Source: Candidatus Saccharimonadales bacterium
Lineage (GTDB): Bacteria; Patescibacteriota; Saccharimonadia; Saccharimonadales; JACDBH01
Direction: 5' to 3'
Assembly: GCA_049292975.1 (NCBI GenBank)
Contig: JBATRZ010000062.1
Coordinates: forward strand, 1 to 55,033
Length of the DNA stretch: 55,033 bases
Part shown: piece after piece, positions 1 through 55,033 of the stretch
How positions within the stretch are numbered: the first letter of the stretch is position 1
Layout of the letters: every line of letters begins with the position of its first letter
Notes under the pieces: model-generated
What the model was told of the DNA's origin: nothing
Databases searched by the model: none
Seen by the model: only the letters and a program-made list of their open reading frames with translations
Program-made: the position numbers and the translations under genes

Positions 1-308
1 CCGAATCGGGCCTGAGCAGCCTGATACACGCGGCATATGACAGCCTGGGACTGCAGAGCTATCTGACCGCCGGCGAGCAAGAAGTGCGCGCCTGGACCGT
101 AAAAAGGGGTGCCACCGCCCCGCAAGCGGCCGGTGTTATCCACGGTGATTTTGAGCGCGGCTTTATTGCCGCCCAAGTGGTTGATTATCACGATCTGATG
201 GCCGCTGGCTCCGAACAGGCAGCCAAAGCCGCGGGCAAGGTGCGCACCGAGGGCAAGACCTACATAATGCGCCCGGATGACGTTGTAGAGTTTAGATTTA
301 ATGTTTGA
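1..308 (+). CDS. ychF: Ribosome-binding ATPase YchF, C-terminal fragment (5' end upstream of window)
   Basis: The frame of ORF 84..308 stays open to the window edge. The C-terminus ...GVIHGDFERGFIAAQVV...EGKTYIMRPDDVVEFRFNV is the conserved YchF/OLA1 C-terminal domain. Confidence 0.85.
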   Translation, partial: ESGLSSLIHAAYDSLGLQSYLTAGEQEVRAWTVKRGATAPQAAGVIHGDFERGFIAAQVVDYHDLMAAGSEQAAKAAGKVRTEGKTYIMRPDDVVEFRFNV

Positions 309-350
309 GCTGTGGTTTAGCAGCTAAGAGGGCCAGCGCACCGGCAGGAT

Positions 351-884
351 TTAGCGCGGGGTGCCGTTTTGCAGCCCGCCAATGCCAAGCAAGCCAAGCA
401 GCTTACCACCCCGGCGCGGCGCTGCGGCGCGGGCTTTATCGGCCGCATGCGCGGCAGCCTGGCGGGCTTCGATTGCGCGGCCTTCGTCTATGGCCTGGCG
501 TACGTTATCTATGGCCTTGCGGTGCAGCGCGGGAATCTCATCGGTGTCCTGCCAAGGCTCCTTACCTTTGCGCGCCCTCTGCGTCACGCGGCCGGGATAG
601 GCACAGACTAGCGTAGCGGTGCCTTCATCATCCGTAACTTTGAAGGCGTTGTACGGCTCGTGCCTGGTCTTGTACGAGGCAACCCTGACCAGATGGTTGT
701 CTACACGCCTGACGACATCGTAATAGCCGTTATCAAGATCGGCTGCAAACTGATGCAAATATTGTGCCTCGGCCAGCCTATGCTGCTCGGCGGTGGGCCT
801 GGCTGCATGTTCCGCCAACCACTCTTCAGGTATTCCGCCGGATACTGCTGGCTGTAATTCTGCTGGTGTGTTTGCTTGTGTCAT
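351..884 (-). CDS. Hypothetical protein (177 aa)
   Basis: ATG-started ORF fills the gap between neighbouring genes. No recognisable motif. Confidence 0.45.
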   Translation of the reverse strand: MTQANTPAELQPAVSGGIPEEWLAEHAARPTAEQHRLAEAQYLHQFAADLDNGYYDVVRRVDNHLVRVASYKTRHEPYNAFKVTDDEGTATLVCAYPGRVTQRARKGKEPWQDTDEIPALHRKAIDNVRQAIDEGRAIEARQAAAHAADKARAAAPRRGGKLLGLLGIGGLQNGTPR

Positions 885-949
885 ATTTATTGCATTACCT
901 TCCCTGCGGGCTGTAAATTAATAAGTTTTTATAGAATAAATGCCGTGCC

Positions 950-1663
950 CTAACACCTTTCGGCCGGAGTTGAGGCCTGGGCAGAAACTGCGGGCGCCTC
1001 TGGTTTGCGCCAGGTGAAGCGTATGTTGTTCATAATCTTCAGCGCCTCATGTATATCAGGAACCGTATCATCCTCGAAGTAATGACCTTCTACGGATATA
1101 AAATTCTGGGTAACGCCAAGTACGCACAACTCATCAACCTGGATATGCAGCTGGTCCAGCGCGTTGATACTGACGATGGGCACGGCAGCTACGATACGCT
1201 TGACGGCTACGGTCTTTAAATAATCGGCTGCCATGGCGACTGAGAAACCGCTCATCAGCTGGTCTGCCACCAGGATAATCGTCTTATGACGCAAAACAGA
1301 GCGGTCTATATCGCCCTGGTCACCCAGCAGGACATTGAGTTCGTGGTTTTTCTGCATGCGCTGCTCGTCCAGATAGTTGTGGTATTCAGAGACAATCTCT
1401 TCAATTTCACCCGCGCTGAGTAACTCGCTGTATTTAAAGTTGCCGGCAGAACTTAAGCCGGCGGTGGGCTCGATTTCGTTGGGCAAAAATATATGCTTGA
1501 TCTTGTACAGCAGCATGCTGGCGTGCAGCGACATGGCTATCTGCGCGCCCACTACCACCGCACCCTCGCTAAGGCACAAAACCACGGCATCAGTGTCCTG
1601 GTATTTGGCCAGGCGTTCCATTAGGATACGCCCTGCCTGTGCCCTGTTCTTGAAATACAGCAT
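950..1663 (-). CDS. Phosphoribosyltransferase-family protein with degenerate PRPP loop
   Basis: The N-terminus MLYFKNRAQAGRILMERLAKY...AVVLCLSEGAVVVG resembles type-I PRTase-like proteins. The PRPP-loop position reads IILVADQLMSGFS rather than the canonical VDD..TG.T. Start moved to the internal ATG at 1663. Confidence 0.55.
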   Translation of the reverse strand: MLYFKNRAQAGRILMERLAKYQDTDAVVLCLSEGAVVVGAQIAMSLHASMLLYKIKHIFLPNEIEPTAGLSSAGNFKYSELLSAGEIEEIVSEYHNYLDEQRMQKNHELNVLLGDQGDIDRSVLRHKTIILVADQLMSGFSVAMAADYLKTVAVKRIVAAVPIVSINALDQLHIQVDELCVLGVTQNFISVEGHYFEDDTVPDIHEALKIMNNIRFTWRKPEAPAVSAQASTPAERC

Positions 1664-1917
1664 TGTGCTTATCCTACCACCACAGGCATGCACCAGGCCA
1701 GCAAACCGTGCAAAGCACGGACTTGCCTGGCATTCGTGGCGCGTGACTTTGTTACTAGCTTATCAGTACGTCCTCGCTGTACTTCAGTACGGCTCCGGGC
1801 GCCTGCAAGCTGGAATCGTAGCTCTTTTGCAGCGCAGCGAGCTCAGCTCGCTGGCAGGCAAAAGAGAGACTATGTTGCCGCGTCGCGCATCCACGTGCAA
1901 ACCTGTGGACGCAAACC

Positions 1918-2472
1918 TCAGGTATGAAACCTCGAGACCCTGCGTCTCATCATCAATGGGACTTTGGTGTACGGGTTGGTTATGCGGTGCTCGATAGCAT
2001 TGACGGGCTGGGTGTAACCGCTGACGGGTGTTTGGATAAAAGTACCCATCATATTCTGCTCATAGAACGGCATCATATGCTGCTGGCGGAACTCCATTAC
2101 GCGGTTTTGCAGGTAGGACGTAGCCTTGCGCAGCAGCTGCGCCTTGAGTGCGGTGAAGATCAGCTTTTTATTGACGGTGCAGACGGTAATGGTAGCGTCT
2201 AACAGGCGCTGGCTAAAGTCTACCTCGGATACCATGTCGTAGCGGACATCCTCGAGCGTCAGGTAAAACGGCTTCTTATCTACCAGAACTACGCGCTGGT
2301 CGGTGATGCAAAGCATGGCAAAGCCGCCCTCGTAGCGGCCGTTTAGGCAGTACACGATGTTTTCGCCGGGTACTAAAATGTGTTCCAGCTCTTTCACCTC
2401 GGCCCTGCCCCAGAAACGGAACTCGGCACCGATAGCTTTAAGCTGGCGCTCAATCTCTTGGTGTGTCACCAT
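1918..2472 (-). CDS. Bacterial PH-domain (YokE-like) protein
   Basis: ...LVPGENIVYCLNGRYEGGFAMLCITDQRVVLVDKKPF...ATITVCT resembles bacterial PH (bPH) domains. An AAGGGGAG Shine-Dalgarno sequence favours the ATG at 2472. Confidence 0.55.
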   Translation of the reverse strand: MVTHQEIERQLKAIGAEFRFWGRAEVKELEHILVPGENIVYCLNGRYEGGFAMLCITDQRVVLVDKKPFYLTLEDVRYDMVSEVDFSQRLLDATITVCTVNKKLIFTALKAQLLRKATSYLQNRVMEFRQQHMMPFYEQNMMGTFIQTPVSGYTQPVNAIEHRITNPYTKVPLMMRRRVSRFHT

Positions 2473-2640
2473 GGCTGCCATCTCCCCTTACGTTGCAAGC
2501 CTATGGTACGCGGTATTTGCGGGCATAGCAGTACGCTTGCTCACGCGGCGGCTGTGATATTTATCAACCCTGCTACATTTACTGCGTATAATAAGAAATT
2601 TTCTTGCATGTGCGGCCCCCTACATTGCTTACACTCTATC

Positions 2641-2649
2641 TGATATAAT
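2641..2649 (+). promoter_or_regulatory. Extended -10 promoter element abutting the crp-family start codon
   Basis: TGATATAAT ends 6 nt before the ATG at 2656. No Shine-Dalgarno sequence. Confidence 0.45.
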
Positions 2650-2655
2650 CTGGGT

Positions 2656-3306
2656 ATGTTGGCTTGGAGTGAACAAGAAGCTGCACTGCTGGAGCTTTTT
2701 CATCAAGGTACCCACCTTAAATATAAAAAAGGTGAATTCATCATCCGGCCCGGCGAATCCCCGCCGGGTGTTTTTTATATAGAATCAGGTATCGTCAAGG
2801 CGTACGATATCACCAAATACGGCGAAGAGAACCTGCTTATTATCCGCAAAGAACAGGAAATATTCCCGCTTATCTGGGCTATCACCGGCCAGGAACGCCA
2901 CGTAATCTATGAAGCCCTGATCGCTACAGCCGTGTGGCGGATAGACCGCGGGCAGCTGCTGGAGCTAATGCAGGATAATCCCGCTGTGCTGGCGCCTTTG
3001 CTGGACATGACGGTAGAGATGTACCGCATACATAGCGAGCGCATCATAAATCTGGAATACCGCTCGGTACGGGAACGGCTGATATCGTTCCTGCTGACAA
3101 TGAGTACGCGCTTTGGCCAGAAAGAAAACGGCGGCATGCGCATTGACGTGCCGCTAAGACAGCAGGACATCGCCAGTTCCATAAACTCCACCCGCGAGAC
3201 AACTAGCCGCGAACTCACAGCACTAGAGAAAAAAGGCCTTATCAAGGCTGCTGATTCATTTATTACCATTACGGATGAGAAGGAGCTTAGGGATTATCTG
3301 CACTAG
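2656..3306 (+). CDS. Crp/Fnr-family transcriptional regulator
   Basis: A cNMP-binding-like N-terminal domain (FIIRPGESPPGVFYIESGIVK) is followed by a C-terminal HTH (QQDIASSINSTRETTSRELTALEKKGLI). Confidence 0.85.
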   Translation: MLAWSEQEAALLELFHQGTHLKYKKGEFIIRPGESPPGVFYIESGIVKAYDITKYGEENLLIIRKEQEIFPLIWAITGQERHVIYEALIATAVWRIDRGQLLELMQDNPAVLAPLLDMTVEMYRIHSERIINLEYRSVRERLISFLLTMSTRFGQKENGGMRIDVPLRQQDIASSINSTRETTSRELTALEKKGLIKAADSFITITDEKELRDYLH

Positions 3307-3311
3307 AATTC

Positions 3312-3386
3312 TGGAGAGGGGAGTATCCCCTCTCCACGTGCCGGGCACTGGCATAGCCAGATGCTCGGACTGCTCTCCCCTAGCCC
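3312..3386. repeat. Structured repeat, copy A (variable hairpin plus conserved hairpin plus ACTGCTCT tail)
   Basis: TGGAGAGGGGA-GTA-TCCCCTCTCCA, then CGTG-CCGGGCA-CTGGC-ATA-GCCAG-A-TGCTCGG-ACTGCTCTCCCCTAGCCC. Confidence 0.8.
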
Positions 3387-4297
3387 AGAAGCTTCAACAA
3401 GTAGAAGCGTTCGCGGTTGCCCTTGGCGCCCGCTACTTCGCTGTCGGCTTTGTCTATGATAATAAAGTACTGGTTTAGCCAGGTTTCGAAGTCTTTTAGG
3501 ATGGCACGGCGTATCTTGTCGTTCTTAATGACGCCCTTGTGCAGCGACCTACGCGCCTCACGGACTTGTCGAGCGGCAGAGCCACTCGCCCTGCCCGTGC
3601 TTTTGGCGCCGAGAGCCGTTTTTCCTCTGTGGTACTCGGGCAAAGTATCATCAATACTCCCCCCTCCGTTCCTCGAGGAAAAAACGGCTTCGGCATCCAA
3701 ACGCGAAGGTCGTTGAAGCTCAGCAATGATTTCGAACTGCGGCTTGCACATAGCGGCTATTTGCGTGTTAGGACCAGAGATTTTAGCCACATACGGCAGG
3801 ATTTCCCGCAATGATATGAAGCTTACATCCATCACAATTATGTCCGGCCGCTCACCCACCCCACCCTCTTTGTGAGAGGACAGTCCTCTCACATAATCGC
3901 GGATGTCGGTCTGCTCGTGCAATTCGATCTGCGGGTGGCCCACAAGTGTTGGGTGCAGCTGGTTGGTACCTACGTCTACTGCGATGACTTTTGCGGCACC
4001 GTTTTTTAGCGCAAAGTCGGTAAAACCGCCGGTGCTGCTGCCAACATCTAGCACTATTTTATCCTTGAATTGCAGCTTCAGCACGCGGGCGACACTGGCC
4101 AGCTTAAGCCCTGCCCGGCTGACATATTGGACTTTGGCAATAAGCCTGATGTCTGCGTCTTCAGAGACAATTGTACCTGGCTTGGTAAGGATGGTACCGT
4201 TTACGCGTACCTGACCGAGCTTGATAAAGCTTTCGGCCTGGCTACGCGTAGGCACCAACCCTGCCTCAGTCATGAGCTGGTCTAGGCGCTTCTTCAT
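3380..4297 (-). CDS. tlyA: TlyA-family rRNA 2'-O-methyltransferase carrying two in-frame insertions
   Basis: An S4 domain (RLDQLMTEAGLVPTRSQAESFIKLGQVRVNG), the SAM motif VLDVGSSTGGFTDF, DVSFISL and KPQFE are present. The protein is about 50 aa longer than typical TlyA. Confidence 0.85.
   Translation of the reverse strand: MKKRLDQLMTEAGLVPTRSQAESFIKLGQVRVNGTILTKPGTIVSEDADIRLIAKVQYVSRAGLKLASVARVLKLQFKDKIVLDVGSSTGGFTDFALKNGAAKVIAVDVGTNQLHPTLVGHPQIELHEQTDIRDYVRGLSSHKEGGVGERPDIIVMDVSFISLREILPYVAKISGPNTQIAAMCKPQFEIIAELQRPSRLDAEAVFSSRNGGGSIDDTLPEYHRGKTALGAKSTGRASGSAARQVREARRSLHKGVIKNDKIRRAILKDFETWLNQYFIIIDKADSEVAGAKGNRERFYLLKLLG
3546..3711. repeat. Roughly 166-bp nested imperfect palindrome, in frame in tlyA
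   Basis: Three arm pairs nest inside each other. 3608-3627 (GCCGAGAGCCGTTTTTCCTC) pairs with 3675-3694 (GAGGAAAAAACGGCTTCGGC). 3602-3606 pairs with 3697-3701. 3546-3555 (GACCTACGCG) pairs with 3702-3711 (CGCGAAGGTC). Confidence 0.7.
3872..3892. repeat. 21-nt perfect palindrome GTGAGAGGAC-A-GTCCTCTCAC, in frame in tlyA
   Basis: Read directly from the sequence. 10-nt arms with a single central base. Encodes VRGLSSH. Confidence 0.95.
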
Positions 4298-4300
4298 TGG

Positions 4301-4867
4301 CTAGTCCTTTTTACGTTCACGGTAGGCACCGGTGGCGGTATCTACGCTGATGACATCACCTTGCTTTATAAAAGCCGGTACCTTGACCGTAATGCCGGTC
4401 TCGAGCGTAGCATCTTTGAGCACAGAACTGGTCGTATCGCCTTTTACCACGCTCTCGGTGTAGGTTACTTCCAGATAGACATTCTTGGGCAACTCCACGT
4501 TAATGACATGGCCGTCGAATAGCTGGGCTATGACGTTATCGCCTTCTTTCAGATAGCCTGCTTGGCCGCCGATGATGTCACTGGCGATTTCGAACTGTTC
4601 GAACGTGTCATTGTTCATAAAGAAGTAGGTACTGCCGTCGTTATATAGATACTGTACGGTCTGATTACTCACGTCAGCCGGCTCGATGGACTCGTTGCCT
4701 TTAAAGGTCTTGGCTAATACCTTGCCGTCGCGCAGGCTCTTAATCTTTACGTTCACGATGGAGCCGCCGCGGCCCATTACCTTCTGGCCGTATTCCACAA
4801 CGCGGAACGGTTCACCATCCATCTGGAACAGGGTTCCCTTTTTTAAATCAGTAATACCAAATGCCAT
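4301..4867 (-). CDS. efp: Elongation factor P
   Basis: DLKKGTLFQMDGEPFRVVEYGQKVMGRGGSIVNVKIKSL... is the typical EF-P N-terminus, and the 188-aa length fits. Confidence 0.95.
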   Translation of the reverse strand: MAFGITDLKKGTLFQMDGEPFRVVEYGQKVMGRGGSIVNVKIKSLRDGKVLAKTFKGNESIEPADVSNQTVQYLYNDGSTYFFMNNDTFEQFEIASDIIGGQAGYLKEGDNVIAQLFDGHVINVELPKNVYLEVTYTESVVKGDTTSSVLKDATLETGITVKVPAFIKQGDVISVDTATGAYRERKKD

Positions 4868-4948
4868 TAGAAAATCTCCGATTTTATATTTGATAGATAA
4901 TATTTGATATTTGAGAAGGAGAAAACGTTTAACACTGTTAGTGTGTTG

Positions 4949-5269
4949 CTATTTCCCATTGTTTTCGCGCTCGATTGCCGCCCAGATATCATCGGTAAGT
5001 TTGTAATAACCGGCTATCTCGGCTTCGCTTATGAGTCCTGTCACGCCAGCCGCGTCAATGCCTGCCGCGACCTCTTCATGACGGGCCATGATTTGTTCGT
5101 AAGATTGTTGCTTGGCCAGTTCCTCGCTTAGCTGCACTATATCCTTACGTAGCTGCTGGAGCATACTCTCCTTAGACGTTGTGCCAAAGATAGCCGCTGC
5201 ATCATTCAGCTTTATGCCGGTAATCTTATCAAATAGTTCCTTGTTGAGTTCAGCAGCGGTCTTCTTCAT
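4949..5269 (-). CDS. Hypothetical protein (106 aa, predicted helical)
   Basis: ATG-started ORF packed tightly with its neighbours. No motif recognised. Confidence 0.45.
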   Translation of the reverse strand: MKKTAAELNKELFDKITGIKLNDAAAIFGTTSKESMLQQLRKDIVQLSEELAKQQSYEQIMARHEEVAAGIDAAGVTGLISEAEIAGYYKLTDDIWAAIERENNGK

Positions 5270-5273
5270 ATTA

Positions 5274-5606
5274 CTATTGTAGTCTCTCTTTTATGTGTTC
5301 GGCCAGTGCGCTCAGGTGCGCCACATCCGCCGGACCGAGTAAATCGTATTGGCTGGCTATCAGTATTTGCTCGTTTAACAGATGTGACTGCTCTACTGCC
5401 GCGTCCAGGAACATTTGTTGTTCGGCCGAATCATCGGCATGAAAATACCGTTCGGTATTGATGCGTAAATTGTAGGCACTTTCCTGCACAGCTATCATAG
5501 CCTTGCGCGGTTCGCTGGATAGCGTATTGAATTGCTTTGCCGCCGGCAGGGTCATGATGTACTTTTCGAGCTTTCTCGCCACCTGTGGCAGCGTCAGATC
5601 TTCCAT
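5274..5606 (-). CDS. Hypothetical protein (110 aa, predicted helical)
   Basis: ATG-started ORF lying 4 nt upstream of the next gene. No motif recognised. Confidence 0.45.
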   Translation of the reverse strand: MEDLTLPQVARKLEKYIMTLPAAKQFNTLSSEPRKAMIAVQESAYNLRINTERYFHADDSAEQQMFLDAAVEQSHLLNEQILIASQYDLLGPADVAHLSALAEHIKERLQ

Positions 5607-5621
5607 AAAGAGATTATTGAA

Positions 5622-5644
5622 TACAGATTACTGATTAGAGAATC
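5622..5644. repeat. Left inverted-repeat arm bracketing four-helix-bundle gene 1
   Basis: TACAGATTACTGATTAGAGAATC matches the reverse complement of 6016-6038 at 18 of 23 positions. It overlaps the stop codon. Confidence 0.6.
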
Positions 5645-6018
5645 TGCTTCACCCTCCTGTTCTGCTTATTAGCTTTTTGTAATCCTGCAAGTATTCTTTG
5701 TGCCTCATCAATTTGAAGCAATGTTTTTACACTTAGCTCTTCGCTTATGTAGCCAATGCCTTTTGCGATCAGGTACTGGCACTCGAGTTCTGTCAGAGAA
5801 CCTTTTGCTATCGCATAGAACTGATCTTTTTCCTTTGGACCAAATCTACCAAAACCTTCTGCAATATTTGAGCAAACAGACACCGCTGCTCTACGCATTT
5901 GACTTACCAAGCCGAATAACTCAGATTTTGGAAATTCTTTCGTTATCTCGTAAGTAAGTAGCGAAATTTCATAGGTCTTTTGCCATACGACCAAGTCTTT
6001 AAAGTTAGCTGCAGCCAT
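5635..6018 (-). CDS. Four helix bundle protein (23S rRNA intervening-sequence protein family)
   Basis: FKDLVVWQKTYEISLLTYEITKEFPKSELFGLVSQMRRAAVSVCSNIAEGFGR...AKGSLTELECQ is the hallmark of the PF05635/TIGR02436 family. GC content is lower than in the flanks. Confidence 0.85.
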   Translation of the reverse strand: MAAANFKDLVVWQKTYEISLLTYEITKEFPKSELFGLVSQMRRAAVSVCSNIAEGFGRFGPKEKDQFYAIAKGSLTELECQYLIAKGIGYISEELSVKTLLQIDEAQRILAGLQKANKQNRRVKQIL

Positions 6019-6038
6019 TCTGTAATCTCAAATCTGTA
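6016..6038. repeat. Right inverted-repeat arm bracketing four-helix-bundle gene 1
   Basis: CATTCTGTAATCTCAAATCTGTA is built from CTGTAAT/CTCAAAT heptamer words. It overlaps the start codon. Confidence 0.6.
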
Positions 6039-6052
6039 ATCTAGCTTCTTTA

Positions 6053-6256
6053 CTAGCTGTTAGCCACAAAAGGCATCAGGGCAAGGTGGCGGGCACGCTT
6101 GATAGCGCGGGCCAGCTGGCGCTGCTGTGACTCGGCCAGGCCCGTCTTCTTGCGGGTTTCGATCTGGCCAAACTGATTAACGTAGCGCTGCAAGGTCTTG
6201 AAGTCCTTGTAGTCAAAATATGCTACATCTGTACGGTGTTTAAATATTTTAGCCAT
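6053..6256 (-). CDS. rpsR: 30S ribosomal protein S18
   Basis: ...DYKDFKTLQRYVNQFGQIETRKKTGLAESQQRQLARAIKRARHLALMPF is the bS18 signature. Confidence 0.9.
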   Translation of the reverse strand: MAKIFKHRTDVAYFDYKDFKTLQRYVNQFGQIETRKKTGLAESQQRQLARAIKRARHLALMPFVANS

Positions 6257-6266
6257 AAATTTACGC

Positions 6267-6349
6267 GGGGCTTATGAGAAAACCTAGGTTTTCTCATCGT
6301 GCCGGGCAGCGGCAAAGCCGCATGCTCGGACTGCTCTTTCCTAAGCCCC
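6267..6349. repeat. Structured repeat, copy B
   Basis: GGGGCTTA / ATGAGAAAACC-TA-GGTTTTCTCAT / CGTG-CCGGGCA-GCGGC-AAA-GCCGC-A-TGCTCGG-ACTGCTCTTTCC-TAAGCCCC. The upper stem differs from copy A by compensatory changes. Confidence 0.8.
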
Positions 6350-6410
6350 TCTCCTTTCTAAAGTTTGCTTATTAATGTAAATGGGTTTTAGGCAATTTTG
6401 GCTAGTGCAG

Positions 6411-6489
6411 CTGGGAGTCAAGGCCGAGCACAAAGTTTGAGCCGTATTGAACATACGGTGAAAACTTTTGACGCAGGCCTTGGCCCCAG
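6411..6489. other. 79-nt extended hairpin in the ssb-rpsR spacer
   Basis: CTGGGAGTCAAGGCC..CAAAGTTT..CCGTAT-TGAAC-ATACGG..AAACTTTTG..GGCCTTGGCCCCAG, with symmetric internal loops. Confidence 0.6.
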
Positions 6490-6508
6490 ATGTGCAGCCT
6501 AAAATTGA

Positions 6509-6976
6509 CTAAAACGGGATGTCGTCGAGGTTGATGGGTTCATCGCCGATGTCTTCTATGACCACGTCGTCGGCTTGCTTCTTGCTTGGGCTTGGGCGGC
6601 TGCTGCCGCCATCGCTGGAGCCGCCGCCTTCATTACCGTCGCGGCCGCCCAGGAATGTTACGTCAGTAGCGTTTACCTCGAGCTTGCTGCGCTTTTGGCC
6701 GGTAGTCTTGTCTTCCCAGCTGCTGGATTGCAGGCGGCCGTTTACCAGACACGGGCGGCCTTTGCTCAGGTACTGGGCTACCCGTTCGCCCAGCGGGCCC
6801 CAGGCAACCACGTCTACGTAATCGGTCACCTCTTGCCAGTTACCATCGGCGCCCTTGTAGCTGCGGTTCAGCGCAAGGCTGAAACTGCAAACGGATTGGC
6901 CGCTGGGTATTGTCCTAAGTTCTGGGTCGCGGGTTAGGTTACCCATTAAAATTACTTGGTTAAAACTACGTGCCAT
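6509..6976 (-). CDS. ssb: Single-stranded DNA-binding protein
   Basis: OB-fold N-terminus MARSFNQVILMGNLTRDPELR, a Gly/Ser-rich linker and an acidic tip ending DDIPF. An AAGGAGG Shine-Dalgarno sequence lies upstream. Confidence 0.95.
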   Translation of the reverse strand: MARSFNQVILMGNLTRDPELRTIPSGQSVCSFSLALNRSYKGADGNWQEVTDYVDVVAWGPLGERVAQYLSKGRPCLVNGRLQSSSWEDKTTGQKRSKLEVNATDVTFLGGRDGNEGGGSSDGGSSRPSPSKKQADDVVIEDIGDEPINLDDIPF

Positions 6977-7059
6977 ATGGCATCCTCCTTCTTAAAGGAA
7001 CTATGTCCTCACAATTTATTTGTACTATTTAAGGTACGCTCTTGGCCAGCTTAGTGCAA

Positions 7060-7176
7060 GCCAGAAATTTCACAGTTTTCATTTGGCATTTTACAATAAT
7101 TTTTCATTTTACATCTGTTATTGGAGTCATTTGTGAAATGTGAATTGTGAAATTAATGAAAATTGTAAATTGTTAC
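7060..7176. repeat. Gene-less inverted-repeat module of the TGTGAAA word family, downstream of rpsF
   Basis: The left part carries AAATTTCACAG...CATTTTACA...TTTTCATTTTACAT. The right part carries TTTGTGAAATGTGAATTGTGAAATTAATGAAAATTGTAAATTG. It shares the 15-mer TGTGAATTGTGAAAT and the 9-mer TGTAAATTG with 25459-25500. Confidence 0.75.
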
Positions 7177-7190
7177 GGGCTAATTGTTAA

Positions 7191-7571
7191 TTACTCTTCG
7201 TCTTTAGGTTCGTCGTCGGCTTTGTCGCCGCGCTCGGCGGCTTTGGCAGCCTTCTCGGCCCTGGCGGCTTCGGCCTTGGCTTGCTTCTTTAGATCGGGGC
7301 GGACAATCAAGAAACGTACAACCTCGTCAGTGATGTTAAGGGTGTCGTTAATCTTTTGTATGCCCTGGCCGTCCATCTCAACCGTGTAGAACACGTAAAT
7401 AGCAAATTCCTGCTTATTGATCGGGTATGCCAGCTTGCGCTTGCCCCAGTTATCGGTAGCGGTGACCTTACCGCCATTCGCGGCAATGATAGCCTCTACC
7501 TTGCCGCTTGCCTTCTCAAGGTCAATCTCAAGACCCTGATCAAACAATACAGCAATTTCGTATTGTGCCAT
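7191..7571 (-). CDS. rpsF: 30S ribosomal protein S6
   Basis: MAQYEIAVLF...WGKRKLAYPINKQEFAIYVFY is the bS6 signature, followed by an acidic/Lys-rich tail. Gene order rpsF-ssb-rpsR. Confidence 0.9.
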   Translation of the reverse strand: MAQYEIAVLFDQGLEIDLEKASGKVEAIIAANGGKVTATDNWGKRKLAYPINKQEFAIYVFYTVEMDGQGIQKINDTLNITDEVVRFLIVRPDLKKQAKAEAARAEKAAKAAERGDKADDEPKDEE

Positions 7572-7600
7572 TGTATCCTTTCTTCGAAAGAGAGGGGATT

Positions 7601-7668
7601 AAAGATTAGAGCTTACAGATTTTAGAATTTTCTTCTCTAATCTGTAATCAAAATTCTGTAATCTTACC
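7601..7668. repeat. Gene-less module of the CTGTAAT/GATTAGAG word family, upstream of rpsF
   Basis: AAAGATTAGAGCTTACAGATTTTAGAATTTTCTTCTCTAATCTGTAATCAAAATTCTGTAATCTT shares GATTAGAG, ATCTGTAATC and TCTGTAATCT with the flanks of gene 5635..6018. Confidence 0.75.
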
Positions 7669-7761
7669 GTAACTTCCTATGGCTCATGGTTAGATACCTA
7701 AGAGTTCTAACCTGAAGTTAATTTGTAACAGAGGTAATTGTAGCAGATAACAGATATGCAG

Positions 7762-8583
7762 TCAAGCTGCCCCAAGCAGCTGGCGGCGCAGCGGGCTGAA
7801 GTATTCGGGCCAGCGCTCTTCCGGGAAAACCAGGGTAACTACATCCGCGGCGCAGGGCTTGGCCTTCTTGACTAAGCCTTCTTCAAGCGCCTGGCCGTAC
7901 ACCGGATCTACGGGCTCCACTGCCATCTCTATGGCTTCGCGCAGGATTTTCATACCTAAGCGGCGGCGGCGCTCGGTATTGCCCGATGACAGGAACGCCT
8001 TTATATCCCTCTGGCTTAAGCTTGTTAGGTCTTGCTTCTGAGCATAGGCAGCAAAGAATTTGCCGATATGCCGCGCAGCATAATCTTCGTTACGGTAGCC
8101 GATGGCACGGTTTTGCTTGGTCTCGTAGTGCATCTGCTTGCGGCCGCGTACAAAATCATAGGTCTTGCCCGACATAGCCACCAGCCCTGGATTGCCTGGG
8201 TCGCGTACGTCTAAGGCCTGGCGCGGCATATATCCGGCCACGGCCAGGACGGTAATGGCAAATTTGTCCTGTTCGGTCCGCGGCAAAATATCGGTGCCGC
8301 CAGGATAAGCCTCGTGAAAATTATTGTGCAGCCAGCGGGCAACCGTCAGGCAGCGGCTATAGCGTACGGCCCGGCCCGCATCACCCTGCAGTTCCCGGGC
8401 CTTTTTTTGATAAAACGAATGATGATCATCACTCCAGGTTCTCCGCTCGCCCCTAGGGGCTTCGTACGGGTGGATAGGATACGGCATGCCGTATTCATCG
8501 GTTGGGGCTAGGGCTAGTTCAGGCGGCTCGGGCAGGCGGAGAGGTGCTGGCGTGCCGGTTGGCGCGACAAGCAGCTCGGGCAT
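7762..8583 (-). CDS. Hypothetical protein (about 273 aa)
   Basis: Long ORF. The track start at 8601 is TTG, so the first ATG at 8583 is used here. No confident motif. Confidence 0.5.
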   Translation of the reverse strand: MPELLVAPTGTPAPLRLPEPPELALAPTDEYGMPYPIHPYEAPRGERRTWSDDHHSFYQKKARELQGDAGRAVRYSRCLTVARWLHNNFHEAYPGGTDILPRTEQDKFAITVLAVAGYMPRQALDVRDPGNPGLVAMSGKTYDFVRGRKQMHYETKQNRAIGYRNEDYAARHIGKFFAAYAQKQDLTSLSQRDIKAFLSSGNTERRRRLGMKILREAIEMAVEPVDPVYGQALEEGLVKKAKPCAADVVTLVFPEERWPEYFSPLRRQLLGAA

Positions 8584-8603
8584 GTTAGTCCCGTAGCCCA
8601 ATC

Positions 8604-8778
8604 ATTGTAAAATTCAGCATTGGATAGATTTCCCTAGTAAAAAGCTGCTCTTTTGCGCTGCAAACTCCTACAGCCTTCGCAACGTAGCTATGGCTACGCT
8701 TTGTCGGCTCTAGAAGTTTTCGCTGCAAAATCTTCTGCTTTTTATAGGCAGAAACTACCCAGTGCTGAATTTTATAGT
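8604..8778. repeat. Non-coding segment of about 175 bp closed by a 20-bp inverted repeat
   Basis: 8604-8623 (ATTGTAAAATTCAGCATTGG) pairs with 8759-8778 (CCAGTGCTGAATTTTATAGT). It forms 20 bp including 3 G:T pairs that work only on the plus strand. The interior contains duplicated GCTGCAAA words and two small hairpins. Confidence 0.6.
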
Positions 8779-8847
8779 TTTTGATTTTGCACCCTGCCAT
8801 AATTAACCTAAGAATATCCCGCAAAAACGGTTATGGCAAGCGAATTT

Positions 8848-10212
8848 TTACAGGCCTCGGGACGGCTGCGTGCCAGGCTTGAAGACATCCAAGTATGCAA
8901 GGTTCCAGAACGGTGCAACCGTACCTGCCTGGGTGGGGTTGTCTACCGGGTAGTATGTGTCCCTGACTTCTCCATATGCTGCAGGTATATCCGTTGAGCC
9001 AGTAATTACCAAGAACCTCTGCTTACCGCCGCCCACCGCCATAACACTGCCTGCGCTAACTTTGCCGTAGCCAGGCAAGTTTGGGCCGGAGTCAAGGTAT
9101 GAATGCTTTAGTGTCCAGCCATTTTTACTAACCTCATCCAACATCTGCTGGTGTGTCAGCGGATAAGCGGTAGTGTTGTACTTGGTGTACACCTCGTATT
9201 TAATTCCAGGCGCACCGCTAAACTCATAACTATAGGTAATAATCTGCCCGGCATCGTTTTTTATTTCCGTCACTTTAGGAGTACCTAAGTATGATTTTAA
9301 ATATCTAAAGTTATACCCTGCCTGTGTGTTATCCAGCTGGGCATAATCCTGGCCTTTCGCTGCGAGATCTGCCGCCTCACGGCTAAAACCAAGTTCACTA
9401 AATGCACCCTCAAGTGAAGCAAAATCGCCGCTGCGCATCTCGATATCCTGCGTAATCCCGAAACTCAAGTTATCGTCACTTACAGAATCCTTATAAATAG
9501 CCACTTTACTGAGCTGCGCCGTACCGGCATTGATGGTCATGTGCACCATGAGCGTATCGCAGTTTGCATCGTACTTTGGGTCATCTTTGGATTGAACAGA
9601 CTTGCCGTATAAATTATACGAACCGTCCGGACCAGGCGTCACCACAGCACCATCTTGTAGTACGTTGCCGTCTTTATCCGTCAGATCCAGACTAGCACCC
9701 ATGGAGCGTATTAGAACTGAATCCTCACCCACGTAATCCCTGATGTCAAACGCCTGCACATCAGAGTCTCCGCTATAGCTCTGGTACAGACCGCTTAATG
9801 AGCTTGTCTCGGCAAGTGCTGTTGTTGTCCTGTCCTTGAATAGCAGCGTGGTTGTAGACCAAGGGTTAGTATCAGAGCCGGTACAGATAAGTGCTTTCGG
9901 GCCAAAATATTCCTGCTGCTCAATCTTCCAGAAGGTTATCTCATCCTCAATATTACTCAGCTGCTCAGCCTTCATAGTGTCTGCGTACAGCTCGGTTGCC
10001 AGCTTGCTTACTGCTTGGGTTATTGCACTTTGCTGGAGCTTAGAGTCATGCCGCTTCAGCAAATAACCGGCCCCTAAGGCAACAACTAATCCAATGCTAA
10101 TCCCAAGCACCAGCCAGCGCTTGCGCGGCCGTCTTTTAGATACCGGCGGTTGCGGCGATTCGGGTACTGGACTGGCTGCACTGCCAAGCGGTTGGGAATC
10201 AAGCTGCTGCAT
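8848..10212 (-). CDS. Membrane-anchored extracytoplasmic hypothetical protein (454 aa)
   Basis: Pro-rich N-terminus, then a single TM helix (WLVLGISIGLVVALGAGYLL), then a large Ser/Thr/Asp-rich domain. Confidence 0.55.
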   Translation of the reverse strand: MQQLDSQPLGSAASPVPESPQPPVSKRRPRKRWLVLGISIGLVVALGAGYLLKRHDSKLQQSAITQAVSKLATELYADTMKAEQLSNIEDEITFWKIEQQEYFGPKALICTGSDTNPWSTTTLLFKDRTTTALAETSSLSGLYQSYSGDSDVQAFDIRDYVGEDSVLIRSMGASLDLTDKDGNVLQDGAVVTPGPDGSYNLYGKSVQSKDDPKYDANCDTLMVHMTINAGTAQLSKVAIYKDSVSDDNLSFGITQDIEMRSGDFASLEGAFSELGFSREAADLAAKGQDYAQLDNTQAGYNFRYLKSYLGTPKVTEIKNDAGQIITYSYEFSGAPGIKYEVYTKYNTTAYPLTHQQMLDEVSKNGWTLKHSYLDSGPNLPGYGKVSAGSVMAVGGGKQRFLVITGSTDIPAAYGEVRDTYYPVDNPTQAGTVAPFWNLAYLDVFKPGTQPSRGL

Positions 10213-10226
10213 ATCTATATAATACT

Positions 10227-12401
10227 CTATTCTTCCTCGGGCTCATGCGCCCCGGTATCGCCAGCGCCGCCAAAGACGTCATCCATGGAACTTACCAGCA
10301 CCTCCCGCGGGCGCGAACCGTCCGCCGGGCTGATAATGCCCTGCTCTTCCATCTGCTCGATCAACCTGGCGGCTTTGCCGTAGCCGATGCGCAGCTTGCG
10401 CTGCAGCAGGCTGGTGCTGGCCTTGCGGGCATCTATGACCACATGGACGGCGTCCTTAAGCTCGGCCTCGTCGCCGGACGTGCCGTCGTTAGAGTAATCG
10501 GCTACAATACCGCCCTTGCCGTTCAGCTGGACGGGTTGGCTAACCACCTCATCATCATACTGCGGGCCGCGCTGCATCCGCAGGAAGTCCATGATAGCGT
10601 GCGTCTCTTCATCGGTAATAAAAGCTCCCTGAATACGCTTAGGCTGCGGCATGTCAGGGGTCTGGAACAGCATGTCGCCCTGGCCCAGCAGCTTCTCGGC
10701 GCCGGAATTATCCAGGATAATGCGTGACTCAAGTTCCTGGGATACCGTAAAGGCAATGCGGGCCGGGATGTTGGCCTTGATTAGGCCGGTGATAACAGTA
10801 GCCCGCGGACTCTGCGTGGCCAGCACCAGGTGGATGCCGACAGCCCGCGCCTTTTGGGCGATACGCACCAGCAAAGCCTCAACATCACGGGCGGCCATCA
10901 TCATAAGGTCGGCCAGCTCGTCTATGACGATGACGATGTAGGGCATGCCTTCTTCCTTCATGACGGCGTTGTAATCAATAATATTGCGCTTTTTGTTTTC
11001 CTCAAGCGTACGGTAGCGGCGCTCCATTTCGGCCACCGCCCACTTGAGGGCGCTGATGGTCTTCTCGGGCTCGGTGATGATTGGGGTCAAAAGGTGCGGA
11101 ATATCGGCATACGGCGCCATTTCGACCCGCTTGGGATCTACCAAGATGAGTTTGAGGTCGCTCGGGCTGTTGCGATAAAGCAGGCTGGTAATTAGCGTGT
11201 TGATCATAACCGACTTACCCGCCTTGGTCTGGCCGGCGATAAGCAGGTGCGGCATGTCTTCGATAGCGGATACGATGGGGACACCTGCGATGTCTTTGCC
11301 CAGGGCAAAGCCAAGCTGCTTGTTCATGGCCGACCAGTCGCTAGAAGCCAGCACACTGCTGATACGCACCATTGCAGGCTTGACGTTAGGCACTTCCACG
11401 CCCACAGCTTTCTTGCCGGGAATCGGCGCCTCGATACGGATAGCCTTGGCGCCAAGGTCCAGCGCCATGTTGCTGTCCAGCGCTTTAATCTTGCTCAGTT
11501 TCACGCCTGCCTGAGGTTTGAGGGTGTACTGGGTAACGCGCGGCCCAACATTAGCCCCTTCCATCTCAACCGAGATATTGAAGTGCTCCAAAGTATCCTG
11601 GATGGTCTTGGCGTTGGCGTTCACGTCGCCCGGGTCTGCCTTGTCCTGCTTTTGGTTCAGCAGCTCCAGGCCCGGGAACTCCCAGTTAGGATCGGCTGCG
11701 GCGGTTAGGGCCGAATGATCCTCTTTGGCCGTCAGCTTAGCAGGCATGCTGTTCCTGACACTGGCCGTAGCTGGCGTCTTGTTATGCTCTACCGGTACGC
11801 CCTCTTTGAGCTGGAAGTTACGCAAGCTGGCAGCACCAGCCAGGGCAGCCATTTCTTCTTGCTCGCCTTCATTGTCTTTTTTCCTGAATAACCCGGCTAC
11901 CTTACCCAGTACAAGCGGTGAGATGCCAAAGCTGAAGAACAGCGCCAGCATTGCCAGAACCAAGAATAAGATACTGGCAGGTATCGGGCTCAGCGCGGTC
12001 AGCACCATGTTGCCTGCCAGGCTGCCCACCTTGCCGCCCAGGCCGCCCGTGTAGGCGCCATCGGCCGCACGGTCAGCGAAAGCCGTAAACAACCAGCCGG
12101 ACAGGAATGCCAGCAAGAATACCATGCTGAAGGAATTGCTTAAGGGCACCTTGTGATCCTCGCTTTTGAACTTGAGCACCCCAAAGTACACCAAAGCCAC
12201 CGGCGCGAGCCAGGCAGCCCAGCCAAAGGCCCAGTAAAAGCCGCTGAACAAACCCTTGGGCAAGTCGCCGCCGGCGCCAAAACCGCCGACCAGCAGGAAC
12301 AGGGCGGCCACAAACAGCAGGATAGCCGCCGACTGGCGCCAAAACAGGTTTGGCTCCTTGTATTCTTCTTTGACTGATTTCCGCTTTTTCTTTTTTGCCA
12401 T
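10227..12401 (-). CDS. ftsK: DNA translocase FtsK
   Basis: N-terminal TM helices, Walker A AGQTKAGKS, Walker B IVIVIDELADLMM, and a C-terminal gamma domain (LLQRKLRIGYGKAARLIEQMEEQGII). Confidence 0.95.
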   Translation of the reverse strand: MAKKKKRKSVKEEYKEPNLFWRQSAAILLFVAALFLLVGGFGAGGDLPKGLFSGFYWAFGWAAWLAPVALVYFGVLKFKSEDHKVPLSNSFSMVFLLAFLSGWLFTAFADRAADGAYTGGLGGKVGSLAGNMVLTALSPIPASILFLVLAMLALFFSFGISPLVLGKVAGLFRKKDNEGEQEEMAALAGAASLRNFQLKEGVPVEHNKTPATASVRNSMPAKLTAKEDHSALTAAADPNWEFPGLELLNQKQDKADPGDVNANAKTIQDTLEHFNISVEMEGANVGPRVTQYTLKPQAGVKLSKIKALDSNMALDLGAKAIRIEAPIPGKKAVGVEVPNVKPAMVRISSVLASSDWSAMNKQLGFALGKDIAGVPIVSAIEDMPHLLIAGQTKAGKSVMINTLITSLLYRNSPSDLKLILVDPKRVEMAPYADIPHLLTPIITEPEKTISALKWAVAEMERRYRTLEENKKRNIIDYNAVMKEEGMPYIVIVIDELADLMMMAARDVEALLVRIAQKARAVGIHLVLATQSPRATVITGLIKANIPARIAFTVSQELESRIILDNSGAEKLLGQGDMLFQTPDMPQPKRIQGAFITDEETHAIMDFLRMQRGPQYDDEVVSQPVQLNGKGGIVADYSNDGTSGDEAELKDAVHVVIDARKASTSLLQRKLRIGYGKAARLIEQMEEQGIISPADGSRPREVLVSSMDDVFGGAGDTGAHEPEEE

Positions 12402-12423
12402 GATTTTACCCTCAGTATATCAC

Positions 12424-12726
12424 TTAGACGCCGGGCAGGTTACCTTTATCTACCAGCATGTGTCCTAGCATGATTTTTGCCTCTTCTATGGCTGCCGCCA
12501 AGCCTTCGTCCGGACGGATGTTGTAATCGTCCACCAGGCTGTCAATCAGGGCTATCTGCCCGTCTATCTCGCTTAACAGGTCTGTCTTTGCAACCCCTAA
12601 ACGGCGCGCAGCTTGTTCGGGGTCATCACCCTGGCCGATTGCCTCAAGATACTCCTCTGCTGTCAGCAGGATCATATCGTCTTCGGTAGGCTCAGGAAAG
12701 CTATCAAGATAACTGTTCATGAACAT
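12424..12726 (-). CDS. Hypothetical acidic protein (100 aa)
   Basis: ATG-started ORF immediately downstream of ftsK. No motif recognised. Confidence 0.45.
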   Translation of the reverse strand: MFMNSYLDSFPEPTEDDMILLTAEEYLEAIGQGDDPEQAARRLGVAKTDLLSEIDGQIALIDSLVDDYNIRPDEGLAAAIEEAKIMLGHMLVDKGNLPGV

Positions 12727-12847
12727 ATCATAACAAAATGTTCGTCTTTTGTCAATTTTATCTTACCCGCACCGGCCGTAAAACCGAGCCAAACAGTCCC
12801 AAATTATTGTCCAGAGAATGCAATTACGGCTAATAGCCTATATTTTT

Positions 12848-13879
12848 TTAAGTACGAAGCTTGTAACAGACTTCCCCTGCAGGATGGTTGTAAGTTGATA
12901 CGTAAGAATTATATTCTTCGCGCGGATAGTTATCGTAATAATAGTTTGGAGCTGATCCTTGCGCTTTATATCTGTAGGTGACGCAGAGCTGGTACTTAAA
13001 ATACTTATGGGATCTGCTGGTTCCATATGAAATCATACTGCCAGAACTTGTGCCTGGGTCGTAATCACCACCCTCCGGCTTATACCGGACTAATCCTTTA
13101 TCCACCATGATCTTCGCGTCATCCTTTAGATCAAGCTCGTTTAACGAATCCGGCAACCGGTTTTTGCTATCCGTGAAGTATTCAACCGCATCGGTCACCT
13201 GTGACAGGTTATTTACAATGAGCGCATCGTCTTTACGGGCAAAATTTTTAGCGACCGGGCCGGCTATAACAGCAATCAATGCAATTACCGAGGTTACCAG
13301 CATAATCCAGCGGTATCTCCTGGCAAACCAATTAAACCTGGCTGGGTTAAGCGTACGTAAGAACGCGGCTGTATATAGCAGAGCTATTATAAACGCGCTA
13401 AGTATGGTTGCTATCTTGTCTGCATGGCCGCCGGAACTAAGCAGGATACTGACTATAAAGAATACTGCGGTTATAAGCGAGCCGACACCTAACAGGGCAA
13501 AGATGACAGCGTGGATTACCATTACTGCCATCGATGCGCCTGTCTGTTTAGCTGGCTCTTTGGCGCTATAGAAACGGTCACAAATAAAGGCAATCGGGAA
13601 CAGCACCAAAAGCGCTGTTAGCGCGTAGATTTCGAAATCACCTGTTTCCAAATCGGATATAAGCGACGCGAAGGTTACCGCAATCACGCTAGATAGGGCT
13701 AATAAAGTCCAGCCCCAGAAGGCATAGGTAAGCCACTGCAGCACCACCAAGCCGGATGAACCATGATGCGGCTTAACGGCAACTGGCGCGGGAGCTGCTA
13801 CTGGCTGCGGCTGGGTTGTTACCGGTTGCGGGTCTATTTGCTGATCTTGGTTGTCTGGCGCCGGCTGTTCGTCGTGCAT
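12848..13879 (-). CDS. Polytopic membrane protein with C-terminal extracytoplasmic domain
   Basis: Pro/Gln-rich N-terminus, about 6 predicted TM helices, and a Cys-containing C-terminal domain. Confidence 0.6.
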   Translation of the reverse strand: MHDEQPAPDNQDQQIDPQPVTTQPQPVAAPAPVAVKPHHGSSGLVVLQWLTYAFWGWTLLALSSVIAVTFASLISDLETGDFEIYALTALLVLFPIAFICDRFYSAKEPAKQTGASMAVMVIHAVIFALLGVGSLITAVFFIVSILLSSGGHADKIATILSAFIIALLYTAAFLRTLNPARFNWFARRYRWIMLVTSVIALIAVIAGPVAKNFARKDDALIVNNLSQVTDAVEYFTDSKNRLPDSLNELDLKDDAKIMVDKGLVRYKPEGGDYDPGTSSGSMISYGTSRSHKYFKYQLCVTYRYKAQGSAPNYYYDNYPREEYNSYVSTYNHPAGEVCYKLRT

Positions 13880-13936
13880 GTTTATACCTAGTTTACATAA
13901 TAACCATAAGTATAGCTAACTGCGCCGGCAATACAA

Positions 13937-14041
13937 CTAGTCTTGCTGGGCTACGTTGAGCAGCTTAGCAGAAACAACCGGCGTGTCTTCCAGGTACAGC
14001 TCCAGCGCCTCCTGGACATTGGCAACCGCCTCGTCATATGT
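13937..14041 (-). pseudogene. Possible remnant of a HicB-like antitoxin C-terminus (34 codons, no start codon)
   Basis: The minus-strand frame reads TYDEAVANVQEALELYLEDTPVVSAKLLNVAQQD-stop, resembling the HicB-family ...EA..N..EAIEL.LE segment. The upstream part is replaced by a terminator hairpin and an in-frame stop. Confidence 0.25.
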
Positions 14042-14071
14042 AAAAAACCGCCGAAAACTCGGCGGTTTTTT
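14042..14071. terminator. Bidirectional rho-independent terminator
   Basis: AAAAAA-CCGCCGA-AAAC-TCGGCGG-TTTTTT: a 7-bp GC stem flanked by an A6 tract and a T6 tract. Confidence 0.8.
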
Positions 14072-14119
14072 ATTTTATAGTTCAAATCGTCTCCCGGCGA
14101 TTTGTCCATGGTCTTCGGC

Positions 14120-14303
14120 CCGGCTTGCAAACCCCGCCTGATTCGGGCGTTGTTCAAAAATACAATAGAGAGCAAGGTGCGAGCCTAAAATTCCTACTTA
14201 AATTAGTTTGGAATTTTATGGCCGACTGCAAGGAGTCCTCCGAGCGTATTGTATTTTTTGACAACTGGCCGAGTCACGCGGGGTTTGCGCCGGTCAGTTT
14301 TTT
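14120..14303 (+). ncRNA. Candidate structured ncRNA (rod-like 174-nt hairpin with central bubble, 6S-like); strand tentative
   Basis: Nested pairings: 14120-14137/14278-14293, 14139-14146/14269-14276, 14149-14167/14247-14265 and 14186-14194/14210-14218. There is an asymmetric central bubble (18 nt versus 28 nt). A T6 tract at 14298-14303 follows directly on the plus strand. Confidence 0.3.
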
Positions 14304-14364
14304 GCATACTTTTTTGCTGACCCAAAAAAGTATGGGTTTGGTTCTTTACCTAAAGAACTGAGAA

Positions 14365-16473
14365 CTAATCCGCTTGGTCAGTGTTGAGCAACTTAGCCCG
14401 CATCTCCTGGAACCGCTTTTGCTGCTCGGCGGCGATCTGCTCGGGTGTCTTAGCGGCTACAGTCTGGGCAGGCTGGCCGCTGCTGCCCTGCTTGGCCTCA
14501 GCCTTGCCGCCACCAACGATATTGACGACAGGTATGACTATCGGGCTGCGGTTGGTGGCTTCGAACAAATAGTGCGTGATGTGATCTTTTAGCTCAGTCT
14601 TGAAGCGGTCCAGATCAACGCGCTTGAAACGCTGGGAAACTGCCCGGCGCAGTTCGGCCCTAAAACCATTCATGAGCTCTTCGTTATCACGCATGTAGAT
14701 GAAGCCGCGGCTAATTATATCCGGGCTGGTCATCAGCTGGCCGCTTTTCCTATCAATAGTCAGGACCACGGCTACCAGGCCTTCTTCGGCCAGGACCAGG
14801 CGGTCCTTGATAACGACCGAGCTGACAATGGCACCCGTCTGGTCTACCAGCACCGAGCCGTGCGGGACCTGCCCGGCAGATTCCATGGTGTCTTCGGTAA
14901 GGGCAATGACCTCGCCGTTCTCGGCGTTGATAGCGTTCCTGCGCGGAAAGCCTTCTTCGACAGCTATCTCAATATGGCGCTGCTTGGAGCGGTACGAACC
15001 CATGATAGGCACAAAGAACTTCGGCCTTGTTACGGCAATCATTTCCTTGAATTCATCGATGCTGGCGTGACCCGATACGTGCAGCGGGCCAACTCCATCA
15101 AGATCGTGCGTCTCGTGGCGGAAGACGTGTACGCCTTTGCGCATCAGGCTGTCTACCATATTACCGATAAGGGCGTCGTTGCCCGTTTCGGGAATAGGCG
15201 TGCTGGACAGGATGACAGAGTCCTGCTCTTTGAGTTTGATGTGGCGGTGTTCGCCGCTGCTCATACGCTGCAATGCGCTAGACGGCTCGCCTTGGCCGCC
15301 AGTACAGACCACGACAACTTCGTCATCCTTCATGTTTGGTACTGAGGCGATCGGCACGAAGGTGCCCTTTGGAATCTTCATGAAGCCGTTGCGCACTGCC
15401 ATTTCCAGCGTGCTAACCATGCTGCGGCCGTCGAGCGCAATCTTCTTGTTGTGGTGCACGGCAGCGTTCACGATCATCTGGATGCGGTTTACGTTGGTGC
15501 TAAAGATAGCTACAAAGATGCGGCCGGGTGCCCTATCCATAATGTCTACGAAAGACTGCTCAATGGTAGATTCGCTTGGCGTGCGGCCGGGGCGCTCGGT
15601 GGTAGTGCTCTCTGAGCACAGTACCAAAACACCGCTCTGGCCGATTTCTATCAAACGTTCCATATCGGTGCGTTCGTGGTCGAGGGGCTCTGGGTCAAAG
15701 CGGAAGTCGCCGGTGTTTATCAGGCGGCCAACCGGCGTATCCAGTACCACGATGGTAGAGCCCGGGATAGAGTGCGTCACGCGCACCAGTTCCACAAAGA
15801 ATTCGCCGATCTTAAGCTTCTCGTGGGTATTTTCGTTCATGATGACGGTTTGCAGCTCAAAGCCCTCGGGCAGCGGCAGGCCGAAATTTTCAAATATTTC
15901 CTGCACGCGGCCAATGGTAAAGCGGCTGCCGTAAACCGGCGCCGGGAACATCGGGACGATGTGCGGCAGACCGCCGATGTGATCGAGGTGGCCGTGGGTA
16001 ATGATATAGGCCCGCAGCTTGTGCTTGATGCTCTCCAGGTAGGTCGTGTCACAAATGGCGTAATTAATGCCCGGCAGGTCTACGCCCAGGTCGGTGCCGG
16101 CATCTATAACAACAGCGTCGTTCTGGTACTCGACCAGCATCATGTTCTTAGAACCGCCGCCGTCCATGCCGCCAAGGCCGATTATCTTCAGGCGCGGGCG
16201 GTCATCTATGACGTTCGCCCTGCCCTTTGCTTCTGGTGATTTAGGTGTCGCCAGAACCGCGTTGATGGCGCGGGTAGCGTCTTCATTAACGCGCTTCTGG
16301 GCACGGATAGCCGCGCCGCGGCTGGACTTTTTGAGGCCATTGCCGTTCTGTTGCTGGGGGGCGTTACTGCCTCTCTGCTGGCCTTGGCCGCGCTGACGTT
16401 GGTCCGGCGCTTGCCGGCCAGGTCTTACGTTTCTTGGTTTACCCTGTGATTTGTCGTAGGGTTTTTTATCCAT
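14365..16473 (-). CDS. rnj: Ribonuclease J with low-complexity N- and C-terminal extensions
   Basis: Metallo-beta-lactamase motif ITHGHLDHIGG, a beta-CASP region, and about 90 aa of Gln/Gly/Arg-rich N-terminal extension. Confidence 0.9.
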   Translation of the reverse strand: MDKKPYDKSQGKPRNVRPGRQAPDQRQRGQGQQRGSNAPQQQNGNGLKKSSRGAAIRAQKRVNEDATRAINAVLATPKSPEAKGRANVIDDRPRLKIIGLGGMDGGGSKNMMLVEYQNDAVVIDAGTDLGVDLPGINYAICDTTYLESIKHKLRAYIITHGHLDHIGGLPHIVPMFPAPVYGSRFTIGRVQEIFENFGLPLPEGFELQTVIMNENTHEKLKIGEFFVELVRVTHSIPGSTIVVLDTPVGRLINTGDFRFDPEPLDHERTDMERLIEIGQSGVLVLCSESTTTERPGRTPSESTIEQSFVDIMDRAPGRIFVAIFSTNVNRIQMIVNAAVHHNKKIALDGRSMVSTLEMAVRNGFMKIPKGTFVPIASVPNMKDDEVVVVCTGGQGEPSSALQRMSSGEHRHIKLKEQDSVILSSTPIPETGNDALIGNMVDSLMRKGVHVFRHETHDLDGVGPLHVSGHASIDEFKEMIAVTRPKFFVPIMGSYRSKQRHIEIAVEEGFPRRNAINAENGEVIALTEDTMESAGQVPHGSVLVDQTGAIVSSVVIKDRLVLAEEGLVAVVLTIDRKSGQLMTSPDIISRGFIYMRDNEELMNGFRAELRRAVSQRFKRVDLDRFKTELKDHITHYLFEATNRSPIVIPVVNIVGGGKAEAKQGSSGQPAQTVAAKTPEQIAAEQQKRFQEMRAKLLNTDQAD

Positions 16474-16491
16474 TATTTATCCTTAAATTTA

Positions 16492-17088
16492 TTATTTAAT
16501 TTTCTGTAATATGGCGGGGATGCGCGCGAAGTCATCTATTAGTGTCTGGCGCATGCCGCCGTTGTATAACGCTGCTGCGGGATGGAAAAGTGGTAAATAC
16601 ACTTGCCCTTTGTAGCGTTTGGGTTCGCCGTGAACCTGGTTGATTGAAGCCCCAGGCAAAAAGCAATTCATACTGTGACGTCCTAGTGTCACGACAATCT
16701 TAGGTTGAATTACCTCTAACTGTGCCTCCAAGTATGGCAGGAAAGCGGCTTTTTCGTCCGGGCTGGGGTCGCGGTTGTTAGGTGGCCGGTACTTGACGAT
16801 GTTGGTGATGTAAATGTCCTGGCGTTCCAGCCCAATGGTTGCGAGCATTTCGTTCAGGAACTTGCCTGCCGCACCCACAAACGGAATGCCCTGTTCGTCC
16901 TCGTTCTTGCCTGGTGCTTCACCGATGAACACAATGTCTGCATCAGGATTACCATCCCCAAACACGAGACGATTGGCCGTACGAGCCAAATCCGGGCAGA
17001 CATTCTGACGCAAAATCTCTTCTTTGATTTCATCAAGAAGCTTTTGCTTGGAATCTGGAATCTGGAATTTAGAATCTGGGTCAGCCAC
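16492..17088 (-). CDS. Uracil-DNA glycosylase, family 4
   Basis: VFGDGNPDADIVFIGEAPGKNEDEQGIPFVGAAGKFLNEML plus a C-terminal HPAAAL. GTG start at 17088 preceded by an AAGAGGGG Shine-Dalgarno sequence. Confidence 0.85.
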   Translation of the reverse strand: MADPDSKFQIPDSKQKLLDEIKEEILRQNVCPDLARTANRLVFGDGNPDADIVFIGEAPGKNEDEQGIPFVGAAGKFLNEMLATIGLERQDIYITNIVKYRPPNNRDPSPDEKAAFLPYLEAQLEVIQPKIVVTLGRHSMNCFLPGASINQVHGEPKRYKGQVYLPLFHPAAALYNGGMRQTLIDDFARIPAILQKIK

Positions 17089-17136
17089 CGTGCACCCCTC
17101 TTATTCCAAATTCCAGCTTCAAACTTCCAGCTTCTG
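17050..17136. repeat. Heptamer-word imperfect palindrome spanning the UDG start codon
   Basis: The left arm is GGAATCT GGAATCT GGAATTT AGAATCT GGG (17050-17080). The right arm is TTCCAAA TTCCAGC TTCAAAC TTCCAGC TTCTG (17104-17136). Confidence 0.8.
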
Positions 17137-17205
17137 CTTTCATGTCTGCCCTAATCTGGTCGAGCTTAGCTTGTTTGTCTTTTGCACTCACGTGCAGATT
17201 ACCTC

Positions 17206-19338
17206 TTATTTCTTGTCACGGGCTGCTTGTTTTATTGACAGGTTCAGCCGGCCGCGGTCATCTATGGCTACCAGCTTGACGGTGACCAGCTGGCCTTCCT
17301 TCAAGACATCGCTTGGCTTATTAACACGCTCTTCTGAAATCTCAGACACATGCACCAGGCCGTCCTTGCCCGGCAGAATCTGCACGAAGGCACCGAAATC
17401 TAATAGGCTTACAACCGGACGGTCATGATAAACACGGCCGATTTCCGGCTCTTCTACGATGGTCTGAATCCACTGGATAGCAGCGTCAATCTTGGCTTTG
17501 TCGGGGCTGGCAATCATTACCGTGCCGTCATCTTTGATGTCAATCTCGGTGCCGGTTTCGGCGGTAATCTTCTGGATGGTTTCGCCGCCCTTGCCGATGA
17601 CTTCACGGATCTTATCAGGATTGATGGTAATTGATTCGACACGCGGCGCGTACGGGCTCATCTCGTCCCTGGATGCGGGAATAGTCTCCAGCATGTGCTT
17701 AAGGATATGAGCGCGGCCGTCACGGCCCTGCTCCAGGGCTTTAGCAAGGATTTCTACCGGCAGGCCGTGAACCTTCATGTCCATCTGCAGCGCAGTAATG
17801 CCTTCGCTCGTTCCGGTAACCTTAAAGTCCATGTCGCCCGCAAAGTCCTCGGCATCGGCAATGTCACTGAGTACATATGGCTTATTGCCGTCCATCATAA
17901 GGCCCATGGCGATACCGGATACCGGGCGCTTCAGCGGCACGCCGGCGTCCATAAGGGCCAAAGTGCTCGAGCACGTAGCAGCCATGCTGGTGCTGCCGTT
18001 CTGGCTCATGATTTCAGTCACCGACCGGATAGTGTACGGGAACTCGGCTTCAGTAGGCAAAACAGCGGTCAAAGCGCGCTCGGCCAGGTAACCGTGGCCA
18101 ATCTCACGCCTGCCGGGTGAGCCCAGGCGGCGGACTTCACCAACAGTGTAGCCAGGGGCGTTGTAGTGGTGCAGGTAGCGGCGCTCGCCTTCTTTTTCCA
18201 TGGTGTCTACCAGCTGGACATAGCTAAGCGGCGCCAAGGTAACAATGTTAAGGGCCTGGGTCATGCCGCGGGTAAAGATGCTGGAGCCGTGGGTGCGCGG
18301 CAGCACGCCGACTTCGCTACTTAGCGTGCGGATTTCGGTGGTTTTGCGGCCATCGGGACGGATTGATTCACGCACAATACCGTCACGTACGTCTTTGTGC
18401 AGGGCCGCGGTGAAGGCCTCGTCATACTCGTTCTTAAGATTTGCGTAGGCCTCTTCACCGATTTCTTCTACAAAGTGGTCATGCATGGCGCTGCGGAGCT
18501 CTGACACCAGCTGGTTGCGCTCAGGATAGGCAGCGCGCAACCCCATGCCCATCTTGCCGGCTGTCCACGCGTCTACGCGGGATTGGATATCGGCATCCGG
18601 ACGAACCAGCTCGTAGTCCATCTGCATAACACCGACTTTCTTCACAAGTTCTTTCTGCAGTTTAATGGCTGGCTGGAAGGCTTTGAAGGCAAAATCCATG
18701 GCCTTTACCACTTCTTCTTCTGATAATTCTGAGGCGCCAGCTTCGACCATCATGATGCCGTCCCCGGTACCGGCCACGACCAGATCAAGCTTGCCTGTTT
18801 CTAAAGCCGCCAGGGGCATAAAGGCCTCAAAACCGCCCTTGTCGTTTATGCCGACCCGCAGGCCAGCTACAGGGCCGTCAAACGGCGCACCGGTGAGCAT
18901 AAAGGCGGCAGACATGGCAATCATGGCTATCATATCGGGGCGGAAGCCTGGGTCCATGCTAAGGACTGAGGCGACACCTTGGACTTCATTGCGGTAACCC
19001 TTGGGCCACAGCGGGCGGATGGGGCGGTCAATCAGGCGGCCGATAAGAATGGCATCGTCGCTCGGGCGGCCTTCGCGCTTAATGAAGCGGCTGCCGGATA
19101 TCTTGCCGGCGGCGTACATCTTTTCTTCGTAATCAATTGATAACGGGAAGTAATCCATTCCCTTGACGCTGCCGTCAGATACCATGGCGGTACCTAGCAC
19201 GACAGTGTCGCCATATGTCGCCAGCACCGAGGCCGAGGTTCTGAAGCCGACGCGGTTTACTTCTAACTTCAGGGTGCGGCCGCACAGCTCGGTCTCGACA
19301 CTGATAATGTCTTTGTTAAGCGGGTTGATAGTACTCAT
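17206..19338 (-). CDS. pnp: Polyribonucleotide nucleotidyltransferase (PNPase)
   Basis: Two RNase PH domains, a KH domain (IREVIGKGGETIQKI) and an S1 domain (GRVYHDRPVVSLLDFGAFVQILPGKDGLVHVSE). The first ATG at 19338 is used because the track start is TTG. Confidence 0.95.
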   Translation of the reverse strand: MSTINPLNKDIISVETELCGRTLKLEVNRVGFRTSASVLATYGDTVVLGTAMVSDGSVKGMDYFPLSIDYEEKMYAAGKISGSRFIKREGRPSDDAILIGRLIDRPIRPLWPKGYRNEVQGVASVLSMDPGFRPDMIAMIAMSAAFMLTGAPFDGPVAGLRVGINDKGGFEAFMPLAALETGKLDLVVAGTGDGIMMVEAGASELSEEEVVKAMDFAFKAFQPAIKLQKELVKKVGVMQMDYELVRPDADIQSRVDAWTAGKMGMGLRAAYPERNQLVSELRSAMHDHFVEEIGEEAYANLKNEYDEAFTAALHKDVRDGIVRESIRPDGRKTTEIRTLSSEVGVLPRTHGSSIFTRGMTQALNIVTLAPLSYVQLVDTMEKEGERRYLHHYNAPGYTVGEVRRLGSPGRREIGHGYLAERALTAVLPTEAEFPYTIRSVTEIMSQNGSTSMAATCSSTLALMDAGVPLKRPVSGIAMGLMMDGNKPYVLSDIADAEDFAGDMDFKVTGTSEGITALQMDMKVHGLPVEILAKALEQGRDGRAHILKHMLETIPASRDEMSPYAPRVESITINPDKIREVIGKGGETIQKITAETGTEIDIKDDGTVMIASPDKAKIDAAIQWIQTIVEEPEIGRVYHDRPVVSLLDFGAFVQILPGKDGLVHVSEISEERVNKPSDVLKEGQLVTVKLVAIDDRGRLNLSIKQAARDKK

Positions 19339-19501
19339 CAGCAATCCTATTCCTTCGGGCTTATGCGGCAAGGTTCAGATATACGCTCCGGAAATGCGCG
19401 GGATATACGTATAGCTGTGCTCTGCCGACAAACCCTATATAAGCGTTATGTTTGTGCATTTCAGCGGGCGCACTATGCAGTGCGACCTAGAAGTGTGCAA
19501 A

Positions 19502-19768
19502 CTACTTGCGCAGGCCAAGTTTCTTGACGGTGTCCAGATATAATTGGCTGTCTTTTTCAGAGATGTACCGCAGCAGTTTCTTGCGGGTACCAACCATCTG
19601 GAGCAAACCCCGTCTAGCTGCATGGTCTTTTTTATTGACCTTGAGATGCTCGGTCAGCTCGGTGATACGCGCAGTCAGGATACCGACCTGAACTACCGGA
19701 CTACCGGTGTCGTTCTTGGCCGTTTGCATGCTTGCAATCACCTTCTGTTTGTTCTCACTACTAATCAT
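19502..19768 (-). CDS. rpsO: 30S ribosomal protein S15
   Basis: ...TGSPVVQVGILTARITELTEHLKVNKKDHAARRGLLQMVGTRKKLLRY is the uS15 signature. Sits upstream of pnp, the classic rpsO-pnp arrangement. Confidence 0.95.
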   Translation of the reverse strand: MISSENKQKVIASMQTAKNDTGSPVVQVGILTARITELTEHLKVNKKDHAARRGLLQMVGTRKKLLRYISEKDSQLYLDTVKKLGLRK

Positions 19769-19798
19769 GTAGCCCTTATTTTATCAGATGACAACCCT

Positions 19799-20125
19799 TT
19801 ACGCAAGGGGTGGGAAGCCGTCCTTGTCATTTACCTTGCCGGGGGTGCCGGGAATTATTACTACCGCTCCAAGCTTTTCGAGCCAACTGCTGGCTGCCTT
19901 GGGCTCCATACCGCCCTCGCCCAGATGCGGCCCGTTACCGTCCCGGTGTACGGCACGATAAATACCGCCATTAGAAGGATGCCGTCTTTTGGCCCTTTCC
20001 AATTCGCCGCTTTCGGCAGCACGGTGCAGCCCGTCATGTATCTGGTCTATAGATTCCGGGTCAAAATCTTCACCGGGGTCTCTGTCTTCCCCGCCGGCTG
20101 GATAAAACGGTATGATATCGGCCAT
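19799..20125 (-). CDS. Hypothetical protein (108 aa)
   Basis: ATG-started ORF between truB and rpsO. No motif recognised. Confidence 0.4.
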   Translation of the reverse strand: MADIIPFYPAGGEDRDPGEDFDPESIDQIHDGLHRAAESGELERAKRRHPSNGGIYRAVHRDGNGPHLGEGGMEPKAASSWLEKLGAVVIIPGTPGKVNDKDGFPPLA

Positions 20126-20151
20126 GTACTTATGATTATATAAAAGCCCGT

Positions 20152-20889
20152 TTAAATCTGTCGAATATCTTGCAGACTGAAATCTGCAACATCTATAGCA
20201 TCGGCCAGCTTGTAGTTGCCAACCTCAGTACGCTTCAGGCTGCTCATGTAAGCTCCCGTACCAAGCTTTTCGCCGGTGTCACGGGCCAGGCTGCGAATAT
20301 AAGTGCCCGAGCTTACCCTGGCCGTAAAACGGACCGCCGGATAAGAATATTTGATATCTGATATCTGATAGACAGTCACGGGACGGGGCTCAATAATGAC
20401 TGCTTTGCCCTCGCGTACCAGTTTGTACGCCCGCTTGCCGTCTACTTTGATAGCGCTGAAGGCCGGCGGCTGCTGCAGAGTAACGCCCACAAATGTATTC
20501 AGCACCTCCCGCACCTCGCCCTCACTAGGCATTTTTGCGCTGGTTTTGGTCTTTTCGCCCTCGCCGTCATCTGTTACAGAGGTCGTGCCTAAAATTAGTT
20601 CAGTCTCATATACCTTATCCAGCTTGCTAAACTCCTGCGCACGTTTGCAGTACGTGCCGGTCACGATAATTAGCAGGCCCGTAGCCAGCGGGTCCAGGGT
20701 ACCCGTATGCCCCACTTTTACTTTCGGTGAAGAATTCTGAATTGAGATTTGAGGATTGAGGGGATTGTTTCCTCCCCTGTTTTCTCGTTTCTCGTTTCGT
20801 AATTCTGTCCGCAGGACATTACGGACCTTGGCTACGACATCAAAAGACGTCCAGCCCGCCGGCTTATTAATCAGAACAATTCCATCCAT
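20152..20889 (-). CDS. truB: tRNA pseudouridine(55) synthase TruB with in-frame low-complexity insertion
   Basis: MDGIVLINKPAGWTSFDVV...GHTGTLDPLATG...SSGTYIRSL. Start set at the ATG at 20889, because the upstream extension in the track has no homology. Confidence 0.9.
   Translation of the reverse strand: MDGIVLINKPAGWTSFDVVAKVRNVLRTELRNEKRENRGGNNPLNPQISIQNSSPKVKVGHTGTLDPLATGLLIIVTGTYCKRAQEFSKLDKVYETELILGTTSVTDDGEGEKTKTSAKMPSEGEVREVLNTFVGVTLQQPPAFSAIKVDGKRAYKLVREGKAVIIEPRPVTVYQISDIKYSYPAVRFTARVSSGTYIRSLARDTGEKLGTGAYMSSLKRTEVGNYKLADAIDVADFSLQDIRQI
20732..20805. repeat. Heptamer-word imperfect palindrome, in frame in truB
   Basis: GAATTCT GAATTGA GATTTGA GGATTGA GGGGA-TTGTTTCC-TCCCC TGTTTTC TCGTTTC TCGTTTC GTAATTC. 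Confidence 0.8.
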
Positions 20890-21093
20890 CTTAGATTCAA
20901 GTATAGCGTAGTCCTTGGGGACGACAGTAAAGCTCGCATTTGGATGCAGGGTGGATTTTCTTGCTGCGAAGCGCAAAGGAGCCGTATTTAAATACGGTGA
21001 CTGACATGGTCTCTTTTTCCTAGCAAGCAAGCTAAGCTTGTTGCTTGAAAAAGCCACGATCTCGCATCGTAAAGCAAAAATCTGCGCTGCGCC

Positions 21094-21139
21094 AAAAGCT
21101 TCAGCAGGTTGTCAGCTCCGCTGACGAGCAGGCTGAAGC
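21094..21139 (-). terminator. Rho-independent terminator after the DHH-like gene
   Basis: On the minus strand, GCTTCAGC...GTCAGC-GGA-GCTGAC...GCTGAAGC is followed by TTTTGG, 10 nt after the stop codon. Confidence 0.6.
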
Positions 21140-21149
21140 GATGCGTGCT

Positions 21150-23114
21150 TTACTGTTGGGGGAACATCGGCGGAGGGATAGGCGGTGGTGGCGGCAACGT
21201 ATTATCATGCTGCTGCGCAGGTGCCGGAGCCGATGGATCAACACCGTTCAAGACAGGTTGCGGCGGCATGGACGGCATGCCAAGCGGCTGGGCGCCCAAA
21301 TCTACCCGCGGCTGCGGGCGGTCCGGATTATAATCTGCCCTACTAATTGCCTCATCTACGGCGTTGCGCGCGGTGTCTACCCCTGCTGCAGGTGCAGGCT
21401 CGCCGTCCATGCCCAAGTGCGGACTGTGGACCGTCTTCTCGATATCCAGCAGGGTCGTTTCGTCAGGGATATCTGGCACTTCGGGCCCGGCTGGAGCTTC
21501 GGGAGCCGGCGGTTGTGCCGGTTGCGGTGCAGCCTCAGGATTGGAAGCCGGCTGTGCACCCGGCGGCATAGGCTGATCGTACGGCGGACCGGCATTTGGC
21601 AAGGTAGGCAGGTCCAGTTCGGGAACCTCCCCGGTTGATTCAGGGAACGGCTGGCCGGGATCGGTCGCCTTGACATCGCTGATCTCAGCGTGAATTTCTG
21701 GACGGGTGAGCAAGCTGCTCAGATTGGCCAGCTCGGCATCCAGGCTAGCGTCGTCCGGCCCCGGTGCGGCCTGCAGCGGGCTAACAACCTTGTGATGCGG
21801 CTGCAGCGGCTTTTCCCTGCGGACCATATTGCCATGCTCGTCAATATGTATAGAACTATCCTTGTCCTCGTGAACGGGCGCGTGCTCTATCGGCGCGAAT
21901 ATGTCTACCGGATTATCAGGCGCTATCAAACCATCCGGCGGCTGGGAGCCAGGCAATAACGGATCATACGATTCTTCCCCTTCAGAAGGCAGCAGCGGAG
22001 AAACAAATGCTTCTTCGTTGCCCTCAATATTATCCATGACCTCAAGCGACGGGTCTTGATGCTGAGGCTCGCTTGGCGGCAGGTACTGGCGCTCCTGCTG
22101 CGGTTTTTCATCCGGCACTTCTGGTAATTCGGCTGTCGGCTGGGCGGCGGCTTCCTGGGGCTGCTGCCGCTCTGTCTGTAACCTCACTTCTTCCTGCTGG
22201 TTGTCATCGTGGTTGATGGTCAGCGAACCATCGTCACTTACGGCGGCGGCCGGCAAAGGCTGCGGCTCGTCATGCGGTACTTCTACCGGCTGATCGGCCT
22301 GCAGCACCTCATCTTTTTGCAGCTCGTTGGCAATCAATTGCTGGTTGGCACCGGCGGCCATCAGCTGCGCGGCCATGGTCATAATCTTCGGGCTGGTCTT
22401 GGCGTTCTTGAAGCGCTCGGTCTCGGCTACGATACCGGTCAAGAAGGCGGTGGCTATCTGTTCATCAATCAGGCCGCCCTGGAATGCCTCAGAGATACTT
22501 ACCAGCATTTCGCTCAAAGAACTGGCAGCGGGCTCCTGCCAATTAAGCGCACCCAGCTCGGACTGGTTCTGCCCGGCCGTGATAGTCACTACGGTAGCAT
22601 CGTGCAGGATACGGCCATGGGCGGTAATAGCCTGGTCCAGCTCATCGCGGACGGTGACACCCAGGGCCATGACTACATCTACGTTAAAATCGCCTTGGGT
22701 AAACTCAAGATCTTGCTCTGATATAGAGGTGCGGTACGGGGTGATAAAGATCTTCACCACGTTTTCTTCCACCTTGTAGCGCAGCTTGTCGGCCTTGCTC
22801 TTATCTAAAGAGACAATGAAGTCGCGTAAAGAATCGGTATTCTGCTCGATGGTGTCCTCGGGCTTTAGGAACTCAAGCGTAGAGGGCACCTTGCCGCTGA
22901 AGACGGCGGTGGCATGCTTGCCCAACTTGTTTAGCATCAGTGTCAGGCCGATGGCGGCCGCCAGCTCGTCTACCGAAGGGTTGGAGCGGACCGTCACCAG
23001 CACATTGGTCGCCTGCTGCACACGGGCAACTACCGACTGCTTCGGTGTCGATTGCCGCTGGTCCTGATCCAGGGATTGATCTTTAAACTGATCTTGTGGC
23101 TGGCTTGGATCCAT
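21150..23114 (-). CDS. DHH/NrnA-like protein with degenerate catalytic motifs and a roughly 380-aa Pro/Gln/Glu-rich tail
   Basis: The N-terminal 270 aa align by eye to the NrnA layout (LVTVRSNPSVDELAAAIGL..., ...TGIVAETERFKN), but the DHH position reads VVMALGV. The rest is low-complexity and proline-rich. Confidence 0.5.
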   Translation of the reverse strand: MDPSQPQDQFKDQSLDQDQRQSTPKQSVVARVQQATNVLVTVRSNPSVDELAAAIGLTLMLNKLGKHATAVFSGKVPSTLEFLKPEDTIEQNTDSLRDFIVSLDKSKADKLRYKVEENVVKIFITPYRTSISEQDLEFTQGDFNVDVVMALGVTVRDELDQAITAHGRILHDATVVTITAGQNQSELGALNWQEPAASSLSEMLVSISEAFQGGLIDEQIATAFLTGIVAETERFKNAKTSPKIMTMAAQLMAAGANQQLIANELQKDEVLQADQPVEVPHDEPQPLPAAAVSDDGSLTINHDDNQQEEVRLQTERQQPQEAAAQPTAELPEVPDEKPQQERQYLPPSEPQHQDPSLEVMDNIEGNEEAFVSPLLPSEGEESYDPLLPGSQPPDGLIAPDNPVDIFAPIEHAPVHEDKDSSIHIDEHGNMVRREKPLQPHHKVVSPLQAAPGPDDASLDAELANLSSLLTRPEIHAEISDVKATDPGQPFPESTGEVPELDLPTLPNAGPPYDQPMPPGAQPASNPEAAPQPAQPPAPEAPAGPEVPDIPDETTLLDIEKTVHSPHLGMDGEPAPAAGVDTARNAVDEAISRADYNPDRPQPRVDLGAQPLGMPSMPPQPVLNGVDPSAPAPAQQHDNTLPPPPPIPPPMFPQQ

Positions 23115-23302
23115 CCCGTTTAGAAACCACTTTCCATTAAATATTGTTTTTCGCCTGAAATTAGAAGCTGGGGTTCAACCGTCTTTAGATATCTGTTACT
23201 TCTTTGGTTTCTAACGGCATTCATTTTTGTTTGTTTATTTTAGTAGTACTTAAGTAGCACATTACCATAAACAATTTGAAAAGTCCAAGGACTTTTTGTT
23301 AA

Positions 23303-23369
23303 GGGTGAAGGGAGTTGGGGTACAGGTTAAAGCAATAATACCAACCCTGCATCCCCTGCCCTGCACCCC
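23303..23369. repeat. Intergenic G-word / C-word imperfect palindrome
   Basis: GGGTGAA GGGAGTT GGGGTAC AGG ... CCCTGCA TCCCCTG CCCTGCA CCCC. Confidence 0.7.
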
Positions 23370-23375
23370 GGCTTA

Positions 23376-23404
23376 TTTACAGATTACGCTCTTCTTGCTA
23401 TAGT
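23376..23404 (+). promoter_or_regulatory. Sigma-70-type promoter of rpsT
   Basis: TTTACA, a 17-nt spacer, then TGcTATAGT (extended -10). It lies 38 nt upstream of the rpsT ATG, which has an AAGAGGA Shine-Dalgarno sequence. Confidence 0.7.
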
Positions 23405-23442
23405 AGCTCTCGAAGTCAAGGAATAACCGTAAGAGGACTAAA

Positions 23443-23790
23443 ATGCCAATTATCAAATCAGCGAAGAAGCGCGTCAAGCAAACCCGCAAAGCGACCGTCC
23501 GCAACGCCCGTACCAAGCGTTCTTTACGCAGCTCGCTCAAGGGCTTTTCAAAAAAGCCAAGCGCAACGTCAAAGTCCAAGGCCGAGAGCAACCTGGACAA
23601 GGCCGCCAAGAAGGGCCTGGTCCACAAGAACAAGGTCGCCCGCAAGAAGCGTCAGCTCGCAGCCAGCGCCAAAAAGGCCGGCGTCAAGCCCGCTGCCGCC
23701 AAGAAGGCCGTAGCCAAGAAAGCGCCTGCCAAGAAGGCAGCCCCAGCTAAGAAACCAGCCGCCAAAAAGGCTCCTGCCAAGAAAAAATAA
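23443..23790 (+). CDS. rpsT: 30S ribosomal protein S20 with Lys/Ala/Pro-rich C-terminal tail
   Basis: MPIIKSAKKRVKQTRKATVRNARTKRSLRS is the bS20 N-terminus. The C-terminal 40 aa are AKKA/PAKK repeats. Confidence 0.9.
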   Translation: MPIIKSAKKRVKQTRKATVRNARTKRSLRSSLKGFSKKPSATSKSKAESNLDKAAKKGLVHKNKVARKKRQLAASAKKAGVKPAAAKKAVAKKAPAKKAAPAKKPAAKKAPAKKK

Positions 23791-23829
23791 ACAGCCTTCG
23801 GCTAATATTTGATACTTGATATCTAATAA

Positions 23830-23853
23830 ACCGCCCCAACAGGGGCGGTTCTT
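23830..23853 (+). terminator. Rho-independent terminator of rpsT
   Basis: ACCGCCCC-AACA-GGGGCGGT followed by a T-rich tail. Confidence 0.7.
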
Positions 23854-23871
23854 AATAATCCGTAAAATCCC

Positions 23872-23925
23872 CATCTGTAAAAGGTCAGACCCTTGGGTCT
23901 CCTTCCTTGGGTCTCCTTCAAGCCA
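23872..23925. repeat. Diverged inverted-orientation copy of the ATCTGTTAAGGGTCAGACCCTT element, with its own 14-nt tandem word
   Basis: CATCTGTAAAAGGTCAGACCCTT, then GGGTCTCCTTCCTT GGGTCTCCTTCAAG. Confidence 0.6.
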
Positions 23926-24145
23926 ACTCTCAATTCCCTCCCGAATTCATTTTGGGAATTGAGGGCGAACCCTTGCGGTCGTTCTTGCTGCGCGTCAGCC
24001 CGGCCAATTATTTCAATTGTGTTTGCAGTGGGCGCGAGTTCTTTTGCAAACTTTTCTGTCTTACCCCAAGCAACGGGTTGCTTGGGGACCCCGCTGTCGA
24101 TACAGAAAAGTATGGACTTGCTTCTTCGTCTGAAGAAGTTATTGG

Positions 24146-25060
24146 CTAGATAGTAAGGAGGAAGTGCTGCACGGCGTCGTCGGCGTCTATCATCTCTGAT
24201 TTTAACCGCACGTCCAGCGCCAGTGCCCTGTCTACCAGATCCTTGACCTGTTTTTGCGACAAATTGTGTGTAAGATTGAGGGTTTTGTGCACAACGTATG
24301 GATTGAGCTTGGCGGTGCGGGCTATTTCGTCCGCGCCGTCGCTCTCGTTGAACTTGACCACCGCCAGCACATGCACCTGCCAGGCAATCATGCCCATGAT
24401 GGCCTGCGGCTCTACTGCTTGCTTGCGCTGGTCCTGGTACAGCTCCAGCACGCGCCGCTTGTTGCCCGCGAAGGCGGCATCTATCAGGTCGAACACACTG
24501 CTCCCCGGCAACGGTTCGGTAAGCAGGTCTATGCTGGCCTTCGTAACCTTGTCTTCATACAGCAGCAGCTTGTCCAGCTCGTTACTTAGGCTCATCTGAT
24601 TAGTGCCAAGCCGCGACACCATGTAGCTAGCATCCGTCATTGTCAGGCTGCCGCCGCGCGCCCTGGCCTCGCCTACCAGCCAGGCCGCCAGGCCGCGCTC
24701 GTCAAGCTCAGTGAATTCACGCAGCTCGGCACGCTTCTTGAGCGTCTTATACAGGCCCAGGCGCTTATCGAACTTGCGCTCGTTAATAATAAGATCGGTG
24801 GTATCAGCAACGGCATCCAGCAGCTTGCCGGGGTCATCGGCCAGCGCTTTGTTGGCGGCGGGACTTAAAAGCATTATCATCCGGCGCGGCGCTAAAAAAG
24901 GCAGGCTGGACACGCTCTCTAGCAGGCGGCCGAATTCCACATCACCAGCGTCAATTGTTTCCAGCCCAAAATCGCCATGCTCGGCTACGAAACCAGCCGT
25001 AAGCTTCTTCAGCTCAGCACTGCGGGCAAAATCATTACTGCCGGTTAAAACAAGTATCAT
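24146..25060 (-). CDS. holA: DNA polymerase III subunit delta
   Basis: The N-terminus MILVLTGSNDFARSAELKKL...LESVSSLPFLAPRRMIML and the overall 304-aa helical layout are typical of HolA. Confidence 0.8.
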   Translation of the reverse strand: MILVLTGSNDFARSAELKKLTAGFVAEHGDFGLETIDAGDVEFGRLLESVSSLPFLAPRRMIMLLSPAANKALADDPGKLLDAVADTTDLIINERKFDKRLGLYKTLKKRAELREFTELDERGLAAWLVGEARARGGSLTMTDASYMVSRLGTNQMSLSNELDKLLLYEDKVTKASIDLLTEPLPGSSVFDLIDAAFAGNKRRVLELYQDQRKQAVEPQAIMGMIAWQVHVLAVVKFNESDGADEIARTAKLNPYVVHKTLNLTHNLSQKQVKDLVDRALALDVRLKSEMIDADDAVQHFLLTI

Positions 25061-25064
25061 TTAT

Positions 25065-25087
25065 CAATTCACATTTCACATTTCACA
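25065..25087. repeat. Left inverted-repeat arm bracketing four-helix-bundle gene 2
   Basis: CAATTCACATTTCACATTTCACA is complementary to 25477-25499 at 22 of 23 positions, with a 17-nt perfect core. Confidence 0.9.
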
Positions 25088-25095
25088 TTAATGTA

Positions 25096-25458
25096 TCATT
25101 TGCCATTTTTCAGTGTAGAAATGATTTTCTGCAAGATGAAAAGCAGCTGGCTTACCTCATCTATTTCATTATGACAGGAAAAATTCTCATTGGCTTCCTG
25201 TAGGAGCCTTAGCCAGTAGCGCGTTTCTGCAGCTTCTTTCTTGGCTATGAATATTTTATTTCTAAAATCCAAGCGGGATGCGGCATTGTTTGCCTCTGTA
25301 TAATTGGCCCCGATACCGGTTGCAGAACGGATTAATTGGGTCTTGATGATTCTGTTCTCTGAGGTTTCTGGCAAAGGTTTCACAAGCCGTATGATCTGAA
25401 GCGAGAACTTAATTGTACGCTCCTCTAATTCTTTGGATCTGCCTTGTGAATTGTCCAT
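25096..25458 (-). CDS. Four helix bundle protein (23S rRNA intervening-sequence protein family)
   Basis: ...FSLQIIRLVKPLPETSENRIIKTQLIRSATGIGANYTEANNAASRLDFRNKIFIAKKEAAETRYWL fits the PF05635/TIGR02436 pattern. The gene is low-GC. Confidence 0.85.
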   Translation of the reverse strand: MDNSQGRSKELEERTIKFSLQIIRLVKPLPETSENRIIKTQLIRSATGIGANYTEANNAASRLDFRNKIFIAKKEAAETRYWLRLLQEANENFSCHNEIDEVSQLLFILQKIISTLKNGK

Positions 25459-25476
25459 TGTGAAATTATTGTGAAT

Positions 25477-25499
25477 TGTGAAATGTGAAATGTAAATTG
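25477..25499. repeat. Right inverted-repeat arm bracketing four-helix-bundle gene 2
   Basis: TGTGAAATGTGAAATGTAAATTG, made of heptamer words TGTGAAA. Confidence 0.9.
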
Positions 25500-25564
25500 C
25501 TCATGCTTCCTCTGCGAGAATTTTTACGGTGGGGTTGTAGCATGGGCGTATACTTGATTGCGAC

Positions 25565-27715
25565 ATGAGCTCCACCATCATCGTTTCCAACCGTCTGCCT
25601 GTAAGTGTCAAAAAAACCAAGAACGGCCTGGAATTCTTTACCAGTGCGGGCGGCCTAGCCACCGGTCTTGGGTCGTATGCCGCCCGGCGTGACAGTGTTT
25701 GGATTGGCTGGCCCGGTATCGTCTCTGACGGATTGAGTCTTAAGGAACTAAGAGAGATTACCGAGGGGTTAAAGAAGTACAAGTGCAGCCCCGTCTTCTT
25801 GACCCAAAAAGAAGTAAACGAATTCTATAGCGGCTACAGCAACGCCCTGCTTTGGCCATACTTTCATACCTTGCCTGCCGATAAAAAAGCCGGCAAGCAC
25901 TGGCGTGCCTATCAGGATATCAACGCCCGTTTTGCTGCCAGCGTGGAGGAAATCGCAGACCAGGACAGCAGCATCTGGGTGCATGATTACCAGCTGCTGC
26001 TGGTGCCCGCCCTGCTGCGCTTGCAGCGGCCGCGGGCGACGATTGGCTTTTTCTTGCACATACCGTTTCCGGCGGCGGAGCATTTTGCCGCCCTGCCCCA
26101 TGCCCGCGAGCTTATCCGCGGCATGCTGGGGGCCGATCTGGTTGGCTTTCACACCGATGCTTACACAAAAGATTTCCTAGATACCTGCAGCACGCTGCGT
26201 ATCGGCACGCCAGCCAAAGGCGGCCTGGCCACGCGCGGCCGGCCTGTGCGCGTGACCAGCTTTCCTATCGGCATAGATTATGACAAGTTCGCACTCTCCG
26301 GCCGCAGCCGCAGCGTCCAGATTGCACAGCGCAAGCTAGAACGCAAATACAAGGATGCCAGCGTCATCCTGACGGTAGACCGCCTTGATCCGACCAAGGG
26401 TTTTATTGAACGCCTGCAAGCCTACCGCACCATGCTGGAGCAAAGCCCAAAGTTGCATGGTAACGTCATCATGGTCATGCTGGCAGTGCCGTCACGCAGT
26501 GATGTAGAAGCTTACCGGAAGCTGAAGTCTCGGGTAGACAAACTGGTCCATGATATCAATGACGCGTACGGCACACGCAGCTGGCAACCGGTGGAGTACC
26601 GCTATGAATCAGTGGAGTTTGATGAGCTGGCTGCCCTGTACCGCGTAGCCGATGTCGCATTTGTGGCACCCTTGCGGGACGGCATGAACCTGGTTGCCAA
26701 AGAATTCGTAGCCAGCCAAAGCAGCCATAAAGGCATTCTGGTCTTAAGTGAAACGGCAGGTGCTGCCGAGGAACTGCGCGATGCCCTGCTGGTGAATCCC
26801 GGCAAACCCAAGGCTATGGTCCGCGCCCTTACCCGCGCCCTGGCAATGCCCAAATCCGAGGTGCGTACCCGCGTCAAAGCTATGCAGGACGTGCTGGCCG
26901 CCAACACCATCCACACCTGGGCCAATTCCTTCATGCGCACGCTCAACTACAACAATGTCCGCGGCCTGGCTAGGATAGAGGGCACCATGAAGCTGGCATT
27001 CGGAGTGGCCGGGCAGCGCCTGTTGCTGTTCGATTATGACGGCGTGCTGGTACCTTTCGCACCTACGCCAGGATTGGCCAAGCCGTCTGCCAAGCTCCGC
27101 AGCACGCTGGCCCGGCTGGCAAGCGCCGGTAATACCGATGTGGCTATCATCAGCGGCCGCGACGGCCCGACACTAGAAGCCTGGCTGGGCGATATCAACC
27201 TAACGCTCATCGCCGAACACGGTGCCAAGATTAAACTGCCGGCCGGGCCTTGGCAAGAACTCGCCGAAACCAGTGATAACTGGAAAAAGACAGTGCGGCC
27301 AGTGCTTGAACGCTACGCCCGCCAGACTCCAGGTGCTTTTGTCGAGGAAAAAACTTATTCGTTAGTTTGGCATTACCGCAATGCAGCACCCTATGCGGCT
27401 CAGAAAGCCATTGCCCGCATGCAGACCACCCTGCCTAGCCTGCTGAAGCCTTGCGGCATGCGCCTGTACCGCGGCAACATGATACTGGAGATCAAGAATC
27501 CTGCTATCAATAAGGGCAGCGCCGCTAAGCGGATGCTTACCCGGCATTATGATTTCATCATGGCCATCGGCGATGATTTTACGGACGAGGACATGTTTGC
27601 CGCCCTGCCATCGGACGCCTGGACAATAAAGGTCGGCCCGGGCCGCACGGCCGCCAAAATGCGTGCGCGTGACGTAAACCAGATCCGGGCGCTCCTCAAT
27701 AACCTGGCCGGATAG
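25565..27715 (+). CDS. otsA: Bifunctional trehalose-6-phosphate synthase / trehalose-6-phosphate phosphatase (OtsA-OtsB fusion)
   Basis: N-terminal GT20 domain (IIVSNRLPV...GGLATGL...VHDYQLLLVP...FFLHIPFP...DGMNLVAKEF) and a C-terminal HAD phosphatase (LLLFDYDGVLVP...GDDFTDEDMF). Confidence 0.9.
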   Translation: MSSTIIVSNRLPVSVKKTKNGLEFFTSAGGLATGLGSYAARRDSVWIGWPGIVSDGLSLKELREITEGLKKYKCSPVFLTQKEVNEFYSGYSNALLWPYFHTLPADKKAGKHWRAYQDINARFAASVEEIADQDSSIWVHDYQLLLVPALLRLQRPRATIGFFLHIPFPAAEHFAALPHARELIRGMLGADLVGFHTDAYTKDFLDTCSTLRIGTPAKGGLATRGRPVRVTSFPIGIDYDKFALSGRSRSVQIAQRKLERKYKDASVILTVDRLDPTKGFIERLQAYRTMLEQSPKLHGNVIMVMLAVPSRSDVEAYRKLKSRVDKLVHDINDAYGTRSWQPVEYRYESVEFDELAALYRVADVAFVAPLRDGMNLVAKEFVASQSSHKGILVLSETAGAAEELRDALLVNPGKPKAMVRALTRALAMPKSEVRTRVKAMQDVLAANTIHTWANSFMRTLNYNNVRGLARIEGTMKLAFGVAGQRLLLFDYDGVLVPFAPTPGLAKPSAKLRSTLARLASAGNTDVAIISGRDGPTLEAWLGDINLTLIAEHGAKIKLPAGPWQELAETSDNWKKTVRPVLERYARQTPGAFVEEKTYSLVWHYRNAAPYAAQKAIARMQTTLPSLLKPCGMRLYRGNMILEIKNPAINKGSAAKRMLTRHYDFIMAIGDDFTDEDMFAALPSDAWTIKVGPGRTAAKMRARDVNQIRALLNNLAG

Positions 27716-27742
27716 AATTGTTCTTTGATCTTCGGACGCCGC

Positions 27743-28705
27743 CTAGACAGACTGGCAACGGGGGCAAGTATGGGTGCCGCGGCCGGCAACTTTGGTTTTG
27801 ATAATAACCGTGCCGGGGTGGCGCGGGCAGTCCTTGCCCTCACGCCGGAACACACGGGCAAAATCTATGTAGCTCCCCTTCTTACCCTCGGCATTCACGT
27901 AATTCCTGTCCGTCGAACCGCCCTTTTCTATAGCTAATTCCAGTACTAGCCTAAGCTCAGAATATAGAATATAGATTTTGGATTTTGGAATATCGGCCAC
28001 TTTGCTTGCGGGGTGGATTTTGGCGCCCCAAAGTGATTCGTCGGCGTAGATATTGCCTACTCCGGCCAAGACAGTTTGATCGAGTAATGCTGCTTTGATG
28101 GACGTCTTTGCCCTTTTTTGCAAACGTTCGTAGAGAATTTTGGCGGTAAACTCATCACTCAGCGGCTCGGGCCCCACCTTCTTGAAGAAGTCTATATTTG
28201 GCACCTCAACAGTTGGCAACAGCCGCATCCAGCCAAACTTCCGCTGGTCATTAAAATACATGTGAGAGGACTGTCCTCTCACATCTTCGAGGTGGAGGGT
28301 TGCGCGGGTGGATTTGTCTGGCAATCTGCCGATGAGACTGTCGTTGGGATGCCCTGCCCCAAACCGCTCCTCTGGAGTAAAGTCCTTGGTCTTTAGTCTT
28401 CCGTCTTCAGTCTTGACTGGTGACCGCTGACTGGTGACCGCTGACTCCCGTTTACGCACGTAAACAAGCTGGCCCGTCATCTTCAAGTGAATTACCAGGC
28501 TGTAGCCAGAGTCTAAATCTATTATTAAAACTTTGGCACGACGGCGTACATCAATAATTTGTGCGCCAATTAAAAACTGCGCTACATCACCCGGCGCATT
28601 GGGAAAAGACTTGGGCCAATCAAAATCTACTGATTTGACCGTTTTGCCAATAATTAATTTATGCAAGCCACGCCGGACAGTCTCTACCTCTGGTAATTCA
28701 GGCAT
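27743..28705 (-). CDS. mutM: Formamidopyrimidine-DNA glycosylase (Fpg/MutM) with in-frame insertions
   Basis: MPELPEVETVRRGL, H2TH (LLDQTVLAGVGNIYADESLW), and a C-terminal zinc finger CPRH...CPRCQ. About 50 aa longer than E. coli Fpg. Confidence 0.9.
   Translation of the reverse strand: MPELPEVETVRRGLHKLIIGKTVKSVDFDWPKSFPNAPGDVAQFLIGAQIIDVRRRAKVLIIDLDSGYSLVIHLKMTGQLVYVRKRESAVTSQRSPVKTEDGRLKTKDFTPEERFGAGHPNDSLIGRLPDKSTRATLHLEDVRGQSSHMYFNDQRKFGWMRLLPTVEVPNIDFFKKVGPEPLSDEFTAKILYERLQKRAKTSIKAALLDQTVLAGVGNIYADESLWGAKIHPASKVADIPKSKIYILYSELRLVLELAIEKGGSTDRNYVNAEGKKGSYIDFARVFRREGKDCPRHPGTVIIKTKVAGRGTHTCPRCQSV
27959..27993. repeat. Heptamer tandem array in mutM coding sequence
   Basis: AGAATAT AGAATAT AGATTTT GGATTTT GGAATAT, encoding PKSKIYILYSE on the minus strand. 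Confidence 0.85.
28262..28282. repeat. 21-nt perfect palindrome GTGAGAGGAC-T-GTCCTCTCAC, in frame in mutM
   Basis: Read directly from the sequence. Encodes VRGQSSH. The flanking bases extend the palindrome to ATGTGAGAGGAC.GTCCTCTCACAT. Confidence 0.95.
28389..28445. repeat. Heptamer-periodic module, in frame in mutM
   Basis: GTCTTTA GTCTTCC GTCTTCA GTCTTGA C, then TGGTGAC CGCTGAC TGGTGAC CGCTGAC. 57 nt, equal to 19 codons. Confidence 0.85.
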
Positions 28706-28711
28706 GTACTC

Positions 28712-28720
28712 ATTGTACCA
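28712..28720 (-). promoter_or_regulatory. Extended -10 promoter element abutting the mutM start codon
   Basis: On the minus strand, TGGTACAAT is followed by GAGTAC and then the ATG at 28705. No Shine-Dalgarno sequence. Confidence 0.45.
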
Positions 28721-28841
28721 GCCGCGCGTTCCGCACTTGAGCCGGTCTTGGTGCGGTTTTTGAGAAACGTTAATAGGAGCCGTACTGGGGTAAGGTGACT
28801 GGCATGGTCTATCTGTTGCCTGCCGGCGCAGAGCGCCTAGC

Positions 28842-29765
28842 TCAGGCGGCGGACTTGGCGCTGTCGCGGCGCTGCTGTATTTGCACCAACTCGCTCGTCA
28901 TCTTCAGTGCCAGCTTGGCAACTTTGTGCGGATGCATCTGCGGGGTCAGGTGGCCGGCACCGCGGTCGGGATAAACCTGGAACAGGTCGAATATCCTGCC
29001 CCCGTCGGTGCCCTGCTCTACTAGTTTTAGGGGGAATAGCTCATCTCCGCCAAACTGCAGGGCGCCGCTTGGTATGCCTAGCTCACGAAGCCGCGCCGGG
29101 CGGCCGGTAATGTCGGCCGAGGCAATACGTACCGCTTCTTGACGGGCTTTGCCGGGATTTTGCCAGACATAGTTGGATGATGCGCGGACTATGCCCAGAC
29201 CGTAAGCGGGGTGGCTGGCCATCTCCCAGGTCAGTCGGGTAAAGACGCCGGGATTGCGCAGGGCGCGGCCAAGTATCCTGCGGGCATTGTCGTTCTTGAT
29301 AAGCCCGCCCGAACCCATCACCACTAGCGAACGGAATTCACCCGGGTGTTCCAGGCACGCCCGGCTGGCATTAGCCCCGCCCTCCGAATGGCCTTTGGCA
29401 TCTACTTTTTGCAAGTCCGGCATCAGCGCGCGTGCCGCGCCAAGCACTAGCATACCGGTGTTTACCTTATGGCCCTCGGGGTCATCCAGGAAGTCCGGAT
29501 GCATGATACGCGGGTAACCCAGCGTTATCGCCACCCTGCCGGCTACGGCATAGGCATTGGTCAGGCGGTCTGTACCTTCTATACCGTCAGTAAAGCCGGG
29601 GAACACTTCGATAGGGTGGTCGGACACTGGCTCAAACGGCCGTTTTACCGTAAACAATATCTGCTCGTGCGGTGTGGCAATCTGCCCTACGCCTACCTTA
29701 TACAGTAGCGGCCTGTCCTCGGGCAGCCATTGGAATTCATGCGTGATTTCCGGCATTGCAGCCAT
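28842..29765 (-). CDS. Alpha/beta-hydrolase-fold protein
   Basis: Nucleophile elbow GHSEGG. The length and secondary-structure pattern fit an alpha/beta hydrolase. Confidence 0.6.
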   Translation of the reverse strand: MAAMPEITHEFQWLPEDRPLLYKVGVGQIATPHEQILFTVKRPFEPVSDHPIEVFPGFTDGIEGTDRLTNAYAVAGRVAITLGYPRIMHPDFLDDPEGHKVNTGMLVLGAARALMPDLQKVDAKGHSEGGANASRACLEHPGEFRSLVVMGSGGLIKNDNARRILGRALRNPGVFTRLTWEMASHPAYGLGIVRASSNYVWQNPGKARQEAVRIASADITGRPARLRELGIPSGALQFGGDELFPLKLVEQGTDGGRIFDLFQVYPDRGAGHLTPQMHPHKVAKLALKMTSELVQIQQRRDSAKSAA

Positions 29766-29926
29766 AATTTAAGCTAATTGTATGCTAGCTTAGGCATTTT
29801 ACAAGCAGATTATGCGTACATTTGTCCGCCTGTAGATATGTATATAGCGTAACTTTACTTAAGAATACGATCTTATCTTTTTGTCAATTTATTAATACAC
29901 ACCTCTGTTACATTAATAGTATACTG

Positions 29927-30172
29927 ATGATACATATGGATTCGCTTCAAGACATCTTAGGCCGCCGGCAATTCGACGAACCGCCGGAGATTCAAGCAAT
30001 CAAGACTTTTGTGCGCAAAAATTTTAGCACCGATGTAGGGGTGCATGTCGGTCCGCACAGTATCACGGTCACTACGCCGTCCGCCAGTTTGGCAGGCAGT
30101 TTGCGCCCCCTGACGCACAAGCTAAAAAAAGATCTAGGTATTGATAAGAAAATATTTATCCGCATTGGTTAA
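29927..30172 (+). CDS. DUF721/DciA-like small protein
   Basis: ...VGVHVGPHSITVTTPSASLAGSLRPLTHKLKKDLGIDKKIFIRIG resembles the DUF721 core. The track ORF starts with TTG far upstream, so ATG 29927 or 29936 is more likely. Confidence 0.4.
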   Translation: MIHMDSLQDILGRRQFDEPPEIQAIKTFVRKNFSTDVGVHVGPHSITVTTPSASLAGSLRPLTHKLKKDLGIDKKIFIRIG

Positions 30173-30211
30173 GTGACATAAATCACTGTAGCTCCCATAT
30201 ATGCGTGTAGA

Positions 30212-31132
30212 ATGAGGCCTATGGCTGAGAGAGTTATATTTTCCGACCTAGGCGAGCATGACGAAATGTTCCTGAGCGAGCTGAGCGGCCGCATTGAGGC
30301 CCTGGCTGGCGACCATGCCGGTTCAGAAAAAGAGTACGACCCATACGAGTTCGTGGACGAGATGGACCAAGCCATTGCCGACGGCACACTGGACCTGGAT
30401 GATCCCGGCGCACAGCTGGACGAAGCCACCAAAGCCGCGCTGATAGTAAACCTGATTACAGAAGAAGGCATCCCAGAATACACCAGTACTATCCAGCGCA
30501 GACTGCCTTTCAACCATCCGCTGCGGCACTGGTCCCACCTGTGGACGGCCGACGAAGGCCGCCACGGGCCAACCATTGCCAATATTTTGCATCGTACCAA
30601 GCAGTTCAGCATGCGCGAACTTGAGCGTATGCGCATGGCCATGATGCGCTACCCTGATACGCCTCAGCCCGCCTCAGTTATCGAGAGTGTGGTGTATCCC
30701 GGCATCCAGGAACCCGCTACCGAGATAAGCCACCGCAATACCATGCGGCGTTTCCCGCGGGCGCTGGTAATCGCCAGGCGCGCTATAGGCCGCGTAACAC
30801 ACGATGAGGTCCGCCACGGCGGTTTCTACGCCGGCGTAGCCGAGGCAGCCATGGAAGTTAATCCGTCAGTGGTTGTCATCGCGGCAGGCCGCCAGGTGCG
30901 TGATTTTGCCATGCCCGGCAAAAGTATGCCCGGTTTTGAGGAGCGCGCCAGGATTATCAGGGAGGCCGATATTTTCGGCCCGCGCCAGCTGCGGCAGATT
31001 TATGATGATTTCTTGGTTAATAGGCTTGGTATCTTCCGCGCCGAGGGGCTATCGCCCGAGGCAGAAAAAGCCCGTGATTTCATAGCCAAGAGGCTTAAGC
31101 TGCTCGACAGGCTCAGCCGGACAGCCGGCTAA
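30212..31132 (+). CDS. Acyl-ACP desaturase family di-iron protein
   Basis: WTADEGRHG and HDEVRHGGFY correspond to the two (D/E)ExxH di-iron motifs of soluble acyl-ACP desaturases (WTAEENRHG type). The start could be 30212 or 30221. Confidence 0.7.
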   Translation: MRPMAERVIFSDLGEHDEMFLSELSGRIEALAGDHAGSEKEYDPYEFVDEMDQAIADGTLDLDDPGAQLDEATKAALIVNLITEEGIPEYTSTIQRRLPFNHPLRHWSHLWTADEGRHGPTIANILHRTKQFSMRELERMRMAMMRYPDTPQPASVIESVVYPGIQEPATEISHRNTMRRFPRALVIARRAIGRVTHDEVRHGGFYAGVAEAAMEVNPSVVVIAAGRQVRDFAMPGKSMPGFEERARIIREADIFGPRQLRQIYDDFLVNRLGIFRAEGLSPEAEKARDFIAKRLKLLDRLSRTAG

Positions 31133-31153
31133 CTACCGGCTTGCAATATTTTA

Positions 31154-31729
31154 CTAATTATTTTCGTAAGCTAAGAAGGTTCTTACCATTTTAATGGTGT
31201 GCTTGTTGCCCAGGTACGCGATGGCCTTTATGCCCGATTGCGCGGCGGCCAGGCAATTGATGGCTGTATCGTCAATAAAGATGCATTCCTCCGGCCGCAG
31301 TGCCAGGCGGCGGGCTGCCAGAGCAAAGATTTCCGGATCTGGTTTGACCAGGCCGACTTCGCTGGATATAACAATATCGTCAAACATGCGCTTTTGCTCA
31401 TCCGCGTCAAAAAACCGGCCGATGGCATCCTTGCTGACATTGGTTAATACCGATACCTTGTATTCGCTGCGTAGTTCGGCAACATAGTCTAGCAGCTCTT
31501 GGTTGCGGTGATAGAGCGTTGTTTCATCACTGATTCGTCCGGGCGTGGAACCAGTGAGCTTTGCCACCTTGGTATTAAACTCTTCTTCGTTTATCGCGCC
31601 CAGGTCGGCTTCTCGCTCCAGGTCGTCAATCTGCTGCTGCACGGCCCTATCATGGCCAGATTTATAAGACTCATGACCCTGCCGCTGCAATAAAACGCCA
31701 AAGCAATCAAATATTATAGCCTTAATCAT
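31154..31729 (-). CDS. HAD-superfamily hydrolase (subfamily IA-like)
   Basis: Motif I IIFDCFGVL and motif IV-like FIDDTAINCLAA. Confidence 0.8.
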   Translation of the reverse strand: MIKAIIFDCFGVLLQRQGHESYKSGHDRAVQQQIDDLEREADLGAINEEEFNTKVAKLTGSTPGRISDETTLYHRNQELLDYVAELRSEYKVSVLTNVSKDAIGRFFDADEQKRMFDDIVISSEVGLVKPDPEIFALAARRLALRPEECIFIDDTAINCLAAAQSGIKAIAYLGNKHTIKMVRTFLAYENN

Positions 31730-31870
31730 GTTGTATCTATATTACCCTATTTCCTTAGTGCTATCATGAGCTAACCTGTCCGGGCGGTAACGTCTGGTTG
31801 CAGTTTTATTACTCTGCCAGCTCCTTGGCTGATTTGTTGTACTTGTCCAATGCTACACCGTATATATGGT

Positions 31871-32263
31871 TCAGGACTTTTGCTTATCAGAAGACTGGCC
31901 GCTAACTTCTGATTCTATGAGTTCCAGCAGGCTGGCTGGCGTAATATTGGCCTTGAGCACGTTCATGCGCGCCCCAAGCTCCAGCGCTTCCTTGATCTCC
32001 CCGCCCAAGGCCAGATTGGACATGACGATGATTTTTGTTTTAGGTGATGTATGCTTGAGATCCGCGAGTTTCAGGAATTCCACACCGTTGCAAACCGGCA
32101 TCATGATATCCAGCAGTATCAAGTCGTAGGAGTGTTTCTTGCACAGCTGCAGGGCTTGCCGGCCGTTGCGGGCGGTATCTACCTGGTACGAGTGCATCTT
32201 TAGGACTATGCCTATCGGCTCGCTAATGACATCCTCGTCCTCAACCAATAAGACCCGCGGCAC
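31871..32263 (-). CDS. Response regulator, receiver domain only
   Basis: RVLLVEDED...DLILLDIMMPVCNG...KIIVMSN. GTG start overlaps the kinase stop codon (TAGTG), with a GGAAGGAGA Shine-Dalgarno sequence upstream. Confidence 0.85.
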   Translation of the reverse strand: MPRVLLVEDEDVISEPIGIVLKMHSYQVDTARNGRQALQLCKKHSYDLILLDIMMPVCNGVEFLKLADLKHTSPKTKIIVMSNLALGGEIKEALELGARMNVLKANITPASLLELIESEVSGQSSDKQKS

Positions 32264-33432
32264 TATATGTCTCCTTCCGGCAATCTTATAGTAAAGGCCG
32301 TGCCCTTGCCTTTTTGCGATTCCAGCTCTATGGCACCATCATGCAGCTTGATAATCTTATCCGCCCAGTACAAGCCCAGCCCGCTGCCCGATACCTTTTG
32401 GGTTAGTTTGTTGTTGGCGCGGCCGAACTTCTCGAATATTTTAGACTGGTCTTTCTTGGCAATGCCCACGCCGTTATCTTCGATGGATATATATACATCC
32501 CCACTCTCTTCTCGCACACTCACGGTAATATTGCCCTTGTCGGGCGTGTACTTGCTGGCGTTGTCTATGAGGTTTTCGATGACCATCCTCAGCCGCACTT
32601 TGTCTATATTGGCTCGTATTGTTTTGGCAGGCGATTTGTAGGCGACGCCCTGGTTCCTGCCTTTGAACGAATCAACCTGCTCATCAATAACATCTGCCAC
32701 CAGCTCGCCGATGTCTGTCACTGTCTTTACCAGAATCACCTTGCCGGCGTCCACTTGGGCAACACGCAGCAGGTCGTTTACGATTTCTATCTGGCGGTCA
32801 TTGCTGGCATAGGCTTTGTGCAAATAATCCATTTGCAGTTCGCTAAGCGGCCCCGCGTAACCCTCTAGCAGCAGATTAAGGTACTGCTTGACGCCGGTAG
32901 CCGGCGTGCGCAGCTGGTGGGACGCTAAAGATATAAACTCGTCTTTGGTGGCGCTCAGAGCCTGCAACTCCTTGTACGAGGCCTCCAGCCGGACATTGGC
33001 CTTGTACAGATTGTCTTCGTACTTTTTGCGCTCGGTCAGATCACGGGTTACCTTGGCAAAACCAATGTGATTACCTTCCGTATCGAATAACGCGGTAATA
33101 ATAACATTGGCCCAGAACCGCGTGCCATCCTTGCGTACGCGCCAGCTCTCGTCCTCGACGCGGCCTTCTTTCATGGCCACTTCCAGCTCCCATTCGGGTT
33201 TCTTGTTCTGCTTGTCTATAGGGGTGTAGAAGATAGAGAAGTGCTTGCCGATGATTTCATCGGGCAGGTAACCCTTGAACCGCTGCGCGCCCGTATTCCA
33301 GCTGGCGATGTGCCCAGTGGTATCAAGATGGAATATGGCGTAGTCCTTGATGGTCTCAACCAGCAGGCGGTAGCGGTCAAGCTCGCGCGTGTTGCTTATG
33401 CTGACTTGTTTTTTGGTTTGCTTAACGGGCAA
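32263..33432 (-). CDS. PAS-domain sensor histidine kinase (no TM segment)
   Basis: PAS (IASWNTGAQRFKGYLPDEIIGKHFSIFY), H-box SHQLRTPAT, and N/G boxes (NLIDNASKYT, GSGLGLY). TTG start preceded by an AGGAGGA Shine-Dalgarno sequence. Confidence 0.85.
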   Translation of the reverse strand: MPVKQTKKQVSISNTRELDRYRLLVETIKDYAIFHLDTTGHIASWNTGAQRFKGYLPDEIIGKHFSIFYTPIDKQNKKPEWELEVAMKEGRVEDESWRVRKDGTRFWANVIITALFDTEGNHIGFAKVTRDLTERKKYEDNLYKANVRLEASYKELQALSATKDEFISLASHQLRTPATGVKQYLNLLLEGYAGPLSELQMDYLHKAYASNDRQIEIVNDLLRVAQVDAGKVILVKTVTDIGELVADVIDEQVDSFKGRNQGVAYKSPAKTIRANIDKVRLRMVIENLIDNASKYTPDKGNITVSVREESGDVYISIEDNGVGIAKKDQSKIFEKFGRANNKLTQKVSGSGLGLYWADKIIKLHDGAIELESQKGKGTAFTIRLPEGDI

Positions 33433-33768
33433 CGCCAGTCCTCCTGCTTACTACCACCTTGGTTACACTTGTCATTGTACCAGCGCGGTTTTTCCATACA
33501 AAGGACAAACATACTATCCGGCGTTAGATAGCAGCAAGAATAATCATCACGATATAAAAAGAAAAGAAATAAATCATCTGCGTAATCCAGAACTTCTGCT
33601 TACCCATAAATAGGGGCGAGAAATACAGCTGCTCACTGTACAGCAAATAACCGTGCATTGTATTTGTAATCAAAAACGACAAAAACAGGCTAAGTAGTAT
33701 TGTTTAAGAATAGAGATGATAGACCTGTGTTTCTAGGAGATCAAATACGCATGTGAGATATTTAATTT

Positions 33769-34623
33769 ATGGCAAAAAAGAAAAGTCAAAAAACAAGCGC
33801 GCCAATTCCCCCAATACTTAGGCTTCTACCTAACACGCCTAAATCTCAACCCGGAAAAGCAAGCAAATATGCAAAACTAATCTGGCCATTTTGGATTCTG
33901 TTATTGATAGCTTTGGCGCTATATGCGCACATCTTCCTTAAATATGGCGGTTTGCAAGGCTACCGGCTAGAATCCGCAAGGTTTCCTGGCATAGAAAGCG
34001 CAGAGATCGCGAGCGTAAGGGATAACACCTTGGCGTATGTGAATGATTTGAATGGCAAAATCGGGCCAAATTCGGACATGGCAGCCACATATGCCTCCCC
34101 ACTACAGACTGCTGACCTTTGCGAAAAAGGCAAACACGAGAATCCCACCTTTAAGTTTAAAGGCCGTTACGACAACTGGGCGTATAGCTGCAAAATTAGT
34201 ACAATGCAATATTTTGTTTACGACAAACCTTTCTGCGAAGTAGCGGCCGGTCTTGTCGCGCAGAAACTCCCATTCATGACATACCAGAAGAAGTATGACT
34301 GCAGGCAAAGCGTACCTGAAATAGGTGAGGGCTTAAGCTTCTTTTCCTATGATGACCCAACGCCTGCCCATGAATCATATCCCAAGCTGCTACATATGAA
34401 CTTCAGGCTAAAGGATTTAGACGAGTTCAATATATCATTAGGCCCATATGGGACGGGTTTTCCCGACATATTCTTCAACTGCTCCTACAACATAGAACGA
34501 ACCGCGTATTGTTCAGACAAGCAGGTTGATAAACAATACCGCCAAGAAATACTGTTACTGCCAGCCGAAAGCAGCAGAACGATCATCGAAGCCAATTACG
34601 ATAAAACATATTATGAGAAATAA
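33769..34623 (+). CDS. Membrane-anchored Cys-rich hypothetical protein (AT-rich gene)
   Basis: Lys-rich N-terminus, one TM helix (LIWPFWILLLIALALYAHIF), and a Cys-containing extracytoplasmic domain. GC content is clearly below the backbone. Confidence 0.5.
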   Translation: MAKKKSQKTSAPIPPILRLLPNTPKSQPGKASKYAKLIWPFWILLLIALALYAHIFLKYGGLQGYRLESARFPGIESAEIASVRDNTLAYVNDLNGKIGPNSDMAATYASPLQTADLCEKGKHENPTFKFKGRYDNWAYSCKISTMQYFVYDKPFCEVAAGLVAQKLPFMTYQKKYDCRQSVPEIGEGLSFFSYDDPTPAHESYPKLLHMNFRLKDLDEFNISLGPYGTGFPDIFFNCSYNIERTAYCSDKQVDKQYRQEILLLPAESSRTIIEANYDKTYYEK

Positions 34624-34662
34624 CGGATGAACGTGCCTAAGAAGCAGTATTGTCCCTGCCCT

Positions 34663-35118
34663 TCAATCTGAGGCTGAATTATCAGCGGTACGATTTGGAA
34701 ACGTAAAATAAGTCTTGCCCGTCTTATAGGATTCGGCATAGGCCGTAAAGCATCCGAAGAGATTATCAGGCAGATTTTCTAAATCATACCAATCCCATGA
34801 CTCAAGCTTCTCGGGCTCCAAGACTTGAGGGTCACCCGCTTCCCAATCAGCCGCAAAACCGAAGTCTACATAATGCTTCGGGAAATACTTCAGCAGATCC
34901 GATACGCATAGCAGCCTCAGATTAGTGACCTTTATGCCACATTCTTCGGCTATCTCACGTAAGGCCGTCTGCTCGGCTGTTTCGCCGTATTCCAAATGTC
35001 CCCCAGGCCCGCCGTATTCGTTTGCACCATGGGCATTCTTACGTTTGCCCAAGAGGACTTTGCCGTCCTTCACTACGAATACGCCCACGCCCACCTTAAC
35101 TTTCTGCTCTTCACTCAT
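34663..35118 (-). CDS. NUDIX hydrolase
   Basis: Nudix box GGPGGHLEYGETAEQTALREIAEECGI. Confidence 0.85.
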   Translation of the reverse strand: MSEEQKVKVGVGVFVVKDGKVLLGKRKNAHGANEYGGPGGHLEYGETAEQTALREIAEECGIKVTNLRLLCVSDLLKYFPKHYVDFGFAADWEAGDPQVLEPEKLESWDWYDLENLPDNLFGCFTAYAESYKTGKTYFTFPNRTADNSASD

Positions 35119-35147
35119 AGCCGTAGTCTACCACCCCCTATAAAATC

Positions 35148-35672
35148 CTACTTTAAACTCGATAGGAAGTGCTTTACAACCCTGGAACTACGGAGTGTTA
35201 CGATCTTGTCTTTGGGATACTTACTAAGCTCGGCCCGTATGACCGGGGACTGCTCCCTGCTGAAGTTCAGGACGTATTTGAGGAAGCCTGGGTCTATTCT
35301 TTCATTCCAACTTTCGGGCATTTCTTCACGGATCTTGTTGCGATACTGCACTCGCCGTTTGAAGATGCGGTAGACATAAACGCTCGGTGGAAGGTCAAGA
35401 TAAATCGTCAGGTCTGCCATGGGTACGCGGAAATCCAGCGTAAATTTGTAGACACCTTCCATAATCCACTTCTCCGCCTTAGCCTCCTGCTTAATCTTTT
35501 TGATGAAGCCTGGCCTGTCCTCCAAAAAATAATATGTCTCGGAAAATGCAATCTTATCCATATGAATAATCGGTAATTCATACGCTTTGGCTAGTTTCCG
35601 GGCCAAAGTAGTCTTGCCCGAGCCTGGCGGCCCGATAATATTGATCCGCTTGTACTTCATTCGCTCAAGCAT
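35148..35672 (-). CDS. P-loop kinase, adenylate-kinase/topology-modulation (FlaR)-like
   Basis: INIIGPPGSGKTTLARKLA...IHMDKI. ATG at 35672 follows a GGAAGGA Shine-Dalgarno sequence. Confidence 0.6.
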   Translation of the reverse strand: MLERMKYKRINIIGPPGSGKTTLARKLAKAYELPIIHMDKIAFSETYYFLEDRPGFIKKIKQEAKAEKWIMEGVYKFTLDFRVPMADLTIYLDLPPSVYVYRIFKRRVQYRNKIREEMPESWNERIDPGFLKYVLNFSREQSPVIRAELSKYPKDKIVTLRSSRVVKHFLSSLK

Positions 35673-35715
35673 ACCATCCTTCCGAAAATAACAGATGAAA
35701 AACCAAAAAGCGGAA

Positions 35716-36270
35716 TTAAATCTTGCCCCAGTTCTTGCCAATTTCTATTTTCACCACCTCCGCGTTACCGGTTTTGAGTGACCAGTCAAAATCTTTATAT
35801 TCCAAATGACCACAAGCGATATTTCGCATAAAGAATCCCAATATTGCGTGACCGACAACCAGGATATTACCCTTTGAGCTGCGTGCCGCTTCCGCTATCC
35901 CACTTATGGCCTTTTGGGCTCGTTTGATCAGCTCCTGGTGCGTTTCGACTCCCCTGCCATTCTCAAGTTCGTAGAAGAAATTCTTGTTTTCGGGACGAGG
36001 CTCGCCTTTGTACTCGCCGAGATTACGCTCGGTAAGTTCACGCAACACGACTATGTCTATGCCGCCCAACTCTTCCGAAATAATTTGAGCCGTCTGCCCT
36101 GCCCGGACAAGAGGTGAAACGAGTATGGTTGTAATCCCCTTGTCTTTGAGCAAGCCTGCGGCGATTTTGGCCTGTTCACTGCCCGCTTCTGTCAGCTGAA
36201 CCTCATCTGACGATACGTTGTCATCTCGGTTGGCCTCGCTCTGCCCGTGCCTGATAAAATATACCGTCAT
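35716..36270 (-). CDS. Histidine phosphatase family (phosphoglycerate-mutase-like) protein
   Basis: N-terminal RHG motif VYFIRHGQSEAN. Its ATG overlaps the polA stop codon (ATGA). Confidence 0.8.
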   Translation of the reverse strand: MTVYFIRHGQSEANRDDNVSSDEVQLTEAGSEQAKIAAGLLKDKGITTILVSPLVRAGQTAQIISEELGGIDIVVLRELTERNLGEYKGEPRPENKNFFYELENGRGVETHQELIKRAQKAISGIAEAARSSKGNILVVGHAILGFFMRNIACGHLEYKDFDWSLKTGNAEVVKIEIGKNWGKI

Positions 36271-39038
36271 ATCTCGCCCCAGTTTTTACCGCTATCAACA
36301 TCAACCTTCAGCTTAACTCCAAGCTCCGGATAGACATGTTCCATCGTTTCTTTCATCAGCTCGCCAACTTTTTCGGCATCGTCGGCATGGCATTCCACCA
36401 GGATACTGTCATGAATCTGCAACAACATGCGGGGCACGCCCGCAGGAGTGAGGAGTGAGGAGTGGGGAGTGGGTTTTTCAGACCCTTTCTTCTTACTTCT
36501 TTCTGCTTTCTCCGCAAAAGTTTGATCAAACTTTTGCTGCAACCGTACCATTGCTAATTTTGTGAGATCGGCCGCGCTGCCCTGGATAGGCATATTGATG
36601 GCCTGGCGGTAGGCGCCTTCGCGCACCATGAAATTGCTGGACTTTACGTCGGGCGTGGGGCGGCGGCGACCCAGTATCGTCTCGACATAGCCCTTCTTTA
36701 GGGCCTGTTCGCGCAAAGACTCGATGTATAGCTTTAATTTGGGACGGATCATAAAGTACTTGGCGATGAAATCGCGCGCCTCGGCAAAACTCATGCCCGT
36801 ACCCTCGGCCAGCCCGTGCGGCCCCTGGCCGTACATGATGCCAAAGTTCACGGCTTTGGCGTTATAGCGCATTTGTTTGGTGACTTCCTCGGGATCTATG
36901 TTCAGCACCGCGGCAGCAGTCAGCACATGGACGTCCTGGTCTTCGTTGAAGGCACGGATCATGTCTTCATCGCCGCTCAGCGCGGCAGCCAGACGGATTT
37001 CAAACTGTGAGTAGTCAGCGCTCACGAACACGTGGCCGGGCCGGGCCACAAAGCCGGTACGGATTTTTTTGCCAAGTTCAGTCCGAACGGGGATGTTCTG
37101 CAAATTTGGCTCGTTGCTGCTCAGGCGCCCGGTGGGGGCAATGGTCATCCGGAAGTTGGTGTGCACGCGGCCGTTTTCGTCCATCTGCTTTGGCAGCGTA
37201 TCGACATAGGTGCTCTTGAGCTTGGTGTACTCGCGGTATTGTTCGATACAGTCGATGATAGGGTGCAGCGCCCGTAGTTTGTTCAACACATCCGAGGCGG
37301 TGGAAAAATGCCCGGCTTTGCCCTTCTTTACGTTCCACGGCTGGCCTTCGTAGCCGTGCGTCAATTTGGCCTGCGTGCTTGAAGTTGGCAGCTGTAATTT
37401 CTCAAATAATATTTCGGACAATTGCCCCGGGCTGGAGATATTGAACTCTTGGTCGGCATGGCCGTAGATGGTCTGCTCGATGTCGCTGATTTTATCGGCC
37501 AGCTCATCGCCCATTTTGGCCAAGTAGCCGGCGTCCAGGCCAATGCCCTCGTATTCCATGCGCGCCAGAACCGGAATCACCGGCCACTCGACTTGGTCGC
37601 TGAGAGTAATCAGCTTGGTCAGCTCGCTCATACTCTCGGCCTGGTAATTCTGCAGGGCCTTAATGACAGCGACTAGCTCGCCTGCCCGTTTATGCAGCTC
37701 TTCTGAATTCAGCGCGTCAAGGCTGGCGGTTTCGTGGCCAAGGTCAGCAAAAGCCAGTTCGGTCAAAGTAGTAACGCGGCGGATGGAATTGATAAGGAAC
37801 GCGCCCACTAGTACATCATGACTAACTTTTGGTAATTCCACGCCAAGGTCCAGCAGCACCTTCAGACTGGCCTTAAGGTCGTAGCCTATGACATTCTTCA
37901 GCTCACCAAGCTTGGCAGCCACGGCTTTTTTATCCAGGGCCTTCAGGTCGAGTACATAGGCTGTCTTATCATCTGCTAGCACGATGGTTTCGGCACCGCG
38001 GCCATGTTGCCCGGACGCGTAGCTGTGCAGCACCATCTCGTCCTGTATCTTGATAGCCTTTAACGCGCCGTTCATGATGACCAGCTCTGTCTTCAGCGGT
38101 TCGATAGCGCCTGCCGTCACTTTATGCACGGGCGCTTCACTGTTATCCAGGACCTGCATGTACTCGGGCAGTTGGCGCAGCAGGCTGCGGAATTCCAGGT
38201 TGGTCAGCAGGCTCTTAAGCGCATGCACGTCCAGGTCGCGCGTGTCCGTCGCCTGAAGATCCAGGTCTACCGGCGCGTCATCCATTAGTAGCGCGACTTG
38301 CTTGCTTAAGTAGGCCGACTCTTTGCCCGCCTCAAGCTTTTTGCGGGTAGTTTCTTTGATTAACGCCAGGTTGTCATAGATGTTATCGAGCGTCTTGTAA
38401 TCCTGCAGCAGTTGCACGGCGGTCTTCTCGCCCACACCCGGCACACCTGGGATGTTATCGGAGCTGTCACCTTTGAGCGACTTCAAATCCAGGAATTGTT
38501 CTACCTCTATACCGTGTTTTTGTTCAAAATATTCAATGTCAAACCGTTCGATGTTGCTAAAGCCCTTTTTGAGCACATAGACGTGTGAATGCTGGCCGAT
38601 GCACTGCAGAGCGTCCAGATCACTGGTGATTAGCATAGTCTCCAGGCCGGCTTTATCCGCCTTCTTAGCCAGGGTACACATGATGTCATCGGCCTCGTAA
38701 TCATCCAGCTCATACAGGGGCCAGCTGAAGGCTTTGAGCAGGTCGTGCAGGATAGGAATCTGCACGTAGAAATCCGGCGGCGCAGGCTTGCGGCCGGCCT
38801 TGTACTGCGGGTACAGCTCTAGCCGTTTGCGGATGTTGGTCTTGGGCTTGTCCCAGGCCACAGCCACATAATCGGGCTTGAGCCTCTTCAGCAGCTCCAG
38901 TGACATGGCGGCAAAGCCGTAGACGCCGCCCGTAGGCGTACCGTCCTTGGTGCTGAGGTTGGGCATGGCATAATAGCCGCGGTAAAACACGCTCTTGCCA
39001 TCTATGATTGCCAGTTTCTTCCGAGCAGTATCAGCCAT
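36267..39038 (-). CDS. polA: DNA polymerase I
   Basis: 5'-nuclease domain (LAIIDGKSVFYRGYYA), then polymerase motifs DYSQFEIRLAA, RYNAKAVNFGIMYG and QIHDSILVE. ATG at 39038. Confidence 0.95.
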   Translation of the reverse strand: MADTARKKLAIIDGKSVFYRGYYAMPNLSTKDGTPTGGVYGFAAMSLELLKRLKPDYVAVAWDKPKTNIRKRLELYPQYKAGRKPAPPDFYVQIPILHDLLKAFSWPLYELDDYEADDIMCTLAKKADKAGLETMLITSDLDALQCIGQHSHVYVLKKGFSNIERFDIEYFEQKHGIEVEQFLDLKSLKGDSSDNIPGVPGVGEKTAVQLLQDYKTLDNIYDNLALIKETTRKKLEAGKESAYLSKQVALLMDDAPVDLDLQATDTRDLDVHALKSLLTNLEFRSLLRQLPEYMQVLDNSEAPVHKVTAGAIEPLKTELVIMNGALKAIKIQDEMVLHSYASGQHGRGAETIVLADDKTAYVLDLKALDKKAVAAKLGELKNVIGYDLKASLKVLLDLGVELPKVSHDVLVGAFLINSIRRVTTLTELAFADLGHETASLDALNSEELHKRAGELVAVIKALQNYQAESMSELTKLITLSDQVEWPVIPVLARMEYEGIGLDAGYLAKMGDELADKISDIEQTIYGHADQEFNISSPGQLSEILFEKLQLPTSSTQAKLTHGYEGQPWNVKKGKAGHFSTASDVLNKLRALHPIIDCIEQYREYTKLKSTYVDTLPKQMDENGRVHTNFRMTIAPTGRLSSNEPNLQNIPVRTELGKKIRTGFVARPGHVFVSADYSQFEIRLAAALSGDEDMIRAFNEDQDVHVLTAAAVLNIDPEEVTKQMRYNAKAVNFGIMYGQGPHGLAEGTGMSFAEARDFIAKYFMIRPKLKLYIESLREQALKKGYVETILGRRRPTPDVKSSNFMVREGAYRQAINMPIQGSAADLTKLAMVRLQQKFDQTFAEKAERSKKKGSEKPTPHSSLLTPAGVPRMLLQIHDSILVECHADDAEKVGELMKETMEHVYPELGVKLKVDVDSGKNWGEI
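36445..36513. repeat. Heptamer-word imperfect palindrome, in frame in polA
   Basis: GGAGTGA GGAGTGA GGAGTGG GGAGTGG GT-TTTTCAG-ACCCTTTC TTCTTAC TTCTTTC TGCTTTC TCC. 69 nt, equal to 23 codons. Confidence 0.85.
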
Positions 39039-39240
39039 CACGACCTGCTTTCAGGCAGAGCCTGAAACCCTGCCATGATTTTTTGCCCATGACTGCGTTG
39101 GTATCTGCGGTACTCGCGCACAGTATTTTGATACAGCTTGCTCCGTTCCTCGCTACCGCCTTGTCCTGGCCAAATCTGATACTGCTCAAGTCACTCATAC
39201 ATACAGTGTAACAAGAGACGGATGCTGTTGATACTTGTGC

Positions 39241-39783
39241 TTAGGCGGCGTCGGCCAGGTCCAGGAGTTTTTCTAACGGCGTAGCTTTTGCAAGCGTATT
39301 CTGGGCCAGCAAGTAGTAACCATCGTCAAAGGCGCCCTTTATCGGATCGGCTATGCCTGTCTCGTCCAGATCGGTTACGATCGCATGGTCTCTTGTGTAT
39401 CTGAAGGCTACTTTATGCGACCTCTGAAGTCCGTACGCGGGATGGATATATTCCAAGCCACACAGCGAAGCCACGGCAACCTGAGCCAGAACCGGCACGC
39501 GCTCTACCGTCCATTCCTCGTCATCCATCTCCGTATAATGAAGCGGGCTATGCTCGCCAAAGGGCGGCGGGAACATAAATGCAATATGGGCAGCCCTGCG
39601 CAAATCAAATACATCCAGCTGCGTGACGTTTGTATCGCTCTCTTCCCAGGTTGTCAGCGCCACCGTCAATTCGCCCGCAACGGCTGGCGTACTGGCAATT
39701 TTTTCACTGAGTCCATGCAGAAGCGCTGCATCCTGAATAATAAGCAGTGCATCCAAGGTTGGATTTAACTCTATACCTGGCAT
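39241..39783 (-). CDS. Hypothetical protein (180 aa)
   Basis: ATG-started ORF. No motif recognised. Confidence 0.45.
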   Translation of the reverse strand: MPGIELNPTLDALLIIQDAALLHGLSEKIASTPAVAGELTVALTTWEESDTNVTQLDVFDLRRAAHIAFMFPPPFGEHSPLHYTEMDDEEWTVERVPVLAQVAVASLCGLEYIHPAYGLQRSHKVAFRYTRDHAIVTDLDETGIADPIKGAFDDGYYLLAQNTLAKATPLEKLLDLADAA

Positions 39784-40014
39784 TTGCTACATTTTATATC
39801 CCTGTTAGGGGCGAATTGCAAGCCCCGCTAGAAATAAGCCGCTCTAAGCGGCTGCCCAGAAGGCTTTTTAGCCGGAGCGGATTTCTAACGGGGCAAACAT
39901 ATGCATAATGTTCATGCAGCGCATGCTTGTACGGCTCAAACGGCGGCGCCTCTCAGTAGCCGCGTGTTCCATGGGCGCTTAGCTTAACGTATCTGTTTCC
40001 GCTAATCTAAAGCG

Positions 40015-40932
40015 TTATGGCGCCGCGGGTGCGGCCGGCACGCAGGAACCGTTATTGACGCTGATGCCTATGCTGGTTGAATTGATATTGCTGGCATTGC
40101 CGCTGGCGGCCGAGCCGCCATTCACATTGTTGTTCACGCTGGCACTGCCCGATGTTGCCGTTTGGCTGGCTGAGCTATTGATTTGCACATTGGTGTTGTT
40201 GGTACAGGTTATATTTGTCCCGCCGCCAGCCGGTGGATCTTGCGGTTCCTCTGCGAGTGTGCTGATAGTATTACCCGTTAAGGTGGCGGTGCTTGATATC
40301 TGGGCATATGCCCTGGCAGCCAAGAAGACCGGAAATATAAACACTAACGGCAATGCCCAAAATAATGCGAAGCTCCCGGCCTTGCTCTTGCTAAGCAACC
40401 GGCTGGGTTGCCCGGTGTTAGTATACGGCAGCTGGCTTTTATAATATTTTGTTAGTCTGCGCAGTTCTCCAATTATGATGCATAACGCTGGAAGATAAAT
40501 AATTATAATCAACCCTAAGGGCTCTCTAGTAAAGTCAACCAAATATCCCAACAGCGGGGCTGAGTAGCTTAGCTTGCCCAAGATATCCTTGCCTGTAATC
40601 TGAGGATCAGGACTCTCATTAGCATCACCCTTGGTAACAAACTGCTGGCCGTTACTCCAAGAGGGTAATTCGACGATCCGATGGGTGATACTCTGTTTTG
40701 CATTCAATGGACTTGTGTATGTAACAACGTCTCCCGCTTTTAGTTTGTTGGCAGCGACGTTTTTTACGCTGATGAGATCACCCTTATTAAGATACGGGGA
40801 CATGCTCCCGCTCTGCACGCTTAATAAGTTACCCCCTTGGATCCTCGTTACCACGGCCAGGCCGCTCGCACCCACCAAGATGGTAAGTGCGAGCAATGCT
40901 ATAGATCGTTTTATGAGACGAAACATAGACAT
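40015..40932 (-). CDS. SipW-type (S26B) signal peptidase I fused to a C-terminal TM segment and an Asn/Ser-rich region
   Basis: SGSMSPYLNKGDLISV (catalytic Ser box), THRIV (His box) and GDANESPD. The C-terminal 130 aa begin with a second signal-peptide-like segment ...FLAARAYAQISSTATLTGNTIST. Confidence 0.7.
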   Translation of the reverse strand: MSMFRLIKRSIALLALTILVGASGLAVVTRIQGGNLLSVQSGSMSPYLNKGDLISVKNVAANKLKAGDVVTYTSPLNAKQSITHRIVELPSWSNGQQFVTKGDANESPDPQITGKDILGKLSYSAPLLGYLVDFTREPLGLIIIIYLPALCIIIGELRRLTKYYKSQLPYTNTGQPSRLLSKSKAGSFALFWALPLVFIFPVFLAARAYAQISSTATLTGNTISTLAEEPQDPPAGGGTNITCTNNTNVQINSSASQTATSGSASVNNNVNGGSAASGNASNINSTSIGISVNNGSCVPAAPAAP

Positions 40933-40942
40933 TTAAACCTGT

Positions 40943-41536
40943 TTAGATGGCTGGTGCCGGCGTAGCAGTAAAGGTAAGGTCAAACGAGTCAACACTAGCA
41001 GAACTGCCGGTAACAGCTGCCGGAACAATGTCAAACTCGACGCTATAATTGCCTTCTGTTGTCTCTTGTCCGGGTTGATTGTTCCCAGTTGCGCCTGCAT
41101 CCAAGGTGCCCGGCAGGTTAAAGTTGTTGTTCAGCAGGTCTTCGAAAGTACCGCTGTTAGTTGCGCCGCTGTTCAATTCGGTAAAGGTTACCTTCAAGTT
41201 ATTCCAACCAGAAAAGCCGGTTACGCCTGGGGCGATGATTACCCTTGCCGTAACCTTCTCGTTCAGTTCACTGGTATTTTGGAAGTAGAACAGCTGCGGA
41301 TCGGTGCCCTGCCCCGGCACTAAGTCGTCAATAGTAAATCCTGGCGCAGTCGTTTCAAATGAGTCGCCGTCCCACAGCAACAATGATGTATCTGCCGTAT
41401 CGATGGTATTGTTTGTGAGCGTTGCCGTACTGTTAAGCGCAGCAAAAGTGGCTCCAGTGGCTAGCGCCATTACCGCGCCAATTACGGCGATTGCCCGCGC
41501 CAGCGGATTAATTTTACGTATAACTTGCATGTTCAT
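40943..41536 (-). CDS. TasA/camelysin-like secreted protein with SipW-cognate signal peptide
   Basis: The signal peptide ...IAVIGAVMALATGATFAALNSTATLTNNTIDT is of the SipW-dependent class. ATG at 41536 is preceded by an AAGGAG Shine-Dalgarno sequence. Confidence 0.6.
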   Translation of the reverse strand: MNMQVIRKINPLARAIAVIGAVMALATGATFAALNSTATLTNNTIDTADTSLLLWDGDSFETTAPGFTIDDLVPGQGTDPQLFYFQNTSELNEKVTARVIIAPGVTGFSGWNNLKVTFTELNSGATNSGTFEDLLNNNFNLPGTLDAGATGNNQPGQETTEGNYSVEFDIVPAAVTGSSASVDSFDLTFTATPAPAI

Positions 41537-42002
41537 TGTCTCCTTAAATAACCGGTCCCTGGCGCCAATCGGCCTGTATCTGGGCCGCCCAAGATGCATT
41601 TGCGCTCAACGCACTCGGACTTGCTGCAGGGTCTTGTGTGGTTTAGCAATGGAAGCTGCTCCACAATGATTTCTTCTGCGAAAGTTATGTGCGGAGATGA
41701 TAGCCGGTTGTTTTGTCGACAAGACGTATCAAAATACGTCTTGGAGCAAAACGGTCGGCTAGCGCTCCGCACATAGCTTGCAGCTGAAAAGCATTGTGGG
41801 GTTAGCTTCCTTAGTTGCTCGCGCTCAAAAGCGCGCCTCCCTCCCCATACAATTCCTATCGCCCGCTAGTCTGGCGCCAAAGACCTGGAATATTAAATAA
41901 CGCACTTACCATTTAGACATAGGCCGGCGATTGATAAAGTAAGATTTCTCATAGAGTGCTTATGGTAGGGTCATAGTGTAACGGGTAAGAAATTGTCTAT
42001 GT

Positions 42003-42031
42003 TTGACAATTTTTGCTACTTATGTTATTAT
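42003..42031 (+). promoter_or_regulatory. Orphan near-consensus sigma-70 promoter with no downstream plus-strand CDS
   Basis: TTGACA, a 17-nt spacer, then TGtTATTAT (extended -10). The only downstream plus-strand ORF is low-complexity and implausible. Confidence 0.55.
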
Positions 42032-42193
42032 GTATTTGTTATGTCAAAAATACAAAAAGATTAGCCCTAGAAGTACCTGGACGGAATTAACACTAGTCTT
42101 GCCGGGCACGACTGCCAATACCGCGCACGGTACTATCCCGCATATTTGCGGCATAGTAAACTCTCTGTACGATAACCGCCGCGGCCAGCCCGC

Positions 42194-42754
42194 TTAAAAC
42201 CCGATTTTTTGTTCGGCGACAGACAGATATGCCTGTACGTCGTCTTGGTTGAATACAATAACGTCCGCTAGCTCTCTAACTCCTGTTAGATCCTGGACGT
42301 ACGGGTTGTCGTGCACGCTCAATTCTTCGGATTCTTCCGAGGTTTTGAATTCTTCAAAGGTCAGCTTATCTTCGTTAGAACGATGACGGGCTTTGATACG
42401 CTCGTACCGGAGCTCGGCCGGTGCATCAATAAAGACAATTTTGCCTCCGGCTTTTTTGATTGCTTCTACTTCACCCAGTGAGCGGACGCCGCTGATTACT
42501 ACGCCGTCATACTTATCCTTTTCTTCGTTGTATTTTTCTAATGAAAGTTCTGCCAAAACGCCTGGGCCGCGTTTGTCACGCAGCTCATTGGCGGTCTGTT
42601 TTAGGACTGGCCGCTCGATGCTGCCGTACTGGGCTTCGGCAACGGCGCGTACCATGTCGCTCGTACTCAAATGCATATAGTTCCGCGTTTGCACCAAATG
42701 GTGTGCCAGCGTATCCTTGCCGCTGGCAAATGTACCAGATAAGCCGATAATCAT
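42194..42754 (-). CDS. P-loop nucleotide kinase (dephospho-CoA-kinase-like)
   Basis: MIIGLSGTFASGKDT P-loop at the extreme N-terminus, in a 186-aa protein. Confidence 0.55.
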   Translation of the reverse strand: MIIGLSGTFASGKDTLAHHLVQTRNYMHLSTSDMVRAVAEAQYGSIERPVLKQTANELRDKRGPGVLAELSLEKYNEEKDKYDGVVISGVRSLGEVEAIKKAGGKIVFIDAPAELRYERIKARHRSNEDKLTFEEFKTSEESEELSVHDNPYVQDLTGVRELADVIVFNQDDVQAYLSVAEQKIGF

Positions 42755-42756
42755 GA

Positions 42757-43875
42757 TTATTTTATATAATCCAGGAGTTTCTTAGAATCTTTGTGCTTGC
42801 GGAGTTTGGCAAGTGCTTTGGCCTCGATCTGGCGGATGCGCTCGCGGGTGACGGAGAATTCCTGGCCGACCTCTTCTAGGGTGTGGCTCTTGCCGTCTTC
42901 CAGGCCGAAGCGGAGTTTTAGAATCTTCTGTTCGCGCTCAGTGAGGCTGCCCAGCAAATCTTTGACCTGTTCTTTAAGCAGCTGGCCGGCGGCGGATTCT
43001 TCTGGGCTAACAGTGTCTTCGTCTTCGATGAAATCACCCAGAACAGAATCTTCCTCGTCGTCGCGCACGGATGCATCAAGACTGGAAATATCCTGTTTGA
43101 TCTTCATGATGTGCTCAACCTTCTCAACATCTATCTCCATCTCGCGGGCGATTTCTTCATTGGTTGGCTCGCGGTTGAGATCCTGGGTCAGGCGGCGCTG
43201 GGTGCGCAGCAGCTTGTTGATGGTCTCGACCATGTGCACGGGGATACGGATGGTGCGGGCTTGGTCGGCTATGGCACGGGTAATAGCCTGGCGGATCCAC
43301 CAGGTGGCGTAGGTGGAGAACTTAAAACCCTTGTCTGGGTCGAACTTCTCGACGGCGCGCAGCAGGCCGGTGTTGCCCTCTTGGATAAGGTCCAGCAGGT
43401 CCAGGCCGCGGCCTACGTAACGCTTGGCGATACTGACAACCAGGCGCATGTTGGCCTCGGCCATCTCGTCTTTGGCGCGCTTTTCGCCAGCTACAACACG
43501 CTTGGCCAAAGCCAGCTCTTGCTCGGCGGTGAGCAGCGGAATCTTGCCGATTTCACGCAGATATAAGCGCACCGAGTCATCGGCGATGTCGTCCAGGTAG
43601 ACCTTGTCATCCAGGACGATTTCTTCACCGTCCTCACCCGTCCATTCATCGGTAAAATCTTCGGCCGAGGGCTCGGTAGCGGCAACTAGCTCGATGTTTT
43701 CCTCGCCCAGTTCGGTATACAGCTGGTCTAGTAAATCTACGTTCTCGGGCGTGTCGGCAATGGCAGCGAAGATATCGCGCTGATCCAGCTTGCCCTCTTT
43801 CTTACCCTTCTCAAGCAGCTTAACTTTGGCTTCTAATAGCGCGGCTGCGTCCTTGGCTGCTTTATCTTCTGGCAT
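42757..43875 (-). CDS. rpoD: RNA polymerase sigma factor RpoD (primary sigma-70)
   Basis: Region 2 ([54 protein letters not shown]) and region 4 ([24 protein letters not shown]). Confidence 0.95.
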
Positions 43876-43884
43876 GTATTTCCT

Positions 43885-45666
43885 TTACTTACGTTTGACT
43901 TGTTTTAACAGGTCGTTCAAATCTTTGTCGGCGGTAAGCAGGCGGCGGGTTTCGTCGTCGCCGGCATCGGCAAGCCGCTCGTTTATAAGCTGTTTTTGAT
44001 GTTTTACGTAGTGCGCAACTAAGCGTTCTTGCAATCGAGTGACTTCCCAGTGGAGTTCTGTAATCTCGAGCGATCGATATAATTCATCGAATTGTAATGC
44101 AGTAATTTTTACATAATCGGCCATGGATTGCAACTGTTTAAAATTACTCCTTTGGGCAGATCCAGCGGGGGTGCCTTTAGTTGCGGCTCCAAAATCGGGG
44201 TTTGCCTTTAAAAACTCGAATAATTTTCGTGCCTGGACTTCTATAAACATGTCTGGGGTCAGTTGCGGCACTTCGTCTCTAAGACCCGGGTGCATAAGCA
44301 GCAATGACAGCAGGTGCTGCTCGGTCTTGCGCTGCTCAATCGTTTCCTTGCTCTCGTTTCCAGGGATTATCCTTGGAATTCTGAGGCGTTTGGATGATGG
44401 GGATGGTTGATACAGCTTGGCGCGCATCGCGTCTTTGCTGACGCCGATAGTTTTGGCCAGTTCCGATATGTAGTGGTCCTGTTCGACTTGGTCGGTGAGG
44501 CCGCGGATGATATTGAGCACGATATCGGTGAATTCGCGTTTGCCTTTGCCCGACTCAATGTCCAGCAGGTTCTTGTAGCGGTCAATCAGCCAGTCCACGG
44601 CGTATTGATGTTTGTCTATGGCCTGCTGCCAAAACATGGGGTCCTGACGGATGAGCTCATCGGGGTCTTTGCCGTCAGGGATAGTGATAATGCTTACATT
44701 GACGCCGATTTTCTGCGCCAGCGGGATGGCCCGCTCGGTGGCATTGATACCGGCACGGTCGGCATCAAACGCAAAGCGGATATCGCCCGCGTACCGGCTG
44801 AGGTCTTTAAGATGGAACTCTGTCAGGGCGGTACCGGCCGAGGCCACAACGTTCTTCACACCCGCCTGGTGGCTGGCCACAACATCCAGGTTGCCCTCTA
44901 CCACTACGCTGTAGCCGGCCTTGCGGATGGCATCTTTGGCCAGGTGCAGGCCGTAAACCTGGCGGCCTTTGTCATACAGCAAAGTGGCCGGCGTGTTGAT
45001 GTATTTGGGCGATTCTTTATCGTCGGTAAGGCTTCGGGCCGTAAAGCCTACCACCCTGCCCTGCGCATCTGATAGCGGCACCATTATCCGCCCGCGGAAC
45101 ATATCGCCCAGGCCGCGGTAACGCTTTGTTACAAGCCCTGCCCGGGTCATTTCTTCTTCTGTAAAGCCCTTCTTACCTAGGAATGTGTACAGGGCATCGC
45201 CCGTGTTGGGCGAGTAACCAAACCTGAATAAAAGCACGGTTTCTTTGCTAAATAACCGCTTGCCCAGCAGGTATTCCAACGCCGGTTTGGAGCTCTTTAG
45301 CTGGGTCTGATAAAACCGTGCCGCCAACTCAATAACTTCATACAAACGCTCCTTCACCTTGTGAGAGGACTGTCCTCTCACATTGAATTGCTCTAGGTCT
45401 ACACCGGCCTTGCGCGCCAGCAGCACCAGTGTTTCCTTAAAATCAAGGCCTTCGATCTCCTGGATAAAAGTGAACATGTCACCGCCCTTGCCCGAGCTGA
45501 AGTCGTGCCAAATCTGCTTCTCGGGACTAACCATGAAGCTTGGTGTCTTCTCGTTGCCGAAGGGGCTTAGGCCCTTCAGGTTGCGGCCGGAACGTTTTAA
45601 CTGGACATACTCGGAAATAACATCCTCTATAAGCAGCTTGGCTTTGACCTCTGACACCGCATCCAT
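43885..45666 (-). CDS. dnaG: DNA primase DnaG (zinc-ribbon ligands substituted)
   Basis: ...GLSPFGNEKTPSFMVSPEKQIWHDFSSGKGGDMFTF (zinc-binding-domain homology) and a TOPRIM domain (VVVEGNLDVVASHQAG...FDADRAG). Confidence 0.9.
   Translation of the reverse strand: MDAVSEVKAKLLIEDVISEYVQLKRSGRNLKGLSPFGNEKTPSFMVSPEKQIWHDFSSGKGGDMFTFIQEIEGLDFKETLVLLARKAGVDLEQFNVRGQSSHKVKERLYEVIELAARFYQTQLKSSKPALEYLLGKRLFSKETVLLFRFGYSPNTGDALYTFLGKKGFTEEEMTRAGLVTKRYRGLGDMFRGRIMVPLSDAQGRVVGFTARSLTDDKESPKYINTPATLLYDKGRQVYGLHLAKDAIRKAGYSVVVEGNLDVVASHQAGVKNVVASAGTALTEFHLKDLSRYAGDIRFAFDADRAGINATERAIPLAQKIGVNVSIITIPDGKDPDELIRQDPMFWQQAIDKHQYAVDWLIDRYKNLLDIESGKGKREFTDIVLNIIRGLTDQVEQDHYISELAKTIGVSKDAMRAKLYQPSPSSKRLRIPRIIPGNESKETIEQRKTEQHLLSLLLMHPGLRDEVPQLTPDMFIEVQARKLFEFLKANPDFGAATKGTPAGSAQRSNFKQLQSMADYVKITALQFDELYRSLEITELHWEVTRLQERLVAHYVKHQKQLINERLADAGDDETRRLLTADKDLNDLLKQVKRK
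45361..45381. repeat. 21-nt perfect palindrome GTGAGAGGAC-T-GTCCTCTCAC, in frame in dnaG
   Basis: Read directly from the sequence. Encodes VRGQSSH. Confidence 0.95.
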
Positions 45667-45672
45667 TCTATT

Positions 45673-45747
45673 AGGGTACAGGGTTTAGGGTTTGGGGTAC
45701 AGCGTAAGGGCTTTTACTAAGTCCCGCACCCTCGACCACTCACCCTG
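45673..45747. repeat. Intergenic G-word / C-word imperfect palindrome in the dnaG divergent promoter region
   Basis: AGGGTAC AGGGTTT AGGGTTT GGGGTAC AG ... CCCGCACCCTCGACCACTCACCCTG. It shares GGGGTACAG with 23317-23326. Confidence 0.7.
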
Positions 45748-45755
45748 TTTTTGGT

Positions 45756-46367
45756 ATGCTTATGGTAATGGAACCGATGAACCAAGTGCCGCAGCAAAAC
45801 CCGTACGATTTTATTACCAACCCAGGCCAGCCGGGCAAAAAGCCAGGGCTTGGGGGCAGTCCGGCAAAGACCCGCCTGATTATAGTGATTGCAGGCGCAG
45901 TCTTGTTAATCGTCATCATTTCTATCGTTGCTATGATACTATCCAACGCCGGCAAGCGTGACATACCTGGCCTGAAAAGCATCGCCGCCGAGCAGCAGGA
46001 GCTGATACGTATCGCCGAGCTCGGCAAGGACAGAACCACCGACGCAACTACTAGAACGCTTGCCTACAACACCAGCCTAAGCACCACTACGCAGCAGCAA
46101 AAGCTTATCGCCTACTTAGATACCCGCGGTACGAAGATGGACAAAATACAGCTGGGCATAAAAAAAGACGCCTCGCTGGAGGCCGAGTTGGAATCCGCTG
46201 CCGCCAACAACCGCTTTGATGAAGAGTTCGGTAAAGTCCTTAACGCTTCGCTGCTGGAATACAATGATAGTTTATCCAAGGCCTACAAATCCGCCGCCGG
46301 CCCCAAGAGCAAAGCCATATTAGAGGAAAGCTTTAATAACAGCGTTACCATCCTCGGTCTGAAATAG
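45756..46367 (+). CDS. Membrane-anchored hypothetical protein
   Basis: Pro/Gly-rich N-terminus, one TM helix (LIIVIAGAVLLIVIISIVAMIL), and a helical ectodomain. There are several alternative ATG starts between 45756 and 45777. Confidence 0.5.
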   Translation: MLMVMEPMNQVPQQNPYDFITNPGQPGKKPGLGGSPAKTRLIIVIAGAVLLIVIISIVAMILSNAGKRDIPGLKSIAAEQQELIRIAELGKDRTTDATTRTLAYNTSLSTTTQQQKLIAYLDTRGTKMDKIQLGIKKDASLEAELESAAANNRFDEEFGKVLNASLLEYNDSLSKAYKSAAGPKSKAILEESFNNSVTILGLK

Positions 46368-46405
46368 GGCAGGCGTCTCAAACCTGTAGGTTATAATTTA
46401 TTGGT

Positions 46406-47290
46406 ATGGCTTATTCATATTCGCCCGCCCCTAAGCCCAGGCGCCTGCGCCTTGTGCTCATCGTCTTGTTCGTACTGCTGGCCAGCGGCTTGGCCTACTG
46501 GTTTATCAATAGGAACCACAAGGCCGAAGCGCCCGATGACAGCCAGGCGCAGTCCCAGCAGGAGACCAACCAGCAGCCAAACTACACGGTTATTGACCTG
46601 CAGCCGGCCGTACAAGCCTGGGCCGATGCCCAAGCGGCAAGCTACCATATTGTCGTCTACGACCTGCAAGCCGGCCAGAACATCGCCGAGGTTAATCCCG
46701 ATGAAGTGCTGTTTGCTGCCAGCCTGTACAAGATTTATGTGGCCTACCTTGCCCTGCTGGATTTTCAGACCGGAGCCCAGAACCCGGACGATATCCTGGT
46801 CGCCGGCCAGACTATGCGCGAGTGCGTAGACAAGATGATACGAAGCTCGGATAGCCCCTGCGGCGAGGCTATGATGGCCGGTATGGGCCAGGCCTCTTTG
46901 AACCTGCGGGTGAAAAATTTAGGCATGAACGGCACGTTCTTCAATGGTATCCGTACCTCAGCAGCAGATTCTGCCCGTATTATCCGTCTCATTGCCGAAA
47001 AGAAAGATTTGAACGATGAAAACACCGCCTTCCTGCTGGATGCCATGCTCACCCAGGATGCCAAGTTCAAGCGCGGGCTAGCTACCGGCGCGCCGCAGGC
47101 CACTTGGCACACCAAAGTCGGCTGGAATGAAGACATAAACTACCACGACATCGGCCTTATGACTATGCCGGACGGCCGCAAGTTTGCCGTGGCTATCCTG
47201 GGCCAAGGCTCAGGCTCGTCAAAACCAATAGCCGACTTCGCATCAACAATTTACACTGCACTATTTAAGGACGACGTTATATATAACTAA
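46406..47290 (+). CDS. Class A beta-lactamase-like serine hydrolase
   Basis: N-terminal TM/signal segment, SxxK (SLYK), an SDS motif at the SDN position, and K-V-G at the KTG position. Confidence 0.65.
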   Translation: MAYSYSPAPKPRRLRLVLIVLFVLLASGLAYWFINRNHKAEAPDDSQAQSQQETNQQPNYTVIDLQPAVQAWADAQAASYHIVVYDLQAGQNIAEVNPDEVLFAASLYKIYVAYLALLDFQTGAQNPDDILVAGQTMRECVDKMIRSSDSPCGEAMMAGMGQASLNLRVKNLGMNGTFFNGIRTSAADSARIIRLIAEKKDLNDENTAFLLDAMLTQDAKFKRGLATGAPQATWHTKVGWNEDINYHDIGLMTMPDGRKFAVAILGQGSGSSKPIADFASTIYTALFKDDVIYN

Positions 47291-47330
47291 CAACCATTAA
47301 TTGTTCCTTATCTAAAGAACAGGAGCACGC

Positions 47331-47687
47331 TTAAGCAGTAGGTTGGTGGGCATCTGTACCCTCGGTGACGAGGATGTAGCTATGCAGAATCAGCGCTTGC
47401 ACCTCTTCCCAGGGCAGTTGGCCGGTTAAGAGCAGTGTGTTCCAGTGTTTTTTGTTCAGATGATAGCCTTCCATGACCGTCTCGTATTTTTCACGCAGCA
47501 GCTTAGCCAGCAGCGGATCGCACTTGAGGCTAAGGCGCACCGGCTGGCTGCCTTCGGCTACGAGTGCGAACATCTTGCCGCTGTCCGGCGGACCCACTTT
47601 ATAAACCGATACGTCCTGGCCAAAGGGATAATCCAGCCGCGCGTTGGGCATAGACAAGATATATTCCTCGACTGTCTTGTGATCCAT
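47331..47687 (-). CDS. MmcQ/YjbR-family protein
   Basis: ...YPFGQDVSVYKVG..KMFALV...LSLKCDP...YHLNKKHWNTLLL is the family signature. Confidence 0.8.
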   Translation of the reverse strand: MDHKTVEEYILSMPNARLDYPFGQDVSVYKVGPPDSGKMFALVAEGSQPVRLSLKCDPLLAKLLREKYETVMEGYHLNKKHWNTLLLTGQLPWEEVQALILHSYILVTEGTDAHQPTA

Positions 47688-47795
47688 TAATGCATATCAT
47701 ACAACAAAATACGTATTTACTCTTTGACAACCCTATAAAAAGCGTATACTTAAAGTATCAGGTAGAGAGCCGGAAAACTTTAGGAGGATAGAGAG

Positions 47796-50700
47796 ATGAA
47801 GTACCGCTATTATCAAAAGCGCCGCGGCAGCTTACGCCGCGCATTAACTAGTGTCAGCGCCAGCTTGGTGCTGCTGGTAAACAGCTTCAGCGTGGCCGTA
47901 CCATTTTTATTAGTGAAAGGCGCCGCGGCAGCACCTGCGGTAGTGGTTCATCCATCTAGCCTCAATGGCTGGTCGGCTACGACCACGACTGGTGGTACGG
48001 TAGACTTTGTTGCCGATGCTACCGCTCCGTCTGGTGATGGTGCACTTAAGCTTGTCACTATTAACGACAATGATTCACGCGCCCGCCTATCCACTACTGC
48101 CCCAGCTGGCACGCAAGTCTCTGCAATCACAGAGGCAAGCTACTGGTCCAAGGTAGACTCTGCCTCTAACGATGCTGGCTCGGTGTCTATGTACATTGGT
48201 ATAGATCTGGATGGAGATCTTGGCACCACCACGGACCGCACCGAATTGGTCCACGAGCCATACTGGCAGAATAGTGAAAGTCCCGACCCAGCACCTGTTG
48301 TTCACGGCACTTGGCAGCAATGGGATGTTGATCAGGGGATTTTCTGGTCAAGTGCGACTGTAGGCAGCTTTGTAGCTGGTGCCGGCGGTCCGCCTTTCTA
48401 TGACTTAACTGACGCGCCTTCAACGGCTGTTGTCCATGCAATCGGCGTTTATATTGGTTCCTACAATCCTGCCTACACCACTTACGCTGATGCCGTAACA
48501 TTCAACGGTACGGCCTATGACTTCGAGCCTAACCCTATCCCTGTCTGCGACACTACCATTTCCAGTTTTGATACGTTCAATAACGGTACCGTGAATGGCC
48601 AGCAGGGCTGGTCTTCTACCGGACCGTTCGACCAAGCAATTGTGAGTAATACTTACGGCCATGATAGCTTTGGCTGTAAATCACTGCGTATCTCAAATGC
48701 TGTAACCAGCGGCAGCTTTGGCGACCAGACTTTTTCTTACTCGGTAGCCAATGAAGCCGGCGATACCGATGCCCAAAACGGCGGCATGTCTGGTGGTACG
48801 CGCCAGAATCACTACGAGGCCCAGTTTGATATCACCCCAACTCAAGGTTCCCAGCAAACTGGCCTTAGTATGTCTGTATCACCTGATCGCGGCGATGGTG
48901 CCCGCATGAGCTACCTCCGCTTTGAAGACCAAGCCGATGGCATACACGTCTTCTTTGATGATGTAACAGGTACCACGCCTGAAACAATAAGTTTTGATGA
49001 GTATGAAATAGCTACACTTACCCGTGCTAATCCGCACAATGTGAAGTTTGTCATGGATTTCTATAATGGCGGCTCCAACGATGTTGTAAAGATCTACATA
49101 GATGGTGTACTTGAGCACACCGGCACAAGCTGGGAGAACTATTTCCGCTACGACACCGAGTCTAATCCAACCCTCGTAGACGAAAGCCGCACCGTAGATT
49201 CACTGCTTTTCCGTGTAGGCGGTACAGCTGCACCCGCAAATGCAGGCAAGGGCTTCTTGGTAGATAACGTGACCATCGCCACCAGCACCGTACTCCCCGC
49301 CATTCCAACCAATCTAAGCTGGACCCCAGATGGCGGCACGGCAATGGCCAGCGGCGGCACGACAAACGTACAGAAGGGCACCTTAAGCTGGCAAGATACT
49401 GATCCGGGCGTAGACCATTACAAGTACTACTTCTGGACAAATATTCCCGGCTATTTTGAAGGCCAGGCGAATGCTTGGTCTACTGAAGGTTCTGCCTACA
49501 TAACGCAGTCTCCGGGCGGCGGCTCTATCTGGACTGATTTTTACGACAAGGAAGGCACTTACTACTTCTGTGTCAAAGCTATTGACGCGGGCGGCAACAC
49601 ATCTGCCTGCAGTGATACCTTCTCGGTAACCTACGACAAGACCGCACCAGCCATGCCGGTGCACCAGTCGCCCGGCGACAACGCCGTCATCAATTACAAC
49701 GACTTCTGGTTTGAGTGGACAGACGCCGCTGGCGCAACCCGCTACGAAGTCCAGTACTCGCAGAATCCTGCCGTGAACGGTGCCGGCGCCTTCCAGAACG
49801 TGCAGTGGACGGGCGATTACCAAATGATTCAGCCAACTGATTCCCGGGCCCGTTCTGTTGGCGCTAACGGCACCTGGTATTGGCAGGTACGGGCAGTTGA
49901 TGCGGCCGGCAACACCAGCGCCTGGACCACCCCATGGAAAGTAACGATTGATGCGGATGTCCCAACCGTACCAACCGCCGTATTTACAGAAGACAACAGC
50001 GGCGATAACGTGCCTGACGGCGGCCTGACCAACTCGCAGTTCTTTACCTTCACTCTTGGTTCATCAAGCGATGTAACCCGCTACCAGCTAAAATACTGGA
50101 ATGATATTCCTGGCTCACCATACAAAGCAGGTAGTGAGTGGAATCCTAACGATCTCAGCGGCTACTCCCCCGTGCTTGGCACCTACAAGGACAACTTTAC
50201 CCAGGGCGACGGCGTGCACTACTTTGCCTTTAGTGCCTGCGATGCAGCCGGCAACTGCTCGGCCTACGGGGCGCCGTTTACCGTAACTTACGATGGTACT
50301 GCCCCCGCCGTACCTGCTCATGAGGCGCCTGCAGACGGCGCGGTCCGTACTACCGCCAACCAAACATCGGTAGAGTGGTCAGACGTTACCGATCCAAGCG
50401 GCGTGACCTACCGGTACGAATCTTCCCTGTCATCCGCTACCAACCCAGGCGGTTCATTTACCTCACCCGCCTATGTATCCGGCCCGCTTGCCAGCTCGGC
50501 AATCCCAACGCCAGGTACGCCCGAGGGTACATATTACTGGCATGTTAAGGCCGTAGACGGTGCCGGCAATGACAGCGCCTGGAGCACGTCTTGGAGAATC
50601 GTAGTAGACAACACGGCACCGGTCCTGACCATAAACCCGCTGGGTGATTCCGAGGACGCAACGCCAACCATCACCGGCACCACAAACGAGCCTACCCTGC

Positions 50701-51242
50701 CGGTCATCGCAACCGTGAACGGTGTAGATTACATCGCTACTGTTAATCCTGACGGCACCTGGAGCGCCGATGTTACCACCCCGCTGGCTGTAGGCCCATA
50801 CACCGCTACTGCCCGCAGCACCGATGCTGCAGGCAATACCCAGACTCCTGCCCCAACCCGGGCTTTCGCGGTCTTAGCCGCCCCGCAGGTACTCGGTGCA
50901 AGTACCACTAACAACCCTGGTAGCAGTAGCGGCTCAAGTAATCCGGGCAATTCAAACGCAGGCGGCTCAACTGCCCGCACCTCTTCAACCGGTTCCGCTG
51001 ACAGCACCGGTGAAGGCAGTGTCCTGGCAGCAGAGACGCTCGCTCAGGCCGAAGATACATCTGCCGGTGATTCAAGCAGTGAATCAAGCTCTGCAGGCCA
51101 ATCTGACGATGAGGAAGCCCCCGCAGAGGACACATCCTGCCGTAAGCTCCTGGGCATCTGCTGGTACTGGTGGATCCCTGTCGTCCTAGTCGTACTGATC
51201 ATTATCTACCTGATCGGCCGCGGCCGCTCTGACGAAAATTAA
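47796..51242 (+). CDS. Large repeat-containing cell-surface protein with C-terminal membrane anchor
   Basis: N-terminal signal/TM segment. At least four Ig/FN3-like modules end in D(A/G)(A/G)GN(T/D/C)SA...TAPA(M/V)P, followed by a Ser-rich acidic stalk and the C-terminal TM helix WWIPVVLVVLIIIYLIG. An AGGAGG Shine-Dalgarno sequence lies 8 nt upstream. Confidence 0.75.
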   Translation: MKYRYYQKRRGSLRRALTSVSASLVLLVNSFSVAVPFLLVKGAAAAPAVVVHPSSLNGWSATTTTGGTVDFVADATAPSGDGALKLVTINDNDSRARLSTTAPAGTQVSAITEASYWSKVDSASNDAGSVSMYIGIDLDGDLGTTTDRTELVHEPYWQNSESPDPAPVVHGTWQQWDVDQGIFWSSATVGSFVAGAGGPPFYDLTDAPSTAVVHAIGVYIGSYNPAYTTYADAVTFNGTAYDFEPNPIPVCDTTISSFDTFNNGTVNGQQGWSSTGPFDQAIVSNTYGHDSFGCKSLRISNAVTSGSFGDQTFSYSVANEAGDTDAQNGGMSGGTRQNHYEAQFDITPTQGSQQTGLSMSVSPDRGDGARMSYLRFEDQADGIHVFFDDVTGTTPETISFDEYEIATLTRANPHNVKFVMDFYNGGSNDVVKIYIDGVLEHTGTSWENYFRYDTESNPTLVDESRTVDSLLFRVGGTAAPANAGKGFLVDNVTIATSTVLPAIPTNLSWTPDGGTAMASGGTTNVQKGTLSWQDTDPGVDHYKYYFWTNIPGYFEGQANAWSTEGSAYITQSPGGGSIWTDFYDKEGTYYFCVKAIDAGGNTSACSDTFSVTYDKTAPAMPVHQSPGDNAVINYNDFWFEWTDAAGATRYEVQYSQNPAVNGAGAFQNVQWTGDYQMIQPTDSRARSVGANGTWYWQVRAVDAAGNTSAWTTPWKVTIDADVPTVPTAVFTEDNSGDNVPDGGLTNSQFFTFTLGSSSDVTRYQLKYWNDIPGSPYKAGSEWNPNDLSGYSPVLGTYKDNFTQGDGVHYFAFSACDAAGNCSAYGAPFTVTYDGTAPAVPAHEAPADGAVRTTANQTSVEWSDVTDPSGVTYRYESSLSSATNPGGSFTSPAYVSGPLASSAIPTPGTPEGTYYWHVKAVDGAGNDSAWSTSWRIVVDNTAPVLTINPLGDSEDATPTITGTTNEPTLPVIATVNGVDYIATVNPDGTWSADVTTPLAVGPYTATARSTDAAGNTQTPAPTRAFAVLAAPQVLGASTTNNPGSSSGSSNPGNSNAGGSTARTSSTGSADSTGEGSVLAAETLAQAEDTSAGDSSSESSSAGQSDDEEAPAEDTSCRKLLGICWYWWIPVVLVVLIIIYLIGRGRSDEN

Positions 51243-51257
51243 ACAAAACAAACGTGT

Positions 51258-51287
51258 AAAATACCCCTCAGCCCGAGGGGTATTTTT
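51258..51287. terminator. Bidirectional terminator shared by the surface-protein gene and orn
   Basis: AAAATACCCCTC-AGCCC-GAGGGGTATTTT hairpin with flanking A and T tracts. Confidence 0.8.
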
Positions 51288-51843
51288 ATTTCTTTAAATA
51301 ATCTAAATAATACTGGAGTTCGGCAATGGACTCCTGGATATCGTCGTATGCCCGGTGACTGTTGGCTTTTTCGTACTCTACGCCGTACTTGCCTTGCATT
51401 AATATCTTTAGCGTGGTGACATCCAGCATGCGGTAGTGCAGGCGCAAATCCAGGGCCGGCCAGCAGGCGCGTATCATGGCCCGGTCTGAGTGTATCGAGT
51501 TACCGGCCAGGATAGCGGGCTCCGAGCCAAAGTGCTGCTCGGCAAAAGCAATCAGCTCCCTCTCTACCTCGCCCGCCGGCTTGCCTTGGTCGTTATTGTG
51601 CAAGAAATTATCGCGGTTCTCGGGGTGATCCTGCCAGAACGTGTTCAGCCGCATGCGCTCTACCACCAGCTCGGGCCTGTTCTTGACCCGGGCCTCATAC
51701 GATCCCAGCGTCCTAAAATCAAAATCCGTTACTTCTACCGAAACCTCTAATATAACGTCCTTACCATACTCGAAGCCGGTAAACTCCAGATCCATCCAAA
51801 GCAGCTTGGTAGGTAGTATTTTCTCTATTCCCATTGCATACAT
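51286..51843 (-). CDS. orn: Oligoribonuclease (DEDDh 3'-5' exonuclease)
   Basis: LLWMDLEFTG (ExoI), AGNSIHSDRAMI (ExoII), and a later H..YDDIQESI (ExoIII). Start is ATG 51843 or 51834. Confidence 0.8.
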   Translation of the reverse strand: MYAMGIEKILPTKLLWMDLEFTGFEYGKDVILEVSVEVTDFDFRTLGSYEARVKNRPELVVERMRLNTFWQDHPENRDNFLHNNDQGKPAGEVERELIAFAEQHFGSEPAILAGNSIHSDRAMIRACWPALDLRLHYRMLDVTTLKILMQGKYGVEYEKANSHRAYDDIQESIAELQYYLDYLKK

Positions 51844-51966
51844 TGTACAATATAGATATGAATACCGTAGGAAACCAAGCAAGTACCGTGATTAGATTCA
51901 CGGCTGAATCCTGCAGAGCATTTCAACCGTACCCTGTACGGGGAAGGTGTGGTGGTTTCTAACGGG

Positions 51967-52758
51967 ATGAAGAAACTCCTATTTGTGCTTGGCATCCTCT
52001 TTCTATTGGCCGCCCTGGTTTTTGGCGGCCTGAAGTTCTACGACGTGTTCTTTACCGAAGAACCAGAGGACATGAGCGCTGCTAACCAGAATGCCAAAGA
52101 AAAGCAGGAAGAGCAGCAGCCCGTCCAAGAGAACCAGCCGGTTTTCGGCAAGTCCAAGCATTCGCTCGATGACCCGGCCAGCATTTGGGTGGTGGTCAAC
52201 AAAACCCGGCCGCTCAACCCCAAGAATTACGTGCCGGCCGACCGCGTTTTTCCTAGCGTAACCCTGCGCGTACCGGGCAACGAATCGATGCAGATCCGCG
52301 CCGATATCTCACACGCCGTCAAAGCATTATTCGACGGTGCCAAGGCTGCCGGACATAGCCTGAAGTTCTCAAGCGGCTACCGGTCTTATAGCTACCAGGT
52401 TAATTTGTATAGCGGCTACGTTAAGTCAATCGGTCAGGCCGAAGCCGACAAGCAATCTGCCCGCCCCGGCCATTCCGAGCACCAAACCGGCCTGTCACTA
52501 GACGTCTGCGATAACGCCGGCTGCGACCTCGTACAATCATTCGGACAGACTGCTATGGGCCAGTGGGTCGCCGCTCATGCCCATGAATACGGCTTTATCA
52601 TCCGTTATCCCGAAGGCAAGACAGCTATCACCGGGTACGAATACGAGCCGTGGCATTTGCGCTATGTCGGCACCGAGCTGGCCGGCGAAATGCGCGGAGC
52701 AAACATTCAGACACTAGAGGAATTCTTCGGCCTCCCCGCCGCCCCTGATTATCTATAA
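51967..52758 (+). CDS. D-alanyl-D-alanine carboxypeptidase, VanY/M15B family
   Basis: Signal anchor, then SGYRSY..Q, ARPGHSEHQTGLSLDV and EPWHLRYVG zinc-peptidase motifs. Confidence 0.85.
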   Translation: MKKLLFVLGILFLLAALVFGGLKFYDVFFTEEPEDMSAANQNAKEKQEEQQPVQENQPVFGKSKHSLDDPASIWVVVNKTRPLNPKNYVPADRVFPSVTLRVPGNESMQIRADISHAVKALFDGAKAAGHSLKFSSGYRSYSYQVNLYSGYVKSIGQAEADKQSARPGHSEHQTGLSLDVCDNAGCDLVQSFGQTAMGQWVAAHAHEYGFIIRYPEGKTAITGYEYEPWHLRYVGTELAGEMRGANIQTLEEFFGLPAAPDYL

Positions 52759-53180
52759 CTTTTGTTAGTTCTACGCTTTTTAAAGCGTGGATGTATATAA
52801 ACGATGTAGATGCAAAACAGAAAAGTTCCTGCGGCAAGCATGATTATAGTTATAAGCACCACAAACAAACTATTTCCCAGGGCATCAGATTCTATAGCAT
52901 CAAAACGAGGCCAGATTGAACTCACGAGTGGATAGAATAACAGAGCTGAAGAAAACGCTAAAAACTTTGCATACGAGTTCAAGCCATCTTTTTGATAGAG
53001 CCGTTTCCCTACCTTCCCTCCCGGAAAGCATACCCGTGCCAACCGGCCTAAGGTCTGTGCAGCTAAGAAGCTAGCGACAGAGATGAGCGTAAGGTATATA
53101 GCTAAGTAAATCAGCAACATCGTTACGTCGAACCACCACGGAAAATCCCATACAATCGCTTCTGCGAATATTTGCAGCAT
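52749..53180 (-). CDS. Small polytopic membrane protein (AT-rich)
   Basis: About four predicted TM helices. Start set at ATG 53180 because the upstream part of the track ORF runs through a repeat element and a terminator hairpin. Confidence 0.45.
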   Translation of the reverse strand: MLQIFAEAIVWDFPWWFDVTMLLIYLAIYLTLISVASFLAAQTLGRLARVCFPGGKVGKRLYQKDGLNSYAKFLAFSSALLFYPLVSSIWPRFDAIESDALGNSLFVVLITIIMLAAGTFLFCIYIVYIHPRFKKRRTNKSYR

Positions 53181-53202
53181 AATACCGATAATTATCGCAC
53201 AG

Positions 53203-53250
53203 AATTGAAGGAATTGAAGGGTCTGACCCTTAACAGATAGGGTTTTTGCG
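53203..53250. repeat. Direct repeat, copy 1 (GAATTGAAG words plus GGGTCTGACCC palindrome plus TAACAGATAG)
   Basis: 53208-53240 is identical over 33 nt to 54481-54513. The flanks are also similar, about 45 of 48 positions overall. Confidence 0.9.
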
Positions 53251-53260
53251 TTTTTTTGGG

Positions 53261-53282
53261 AAAAAAGGGTCCGACCCTTTTT
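53261..53282. terminator. Bidirectional terminator-like hairpin
   Basis: AAAAAAGGG-TCCGA-CCCTTTTT. Confidence 0.6.
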
Positions 53283-53658
53283 GTGCACAATACATAAGCT
53301 TTTCTTCCGATTTACCACATACCCCAGATATGCGCATAAAAAAGCAGTCGAGATCTTACGCTAATTGTTTTTAGGATAAACCCGAGCACAATTGCTGCTA
53401 ATGTTATAGAGCTAAGATGATTGCACTAGGTAACATACCTGAACCGAGCCAGCTCATATTAAGAACCGGTCTGGCTAAATTGTCTCACCTGTTTAGTATT
53501 TATCCCTCTTGATTAACGCCAAAGTTGCAAATAATGCGATAAATATTGCTGCCAAAGCCTGCATTAAACCCGTGAATATAAAAAGTTTCAGCGGTAATAC
53601 TAATATCACTATGCACAAACAAAGCACAAGCTTTGTTGAAATCCCAATCTGTTACATC

Positions 53659-54414
53659 TCATTTTATAAAGGTTATGCTCTTGAGTAATTGGATGGCCTG
53701 CAATACATCTGCCTGCTCAAAATACGACTCATCGTTGCCCGTCGGCATAACGCTAATATGTATTGGGTACTTATTCGGTGAATCATATATCTTCTCAAGT
53801 TCCTCGTCATGCTGATAATGATCAAAGCTGACTGTTTTCCCAGATACTTTATCGAATTTGCTTTCGATTACTTTGTCATTCATGAGTGTAATAATAAATT
53901 CTGGTTCAGCGCTACCTTCCGGTCTTGGGGAATACTTTGCCCATACTACGTACACACTTGAAACTGACCCGTCCTTAAGCGTTATATTTGAACTAATGAT
54001 TTCCTTTTTTAGTATTTCGTAAGTAGCACAAGTGTTCTGAGAAGAGTGAGGCTGTTGTCTCTCGTAGTCTTCCGTGCACCCGCTCCCCCTACCTCCGGCA
54101 TTAGTCCAGTATGCGACTATTTCTAACCCGCTGGGCGCTTTAAATATTTTGCCAAAATCAATAAAACCGCCCTTGGGTTCGTCATAATCTTTTTCTACCC
54201 AACCCGTTGGGAGATCTGCCCTGATACTCAACTTATTTGCAAGTGGCTTATTCTGATCCAGAGATTCGGATGTCAATTCTTGCGTATCAGTATCTGATTT
54301 AGTGCCTGTATTACTTCGGCTAAATATATACCACCCTGTTAGAGAGAGAATCCCGATAACCACCACTGCTATCATGACCTCCGGCACACTAAAACCATAC
54401 TTATCGCTCCGCAT
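53659..54414 (-). CDS. Type IV pilin-like protein (prepilin-type N-terminal cleavage/methylation signal)
   Basis: MRSDKYG/FSVPEVMIAVVVIGILSLTGWYIF has G-F at the cleavage site, Glu at +5 and a hydrophobic helix. The gene is AT-rich. Confidence 0.7.
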   Translation of the reverse strand: MRSDKYGFSVPEVMIAVVVIGILSLTGWYIFSRSNTGTKSDTDTQELTSESLDQNKPLANKLSIRADLPTGWVEKDYDEPKGGFIDFGKIFKAPSGLEIVAYWTNAGGRGSGCTEDYERQQPHSSQNTCATYEILKKEIISSNITLKDGSVSSVYVVWAKYSPRPEGSAEPEFIITLMNDKVIESKFDKVSGKTVSFDHYQHDEELEKIYDSPNKYPIHISVMPTGNDESYFEQADVLQAIQLLKSITFIK

Positions 54415-54420
54415 GGAATC

Positions 54421-54449
54421 ATTATAAGCATTAGGAATTTATACTGCAA
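54421..54449 (-). promoter_or_regulatory. Promoter of the pilin-like gene, implying a leaderless mRNA
   Basis: On the minus strand: TTGCAG, a 17-nt spacer, TATAAT, then only 6 nt (GATTCC) before the ATG at 54414. No Shine-Dalgarno sequence. Confidence 0.55.
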
Positions 54450-54475
54450 TGTAATTTAGATATAGAATTAAAGGG

Positions 54476-54523
54476 AATTAAAGGAATTGAAGGGTCTGAC
54501 CCTTAACAGATAGAGATTTTGCG
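54476..54523. repeat. Direct repeat, copy 2
   Basis: AAGGAATTGAAGGGTCTGACCCTTAACAGATAG is identical to copy 1, 1273 bp away in the same orientation. Confidence 0.9.
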
Positions 54524-54532
54524 AGTTTTACT

Positions 54533-55033
54533 TTATAGAGTGTTCCGGCCGTCGTCTACCGGAATCTTCGTGTAGGTGTTCACGATATTCTGGATACGTT
54601 CCGTTTGGGCTTCTACGGTCGTGCCCAGCTGTGACTTGGCCATGTAGTCCTGGGCTTCGTACAGCGGCATGATGCGGAAGTTCTTGCGGGCCAGTAGTTT
54701 TCCGGCGGCCTTCTCTTCGGCCGTCCACTCGTAGTGCTGGTAAAACGGCAGGCACGTAGAATCTACGAATTTTTTGGTTGGTATGTCATATGTAAAGGCC
54801 GCCACGCAACCGGTCAGGCCGGTAGTCTCCAGTTGGGCGTTCAGGAAGTTGCCAAGGCCGTACCAGACGATGGTCTCATTGCCGCCCTGCCCTGCCAAGC
54901 GCTTGACGGGCTGCAGCGTGTGCGTGCCATGCCCCAATATGATATCGGCGCCCAGGTCTGACAACTTTTGTGACTGGGCATCCTGCGCGGCGTTCAAAAC
55001 TTCGGAATATTCGGTACCCCAGCGCATACTGAC
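54533..55033 (-). CDS. CapA-family (metallophosphatase-like) protein, C-terminal part; N-terminus beyond window
   Basis: ...GADIILGHGTHTLQPV...WYGLGNFL is typical of CapA/PGA_cap family proteins. The ORF is open at the window end. Confidence 0.7.
   Translation of the reverse strand, partial: VSMRWGTEYSEVLNAAQDAQSQKLSDLGADIILGHGTHTLQPVKRLAGQGGNETIVWYGLGNFLNAQLETTGLTGCVAAFTYDIPTKKFVDSTCLPFYQHYEWTAEEKAAGKLLARKNFRIMPLYEAQDYMAKSQLGTTVEAQTERIQNIVNTYTKIPVDDGRNTL

Follow-up and report, generated by a model that had tools for sequence, protein, structure and literature searches.

Introduction

The palindromic elements (RPEs) of Rickettsia were reportedly described by Ogata et al. in 2000 as hairpin repeats lying between genes and also in frame in conserved genes. 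RPEs have an alignable consensus of about 100–150 bp, are confined to Rickettsia, and add surface peptides that are tolerated, not required. In translational bypass (phage T4 gene 60 and 'byp' of Magnusiomyces mitochondria), hairpin inserts in coding sequences interrupt the frame and the ribosome skips them. REP/BIME and MITE-type repeats are small dispersed palindromes able to spread through genomes, and RNase III excision is the hallmark of intervening sequences (IVSs) of rRNA. We know of no function for proteins of family PF05635, which to our knowledge is not a known recombinase family. Relatives of PF05635 include the DGR accessory protein Avd.

Heptameric simple sequence repeats (SSRs) include cyanobacterial STRR, Xanthomonas GGGAATC, and Nostoc GGGGAYT (PMC4692102), and Beggiatoaceae TAACTGA (PMC4679880). 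Start or stop codons are often no more than 50 bp away, and the repeats sometimes form inverted pairs (PMC4692102, PMC4679880). [quoted passage not shown] A link to PF05635 is reported in neither of the two papers. The family, also designated 23S_rRNA_IVP, is mentioned for rRNA insertions in CPR bacteria (PMC11270868).

The hairpin studied here lies in the truB gene of a Candidatus Saccharimonadales bacterium, on contig JBATRZ010000062.1; the window, i.e., the whole stretch of DNA analysed, is 55,033 nt long. Like RPEs, the truB element forms a hairpin and is found in frame in a conserved ORF at a permissive site, with predicted translation. It differs in its Patescibacterium host and in its design without consensus, of about 70–90 nt with locus-specific words, which is tied to PF05635 cassettes. 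Tandem 7-nt units and an excess of period 7 over other periods are shared with heptameric SSRs, and the TGGAATC words at 17049–17079 are nearly the Xanthomonas word, but here the words are locus-specific, the arms are paired and inverted, and several arrays lie in frame in housekeeping genes. Similarity to 23S rRNA IVSs is seen in the cassette at 25054–25504, a terminal-inverted-repeat stem whose loop contains a PF05635 ORF, and the truB hairpin is also an inverted-repeat stem. However, the cassettes lie between protein genes and not in rRNA, while the truB loop of 8 nt has no ORF and is within a reading frame. As in bypass, the inserts are short, hairpin-forming, and within coding sequence, but those in truB, polA, and fpg are in a continuous open frame with no stop, and ordinary translation is therefore expected. 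By eye, neither a GTAG/CGTC head nor terminal inverted repeats around a conserved core, as in REP/BIME and MITE-type repeats, nor a target-site duplication at truB was seen, and no cognate transposase or recombinase was identified. The truB segment is most probably (probability about 0.55) an ORF-less heptamer-array hairpin from a population expanded in this lineage, which would have become fixed in a surface loop that tolerates it, its peptide being a passenger.

Anatomy and statistics of the truB hairpin

The truB gene was identified by homologues with PF01509/PF16198 and by matches to solved TruB structures (E = 6e-36). The initial annotation had recognized in it a palindrome of heptamer words at 20732–20805, with arms complementary at about 22 of 33 positions plus G:T pairs, and a further run of GATATCT words. 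Sequence and coordinates were confirmed, a recount by hand gave Watson–Crick pairing at 22/33 positions and four G:T pairs, and the GATATCT run was found by TRF (Table 1). The whole hairpin of 74 bases is an imperfect palindrome built from 7-nt words, and it was missed by a repeat search with default extension. The peptide from KVR to GHTGTLDP is NVLRTELRNEKRENRGGNNPLNPQISIQNSSPKVKV, coded on the minus strand in a frame open throughout, and the insert region contains ...RTELRNEKRENRGGNNPLNPQISIQNSS.... On the mRNA strand, arm 2 codes ELRNEKRENRGG, an extension of helix α1 (AF2 helix 15–37), and arm 1 codes ...NPLNPQISIQNSS. The word of the GATATCT array is a 6-nt palindrome, GATATC, plus one nucleotide. 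Lag-7 segments made of other words are present at the same truB position in the relatives L161, L165, and L251.

Table 1. Positions of truB, the PF05635 gene, and heptamer arrays and hairpins in the window
Feature	Position	Strand	Words or product	Basis
truB (tRNA pseudouridine-55 synthase), insert host	20152..20889	-	245 aa from MDGIVLINKP	ORF + translation
truB hairpin arm 1	20732..20764	+ reading	GAATTCT GAATTGA GATTTGA GGATTGA GGGGA	lag-7 score 16/21
truB hairpin loop	20765..20772	+ reading	TTGTTTCC; 8 nt	MFE structures, both strands
truB hairpin arm 2	20773..20805	+ reading	TCCCC TG TTTTCTC GTTTCTC GTTTCGT AATTC	TRF period 7 at 20781-20798; folds
Second truB heptamer array	20347..20370		(GATATCT)x3.4; codes part of VYQISDIKY	TRF
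Intergenic heptamer hairpin	7080..7172		TGTGAAA/ATGTAAA words, family common to PF05635 flanks	TRF, lag-7, fold
ORF-less pnp-udg heptamer hairpin	17046..17134		(TGGAATC)x4, loop, TTCCA-type words	z -3.8 and -4.4
PF05635 cassette, downstream arm	25054..25093		minus-strand reading ATGTGAA x3, TTGATAA	lag-7
PF05635 gene (23S rRNA-intervening-sequence protein / four helix bundle protein)	25096..25458	-	120 aa	
PF05635 cassette, upstream arm	25464..25504		minus-strand reading TTTACAT TTCACAT TTCACAA TTCACAA	TRF, lag-7
Further fpg heptamer array	27957..27993		AGAATAT AGAATAT AGATTTT GGATTTT GGAATAT	TRF, lag-7
fpg/mutM in-frame heptamer hairpin	28381..28446		~30 extra residues (RKRESAVTSQRSPVKTEDGRLKTKD...)	TRF, lag-7, fold
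polA in-frame heptamer hairpin	36440..36514	+ reading	(AGGAGTG)x4, loop, (CTTTCTT)x4	TRF, lag-7, fold
Heptamer array at junction of divergent ORFs	45671..45700		TTAGGGT ACAGGGT TTAGGGT TTGGGGT	TRF, lag-7

A comparison of the periodicity with codon-shuffled controls had been named as a check that could refute the element. Codon shuffles and synonymous recodings (1000 each) of the 108-nt truB linker were used, and the periodicity was significant: lag-7 self-match was 0.43 versus 0.28 ± 0.04 in codon-shuffled sequences (1/1000 as extreme) and 0.32 in recoded ones (1/1000). The MFE of the antisense strand was −37.8, against −22.1 after shuffling (0/1000) and −29.6 after recoding (26/1000). The antisense hairpin score was 13 versus 7.5 in the controls (3–5/1000), while the ungapped hairpin score of the mRNA strand of the linker was not significant against the controls. 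Against dinucleotide shuffles, the hairpin had z = −6.2 for the + strand and −5.1 for the − strand, so the fold is stronger on the strand antisense to truB.

This very strong antisense fold speaks for a hairpin that selection maintains as a nucleic-acid element (RNA or DNA), with an antisense terminator or processing site, an RNase III or pause site in truB mRNA, or a binding site of the PF05635 protein as candidate roles. A terminator-like pattern of core stem and T-rich tail on the + strand points in the same direction (three sites versus 0.5 expected). Against this stand the absence of a sigma-70-like promoter near the truB hairpin, where one was sought, and of any Rfam match at the gathering threshold in the whole window. 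No tRNA was found by tRNA scan, and no rRNA is present in the window. Taken with the evidence from relatives and cassettes given below, a functional nucleic-acid structure is considered improbable.

The truB insert is identical in five independent assemblies of this organism from different samples, and therefore it is not an assembly artefact. Chance or misassembly, a general possibility in metagenome assemblies and nothing more, has practically no weight beside these assemblies, the orthologous hairpins found in at least six other genomes, and the strong statistics. The invariance in five strains could also be read in favour of a functional structure, but this says little, since identity between the strains is about 99% throughout; likewise, as no variation of the insert was seen across strains, their comparison was uninformative on its copy-number dynamics. 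A 14-nt (2 × 7) tandem duplication was found as a difference between strains.

The insert in TruB and its relatives

The initial annotation had described the palindrome as an in-frame lengthening of TruB, and this agrees with the open frame and with a linker longer than in insert-free TruBs. The insert is placed in the linker between helix α1 and strand β2, immediately ahead of the catalytic GHTGTLDP. Compared with the TruB structure of Thermotoga (1R3E), it is about 28 aa long, with query residues 29–57 opposite a single residue, and compared with insert-free Saccharimonadales TruBs about 22 aa (linker 42 versus 19–20). In the AlphaFold model, the insert is a protrusion: α1 reaches residue 37 and is followed by lower-confidence coil (AF2 pLDDT 56 at residues 41–50).

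In scans for TruB in genome and metagenome contigs, generic TruB motifs dominated and hardly any insert-bearing relatives came up; relatives were instead obtained from exact-protein look-ups. At one exact site, 56 related TruBs bear an insert and 64 are insert-free, with bimodal linker lengths. The alignment of orthologues, also proposed initially, revealed an insert peptide hypervariable in sequence and length (linkers of 29–46 aa, up to 85), i.e., not conserved. Presence and absence of the insert on the NJ tree takes at least 18 changes, and a single ancestral insertion is therefore not established.

A basic helix RTELRNEKRENR with a loop could form a new contact of TruB with RNA or protein, the DNA palindrome then being incidental. 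The first half of the insert is helical in the model with fair confidence and rich in Arg and Lys, and the site is held in many lineages. Such an adaptive extension of the protein is nevertheless very unlikely. Besides the hypervariability of the peptide, each of its halves is the reverse-complement translation of the other, a constraint at the DNA level; the lag-7 signal exceeds what the peptide implies (synonymous recoding, above), and hairpins of this DNA design also occur in unrelated proteins and in intergenic positions.

In a Saccharimonadales lineage, position and pairing of the truB hairpin are kept with covariation, but not its sequence; 10 of 27 pairs are compensated across six orthologues. 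Compensatory changes that keep the pairing while the sequence drifts are in favour of a functional structure, but about half of the related TruBs lack the insert, as do the closest PolA relatives, and it is thus dispensable. The heptamer trait is lineage-specific: its density is 2–6 per 10 kb in insert-bearing relatives versus about 0 in about 45 other Saccharibacteria loci, and only one Saccharimonadales lineage shows it.

Other heptamer arrays and hairpins in the window

The search for heptamer words outside truB, another check suggested in the initial annotation, yielded many hairpins in the genome, and those in polA and fpg are again in frame. There are 10–11 lag-7 segments in the window, versus 0–1 at other lags from 4–13, and period 7 accounts for about 18 of 37 TRF rows and period 14 for three more. 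Seven of 11 lag-7 segments are inside long ORFs, and four of these lie in the insert regions of truB, polA, and fpg. At least six unrelated word families are present within 55 kb. Sliding 100-nt MFE over the window followed the G+C content and did not help to locate elements. An ungapped hairpin detector used in its place gave 12 and nine hairpins on the two strands, versus 3–4 per shuffled sequence (one strand).

The polA hairpin adds about 27 residues to the protein, between its QGSAAD and QIHDS motifs. Its MFE is −38.3 on the + strand (z −3.9) versus −16.9 on the − strand (z +0.7), while the homologous hairpin in L419 polA folds on both strands; a favoured strand that varies between lineages weighs against a functional structure. 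Most PolA homologues have a linker of 21 aa. An excess of G:U pairs on the antisense strand (15 versus 3) is missing from the L419 polA homologue, and the directional excess is therefore regarded as secondary decay. The fpg insert is present in the window and in L163 and absent in L165; Fpg gene lengths, which are longer in both L251 and L253 and shorter in L252, suggest the same split. The pnp-udg hairpin overlaps the udg start and is flanked by a duplicate of about 33 nt of N-terminal codons.

Words differ at every in-frame locus, and partial sharing is seen only between some loci. Recurrent families are TGTGAAA, at 7126, 25054, and 25464, and an AAATTCG-type family at three L165 loci. The words are particular to each in-frame hairpin, so that no consensus element can be aligned and transposition has no direct support. 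The arrays could have arisen in situ by local 7-nt polymerase slippage and fold-back copying, with the PF05635 association being separate and no dispersing element involved. Such an origin would fit the locus-specific words and the first words of truB, which are near ancestral codons (CGTGAAACTGGG in insert-free L001 versus CGAGAAAACAGGGG here). The 14-nt duplication separating the strains is also in its favour, as is the self-complementarity by construction of (GATATCT)n-like arrays. Heptamer SSRs are over-represented in bacteria, and slippage was proposed as the cause (PMC4692102). However, one word family occurs at separate loci of one genome, and the hairpins are sharply lineage-specific and co-occur with PF05635 cassettes in the same neighbourhoods. 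Together with a match at an orthologous site (below), these points make slippage in place an unlikely source, though less so than selection on a functional structure.

PF05635 cassettes and heptamer stems

The PF05635 gene of the window is its only copy there (Pfam E = 6.5e-17, 62 bits, cut-off 33.8), and the arms of its cassette are inverted complements of each other. In this lineage, four of four PF05635 genes lie between inverted heptamer arrays. So do 57/76 genes in a Patescibacteria-dominated set, with arrays at 59% of proximal versus 2.3% of distal flanks, and 42/71 genes from other phyla (51% proximal versus 1.6% distal), i.e., 26- to 32-fold enrichment over distal flanks. All five PF05635 genes on finished plasmids have inverted heptamer flanks, and the link spans at least ten phyla. 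Neither this link nor the 7-nt periodicity of PF05635 stems was found described in the literature searched. Almost no PF05635 relatives were found in phage genomes (two weak matches). The piling up of 7-bp target-site duplications by repeated insertion was ruled out, as the flanking arrays are inverted, not direct.

The adjacency of PF05635 genes to such stems in both sets could also suit a functional structure, for example a binding site, but the favoured folding strand is unbiased among 75 cassettes (40 versus 34, p = 0.34). A functional antisense RNA behind the antisense-strand bias is weakened by these cassettes and by the both-strand fold of L419 polA.

At the orthologous pnp-udg site, a PF05635 cassette is present in L251 and a bare hairpin in related genomes. 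The bare hairpin in L163 and the cassette arms in L251 share a 22-nt match of 95%, which is a further point against slippage in place. The truB words (GAATTNN, GAAACGA) differ from those of every PF05635 cassette examined, and the link between truB and PF05635 therefore rests on shared architecture and on this single orthologous site. PF05635 genes and heptamer-array hairpins may tentatively be regarded as one pan-bacterial system, with the gene always in the loop of a heptamer stem and with bare hairpins as empty, decayed, or binding sites. This broader reading is clearly less probable than that of the truB segment as a passenger hairpin.

Proposed origin and maintenance

Judged from the sequence, the design of the truB hairpin matches that of the stems flanking PF05635 genes: two inverted runs of 7-nt words, with about six paired bases and one mismatch per word. 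Heptamer-array hairpins of this design may have expanded in this Saccharimonadales lineage. One of them would have been fixed among the codons of the α1–β2 surface linker of TruB, with length and frame leaving the ORF open. It would then be translated as a passenger, arm 2 lengthening helix α1 and arm 1 looping back as coil, and the peptide would need no function.

The words of the arms drift and yet stay complementary, probably through turnover of the tandem arrays by 7-nt slippage and mutual correction of the arms by template switching within the hairpin. Selection at the protein level would purge stops and hydrophobic codons and enrich the mRNA strand in A and C. Where the mRNA would then have A·C mismatches, the antisense strand would have G:U pairs. 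Origin by insertion, the mechanism of maintenance, and neutrality of the peptide are what we infer from this pattern. The pairing, kept over a TruB divergence of 55–70% identity, could equally be due to selection on a functional structure.

Conclusions

In-frame palindromic inserts in essential genes were so far a curiosity of Rickettsia, and the hairpins described here are an independent case in reduced CPR genomes. Three genes are hit, those of a tRNA-modifying enzyme, a repair polymerase, and a DNA glycosylase. Their inserts follow a grammar of 7-nt word arrays, not a consensus element. The link between PF05635 and heptamers gives a testable handle on the excess of heptameric repeats and on the nature of the ORFs in rRNA 'intervening sequences'. 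If true, the reading as one system would explain the heptamer excess (STRR etc.), ORF-bearing rRNA IVSs, and the TruB, PolA, and Fpg inserts in some Saccharibacteria. In practice, such inserts inflate the apparent divergence of proteins and can mislead marker gene alignment, annotation, and phylogeny of CPR bacteria.

The truB hairpin

In the truB gene of this Saccharibacterium (order Saccharimonadales), a palindrome of heptamer words is read in frame after KVR and ahead of the catalytic GHTGTLDP, as part of the peptide NVLRTELRNEKRENRGGNNPLNPQISIQNSSPKVKV; its sequence is as the initial annotation described it. When aligned with Thermotoga TruB, whose structure is solved, query residues 29-57 have one residue opposite them, and the linker is about 22 residues longer than in insert-free TruBs of Saccharimonadales. 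The linker DNA matches itself at a 7-nt offset (lag 7) at 0.43, versus 0.28 for codon shuffles and 0.32 for synonymous recodings of the same peptide; 1 of 1000 controls was equally extreme in each set, and the proposed periodicity is thus significant against codon-shuffled controls. The antisense strand folds at -37.8 kcal/mol, a value that none of 1000 codon shuffles attained and 26 of 1000 recodings did, and dinucleotide-shuffle z was -6.2 for the + strand and -5.1 for the mRNA strand. The identical insert is present in five assemblies from different samples; an artefact is almost inconceivable. The run of GATATCT words that had also been noted in this gene is real (20347-20370) and the same phenomenon as the other heptamer arrays. 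GATATC is a 6-nt palindrome, and the array can pair with itself at all but one position in every 7 nt; different heptamer words occupy the same position in the orthologous loci L161, L165, and L251. Upstream of truB, a 654-aa protein (21150-23114, minus strand) has a long Pro/Gln/Ala-rich low-complexity tail as its C-terminal half, and no Pfam hit is on record for its orthologues.

Coordinates of the truB hairpin and other heptamer-associated features in the window
Feature	Position	Strand	Description
truB	20889-20152	minus	245 aa
truB hairpin, arm 1	20732-20764	+	GAATTCT GAATTGA GATTTGA GGATTGA GGGGA
truB hairpin, loop	20765-20772		8 nt
truB hairpin, arm 2	20773-20805	+ (coordinates)	
polA hairpin	36440-36514		(AGGAGTG)4 / (CTTTCTT)4; about 27 extra residues directly ahead of motif C
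fpg hairpin	28381-28446		about 30 extra residues
udg hairpin	17046-17134		spans the udg start
Intergenic hairpin	7080-7172		same word family as the flanks of the PF05635 gene
PF05635 gene	25096-25458	minus	sole copy in the window; Pfam E = 6.5e-17

Other heptamer arrays in the window

The heptamer hairpin is not peculiar to truB within the window. About half of all arrays recognized by Tandem Repeats Finder have period 7. A simple lag-match statistic applied to lags 4 to 13 gave 10-11 segments for lag 7, with 0-1 for each of the rest, even for the codon-compatible lags 6, 9, and 12. Several lag-7 segments are adjacent inverted pairs, and hence hairpins. At udg there is an upstream ORF of 35 codons with SD and GTG start (17084-17191, minus strand), whose first codons look like an ancestral copy of those for the UDG N-terminus (KQAKLDQIRAD). 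The ORF then crosses one hairpin arm and stops in the loop, its TGA overlapping the udg GTG start (GTGGCTGA); the 5' end of udg thus seems to have been split or duplicated by the hairpin. The conserved UDG N-terminus is duplicated in L161 as well. A further array at 45671-45700 (TTAGGGT ACAGGGT TTAGGGT TTGGGGT), where the divergent ORFs 43885-45684 (-) and 45708-46367 (+) meet, resembles plant-type telomere repeats. Between two minus-strand ORFs is a long imperfect palindrome with no heptamer period (8651-8730; 38-nt arms, 4-nt loop, 27 Watson-Crick and 3 G:T pairs). The region 23700-23920, in or near a 127-aa ORF with no function assigned, is hypervariable among strains otherwise about 99% identical, with indels of 17, 20, and 27 nt; a 14-nt (2x7) tandem duplication at 23906-23919 is found in the window strain alone among those compared.

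Distribution among Saccharimonadales

Relatives were compared mostly on short metagenomic contigs. The linker is uniform and short in 64 of the 120 closest TruBs (e.g., GQLKRETGLKKPKV), and the other 56 have 10-26 extra residues at this exact site, hypervariable and so not conserved in sequence; three further TruBs have linkers of about 80 residues. In many inserts the two halves are reverse-complement translations of each other (e.g., EIRNQQLE...LIPNSSLL). In the AlphaFold2 model (50 homologues, mean pLDDT 90), helix alpha1 is prolonged through residue 37, spanning the peptide encoded by arm 2, and residues 38-58 form a lower-confidence coil back to the strand bearing the catalytic Asp (pLDDT 56 at residues 41-50). 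The insert, expected to be a surface loop, looks in this model like a tolerated surface protrusion; an adaptive peptide is very unlikely.

The hairpin and its 7-nt period were found at DNA level in every insert-bearing orthologue retrieved (L161, L163, L165, L251, and L252), though the words vary (e.g., AGAAATT, AAAGTGA). In L253 the 5' arm alone remains (AGAAATC x3). The TruB encoded there has a 79-residue linker (10070-10306), and the rest of the hairpin is replaced by an in-frame GC-rich segment of about 150 nt, strongly structured (-86 kcal/mol), which might represent another element lying inside the hairpin; the homologues P0071 and P0077 have linkers of similar length. Density of lag-7 segments is 2-6 per 10 kb in loci of insert-bearing genomes, with essentially none in about 45 other Saccharibacteria loci. 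For fpg, the window and L163 have the insert and L165 lacks it; the length of the gene suggests that L251, L253, and L252 divide in the same way. The polA insert is missing from the closest relatives of the window, 50 of 86 sequences having a 21-residue linker, and is present in L419 with a homologous arm. With the insert masked, a weakly resolved NJ tree requires at least 18 changes of truB insert state, versus 40 for shuffled labels, and intermediate-length alleles look like partial deletions. These patchy distributions and the changes on the tree point to repeated gain and/or loss of heptamer elements at a small number of permissive sites.

Pairing and strand asymmetry

Aligned, six truB orthologues have a consensus stem of 27 bp, broken at heptamer intervals, with compensatory double changes at ten pairs. 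Selection for a structure in the RNA or DNA, which might serve the PF05635 protein as a binding site, is nevertheless quite unlikely. The most economical account of pairing kept despite word turnover would be array slippage with template switching inside the hairpin, both known to generate mutations in tandem repeats and quasi-palindromes.

The truB hairpin is 4-12 kcal/mol more stable antisense to truB in the window and three orthologues, and more weakly so in L252; L251 is the exception (-27.0 sense versus -26.3 antisense). The polA hairpin of the window folds on the antisense strand only, and the three in-frame hairpins have 15 G:U pairs antisense versus 3 sense. Because the polA hairpin of L419 folds equally well on both strands, and no strand bias was found in 75 PF05635 cassettes (the gene with its inverted arrays), the asymmetry is read as secondary, arising through substitutions of A for G and C for T on the mRNA strand. 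Such changes would replace hydrophobic codons, weaken mRNA structure, and leave wobble pairs on the other strand. Also antisense to truB (20759-20788, + strand), GTTTTCTCGT comes after the AGGGGA/TCCCCT core stem, and together they resemble an intrinsic terminator with T-rich tail; this pattern occurs at three sites in 600 nt versus 0.5 expected, and we regard the match as a by-product of composition.

PF05635 genes and heptamer arrays

In the window, the PF05635 gene ('23S rRNA IVS protein' or four helix bundle protein) has inverted heptamer arrays reaching its start and stop codons, with words of TTCACAT type upstream and of ATGTGAA type downstream (cassette 25054-25504). This arrangement recurs, with words specific to each gene, around two PF05635 genes of L165 and one of L251. 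The L251 cassette lies between pnp and udg, the exact site of ORF-less hairpins in the window, L161, and L163, and its arms match the L163 hairpin over 22 nt (95%).

With a threshold of at least 16 of 21 lag-7 matches, a flank passed in 57 of 76 PF05635 loci of a mostly Patescibacteria set, and in 0, 1, 7, 0, and 0 loci at lags 5, 6, 8, 9, and 10. The threshold was reached by 59% of gene-proximal flanks versus 2.3% of distal blocks, flanks of the same gene paired at -26.5 versus -17.4 kcal/mol for mismatched pairs, and the commonest words were AATTTTC upstream and GAAAATT downstream. In other phyla (Acidobacteriota, Verrucomicrobiota, Chloroflexota, Cyanobacteria, Bacteroidota, Planctomycetota, and others), arrays were found in 42 of 71 loci at lag 7, none at lags 5 and 6, and 12 at lag 8, with 51% of proximal flanks versus 1.6% of distal blocks and own-flank pairing at p = 1.2e-6. 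Inverted heptamer brackets with locus-specific words are thus 26- to 32-fold enriched over distal flanks in Patescibacteria as well as ten or more other phyla (L254-L338; L339-L418); a minority of arrays have 8-nt units. All five PF05635 genes on finished plasmids (Planktothrix, Nostoc punctiforme, Euhalothece, Bernardetia, Chlorohelix) are plainly flanked. Two of these cassettes are embedded in defence loci: the neighbours on either side are DISARM drmD and an MmeI-type enzyme in Planktothrix (L334), and an N6 DNA methylase and a helicase-related gene in Chlorohelix (L338).

Relation to known elements and interpretation

Like the Rickettsia palindromic element, the truB hairpin is an in-frame translated palindrome (here by predicted translation), but it lacks the consensus sequence that defines membership there. 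Heptameric SSRs (STRR, GGGAATC, TAACTGA) have the same build, but use a single word and are intergenic, neither of which holds for the truB hairpin. ORF-bearing rRNA intervening sequences share the stem design; they carry an ORF and sit in rRNA, whereas the truB hairpin is ORF-less and outside rRNA. Of 66 rRNA insertions in Saccharibacteria, 64 are reported to be short (250 bp or less), without introns or homing endonucleases (PMC11270868). These could be the same heptamer hairpins placed in rRNA; the window has no rRNA genes.

Of the readings considered, one is best supported (probability roughly 0.55): the truB segment would be a heptamer-array hairpin without an ORF, of a kind multiplied in this lineage, fixed in a permissive loop and carried as a passenger by predicted translation. 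The in-frame hairpins are linked to the cassettes by common architecture, common neighbourhoods, and one orthologous site; no enzyme able to move or generate such hairpins was found in this analysis. Purely local slippage, unrelated to PF05635 cassettes, is possible but unlikely. Full-text searches, which covered few subscription journals, found no paper linking PF05635 or 'four helix bundle protein' genes to heptamer repeats; an earlier description may exist elsewhere. The PF05635-heptamer architecture is a separate lead, possibly more important than the truB insert.

Follow-up and report, generated by a model that had tools for sequence, protein, structure and literature searches.

Inverted heptamer arrays around a PF05635 four-helix-bundle gene upstream of holA in a Saccharibacteria genome, and around its relatives in many phyla

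Genes and features of the locus

The window (the whole 55,033-nucleotide stretch of DNA analyzed here) comes from a genome of the Saccharibacteria (TM7). Between holA and a divergent, fused otsA-otsB gene it carries a small gene enclosed by two arrays of heptamer words, termed cassette 2 below; a related unit (cassette 1) and two gene-less hairpins lie elsewhere in the window. The features are as follows:

5607..6046, minus strand: cassette 1, in which AGATTACAGA / TCTGTAATC-type words bracket the PF05635 gene 5635-6018, between rpsR and the next gene
7066..7175, no strand assigned: gene-less hairpin of the cassette-2 word family (TTTCACA ... TGTGAAA) in the rpsF-ssb spacer
7597..7663, no strand assigned: gene-less hairpin of the cassette-1 word family (GATTAGA/CTTACAGA ... 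TCTGTAATC) upstream of rpsF
24146..25060, minus strand: holA (DNA polymerase III delta; PF06144 and PF21694), co-directional with cassette 2 and immediately downstream of it
25061..25095, minus strand: 3' array of cassette 2, TACATTAA TGTGAAA TGTGAAA TGTGAAT TG ATAA, its span beginning at the stop codon and reaching to 1 nt before the holA ATG
25065-25087: one arm of the inverted repeat, inside the 3' array and ending 4 nt before the holA ATG
25096..25458, minus strand: PF05635/TIGR02436 four-helix-bundle protein ('23S rRNA intervening-sequence protein', S23p family) of 120 aa, assigned by Pfam and TIGR02436
25459..25499, minus strand: 5' array, 41 nt of heptamer words CAATTTA CATTTCA CATTTCA CAATTCA CAATAAT TTCACA, reaching up to the ORF ATG
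25468..25496, minus strand: promoter-like pair from a consensus scan (TTTACA, 17 nt, CACAAT), inside the 5' array
25477-25499, minus strand: outer arm of the 5' array, its outermost 23 nt, forming the second arm of the 22/23 inverted repeat
25500..25564, no strand assigned: putative remnant of the ancestral divergent otsAB/holA spacer, from a by-eye match to the empty spacers of loci L003, L007, L008 and L014
25565..27715, plus strand: fused otsA-otsB, trehalose-6-phosphate synthase/phosphatase (PF00982 and PF02358), the divergent neighbor

The two 23-nt arms of cassette 2 at 25065-25087 (CAATTCACATTTCACATTTCACA) and 25477-25499 (TGTGAAATGTGAAATGTAAATTG) lie 389 nt apart and are 96% complementary according to the repeat finder, pairing at 22 of 23 positions with a single mismatch that leaves a 17-nt perfect core. 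An earlier note on this DNA had described this repeat, its core, its 389-bp interior and the low-GC ORF 25096..25458, all of which are borne out by the repeat, ORF and GC calculations, and had placed the unit between holA and the divergent otsA-otsB, as the Pfam annotation of the neighbors also does. The GC content of the ORF is 0.416, compared with 0.565 for holA and 0.522 for the window. A longer and weaker pairing extends over 62-nt arms (25058-25119 and 25438-25499; 71%, repeat finder). Both arms of cassette 2 are period-7 tandem arrays. Strong lag-7 arrays number seven in the window versus none in shuffled sequence, and lags of 5, 6, 8 and 9 return 0-1; the inverted-repeat score of the cassette-2 flanks (z = 12.4) was reached by none of 200 shuffles.

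The 41-nt layout of the 5' array is kept in 20 Saccharibacteria loci, and compared by eye with that of locus L018 it is identical at 37 of 41 positions, while synonymous sites have become saturated. The arm sequence itself is conserved, beyond the needs of pairing. The -10-like hexamer ends 9 nt before the ATG of ORF 25096..25458, which would yield a leaderless or near-leaderless mRNA, and TTTACA at the 17-nt spacing occurs in 18 of the 20 loci that have CACAAT in common. An intrinsic terminator has a short GC-rich stem with a T run behind it and measures a few tens of nt. The arms are A/T-rich and 389 nt apart, the terminator scan was empty there, and an intrinsic terminator or ordinary regulatory hairpin was rejected. 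No Rfam families, rRNA or tRNAs were found at the arms or elsewhere in the window.

The encoded protein

ORF 25096..25458 (minus strand) starts with ATG and encodes 120 aa with a pI of 9.4. The product matches PF05635 (E = 6.5e-17; 62.1 bits against a curated cut-off of 33.8) and TIGR02436 (81.7 bits against 24), and its AF2 model (pLDDT 94.2) consists of four helices (3-26, 33-57, 62-89 and 96-118) for which Foldseek returns 2RLD first (TM 0.78-0.83), 2GSC next and then Avd of diversity-generating retroelements (DGRs). Membership of PF05635/TIGR02436 and the four-helix-bundle fold, the latter proposed in the earlier note, are established, and at the protein level no difference separates the cassette-2 product from TIGR02436/PF05635 proteins such as 2RLD and 2GSC. 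The protein is probably a pentamer, perhaps a homopentameric toroid, because the solved homologs 2RLD (BT_0352) and 2GSC (XCC0516) have five chains each.

Within the window's clade the protein has diverged as much as holA, and with pN of 0.12-0.22 against pS of ~0.82 it experiences purifying selection of a strength equal to that for holA. The S23p of Coxiella differs in this respect, being thought unexpressed and decaying (PMC4990558). Avd (4DWL, 8UB7) belongs to the same fold family and is a pentameric barrel, basic and able to bind structured RNA. Identity with the DGR accessory protein itself was rejected, as the Avd model NF033474 gives no match for the cassette-2 protein and 26 bits for that of cassette 1 (cut-off 80), and a DGR context was rejected as well, as there is no reverse transcriptase, TR or VR nearby, the neighbors being rpsT, holA, otsAB and fpg. 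PADLOC models match neither cassette protein, and a role in anti-phage defence was set aside.

Cassette 1 and gene-less hairpins in the window

The cassette-1 gene (5635..6018, minus strand) matches PF05635 with E = 1.9e-35, but its product shares 20% identity with that of cassette 2 and the two fall in different subfamilies; phmmer with the cassette-2 protein against all window ORFs found no second copy, and cassette 1 was recognized by Pfam only. A first cassette with a like architecture but different words, as claimed in the earlier note, is borne out in the gene and its CTGTAAT-type flanks; its inverted repeat is weaker (z = 2.4). Each of the two PF05635 paralogs in the window thus has words of its own, plus a nearby gene-less hairpin in the same words, that at 7066..7175 matching the cassette-2 arms by 9-mers over a run of 25 nt. 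The hairpins at 7066-7175 and 7597-7663 carry same-word repeats and no gene, so that the heptamer repeats are not confined to the gene.

In at least 14 genomes the rpsF-ssb spacer is taken up by gene-less hairpins, which belong to many word families. Among 80 relatives, this spacer contains no intact PF05635 gene, the next spacer (ssb-rpsR) contains one in four of them, and two of the rpsF-ssb hairpins keep an ATG and a few codons next to the arm. These observations are suggestive, not decisive, of the gene-less rpsF-ssb hairpin being a decayed cassette.

Inverted heptamer arrays across the gene family

Homolog searches returned 1,984 and 7,965 sequences. Flanks of PF05635 genes at 88 loci from the candidate phyla radiation (CPR) have a median inverted-repeat z of 4.7, with 58% at p <= 0.01, compared with -0.06 for 92 control genes, and their lag-7 identity is 0.50/0.47 versus ~0.27 at other lags. 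At 77 loci from many other phyla, the inverted z of 5.3 exceeds the direct z of 0.3, and the best lag is 7 upstream in 47 and downstream in 55 of the 77. Strong lag-7 arrays are present in 34-42% of PF05635-gene flanks versus 3-13% of control flanks. The same bracket is found at genes of Nostoc, Geminocystis, Stanieria, Riemerella and Xanthomonas, cyanobacterial and Riemerella plasmids included. In Pseudanabaena and several of the phylum-wide loci (11.7% with direct z > 3) the arrays are direct, not inverted. Array length ranges from ~3 to >13 units, too variable for a rule that one pentamer corresponds to five heptamers. The gene downstream of the cassette is co-directional with it in 78 of 86 loci (91%; median gap 28 nt). 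PF05635 paralogs in the same genome are 40-63% identical, each usually being closest to copies at the same site in other genomes, and recent intragenomic transposition was rejected on these grounds.

The earlier note had seen in the bracket a property of the gene family or cassette and not of one repeat sequence, and this view prevails, as almost every homolog examined (88 CPR loci and 77 from other phyla) is flanked and the words differ by lineage. Judged from these comparisons, two inverted heptamer arrays in lineage-specific words are a hallmark of the whole PF05635 gene family in many phyla. Beside the XCC0516-type genes of Xanthomonas the flanks are GGGAATC heptamers, which are dispersed ~186 times per genome, including 70 inverted pairs, versus one or few PF05635 genes.

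The otsAB-holA spacer in relatives

The otsAB-holA spacer of relatives is empty in at least seven genomes (53-75 bp) and cassette-bearing in others, and 11 loci have cassettes upstream of holA that belong to several protein clades and use differing words. Occupancy of this site by cassettes varies among relatives, and the cassette-like behavior anticipated from the window is seen in that their spacers are empty or house cassettes of other clades. Members of one cassette clade sit at holA, comF-like, GT4 and other sites. Read on the minus strand, 25500..25564 contains what by eye looks like the text of a holA 5' end (TAAAAAT ... GAGGAAGC ATG AG) just before the start of the cassette; the alignment of holA itself with relatives is full-length from residue 1. 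The cassette termini read CAATTT...AAATTG. No convincing target-site duplication was seen at the junctions, which were compared by eye among much diverged relatives; ATGA/ATAA stands at both junctions in some loci, inconsistently. The insertion, 440 bp long in this genome, would have taken away the Shine-Dalgarno-like context of the essential holA, which would be expressed from behind it.

Comparison with known systems

Intervening sequences (IVSs) of 23S rRNA are inserted at helix 9, 25 or 45. The IVS of Coxiella burnetii (Warrier et al. 2016, PMC4990558) is 428 nt long and contains an S23p ORF, a 28-bp terminal stem in which RNase III cuts have been mapped, and tandem heptameric repeats of variable copy number before the S23p start. 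Like the ORF-bearing IVSs of C. burnetii and Leptospira, cassette 2 is a unit of ~430-440 nt with a PF05635 ORF in the loop of a terminal inverted-repeat stem, and as in Coxiella it has heptamer arrays next to the ORF start and an ORF in sense relative to the host transcript. Unlike them, it lies in the otsAB-holA spacer, 4 nt before the start codon of a protein, in a window without rRNA or Rfam match. By its anatomy, cassette 2 is an element of the Coxiella-IVS kind outside rRNA. In the literature searched, no published link of PF05635/S23p to heptamer arrays outside rRNA was found, only the description of the Coxiella IVS (PMC4990558).

Heptamer repeats of the STRR type are known from cyanobacteria. 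Heptameric simple sequence repeats (SSRs) include GGGAATC in Xanthomonas and GGGGA(T/C)T in Nostoc (Rehm 2015, PMC4692102, which also mentions heptanucleotides of Calothrix PCC 7601) and TAACTGA in Beggiatoaceae (MacGregor 2015, PMC4679880). They share with the cassettes an intergenic position, tandem heptamers of variable length, frequent convergent inverted pairs and frequent termination just before start codons; unlike the cassettes, most SSR arrays have no gene between them, and PMC4692102 and PMC4679880 draw no connection to PF05635. The Xanthomonas SSR word GGGAATC is nevertheless the word that flanks the XCC0516-type PF05635 gene.

In REPIN/RAYT systems, a gene for an HUH-type tyrosine transposase (RAYT) is flanked by an inverted short repeat that is also dispersed as intergenic hairpin-forming doublets. 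The cassettes are alike in that their gene lies between inverted repeat copies and the repeat is also dispersed in that genome, but PF05635 is not HUH and has no known catalytic motif, and the repeats are tandem heptamer arrays rather than a single palindrome of 20-35 nt. The Omega repressor of the Inc18 plasmid pSM19035, a small ribbon-helix-helix dimer, binds arrays of 7-bp words, direct or inverted, that overlap promoters; its fold is unrelated to PF05635, so that the likeness to the heptamer arrays is one of analogy only.

Possible function of the arrays

The arrays are tentatively read here as cognate sites of the encoded oligomer, with RNase III-cleavable stems arising as a consequence, a mechanism that as a whole seems quite possible though somewhat short of probable. 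The encoded basic four-helix-bundle protein, probably a pentamer, would recognize both arrays in a symmetric and sequence-specific manner, in the simplest case as duplex DNA. A promoter belonging to the cassette would also lie in the 5' array and start a near-leaderless mRNA that runs into holA, and the protein would regulate its own expression and modulate the gene directly downstream. Because the arrays are inverted, a read-through transcript would fold into a 23-bp stem around the ORF, of a kind that RNase III can cut, and through such cutting transcription units would tolerate an insertion within them. Gene-less hairpins in the same words elsewhere in the genome would be additional sites or decayed copies. 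Arrays as cognate protein sites are favored because the arm mismatches have no strand bias (see below), because arm conservation goes beyond pairing, and because same-word gene-less hairpins lie nearby. Counted in support of recognition were the nature of Avd as a basic pentameric barrel that binds RNA stem-loops and the pI of 9.4 of the cassette-2 protein. The mechanism also draws on the family-wide bracket, the variable occupancy of the holA site, the direct arrays at some loci, the separate words and hairpins of the two window paralogs, the dispersed Xanthomonas GGGAATC heptamers, the promoter-like pair, the co-directional downstream gene, the predicted terminal stem and the RNase III precedent. 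Counted against it was that Avd, the only characterized homolog, binds a reverse transcriptase and RNA stem-loops largely electrostatically and not heptamer arrays, and counted against the promoter step was the sigma-70-like pair, which is correctly placed upstream of the ATG in only 34 of 88 CPR loci.

Alternatively, RNA may come first, cassette 2 being an intervening sequence outside rRNA whose selected feature is the arm stem in the host transcript: RNase III would excise the cassette RNA and leave a holA mRNA with a short A/U-rich leader, the heptamers would just ease regeneration of the stem in several registers, and the role of the protein would be unrelated or dispensable. This explanation, which we consider unlikely, draws on an anatomy that is that of the Coxiella IVS in length, terminal stem with mapped RNase III cuts and heptamers before the S23p start, on the co-orientation of cassettes with a downstream gene whose start codon they abut, and on the predominance of inverted over direct arrays. 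Moreover, the predicted RNA fold contains a 23-bp terminal stem, with a single U·G pair on the sense strand, in both the MFE and the centroid structure (z = -3.3). Stems of 23 bp fit a generic RNase III substrate in length. However, arm mismatches show no strand bias between G·U and A·C in two independent sets (67 vs 81; 54 vs 54), although this comparison may have low power if arms are homogenized by slippage or conversion, and because sense-strand G·U is not in excess, the sequences compared here give no support to RNA pairing as the feature under selection. The conservation of the arms beyond pairing, the direct arrays at some loci, the strong purifying selection on the protein, and the candidate promoter within the 5' arm, which would drop that arm from the cassette's own transcript, also count against it. 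For the likeness to RNase III substrates raised in the earlier note, there is an rRNA-borne precedent (PMC4990558) and a stem predicted to form, but no G·U excess. Counted against a protein-centered view was the argument of the Coxiella authors that in Coxiella the protein is not made and the RNA is what counts (PMC4990558).

The cassettes could also be mobile elements with non-autonomous derivatives (REPIN/RAYT- or MITE-like), with arrays as ends, the PF05635 protein as end-binding factor, catalysis supplied by the host and gene-less hairpins as mobilized copies. Presence polymorphism at the holA site and its occupation by different clades, the spread of one clade over several sites, the CAATTT...AAATTG termini, the low GC of the cassette, the rpsF-ssb hairpins of many word families (some retaining the arm, an ATG and a few codons) and the ~186 Xanthomonas arrays for one or few genes all fit this possibility, which is still decidedly unlikely given that a catalytic domain is absent, that PADLOC/transposase matches are lacking, that no clear target-site duplication was seen by eye, that same-genome paralogs are old with no recent bursts, and that in the window's clade the protein has diverged as holA has, which accords with vertical residence over a long time. 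In many bacteria heptamers are over-represented more than any other long SSR class, with slippage proposed as the cause, and their copy number differs between strains and relatives; the arrays and their inversion might accordingly be functionless, a neutral by-product of slippage-born microsatellites that gather in AT-rich spacers beside a horizontally acquired gene. This is very improbable and already disfavored, as control genes of these loci have no inverted flanks and in most cases no arrays either, the same word stands inverted on both sides at most loci in many phyla, and arms are conserved while synonymous sites are saturated.

Implications for the PF05635 family

Extending the reading of arrays as cognate protein sites to the family as a whole, PF05635 proteins might supply the trans-acting partners that are missing for bacterial heptamer repeats, each paralog reading its own 7-nt word, and the rRNA IVS might be the special case that landed in an rRNA helix. 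We regard this extension as rather doubtful. If it is true, every PF05635 gene would be packaged between two inverted arrays of its own word, and scattered same-word arrays or hairpins (e.g., Xanthomonas GGGAATC, the cyanobacterial STRR type and those of Saccharibacteria) would be further binding sites or non-autonomous offspring.

The S23p or 'four helix bundle protein' family is very large and has had structures since 2006-2007, with no known function outside DGRs, while how rRNA intervening sequences arose, and why bacterial genomes have an excess of heptameric tandem repeats, have hitherto been separate puzzles. The ~165 loci with inverted, lineage-specific heptamer arrays, together with the Xanthomonas word at the XCC0516-type gene, suggest that these three puzzles are tied together. 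The prediction that follows is that each protein would bind its own heptamer array sequence-specifically, and that RNase III would process the read-through transcripts.

Cassette 2 and its encoded protein

The otsAB-holA spacer of the window contains cassette 2, which together with its neighbours is arranged as follows.

24146-25060, holA, on the same (minus) strand as the cassette-2 ORF, adjoining cassette 2 downstream
25065-25087 and 25477-25499, inverted-repeat arms of 23 nt each, complementary at 22 positions
25096-25458, minus strand, cassette-2 ORF, 120 aa with an ATG start, enclosed by the arms
25565-27715, fused otsA-otsB, divergent neighbour of cassette 2

Gene mapping and analysis of the flanks bear out the description in the earlier note of a 22/23 complementary repeat bracketing a low-GC ORF between holA and the divergent otsA-otsB. 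Both arms are period-7 tandem arrays, the inverted repeat extends more weakly over 62 nt (at 71%), and the flanks pair with a score 12 standard deviations above shuffles. At 0.42, the GC content of the unit is below that of holA (0.565) and that of the window (0.52). The identification of the ORF as a four-helix-bundle gene is likewise upheld: it matches PF05635 (E = 6.5e-17) and TIGR02436 'four helix bundle protein' (81.7 bits; cut-off 24), and an AlphaFold model from 25 homologs (pLDDT 94) has four long helices. The top structural matches of the model are 2RLD ('S23 ribosomal protein family', TM 0.78-0.83) and 2GSC (XCC0516), followed in third place by Avd, a subunit of DGR reverse-transcriptase complexes. 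Identity with DGR Avd was rejected, since the Avd equivalog model was not reached and no reverse transcriptase lies near cassette 2. PADLOC defence models gave no match for the protein, which is basic (pI 9.4). Between the window's cassette 2 and the orthologous cassettes of loci L017 and L018, pN is 0.12-0.22 at saturated synonymous sites (pS ~0.82), and between the window and L018 it is the same for the cassette-2 protein and for holA (0.218 each). These values indicate that the protein is functional and has long been co-resident with holA in the window's clade.

The heptamer bracket across the PF05635 family

Among 80 loci fetched from Saccharibacteria and other CPR genomes (homologs 40-63% identical), nearly all contain xxxxxCA-type words upstream and complementary TGxxxxx words downstream, with word families that vary by clade. 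Over 88 loci the median flank pairing z is 4.7 (58% at p <= 0.01), whereas 92 other genes from these loci give -0.06 (5%), and flank self-identity in the 88 loci is 0.50 and 0.47 at lag 7 and 0.43 and 0.41 at lag 14, versus 0.25-0.33 at other lags. A broad set of 80 loci, collected with XCC0516 as the seed sequence and spanning Proteobacteria, Bacteroidota, Planctomycetota, Acidobacteriota, Nitrospirota, Clostridia, Omnitrophota, and further groups as well as one archaeal MAG, yields an inverted z of 5.3 (64% above 3) versus a direct z of 0.3. Lag 7 scores best in 47/77 upstream and 55/77 downstream flanks, and 34-42% of PF05635 flanks contain strong lag-7 arrays, versus 3-13% of control flanks. 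The proposal that the bracket belongs to the family rather than to one repeat sequence thus holds in both sets and, judged from these flanking sequences, a bracket of heptamer arrays characterises the PF05635 gene family across Bacteria.

Examples from plasmids include Nostoc (locus L100; (GGGAGTA)x7 ... (TCCCTAC)x5 around a gene between nrdB and nrdA), Geminocystis (words AAAAGGG / CCCTTTT), Riemerella (AAGGTTC / AACCTTG), Picosynechococcus (L103; an 8-nt word, gene between cas10 and cmr3), and Pseudanabaena (L101; gene between cas6 and cas4), where the arrays (GCTAAAA)x13 and (GCCAAAA)x10 are very long and direct, not inverted. The genes in L100, L101, and L103 are inserted within operons, and the reported 'association' of PF05635 with cas genes may simply be such operon insertions. 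In Xanthomonas and Pseudoxanthomonas the gene occupies the accB-accC spacer between GGGAAT(C/A) heptamers, with a 3' array that stops at the accC ATG. In the loci with a downstream GT4 glycosyltransferase (L033, L038, L039, L042, L049, and others), the start codon of that gene is, by eye, provided in frame by the last 3' heptamer, AATGAAAAAT, from which its first codons (M K N ...) also derive; heptamers containing ATG offer starts in all three frames. Many cassettes in loci L020-L054 have a short GC-containing hairpin (loop of 3-4 nt) just upstream of the 5' array, abutting its first heptamer (e.g., GCCTAGCC-CGAA-GGGCTAGC and GTTAACC-AAA-GGTTAAC); this hairpin may be the upstream gene's terminator or may belong to the unit as its third component. 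Period-7 tandem arrays also lie within long ORFs of the window (36441-36513, 27958-27991, and 28386-28446), with (AGGAGTG)x4 and (CTTTCTT)x4 in a 924-aa ORF and AGAATAT/GATTTTG and GTCTTCA/TGACTGG arrays in fpg; a 7-nt period is unusual in coding sequence.

The otsAB-holA site in related genomes

By its holA relatives, the genome belongs to Candidatus Saccharibacteria (TM7, Saccharimonadales). Mapping of holA, otsAB, fpg, and the cassette-2 ORF onto 16 related loci distinguishes three site states. The otsAB-holA spacer is empty (53-75 bp) in seven genomes (L003, L005-L009, and L014), with -10-like and Shine-Dalgarno-like motifs immediately 5' of the holA ATG; occupied loci, in contrast, have no Shine-Dalgarno-like motif ahead of this ATG. 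In four genomes (L001, L010, L012, and L013) otsAB is absent and fpg abuts holA; the fused otsA-otsB gene also varies in presence between related Saccharibacteria (these four versus L003-L009). L002 and L004 carry a PF05635 gene at the same spot and in the same orientation, with 42-45% identity to that of the window and different flanking words, and the closer homologs in L017 (83% identity) and L018 (69%) also occupy the site. In the wider survey, a cassette lies directly 5' of holA in 11 loci, representing several protein clades; protein identity within the holA site (0.48) is about the same as that between sites (0.46), and the window's own clade is also found 5' of comF-like, GT4, and other genes. 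Empty holA-otsA spacers in relatives, which the earlier note proposed to look for, were found, and the empty and occupied states, together with the several clades at holA, indicate that the site is polymorphic and has been filled more than once. In gene orientation, the unit of every occupied locus in the window's clade runs from the old spacer through CAATTTACA and heptamer words (41 nt) to CA and the ATG; after the ORF come TGA, heptamer words, AAATTG, 4 nt, and the holA ATG.

Cassette 1 and gene-less hairpins

The window contains a further PF05635 cassette and three gene-less heptamer hairpins.

5607-6046, cassette 1, between rpsR and the next gene; PF05635 of another subfamily, flanked by AGATTACAGA/TCTGTAATC words
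7066-7175, gene-less hairpin in the rpsF-ssb spacer; TTTCACA/TGTGAAA words, in which 9-mers matching the cassette-2 arms form a 25-nt run
7597-7663, gene-less hairpin upstream of rpsF; cassette-1 words
17047-17134, gene-less hairpin; TGGAATC/ATTCCAG words, resembling those around a cassette-1-type (IVP1-type) gene in locus L087

The cassette-1 protein has a weak bAvd-like match, and its closest PDB entry is 2GSC. Across 80 related rpsF-ssb-rpsR loci, heptamer hairpins of many word families occur in the rpsF-ssb spacer of at least 14 genomes, two of them (L217 and L236) keeping 'arm-ATG-few codons', and none of the 80 has an intact PF05635 gene in this spacer. The ssb-rpsR spacer, elsewhere as short as 14 nt, holds an intact cassette-1-type gene in L198, L201, and L205, and in L213 a copy (2993-3404) that appears split into two overlapping ORFs. 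A copy in Xanthomonas vasicola (L108, 1001-1400) is apparently frameshifted, its frame changing near the 3' end; some cassettes are evidently decaying. In the window, the ssb-rpsR spacer (6262-6508, 256-nt) contains the palindrome ATGAGAAAACCTAGGTTTTCTCAT without a heptamer array or Rfam match, and a similar palindrome lies in the rpsF-ssb spacer of L217, just 5' of ssb; the window spacer may correspond to a leader or regulatory RNA of an uncharacterised kind.

RNA stem or DNA site

The sense transcript (25050-25510) folds with a 23-bp terminal stem in both MFE and centroid structures (z = -3.3), the single arm mismatch becomes U·G in sense RNA, the cassette is co-oriented with the downstream gene in 78/86 loci (median gap 28 nt), and RNase III cleavage has been demonstrated for an rRNA-borne member (PMC4990558). 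All of this is consistent with an RNA role; however, several observations argue against pairing as the selected feature, and the reading in which the RNA stem came first is ranked second and considered rather unlikely. G·U-compatible mismatches show no excess in the sense strand over antisense-only ones, either in the CPR set (70 vs 81 and 67 vs 81 at two score thresholds; 64-70 loci) or in 48 phylum-wide loci (54 vs 54). The 5' arm is identical at 37/41 positions between the window and L018 despite saturated synonymous sites, twenty loci share gCAaTTTACATTTatCATTTaaCAATTCACAATtATTTaaCA-ATG, and the arrays of some loci are direct.

The conserved 5' motif includes a sigma-70-like pair (TTTACA, 17 nt, CACAAT), the end of which lies 9 nt before the ATG; the 5' array is predicted from this pair to double as the promoter of the cassette, whose own mRNA would be nearly leaderless and lack the 5' arm. 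The reading ranked first, a tentative one, combines this promoter with both arrays as putative cognate sites recognised by the encoded oligomer; RNase III-cleavable stems would then be a consequence of the arrays and would make such insertions tolerable. A mobile element with non-autonomous hairpins, ranked third, is regarded as improbable. Two of the gene-less hairpins in the window share their word families with the two PF05635 cassettes, and same-genome paralogs are 40-63% identical, hence old, and usually nearest to same-site copies in other genomes, thus giving no sign of recent transposition bursts. Neutral slippage, with the arrays as its by-product, comes fourth and is considered very unlikely.

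Comparison with rRNA intervening sequences and known heptamer repeats

The closest known system is the intervening sequence (IVS) in the 23S rRNA of Coxiella burnetii, in which a stem encloses an S23p (PF05635) ORF, three tandem GACAGAT heptameric repeats (variable in number between strains) stand right before the start codon, and RNase III cuts map inside the stem (Warrier et al. 2016, PMC4990558). Cassette 2 shares this anatomy but, unlike the Coxiella IVS, sits outside rRNA genes; the whole window contains no Rfam family and no tRNA. PF05635 ORFs have already been noted in CPR rRNA insertions, and non-rRNA PF05635 genes are far more numerous than rRNA-borne ones; no description of a heptamer bracket for the non-rRNA genes was found in the literature searched. 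An unexplained excess of heptameric SSRs is known from many bacteria. Rehm et al. (2015; PMC4692102) reported that a Xanthomonas genome has ~186 arrays of GGGAATC, with 70-75 of them as convergent inverted pairs, and MacGregor (2015; PMC4679880) described TAACTGA arrays ending just 5' of start codons; neither paper mentions the PF05635 family. Cassette 2 is an IVS-type PF05635 cassette located in a protein-gene spacer and polymorphic among relatives.

Follow-up and report, generated by a model that had tools for sequence, protein, structure and literature searches.

The palindrome at 28262-28282 is very probably a REP-type hairpin element of a REP/RAYT system native to Saccharibacteria (Saccharimonadales). 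It lies in mutM/fpg, one of three genes that carry it in the stretch of DNA analysed (55,033 nt; hereafter the window), and in related genomes the identical palindrome brackets a gene for a RAYT-like Y1/HUH transposase.

A perfect palindrome in three genes of the window

The window reads GTGAGAGGACTGTCCTCTCAC at 28262-28282. An earlier interpretation made from the letters of the window (the sequence-only reading) had reported this 21-nt palindrome in mutM together with its translation, ...LHLED-VRGQSSH-MYFNDQRKFG, and both are correct. The window holds three occurrences of the form TGTGAGAGGAC-W-GTCCTCTCACA, against 0.01 expected from dinucleotide-preserving shuffles; none of 100 such shuffles reaches three. 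The 21-nt palindromes (3872-3892, 28262-28282 and 45361-45381) lie in a tlyA-like methyltransferase gene, mutM/fpg and dnaG, respectively, and all are translated as VRG(Q/L)SSH. The elements and their host genes are as follows.

28261..28283 (25-nt perfect palindrome 28260-28284): probable REP-type palindrome, copy 1, TGTGAGAGGAC-T-GTCCTCTCACA; V142-RGQSSH148 of Fpg, minus-strand reading
3871..3893: probable REP-type palindrome, copy 2, TGTGAGAGGAC-A-GTCCTCTCACA; VRGLSSH in a hypervariable loop of a TlyA/FtsJ-like rRNA methyltransferase
45360..45382: probable REP-type palindrome, copy 3, TGTGAGAGGAC-T-GTCCTCTCACA; VRGQSSH in the DnaG linker between zinc ribbon and RNA-polymerase core
27743..28705, minus strand: fpg/mutM host gene, 320 aa, intact; Pfam Fapy_DNA_glyco, H2TH and zf-FPG
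3380..4297, minus strand: tlyA-like host gene, S4 and FtsJ methyltransferase, 305 aa
43885..45666, minus strand: dnaG (primase) host gene, 593 aa, all domains present

The arms of the palindromes are 11-12 nt long and 100% complementary. In mutM, perfect 12-nt arms, ATGTGAGAGGAC and GTCCTCTCACAT, occupy 28260-28271 and 28273-28284. These arms had been noted before as an extension; they are present, but they are not specific to mutM, as ATGTG...CACAT is the 25-nt consensus at the transposase flanks of relatives. The single-stranded DNA hairpin of the mutM copy has a folding energy of -10.4 to -10.6 kcal/mol (z about -5.6 to -6.0), and the DNA hairpins of the copies together span -10 to -10.6 kcal/mol (z -3.9 to -6.0). 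The window contains neither degenerate copies (up to five substitutions) nor isolated half-sites, and it has no Rfam match at gathering thresholds.

The counts for the family are lower bounds, because the scans of genomes and metagenomes were limited to exact matches and to one genome per species. Outside the window, exact copies were confined to Saccharibacteria MAGs and metagenome contigs. IMG/VR holds no exact copy, and a phage origin is rejected on that ground. The window has 3 copies in 55 kb; in another MAG the density is about 1 per 38 kb.

A ligated linker could look like one invariant, perfect palindrome recurring at scattered sites, and an assembly, linker or adaptor artefact put into the contigs was considered for this reason. 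However, assemblies made independently, with different assemblers and from different samples, place it identically (ENA SPAdes NODE_1, ENA MEGAHIT k141, Logan and NCBI). In the NCBI, ENA and Logan assemblies, the motif is present in every variant within 90% identity (6 Fpg, 3 TlyA-like and 5 DnaG proteins), and the tlyA copy is identical in three independent contigs, including the 471-kb ENA NODE_1, with an overall DNA identity of 99.9%. In addition, the palindrome variants co-vary with the neighbouring gene between species, and the dnaG copy leaves the length of the gene unchanged. An artefact is thereby already refuted, and its probability is negligible. Strain polymorphism is uninformative, since the available strains are 99.9% identical.

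The palindrome brackets a RAYT-like gene in related Saccharibacteria

A tblastn search finds no RAYT gene in the window, so the link between palindrome and RAYT rests on other genomes with the identical palindrome. In a Saccharimonadales MAG (locus L003), palindromes bracket a 209-aa Y1_Tnp ORF: one copy lies 2 nt past the stop codon and another overlaps the ATG, with a third another 63 nt upstream. A second locus (L006), whose protein is 80% identical, has 2 + 2 copies of the palindrome. The flanks of the Y1/HUH gene carry the window's own palindrome family at L003 and L006-L008, and cognate families at L009, L011 and L014-L016. The protein associated with the palindrome in related genomes is this IS200-like, RAYT-like Y1/HUH transposase. 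None of the results points to a restriction-modification or HNH protein, which the sequence-only reading had proposed to check for.

The gene order folD, racemase, mur ligase (minus strand), Y1_Tnp is found in 7/7 loci, followed by a response regulator (minus strand) in all but L009. The proteins of these seven syntenic loci are 62-100% identical, and no tnpB lies beside the gene in any of them. The gene is seen once in 6/7 loci; in L009 a second paralogue comes with a palindrome of its own, whose family, TGCTACAAGGAT...ATCCTTGTAGCA, carries GTAG. The gene has thousands of homologues and keeps a fixed neighbourhood across Saccharibacteria, and the shared gene order points to vertical inheritance.

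The protein matches Pfam Y1_Tnp with 37.3 bits (cut-off 23). Its best NCBIfam model is REP_Tyr_transpos, with a score of 40.8, which is below the curated cut-off of 80. Among 30 homologues, both HUH histidines (H77 and H79) are invariant, and Y120 nearly so. With the AF2 model (pLDDT 81) as query, the top Foldseek match in the PDB is 4ER8 (E = 3e-5, TM 0.52/0.64), the E. coli RAYT with a bound REP hairpin, and the TnpA proteins of ISDra2 and IS608 rank below it. At the level of sequence, phmmer gave no match, and a profile built from 30 sequences did not extend to the E. coli RAYT in the PDB; its one hit was the HUH region of ISDra2 TnpA (E = 0.2). The apparent link of the Saccharibacteria protein to 4ER8 comes from the predicted fold alone.

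Six other Saccharibacteria loci have cognate palindromes at both ends of the orthologous Y1 gene, and the inner stem of these palindromes co-varies: it differs on both sides (GGAC/GTCC, GGTT/AACC, GATC/GATC) within a conserved scaffold, TGTG-xx-AG...CT-xx-CACA. In the alignment of cognate palindromes, 90% of cells pair, and in four pairs both sides have changed. Covariation scores 0.214 there, against 0.105 for shuffles (1/500) and no more than 0.093 when the alignment is slid. The related palindrome families of L011 and L016 form inverted, REPIN-like doublets, whereas the dispersed copies of the window family are singlets.

Most dispersed copies lie within genes and share one reading frame

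Six of seven dispersed perfect copies of the palindrome family lie inside long ORFs for known proteins; the exception, at L002, is located between tgt and nrdR. The intragenic hosts are Fpg, the TlyA-like protein, DnaG, ArgRS (L001), MnmA (L004), MurE (L005) and a second DnaG (L019), in which the copy has decayed to 19/23 nt. The intragenic copies are placed at loops or linkers.

All seven intragenic copies are read in the same frame (p about 0.008 under equal odds for the two open frames). The frame in use gives VRG(Q/L)SSH, the second gives CERTVLS, and the third contains a TGA stop codon. A single frame in 7/7 copies, the stability of the hairpins and the enrichment of nucleic-acid enzymes among the hosts (Fpg, DnaG, ArgRS, MnmA and the TlyA-like protein) would all fit a selected product, either a functional peptide module or an mRNA hairpin acting as a translational pause or regulatory element. 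We regard this as highly improbable. The hosts have no pathway step in common, the peptide sits at loop tips or linkers with no known catalytic role, the same DNA is found outside genes (L002 and the RAYT flanks), and an Rfam match is absent. The frame bias is explained more simply, because one of the alternative frames has a stop codon and the other gives a peptide rich in cysteine and hydrophobic residues.

It is also very unlikely that the palindrome is an immobile binding site for a cellular protein, maintained by selection on the DNA. The candidate protein would be a CRP/FNR-family regulator, since a protein with cNMP_binding and HTH_Crp_2 domains (ORF 2656..3306) directly adjoins the tlyA-like gene. 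The element reads TGTGA-N13-TCACA, with outer pentamers identical to the E. coli CRP half-sites; TGTGAA heptamer arrays occupy two intergenic regions of the window, and every window copy is perfect, with none decayed. However, the half-sites are 13 nt apart, compared with 6 nt in CRP sites, and 6/7 dispersed copies lie deep within unrelated housekeeping coding regions instead of promoters. A CRP-type operator (TGTGA-N6-TCACA, promoter regions) is rejected on both counts. Moreover, copies bracket the start and stop codons of the Y1 transposase in every related genome and co-vary with that gene, and the positions depend on the lineage: in relatives with the same palindrome at other places, the dnaG and fpg sites are unoccupied.

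The lineage-specific positions bear on the age of the copies as well. The dnaG site is filled in the window species and empty in the CAZXOA MAG, in which argS is filled. The copies could be inert relics of one old burst, neutral scars of an element that is no longer mobile in the species. The lack of a RAYT gene in the window, the low density of copies, their fixation and identity in all sampled strains and the decayed copy in the L019 DnaG are in line with this explanation. However, nine dispersed copies over about four genomes are all 23/23 perfect, while the host proteins are only about 70-80% identical between genomes; neutral relics of such age should diverge. The occupied sites differ between genomes, which indicates activity after those lineages split. 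We therefore consider relics unlikely, and favour a REP-type element that has been mobile in Saccharibacteria.

The flanks of the nine copies have only T...A in common, which is itself part of the palindrome. No target-site duplication, direct repeats, internal region or conserved flanking motif was found at these copies.

Net length changes in Fpg and DnaG

The mutM palindrome codes for the tip of the Fpg β-hairpin formed by residues 133-153. In the AF2 model, the strands span 133-140 and 146-153 and the turn D141-VRGQ145, with a pLDDT of about 90 in this region. The predicted structure thus agrees with the earlier placement of the heptapeptide at the hairpin preceding the NDQRKFG motif. The spacing from DKSTR to [FY]NDQRKFG is 12 residues in 110/114 orthologues outside the species and 16 residues in the species, giving a net gain of 4 aa (12 nt). 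Therefore, the statement in the sequence-only reading that Fpg homologues lack such residues is borne out, and the heptapeptide is not a conserved feature of the Fpg subfamily, as the orthologues do not have it. The expectation that exactly 21 nt would be present or absent is rejected, since the net change is +12 nt in fpg and 0 in dnaG. The SSH of the peptide corresponds in the alignments to native [KG]S[HNK] of orthologues and to GSE of B. stearothermophilus MutM.

Tandem Repeats Finder detects two further repeats in mutM, a 7-nt array at 28389-28414 (3.7 copies, 84% matches) and a 14-nt unit at 28414-28446 (2.4 copies, 100%). Two tandem modules had been described before, along with a count of three repeat-derived segments in the gene; this is partly right, as both modules exist, with periods of 7 and 14 nt. 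They sit in a separate hypervariable low-complexity insert that is unrelated to the palindrome.

In dnaG, the palindrome takes the place of 8 native linker codons, with a net length change of zero. The DnaG linker carries two apparently independent palindromes, those of the window and L019, which are 3 nt apart and both leave the length unchanged. Common ancestry of the two is disfavoured, as closer relatives are without the element and the register is shifted by one codon; short-patch recombination is a possible source of the shared copies. A chimeric five-segment query for the orthologues of all hosts was used for DnaG only, because DnaG dominated the results. No host-gene orthologues were found in the collected palindrome loci. 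For the other hosts, the net change is +1 in ArgRS, at most +5 in MnmA and +5 to +6 in MurE, which are approximate values from distant PDB homologues only. The TlyA-like loop is too variable in length among orthologues for a net change to be scored.

A possible route of dispersal

We infer that the RAYT-like enzyme mobilises copies of the palindrome, and that selection lies behind the pattern of frame and length. The RAYT-like gene is bracketed by cognate palindromes of 23-25 nt, within the neighbourhood of folD, racemase, mur ligase, RAYT and response regulator. By analogy to E. coli TnpA-REP and IS200/IS605 TnpA, the enzyme may recognise the hairpin extruded on single-stranded DNA, cleave and rejoin at its foot, and thereby create new copies elsewhere in the chromosome. 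As about 88% of the window is coding, most landings would fall inside genes. The copies that persist would be those that keep the reading frame, offer the small and polar VRG(Q/L)SSH frame and sit in tolerant surface loops or linkers.

Acquisition appears to be of a replacement type, in which 23-24 nt of element may displace 0 to about 24 nt of native sequence. Because native sequence is displaced, the loop would stay near the length that the protein tolerates. In contrast, peel-and-paste as in IS608 predicts an insertion of fixed length, and the values of 0 (dnaG) and +12 nt (fpg) do not fit unless a further deletion step is added. A 23-nt hairpin would also be too short to form the single-strand circle that serves as intermediate in IS608 transposition. 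A stronger version, which we put forward tentatively and hold to be rather unlikely, is that the RAYT-like enzyme does more than insert its hairpin: it would write a cassette of constant length (23-24 nt) over short chromosomal stretches, and would do so repeatedly at permissive loops, with the two DnaG copies as the example. If so, a domesticated transposase would generate variation in protein loops in minimal genomes, and the palindromes would offer an experimentally tractable handle on the dispersal mechanism of REPs.

Significance

To our knowledge, work on REP/RAYT systems has been confined almost entirely to Proteobacteria. We found no literature report of such a system in Saccharibacteria or CPR. 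A divergent gene with a RAYT-like predicted structure and co-evolving hairpins would extend REP/RAYT to the candidate phyla radiation. Intragenic REPs have already been published for other phyla, and how the element disperses in Saccharibacteria is proposed here by inference. The probable mobile unit is a bare 23-nt hairpin, which constrains the possible mechanisms and makes tests with oligonucleotides easy. Most copies are translated within essential genes (mutM, dnaG, argS, mnmA, murE and the tlyA-like gene). For annotation, a perfect palindrome or VRG(Q/L)SSH in the host proteins should not be taken as a conserved functional motif.

Comparison with known systems

The Saccharibacteria protein has the Y1/HUH fold, HUH motif and catalytic Tyr of the IS200/IS605 enzymes (IS608 and ISDra2), and probably recognises a hairpin as they do. 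However, its gene is syntenic, usually single-copy and without tnpB, the repeated unit is the hairpin alone, and acquisitions vary in length (net 0 and +12 nt). Identity as a MITE is rejected, as the nine copies have no terminal repeats around an internal region and no target duplication.

Among the Rickettsia palindromic elements (RPE), RPE-1 is about 100-150 bp long (30-50 aa). The RPE are likewise palindromic repeats in the reduced genome of a host-dependent bacterium, read in frame in surface-exposed segments of proteins. In contrast, the Saccharibacteria element is 23 nt long and has a cognate RAYT-like gene; the parallel thus comes with an identifiable enzyme, and points to a route by which mobile DNA may reshape protein loops. 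RPE-4 and RPE-6 are CGTC-tagged REPs, for which, as for CGTC-tagged REPs in general, no dedicated transposase is known, and the insertions of RPE-1 are longer (PMC3733652).

The closest likeness is to the REP/REPIN-RAYT systems of Proteobacteria (E. coli TnpA-REP with REP/BIME; Pseudomonas REPINs). In both cases a short palindrome with a stable hairpin forms a dispersed family, cognate copies bracket a Y1/HUH gene that is usually present once in a conserved neighbourhood, and palindrome and transposase co-diverge. Some Saccharibacteria lineages (L011 and L016) have inverted doublets, and 4ER8 is the best structural match of the Saccharibacteria protein. The systems differ in phylum (Saccharibacteria/CPR), and the protein is too divergent for the NCBIfam RAYT cut-off. 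The Saccharibacteria palindrome (23-25 nt) is perfect around one central base, and the start and stop codons of the RAYT-like gene lie inside or against the flanking copies. Proteobacterial REPs number hundreds of extragenic copies, whereas those of Saccharibacteria are mostly intragenic singlets at low density. The REP super-families are GTAG- or CGTC-tagged (PMC3733652), whereas the Saccharibacteria element is untagged: ATGTGAGAGGACWGTCCTCTCACAT, read directly, contains no GTAG, CTAC, CGTC or GACG.

Intragenic REPs, many of them in replication or repair genes, have been described in Opitutus terrae, Thioalkalivibrio and others (Di Nocera et al. 2013, PMC3733652). Like the copies reported here, they lie in ORFs for known proteins and are read through in frame. 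However, they are GTAG/CGTC-tagged, are often dimers encoding 20-30 aa, and were called insertions (PMC3733652), whereas the Saccharibacteria copies are single 23-nt units that encode 7 aa and replace native codons (DnaG 0, Fpg +4 aa).

Palindrome copies in the window

The palindrome that the sequence-only reading had seen in mutM is confirmed at 28262-28282 (GTGAGAGGACTGTCCTCTCAC). The perfect inverted arms do reach 12 nt there (ATGTGAGAGGAC / GTCCTCTCACAT, 28260-28284), but the extended arm is nothing special, being the 25-nt consensus form ATGTG...CACAT. The 23-mer TGTGAGAGGAC-W-GTCCTCTCACA is also present at 3871-3893 and 45360-45382, giving three copies in the window versus 0.01 expected from shuffles. 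Neither degenerate copies (<=5 substitutions) nor orphan half-sites were found in the window. The host genes are as follows.

27743..28705, minus strand: Fpg/MutM ORF, 320 aa, three Fpg/MutM domains
3380..4297: tlyA-like S4 + FtsJ methyltransferase gene, one copy, domain set complete
43885..45666: dnaG, one copy, domain set complete

All three copies are read as VRG(Q/L)SSH in one common frame, the Q/L variation being due to the central base alone; the Fpg translation across the element is LHLED-VRGQSSH-MYFNDQRKFG. On either strand the palindrome forms a hairpin of 10-11 bp (about -10 kcal/mol). Two other perfect 24-nt palindromes, at 6274-6297 and 36514-36537 (ATGAGAAAACCT/AGGTTTTCTCAT and GCAAAAGTTTGA/TCAAACTTTTGC), occur once each and lie outside the repeat family.

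An assembly artefact is excluded, as independent assemblies agree. The palindrome is present in every protein variant within 90% identity (6 Fpg, 3 TlyA-like, and 5 DnaG from NCBI, ENA, and Logan), and the tlyA copy is identical in three independently assembled contigs, one of which is 471 kb.

Net length change at the host genes

The sequence-only reading proposed a check for presence or absence of exactly 21 nt; a clean 21-nt insertion is not borne out. In 114 Fpg orthologues from outside the species, the interval between the anchors DKSTR and [FY]NDQRKFG is 12 residues in 110, compared with 16 in the window species (net +4 aa). The SSH of the element aligns with native [KG]S[HNK] and with GSE of B. 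stearothermophilus MutM. Among 90 DnaG sequences with both anchors (D[LM]xxF to [KR][ED][RQ][LM]Y; five from the window species), the interval is 10 residues in 72 and also 10 in the window species; in the codon alignment, 24 nt are swapped for 24 nt.

Net length at the remaining host genes (gene; net residues; compared with)
ArgRS; about +1; distant PDB homologues
MnmA; <= +5; distant PDB homologues
MurE; +5 to +6; distant PDB homologues
TlyA-like; loop length too variable for scoring; 18 orthologues

The length pattern could reflect either a replacement reaction or an insertion followed by a compensating deletion, both of which give the same picture. Neither the bare 23-nt unit nor the variable net length fits the circle-intermediate model of IS608. 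The earlier interpretation as a whole is supported in part.

The palindrome and a RAYT-like gene in other Saccharibacteria

In exact-match scans, the palindrome occurs outside the window in Saccharibacteria only, and no copy was found in viral contigs.

Copies outside the window (locus; source; where the copy lies)
L001; GTDB representative MAG; in frame within ArgRS
L002; GTDB representative MAG; intergenic, tgt / nrdR
L003; Saccharimonadales MAG; flanking a Y1 transposase ORF
L004; JGI metagenome contig; in frame within MnmA
L005; JGI metagenome contig; in frame within MurE-type ligase

In L003, palindromes bracket a 209-aa ORF, with one copy 2 nt past the stop, one over the ATG, and one 63 nt further upstream. 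The ORF passes Pfam Y1_Tnp (IS200-like transposase), and its top NCBIfam model is REP_Tyr_transpos at 40.8 bits, below the curated cut-off of 80. Its homologues in Saccharibacteria number in the thousands; across 30 of them the HUH histidines are invariant and one Tyr is nearly invariant. The best PDB match of its structural model (pLDDT 81) is 4ER8, the E. coli REP-associated tyrosine transposase with a REP hairpin, which sequence searches alone did not reach; the TnpA proteins of ISDra2 and IS608 ranked lower.

In the seven loci fetched (62-100% protein identity), the RAYT-like gene always comes after folD, racemase, and mur ligase, and a response regulator follows in 6/7. Such a fixed setting is typical of vertical inheritance and not of insertion sequences. 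Palindromes of 23-25 nt with the common scaffold TGTG-xx-AG...CT-xx-CACA bracket the gene in 7/7 loci. The second upstream copy overlaps the start codon in all seven (...CACATGCCA), and a downstream copy overlaps the stop or lies no more than about 20 nt past it. The inner stem varies between lineages with complementarity kept: across 17 different copies from the flanks, pairing holds in 90% of cells and four pairs are altered on both sides, and the covariation score is 0.214, versus 0.105 for shuffled copies (1/500) and <=0.093 with slid partners. The palindrome and the RAYT-like gene together probably represent the anatomy of a REP/RAYT system.

REPIN-like inverted doublets are present in L011 and L016; the one at L016 2247-2296 is intergenic, belongs to the palindrome family of that locus, and is separated by 7.7 kb from the RAYT-like gene there. 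In L009 (GCA_016187125.1), a second Y1_Tnp paralogue (14435-15119) is found 4 kb away from the syntenic gene. The palindrome that brackets this paralogue, TGCTACAAGGAT-A-ATCCTTGTAGCA, is a different one and contains GTAG; a third copy of it is intergenic (5717-5739).

Position and frame of the copies

Of the perfect copies away from the RAYT-like gene, 6/7 fall within genes whose products are known housekeeping proteins. In other lineages, additional copies <10 kb from the RAYT-like gene are intergenic. The intragenic copies are located in loops and linkers. In the Fpg model, the residues encoded by the element form the tip of a beta-hairpin modelled with confidence (strands 133-140 and 146-153, turn D-VRGQ, pLDDT about 90).

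A degenerate copy (TGCGAGAGGTCCGTCCTCTCACA, 19/23 nt) is present at L019 3287-3309 (JGI Ga0613827_009300, DnaG P0261), in the same DnaG linker as the window copy. Its register is off by one codon and its frame is the same (ARGPSSH); the linker again measures 10 residues. The L019 protein is not the one closest to the window DnaG (77.8% identity, versus 82.9% for P0255), and closer relatives, P0255 among them, are without the element. The L019 copy thus resembles an additional hit in this permissive linker; a short patch transferred by recombination is also possible.

With this copy included, the VRGxSSH frame is used in 7/7 intragenic copies (p about 0.008, assuming two open frames equally likely). 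The remaining frames contain a TGA in one case and read CERTVLS in the other. A peptide or RNA hairpin selected for itself is unlikely, as the host genes are unrelated, copies outside genes exist, and no Rfam family attains its gathering score in any part of the window (1..55033). A role as CRP-type operator is likewise unlikely. The gene for a CRP-family regulator does lie beside tlyA, but the copies have a spacing of N13, sit within genes, and co-vary with the RAYT-like gene.

Proposed mechanism

The RAYT-like enzyme would recognise the hairpin on single-stranded DNA, cleave it, and seed copies by transferring the strand, in the way that the E. coli TnpA-REP and the IS200/IS605 TnpA act on their own hairpins. 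With about 88% of the window coding, most landings would be genic, and selection would retain only in-frame, stop-free copies encoding polar peptides, in tolerant loops and at tolerated loop lengths. The dispersed copies are all identical between genomes that share only 70-80% protein identity, which argues for recent activity or homogenisation over old neutral scars. In the window species, the 55 kb of which yielded no RAYT gene, the copies are possibly inert relics.

Heptamer arrays and other inserts

Short tandem arrays of 7-nt period are frequent in the window, in genes and between them (4881, 17049, 20347, 25068, 25444, 28389, 36444, and 36485; Tandem Repeats Finder). The two heptamer-periodic modules that the first reading described in fpg both exist (28389-28446, Fpg residues ~84-113), but only one is a 7-nt array (GTCTTCA x3.7), the other having a 14-nt unit (TGACTGGTGACCGC x2.4, 100% matches). 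Both modules are part of a low-complexity insert past strand QLVYV, where orthologues carry 0 to ~60 aa; this hotspot of hypervariable length is separate from the palindrome and has no relation to it.

A 23S_rRNA_IVP-family gene (25096..25458, minus strand; Pfam, 62 bits) is flanked by inverted heptamer arrays at 25068-25089 and 25444-25499: one side carries (TTCACAT)x3, the opposite side (TTGTGAA/ATGTGAA)x8. This heptamer is identical to the REP consensus at its foot (ATGTGAA / TTCACAT); in the relative L013, the orthologue has other heptamers (TCAATTA-type) at the same places. A further array, TTGTGAA-ATGTGAA-TTGTGAA (7131-7151), lies past the downstream end of the gene for ribosomal protein S6 (7191..7571, minus strand), ~40 nt away. 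It may serve as a site for the CRP-family regulator (2656..3306) or be kin of the REP foot. The TlyA-like protein (3380..4297) has a ~58-aa insert at residues ~192-250 (ELQRPSRLDAEAVFSSRNGGGSIDD...ARRSLH), between conserved KPQFE and KGVIKN, which is absent in 18/18 aligned orthologues.

Comparison with known systems

The kind of element is already known: REP elements inside genes were published in 2013 (PMC3733652), and RAYT biology has been described (PMC5581495). We found no paper tying REP, RAYT, or REPIN to Saccharibacteria, Patescibacteria, or CPR. Compared with published REP/RAYT systems, the phylum differs, the protein is too divergent for the curated RAYT model, and the element, which has no GTAG or CGTC tag, is perfectly palindromic around one central base. 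Moreover, the RAYT start and stop codons lie inside or abut the flanking copies, the dispersed copies are mostly within genes, and acquisition appears to be of a replacement type. When tested for REP membership, the element departs in extragenic location, tag, and doublets. It is likely that the window element works like a REP/RAYT system, though not as a canonical member.

Follow-up and report, generated by a model that had tools for sequence, protein, structure and literature searches.

A translated three-hairpin heptamer insert in the DNA polymerase I palm loop of a Saccharibacteria bacterium, and its possible origin by slippage and fold-back copying

How does a palindrome of 7-nt words come to be translated inside a DNA polymerase? 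The question is raised by polA of a Saccharibacteria bacterium, carried on a 55,033-nt stretch of DNA (hereafter the window). A sequence-only reading had described positions 36445-36513 as a 69-nt palindrome of heptamer words, and on re-reading the window sequence the bases matched its spelling exactly. The words were also recovered by TRF, i.e., (AGGAGTG)x4.0 at 36444-36471 (4.0 copies at 95% match) and (CTTTCTT)x3.9 at 36485-36511 (3.9 copies at 85% match), which makes the insert a heptameric tandem repeat of at least three head-to-tail 7-nt units. Our answer, given with moderate confidence, is that the 69 nt make up the central hairpin in a stretch of added protein sequence, an expansion segment that is tolerated and that grew through slippage of heptamers together with fold-back (template-switch) copying.

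The insert and its place in the polymerase

The features of the locus are as follows.

36267..39041, minus strand: polA, DNA polymerase I, 924 aa from GTG (open reading frame and translation).
36514..36537, no strand: hairpin 1, perfect 24-nt palindrome, GCAAAAGTTTGA/TCAAACTTTTGC, 0 nt spacer.
36485..36511, minus strand: purine-rich heptamer array of the sense strand (TRF; plus strand (CTTTCTT)x3.9).
36471..36485, no strand: centre of hairpin 2, GGGTTTTTCAGACCC, 6-pair stem and 3-nt loop by scan.
36444..36471, minus strand: pyrimidine-rich heptamer array of the sense strand (TRF; plus strand (AGGAGTG)x4).
36428..36444, minus strand: hairpin 3, TGCGGG-CGTGC-CCCGCA, stem flagged by the hairpin scan.
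36429..36539, minus strand: variable palm-loop segment, residues 834-870, QQKFDQTFAEKAERSKKKGSEKPTPHSSLLTPAGVPR (loop-length comparison).
36405..36419, minus strand: motif C, QIHDS, residues 874-878, catalytic Asp aligned to Taq D785.

The polA product is composed of 5'-nuclease, vestigial exonuclease and polymerase domains, and was aligned to Taq Pol I with an E value of 1e-74. Its database copy, P0001, is the identical protein at 923 aa and showed Pfam matches to PF02739, PF01367 and PF00476. The closest match in the GTDB genome collection was only 80% identical, and the species itself is absent there. Minus-strand translation across the 69 nt reads ...FAEKAERSKKKGSEKPTPHSSLLTPAGVPRMLLQIHDSILVE. 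The proposal that the insertion is translated, within the palm of Pol I and directly before QIHDS, was upheld by this translation and by the Taq alignment, where 29 PolA residues stand opposite two Taq residues between E774 and A777. The sequence-only reading put E. coli Pol I at about 24 residues shorter, and Klenow proved to be 26 residues shorter over the aligned C-terminus. The insert is located in the palm loop, 8 residues ahead of the catalytic Asp of motif C. In a 63-sequence alignment, Q874, H876, D877 and S878 of this motif were invariant and I875 was nearly so.

The 69 nt are the middle hairpin within a 111-nt in-frame segment of three hairpins (36429-36539), where it stands between the perfect 24-nt palindrome and a GC hairpin. 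The segment encodes 37 aa, versus 9 in the nearest relatives (e.g., QEKLPKDAS), a net gain of 28 aa, and is wholly filled by the spacer-less palindrome, the two heptamer arrays and the GC hairpin. In the inverted-repeat search, the arms of hairpin 1 were 100% complementary with 0 nt between them. Hairpin 1 codes for QQKFDQTF and is modelled as an extension of helix Q. The purine-rich array reads GGAGAAA GCAGAAA GAAGTAA GAAGAAA on the sense strand and codes for AEKAERSKKKG. The centre of hairpin 2 codes for GSEKP and has the strain variant GGGTTTTCCAGACCC. The pyrimidine-rich array, CCCACTC CCCACTC CTCACTC CTCACTC, codes for PTPHSSLLTP in a low-confidence coil. Hairpin 3 codes for (P)AGVPR, a conserved motif that anchors the insert C-terminally; the anchor pattern has a single match in the window. 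AlphaFold predicted helices at residues 803-840 and 842-850. Residues 851-869 then came out as coil, in which pLDDT falls below 50 (858-862). In this model, the purine-rich array gives a helical extension rich in Lys and Glu, and the pyrimidine-rich array a flexible return rich in Pro, Ser and Thr.

The same loop in relatives and a proposed origin

In the nearest relatives the insert is absent; of the best 120 homologues, 70 keep to the minimal spacing of 27 residues. Comparable heptamer-array modules were found at the same site in four other lineages, L081, L088, L112 and L115. L081 (P0012) carries (CCCCAAT)x4, L088 (P0129) carries (CTCACTT CTAACTC)x2 with SSLLTPAG conserved, and L112 carries (GGAGCAA)x4 and four pyrimidine heptamers. 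The insert peptide of L115 is QSPLPNSQS. P0129 came from a second protein search with the 111-aa C-terminus as query, in which the hits were mostly short gene fragments. A scan for the anchor AG(V/E)(P/A)R-LLQIHD, a pattern that matches locally, found no locus in a metagenome collection that does not include this species.

The arrays of L081, L088 and L112 have a common register before the AG(V/E)(P/A)R anchor. Four pyrimidine units in the same register precede CTGCKGGCG in L081 and L088, and CTGCGGGAG in L112. The purine-rich array of the window is in the same register as the perfect array of L112, which also has a counterpart of hairpin 1 at the same place, GCAAAAGC-TAGAT-GCTTTTGC. The three-hairpin fold is common to the window, L081, L088 and L112, with hairpin 3 in a shifted register in L081 and no conservation of the hairpin 2 centre in these three relatives. 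This recurring layout could alternatively reflect selection for nucleic-acid structure. The peptide ends, RSKK.G and SSLLTPAG(V/E)(P/A)R, are conserved across lineages whose C-terminal regions are approximately 55-75% identical, which points to protein-level selection and not to tolerance alone. Some lineages have perfect arrays, others decayed ones, and the unit differs by lineage; this indicates local turnover rather than a shared mobile sequence.

The class was analysed in 28 distinct PolA loops of at least 45 aa from the candidate phyla radiation (CPR), with upstream polA coding sequence as controls. Lag-7 autocorrelation was 0.36 in the loops versus 0.247 in the upstream sequence, and lag 7 was the best lag in 12/28 inserts versus 3/140 controls. 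The mean fold z was -2.4 on the sense strand, -3.5 on the antisense strand and -2.4 with Watson-Crick pairs only, while controls were at about 0 (Mann-Whitney p 1e-6 to 1e-8 for inserts against controls). A Watson-Crick z below -2 was reached by 17/28 inserts versus 1/28 controls. All 28 loops are in frame and stop-free; selection maintains both properties in the insert. A spliced or bypassed, i.e., untranslated, insert was rejected because every one of these loops is a multiple of 3 in length. Conservation in a broad PolA subfamily, which the sequence-only reading took as counter-evidence, was found in part: inserts comparable to this one are present in at least four other lineages, and CPR PolA often has a long insert at this loop, but their distribution is patchy. 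Loop types lie scattered across the polA tree; to account for this, many losses, convergent growth or recombination would be needed.

In the favored origin, two kinds of local copying error in the DNA would have built, and still remodel, a palm loop between helix Q and the strand bearing the catalytic Asp of motif C. Slippage on 7-nt units would give tandem heptamer arrays. Intrastrand template switching, i.e., fold-back copying, would place an inverted copy beside its template, and may so have produced the perfect palindrome of 24 nt, the heptamer arrays in inverted orientation and the GC hairpin. The frame is kept by three-unit steps (21 nt), so the natural in-frame step is from 1 to 4 units. 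Neither slippage nor template-switch events were directly observed, and no strain varies in repeat number.

Both processes have precedents. Bacteria contain an excess of heptameric repeats, and slippage of the polymerase on segments of about 7 nt has been put forward as its cause (PMC4692102). Published heptameric SSRs, e.g., the cyanobacterial STRR CCCCA(A/G)T / GGGGA(T/C)T and the Xanthomonas GGGAATC, are likewise tandem 7-nt units, often in a handful of copies and sometimes in inverted pairs, like the polA arrays (PMC4692102). In L081, the unit CCCCAAT is identical to the word of the Nostoc repeat. However, the published SSRs are described mainly from intergenic DNA, whereas the polA arrays lie inside an essential-type gene, are translated in frame, are paired with an inverted array and have homologues in matching register in distant lineages. 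Quasipalindromes are known to mutate by template switching, in which imperfect inverted repeats in E. coli and yeast are perfected or extended from the opposite arm (PMC7202029). Such copying would yield palindromes without a spacer, as at 36514-36537, and renewed arm complementarity, as in L081. What is known of it concerns laboratory reporters, where it causes point mutations and short complex ones. To our knowledge, it has not been described as the builder of a 28-residue protein loop.

Alternatives for the insert and its fold

The insert may have been selected for a protein role, with the repeats as only its mode of origin. It would then be a palm insert like that of Pol theta and alter DNA handling, by which lesion bypass or the use of poorly paired primers is meant. 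Human Pol theta, an A-family enzyme, has this loop enlarged as well: between its QGSAAD helix and motif C there are approximately 36 added residues, versus 28 here. The distance from QGSAAD to motif C is 63 residues in Pol theta (to QLHDE), 55 in this PolA and 27 in the basal form. Both inserts are in the palm subdomain and partly flexible. The Pol theta segment compared here is presumably Insert 3, judged by residue numbers. Palm Inserts 2 and 3 are required for bypass of abasic sites and thymine glycol (PMC9962433). Function is thus demonstrated in Pol theta and would be shared by the PolA insert on this view; the two have no sequence similarity, and a repeat origin is not known for Pol theta. 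The conserved peptide ends and the unbroken reading frame also speak for a protein role. Against it, most close relatives have no insert, and the sequence is of low complexity and modelled as partly disordered. Between strains, the insert is stable and unremarkable, with 3 nt differences in 111 nt versus 3.8% divergence gene-wide. Its 2 non-synonymous and 1 synonymous changes, versus 20 and 70 elsewhere in polA, hint at relaxed constraint, though the difference is not significant. Selection for such a role is judged unlikely as the explanation of the insert. The default is neutral tolerance of the peptide, which may nevertheless act as the palm inserts do in Pol theta.

A second explanation is an in-frame mobile palindromic element, like the Rickettsia RPE, REP or MITE, kept by a tolerant loop. 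The in-frame, stop-free insertion in such a loop is what this explanation expects. A REP-like palindrome, GTCATCCTGAGC...GAAGGATCT, lies in frame at the same polA loop in L093, L099 and L101 (peptide SCHPELVEGS..ISRQARND), a related copy lies outside polA at L096:4100, and the scattering of loop types on the tree would also fit. RPEs and in-frame MITE/REP insertions are palindromic DNA in housekeeping genes, translated as an extra surface peptide, and RPEs prove that such insertions can persist (PMC10969869). However, RPEs are dispersed families of about 150 bp with conserved sequence, whereas the polA insert is single-copy in the sequence at hand and looks locally generated. No further copies of the polA arrays were found in the window with up to 2 mismatches, and TRF on the 22-kb L082 locus found the polA array inside polA alone. 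The unit sequence varies by lineage while position, register and unit number are constant. The insert boundaries have neither terminal inverted repeats nor target duplications; compared with short-loop relatives, QEKLPxxAx is replaced by the insert and no flank is duplicated.

Heptamer arrays abound elsewhere in this genome, which speaks for the favored origin, and each has its own unit, which stands against a mobile element. Of the TRF rows in the window, 11/16 have period 7 or 14 (10/14 arrays once overlaps were collapsed). The fetched loci carry heptamer arrays as well, among them arrays in further variable regions of polA. The idea of a wider class of palindromic word-array modules stood insofar as inverted heptamer arrays occur at 17049-17134 of the window and in a relative, L094. 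Its link to the GGGTCNGACCC palindrome family did not. That word occurs only at 53219, 53267 and 54492, the site at 23884 reads GGTCAGACCC, and the polA centre does not match. The centre was rejected as a member of the family (with its flanking repeat GGAATTGAAG...TTAACAGATAG), having a 4-nt longer loop and different flanks. A mobile element is rather improbable as the source of the insert.

Little credence is given to a joint reading, in which the loop is a continually rewritten, self-templated, three-hairpin in-frame module that yields a Pol theta-like insert or a slippage switch of the polymerase domain, and in which the class-wide preference for template-strand folding would stem from a genuine strand-specific structure of DNA or RNA. 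On this reading its hosts are repair-poor, reduced-genome CPR/Saccharibacteria, with regeneration via heptamer slippage and hairpin-templated copying.

The fold itself raised a further explanation, a functional hairpin, either in a plus-strand cis-antisense RNA or as a strand-specific DNA or mRNA structure regulating polA. The plus-strand RNA of the 69-mer folds at -34.8 kcal/mol with 28 pairs (12 G-C, 9 A-U, 7 G-U), a z of -4.6, and 0/200 dinucleotide shuffles folded equally well. Neither the mRNA strand (z -0.06) nor single-stranded DNA (z -0.24) of the 69-mer folded beyond chance. The claim that pairing occurs only on the plus strand, through G:T pairs, is thereby borne out. The whole insert folds at -57.2 in antisense (z -6.8) and -31.5 in sense (z -3.0), and antisense is better than sense in 24/28 long inserts (Wilcoxon p 0.002). 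The strain variant retains the fold with one G-U pair changed to A-U (energy -33.9), both arms changed in L081 with complementarity kept (antisense z -5.9 versus arm-preserving shuffles), and the three-hairpin layout recurs in four lineages. However, the promoter/terminator scan found no promoter-like site at the insert, and 2 terminator-like sites versus 1.1 expected, nothing above shuffles. Rfam at a permissive threshold gave only Yfr1 at 20.4 bits, below its gathering score of 38, and this identity was rejected as a sub-threshold match due to the CACUCCUCAC word. The proposed antisense RNA thus found no backing, and a consistent folding strand failed in L088, which folds better on the sense strand. 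When arms were swapped between lineages, foreign arms paired as well as cognate ones, the cognate pairing ranking only 6th to 8th of 24 permutations; covariation is not claimed, save the single L081 case. The shifted register of hairpin 3 in L081 also stands against function, and the loopless 24-nt palindrome is unlike products of RNA selection.

Codon composition can also explain the asymmetry. A surface loop would avoid U-rich (hydrophobic) codons, and AT pressure would turn G to A. The purine arm would thus become A-rich while the pyrimidine arm stays C-rich, which gives A:C mismatches in mRNA and G:U pairs in antisense. Most plausibly, therefore, plus-strand-only pairing is a by-product of A-rich charged codons opposite C-rich Pro/Ser/Thr codons. 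This account is one of reasoning, and the antisense preference in the 24 inserts agrees with it. A functional hairpin is considered very unlikely.

Could the two arrays, one rich in Lys/Glu and the other in Pro/Ser/Thr, be unrelated low-complexity tracts without palindromic ancestry, facing each other by chance? The reason offered is that G-U pairing lets any purine tract pair with any U/C tract. Much of the 69-mer fold is indeed composition, with a purine-rich arm opposite a pyrimidine-rich arm. Arm-preserving shuffles gave z -3.8 (2/2000), or z -2.25 (p 0.03) with the spacer fixed, and shuffling the right arm alone reached the observed energy in 24/2000. With G-U pairs forbidden, i.e., Watson-Crick only, the excess was gone (z +0.26). 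Over arm-preserving shuffles, the complementarity of the arms is thus only marginally in excess (z -2.3 to -3.8), and not at all with Watson-Crick pairs only, and for this reason the inverted-copy origin draws mainly on the relatives. The interchangeable arms also suit a chance encounter. Against it, the sense purine arm of L088 holds GGAGTGGGGAG, the exact complement of CTCCCCACTCC in the window, and the T residues of the window oppose the sole A and G of the other arm. The perfect 24-nt palindrome adjoins, and a Watson-Crick z below -2 is seen in 17 of the 28 CPR loops versus 1 of 28 controls. Absence of palindromic ancestry is very improbable, slightly more so than a functional hairpin.

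Least credible of all is a contingency locus, in which heptamer gain or loss would shift the frame before motif C and reversibly disable the polymerase domain with the 5'-nuclease intact. In its favor, the 7-nt unit cannot be divided by 3: one or two units more or fewer lead to stops at residues 873-900 with loss of the catalytic Asp, and the frame returns when 3 units are lost. In other systems, phase variation is driven by heptanucleotide repeats (PMC8262952), and the perfect arrays of L081, L112 and L001 imply that whole units slipped recently. Against it, there are only four units, half of them imperfect, and all long loops and examined contigs are in frame, the latter at one length. Insert length was identical on all fetched contigs (the window and L082-L087), and repeat-number polymorphism was not seen among the window, P0121 (5 examined of at least 10 contigs carrying it) and P0122. 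Phase variation was set aside, as no length variant was found.

Meaning for the polymerase and its lineages

Slippage with fold-back copying in a tolerated loop, the preferred origin, can be set beside PARCELs, which are likewise coding repeats with DNA dyad symmetry, an amphipathic peptide and a punctate phylogenetic distribution (PMC2996958). They differ as 25-residue tandem domains in proteins of unknown function, disseminated through gene transfer, whereas the present unit has 7 nt and its host protein is PolA. For genome scanning, the locus carries a caution, i.e., a purine-rich coding tract opposite a pyrimidine-rich one always mimics a strand-specific RNA hairpin.

The insert would provide a single-gene example of a protein loop growing from nothing by tandem and inverted copying errors of a 7-nt unit, filtered for reading frame and hydrophilicity alone. 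Across the candidate phyla radiation, this one loop in a polymerase of essential type has grown repeatedly, and it is the loop in which human Pol theta, with its functionally important palm inserts, has extra residues. The locus may therefore offer a handle on whether these reduced genomes undergo unusually frequent heptamer slippage and template switching, and on whether such inserts alter polymerase behaviour.

Anatomy of the polA insert

The bases that the sequence-only reading assigned to the 69-nt palindrome (69-mer) at 36445-36513 agreed exactly with the window sequence. The contig belongs to the Saccharibacteria (TM7), and the best homologues of the window's PolA were all from that group. 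The following features were recognized.

36267-39041, minus strand: polA
36428-36444: GC hairpin TGCGGG-CGTGC-CCCGCA, encoding AGVPR, on one flank of the 69-mer
36444-36471: (AGGAGTG)x4.0, by Tandem Repeats Finder (TRF)
36485-36511: (CTTTCTT)x3.9, by TRF
36514-36537: perfect 24-nt palindrome with no spacer, GCAAAAGTTTGA/TCAAACTTTTGC, encoding QQKFDQTF, directly adjoining the 69-mer within polA

The polA translation over the 69-mer reads ...LAMVRLQQKFDQTFAEKAERSKKKGSEKPTPHSSLLTPAGVPRMLLQIHDSILVE. The 69-mer is a part of a larger structure, i.e., the variable segment of residues 834-870 (36429-36539), which folds into three hairpins in a row. The antisense (plus) strand of this segment had an energy of -57.2 (z -6.8), and the sense strand one of -31.5 (z -3.0).

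Folding of the 69-mer itself was confined to the plus strand, as had been predicted. As plus-strand RNA it reached -34.8 kcal/mol (z -4.6) with 28 pairs, i.e., 12 G-C, 9 A-U, and 7 G-U, and 0/200 dinucleotide shuffles matched it, whereas the mRNA strand showed no fold above chance (z -0.06). As single-stranded DNA, no fold above chance was found either (z -0.24). When G-U pairs are allowed, a G/A-rich arm pairs with a U/C-rich arm in nearly any register. With the arms shuffled separately, z was -3.8 (2/2000), and shuffling of the right arm alone reached the observed energy in 24 of 2000 trials. With a fixed spacer and arms extended to the flanking GC, arm shuffles gave an antisense z of -2.25 (p 0.03), but no signal on the sense strand or with Watson-Crick pairs only. 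Taken alone, the 69-mer thus exceeds the self-complementarity expected from its composition by a small margin only.

The proposed link of the hairpin centre to a GGGTCNGACCC palindrome family was not upheld. The centre in polA differs from the motif and is not shared by the relatives, and the supposed member at 23884 reads GGTCAGACCC. In the window, the motif was found only at 53219, 53267, and 54492, and two of these sites lie within a ~45-nt repeat, GGAATTGAAGGGTCTGACCCTTAACAGATAG.

53205-53240 and 54478-54515: two copies of the ~45-nt repeat, GGAATTGAAGGGTCTGACCCTTAACAGATAG..TTTTGCG
54465-54494: tandem repeat (GAATTAAAGG)x3, 9-10-nt unit, ahead of the second copy
53262-53283: AAAAAAGGGTCCGACCCTTTTTGT, which looks like an intrinsic terminator hairpin

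Position in the polymerase and distribution among relatives

The insertion in the Pol I palm was borne out by alignment to Taq Pol I. There, 29 residues stand opposite 2, between Taq E774 and A777, and the site is 8 residues ahead of the catalytic D785. In the AlphaFold model (mean pLDDT 88.9), helix Q extends to residue 840 and is followed by a short helix (842-850), a coil (851-869, pLDDT <50 at 858-862), and the motif C strand. In this model, the purine array encodes a helical extension rich in Lys and Glu, and the pyrimidine array encodes a flexible return of Pro, Ser, and Thr.

In the best 120 homologues, the spacing ahead of motif C was at its minimum of 27 residues in 70, including all relatives at 76-80% identity, 28-44 residues in 38, and at least 45 in 12. 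The loop alleles, i.e., a 27-residue QEKLPxxAx type, a 34-residue KFKxESxKFKVEPRQ type, and long types, were scattered on a loop-masked neighbour-joining polA tree, the 34-residue type occupying at least five places. This scatter points to loss on several occasions, heptamer growth by convergence, or recombination inside the gene.

Two strain-level relatives had ~98% identical protein and 3.8% divergent polA DNA. Their insert has the same length, with three base changes (two non-synonymous, one synonymous), and its plus-strand fold is retained. The rest of polA carried 20 non-synonymous and 70 synonymous changes. At 35148-36270, histidine phosphatase (PF00300) and P-loop kinase-like protein genes lie between polA and a NUDIX gene. 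Both are missing from the 98%-identical strains (contigs L082-L087), in which polA and NUDIX are direct neighbours, so that the strains differ by the insertion or deletion of these genes. Other CPR bacteria have, on contigs of 30-250 kb, called ORFs of 92-181 aa with the PolA C-terminus only (P0127, P0140, P0191, P0207, P0222, and P0233), many starting with MVRE... Such ORFs may come from polA genes that are split or frameshifted, or from errors of gene calling.

Heptamer modules and the class of long loops

Comparable heptamer-array modules were found at the PolA loop in four other lineages, represented by loci L081, L088, L112, and L115. The first three arrays share the register of the window's array, before an AG(V/E)(P/A)R anchor.

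L081 (protein P0012, 75% identical): (CCCCAAT)x4
L081 (P0012): repeated GGATTGAAGATCGA ahead of the array (TRF period 14), its GGATTG complementing CAATCC
L088 (P0129, distant AADIMK clade): (CTCACTT CTAACTC)x2, peptide SSLLTPAG conserved
L112: (GGAGCAA)x4, a perfect array whose register matches that of the decayed array GGAGAAA GCAGAAA GAAGTAA GAAGAAA in the window
L112: four pyrimidine heptamers
L112: hairpin GCAAAAGC-TAGAT-GCTTTTGC
L115: QSPLPNSQS, from (YCCYART)x4

The three-hairpin fold is common to the window, L081, L088, and L112. The outer stem GCAAAAGC...GCTTTTGC of L112 is shared with the window palindrome at 36514-36537, and the interior differs. The sense purine arm of L088 includes GGAGTGGGGAG, which complements the array of the window exactly. 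Array units are alike inside a lineage and different between lineages, and the perfect arrays in some lineages indicate local turnover. When arms were swapped between lineages, the cognate pairs did not stand out (6th to 8th among 24), and L088, unlike the window, favours the sense strand for folding. Because the pairing was not lineage-specific and the preferred strand varies, RNA-type covariation is not claimed. Renewed specific complementarity was seen in L081 only (z -5.9 against arm-preserving shuffles).

By gapped pattern scans, 28 distinct PolA loops of at least 45 residues were collected from Saccharibacteria, other Patescibacteria, and a few other phyla. All 28 are in frame and stop-free. 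Lag-7 autocorrelation was 0.36 in the inserts, with echoes at lags 14 and 21; the polA coding sequence upstream of them gave 0.247 (sd 0.037). Lag 7 was the best lag in 12/28 inserts versus 3/140 controls. Mean fold z was -2.4 for sense, -3.5 for antisense, and -2.4 for Watson-Crick pairs only, with controls at ~0 (Mann-Whitney p 1e-6 to 1e-8); Watson-Crick z was below -2 in 17 of the 28 inserts and in one of 28 controls.

The strand asymmetry holds for the class as a whole, since the antisense fold was better in 24/28 inserts (p 0.002). Codon composition may account for it. Successive units of a heptamer array fall into all three frames. In the sense pyrimidine arm, C would be kept because U there gives hydrophobic residues in an exposed loop, and the purine arm could exchange G for A because Lys, Glu, and Asn are acceptable. 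With C-rich against A-rich arms, the mRNA would then have A:C mismatches where the antisense strand has G:U pairs.

Arrays of heptamers are common outside the polA loop as well. Of the TRF rows for the window, 11/16 had period 7 or 14 (10/14 arrays after collapsing overlaps), each with a different unit; starts include 4881, 15917, 17049, 17107, 20347, 23891, 25068, 25444, and 28414. Across the 695 kb of loci fetched, most of them from Saccharibacteria and other CPR, period 7 was again the commonest single period. Relatives carry such arrays in other variable polA parts (L081:3013, L081:3225, L089:1595, and L090:1583). Two window sites have paired arrays.

16492-17088, minus strand: UDG-superfamily gene
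17049-17134: hairpin (z about -4.6, both strands) of two arrays that complement each other, (TGGAATC)x4.4 and one with a 14-nt period
25096-25458, minus strand: 23S_rRNA_IVP family gene (PF05635), 120 aa
25068-25089 and 25444-25499: inverted arrays (TTCACAT)x3 and (TTGTGAA/ATGTGAA)x8, flanking the 23S_rRNA_IVP gene

The UDG-superfamily gene has its 5' leader, ribosome-binding site, GTG start, and first codons inside the first hairpin, which may sequester the ribosome-binding site. The same arrangement as at the second site was found upstream of the 23S_rRNA_IVP orthologue in a strain locus (L082, 22387-22442).

Origin of the insert

By analogy, the insert might have a protein-level function like the palm inserts of Pol theta, which are required for lesion bypass (PMC9962433). 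The QGSAAD to QLHDE spacing is 63 residues in human Pol theta, and the corresponding spacing is 55 in the window's PolA and 27 in the basal form. An antisense RNA or otherwise functional hairpin is unsupported apart from foldability: scans at the insert found neither a promoter-like site nor an Rfam family nor an excess of terminators for an antisense RNA. The only Rfam match at 36424-36489 (minus strand) was sub-threshold, i.e., cyanobacterial Yfr1 at 20.4 bits against a gathering score of 38, and is probably a chance match, for which a ACUCCUCAC-like word of the heptamer array is probably responsible.

A mobile palindromic origin is clearly true of other inserts at this polA loop. A genuine REP-like palindrome, GTCATCCTGAGC...GAAGGATCT, forms the insert in three Saccharibacteria, encoding ...HPE(L/P)VEGS...ISRQARND..., and a Moranbacteria contig has a related copy at a site other than polA (L096:4100).

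L093:7531-7598, L099:6638-6700, and L101:322-385: REP-like family GTCATYCTGAGC...GAAGRATCT, in frame in the polA palm loop

Further palindromic words occur in other CPR polA loops (L098, ARIIREPFVPNSRAIR; L109, PACRTGR; L122). For the present insert a mobile element is disfavoured, because no other copies were found within the available sequence, each lineage has its own units, and the insert is not bounded by element ends. A slippage switch of polA is opposed by the lack of variant alleles, and the relatives and the class statistics speak against pure coincidence of two low-complexity tracts.

Heptamer repeats are over-represented in bacteria, for which the footprint of the polymerase has been given as the cause (PMC4692102). 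Also already known are palindromic insertions that keep the frame (RPE, PMC10969869), coding repeats with dyad symmetry (PARCEL, PMC2996958), and palm inserts of A-family polymerases. In a limited literature search, no account was found of a heptamer-periodic, hairpin-forming, translated Pol I palm-loop expansion recurring across CPR.

The best-supported reading is that the insert is a tolerated expansion segment, which would have grown by heptamer slippage and fold-back template switching, the latter a known route of quasipalindrome mutagenesis (PMC7202029). The perfect palindrome with no spacer is of the kind produced by template switching, unlike a product of RNA selection. A unit-number change of 1 or 2 gives stop codons before motif C; the frame-preserving slippage step is three units, and the recurrent count of four may be 1 + 3. 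The expansion products would then be filtered by reading frame and hydrophilicity, and the encoded peptide would be nearly neutral.
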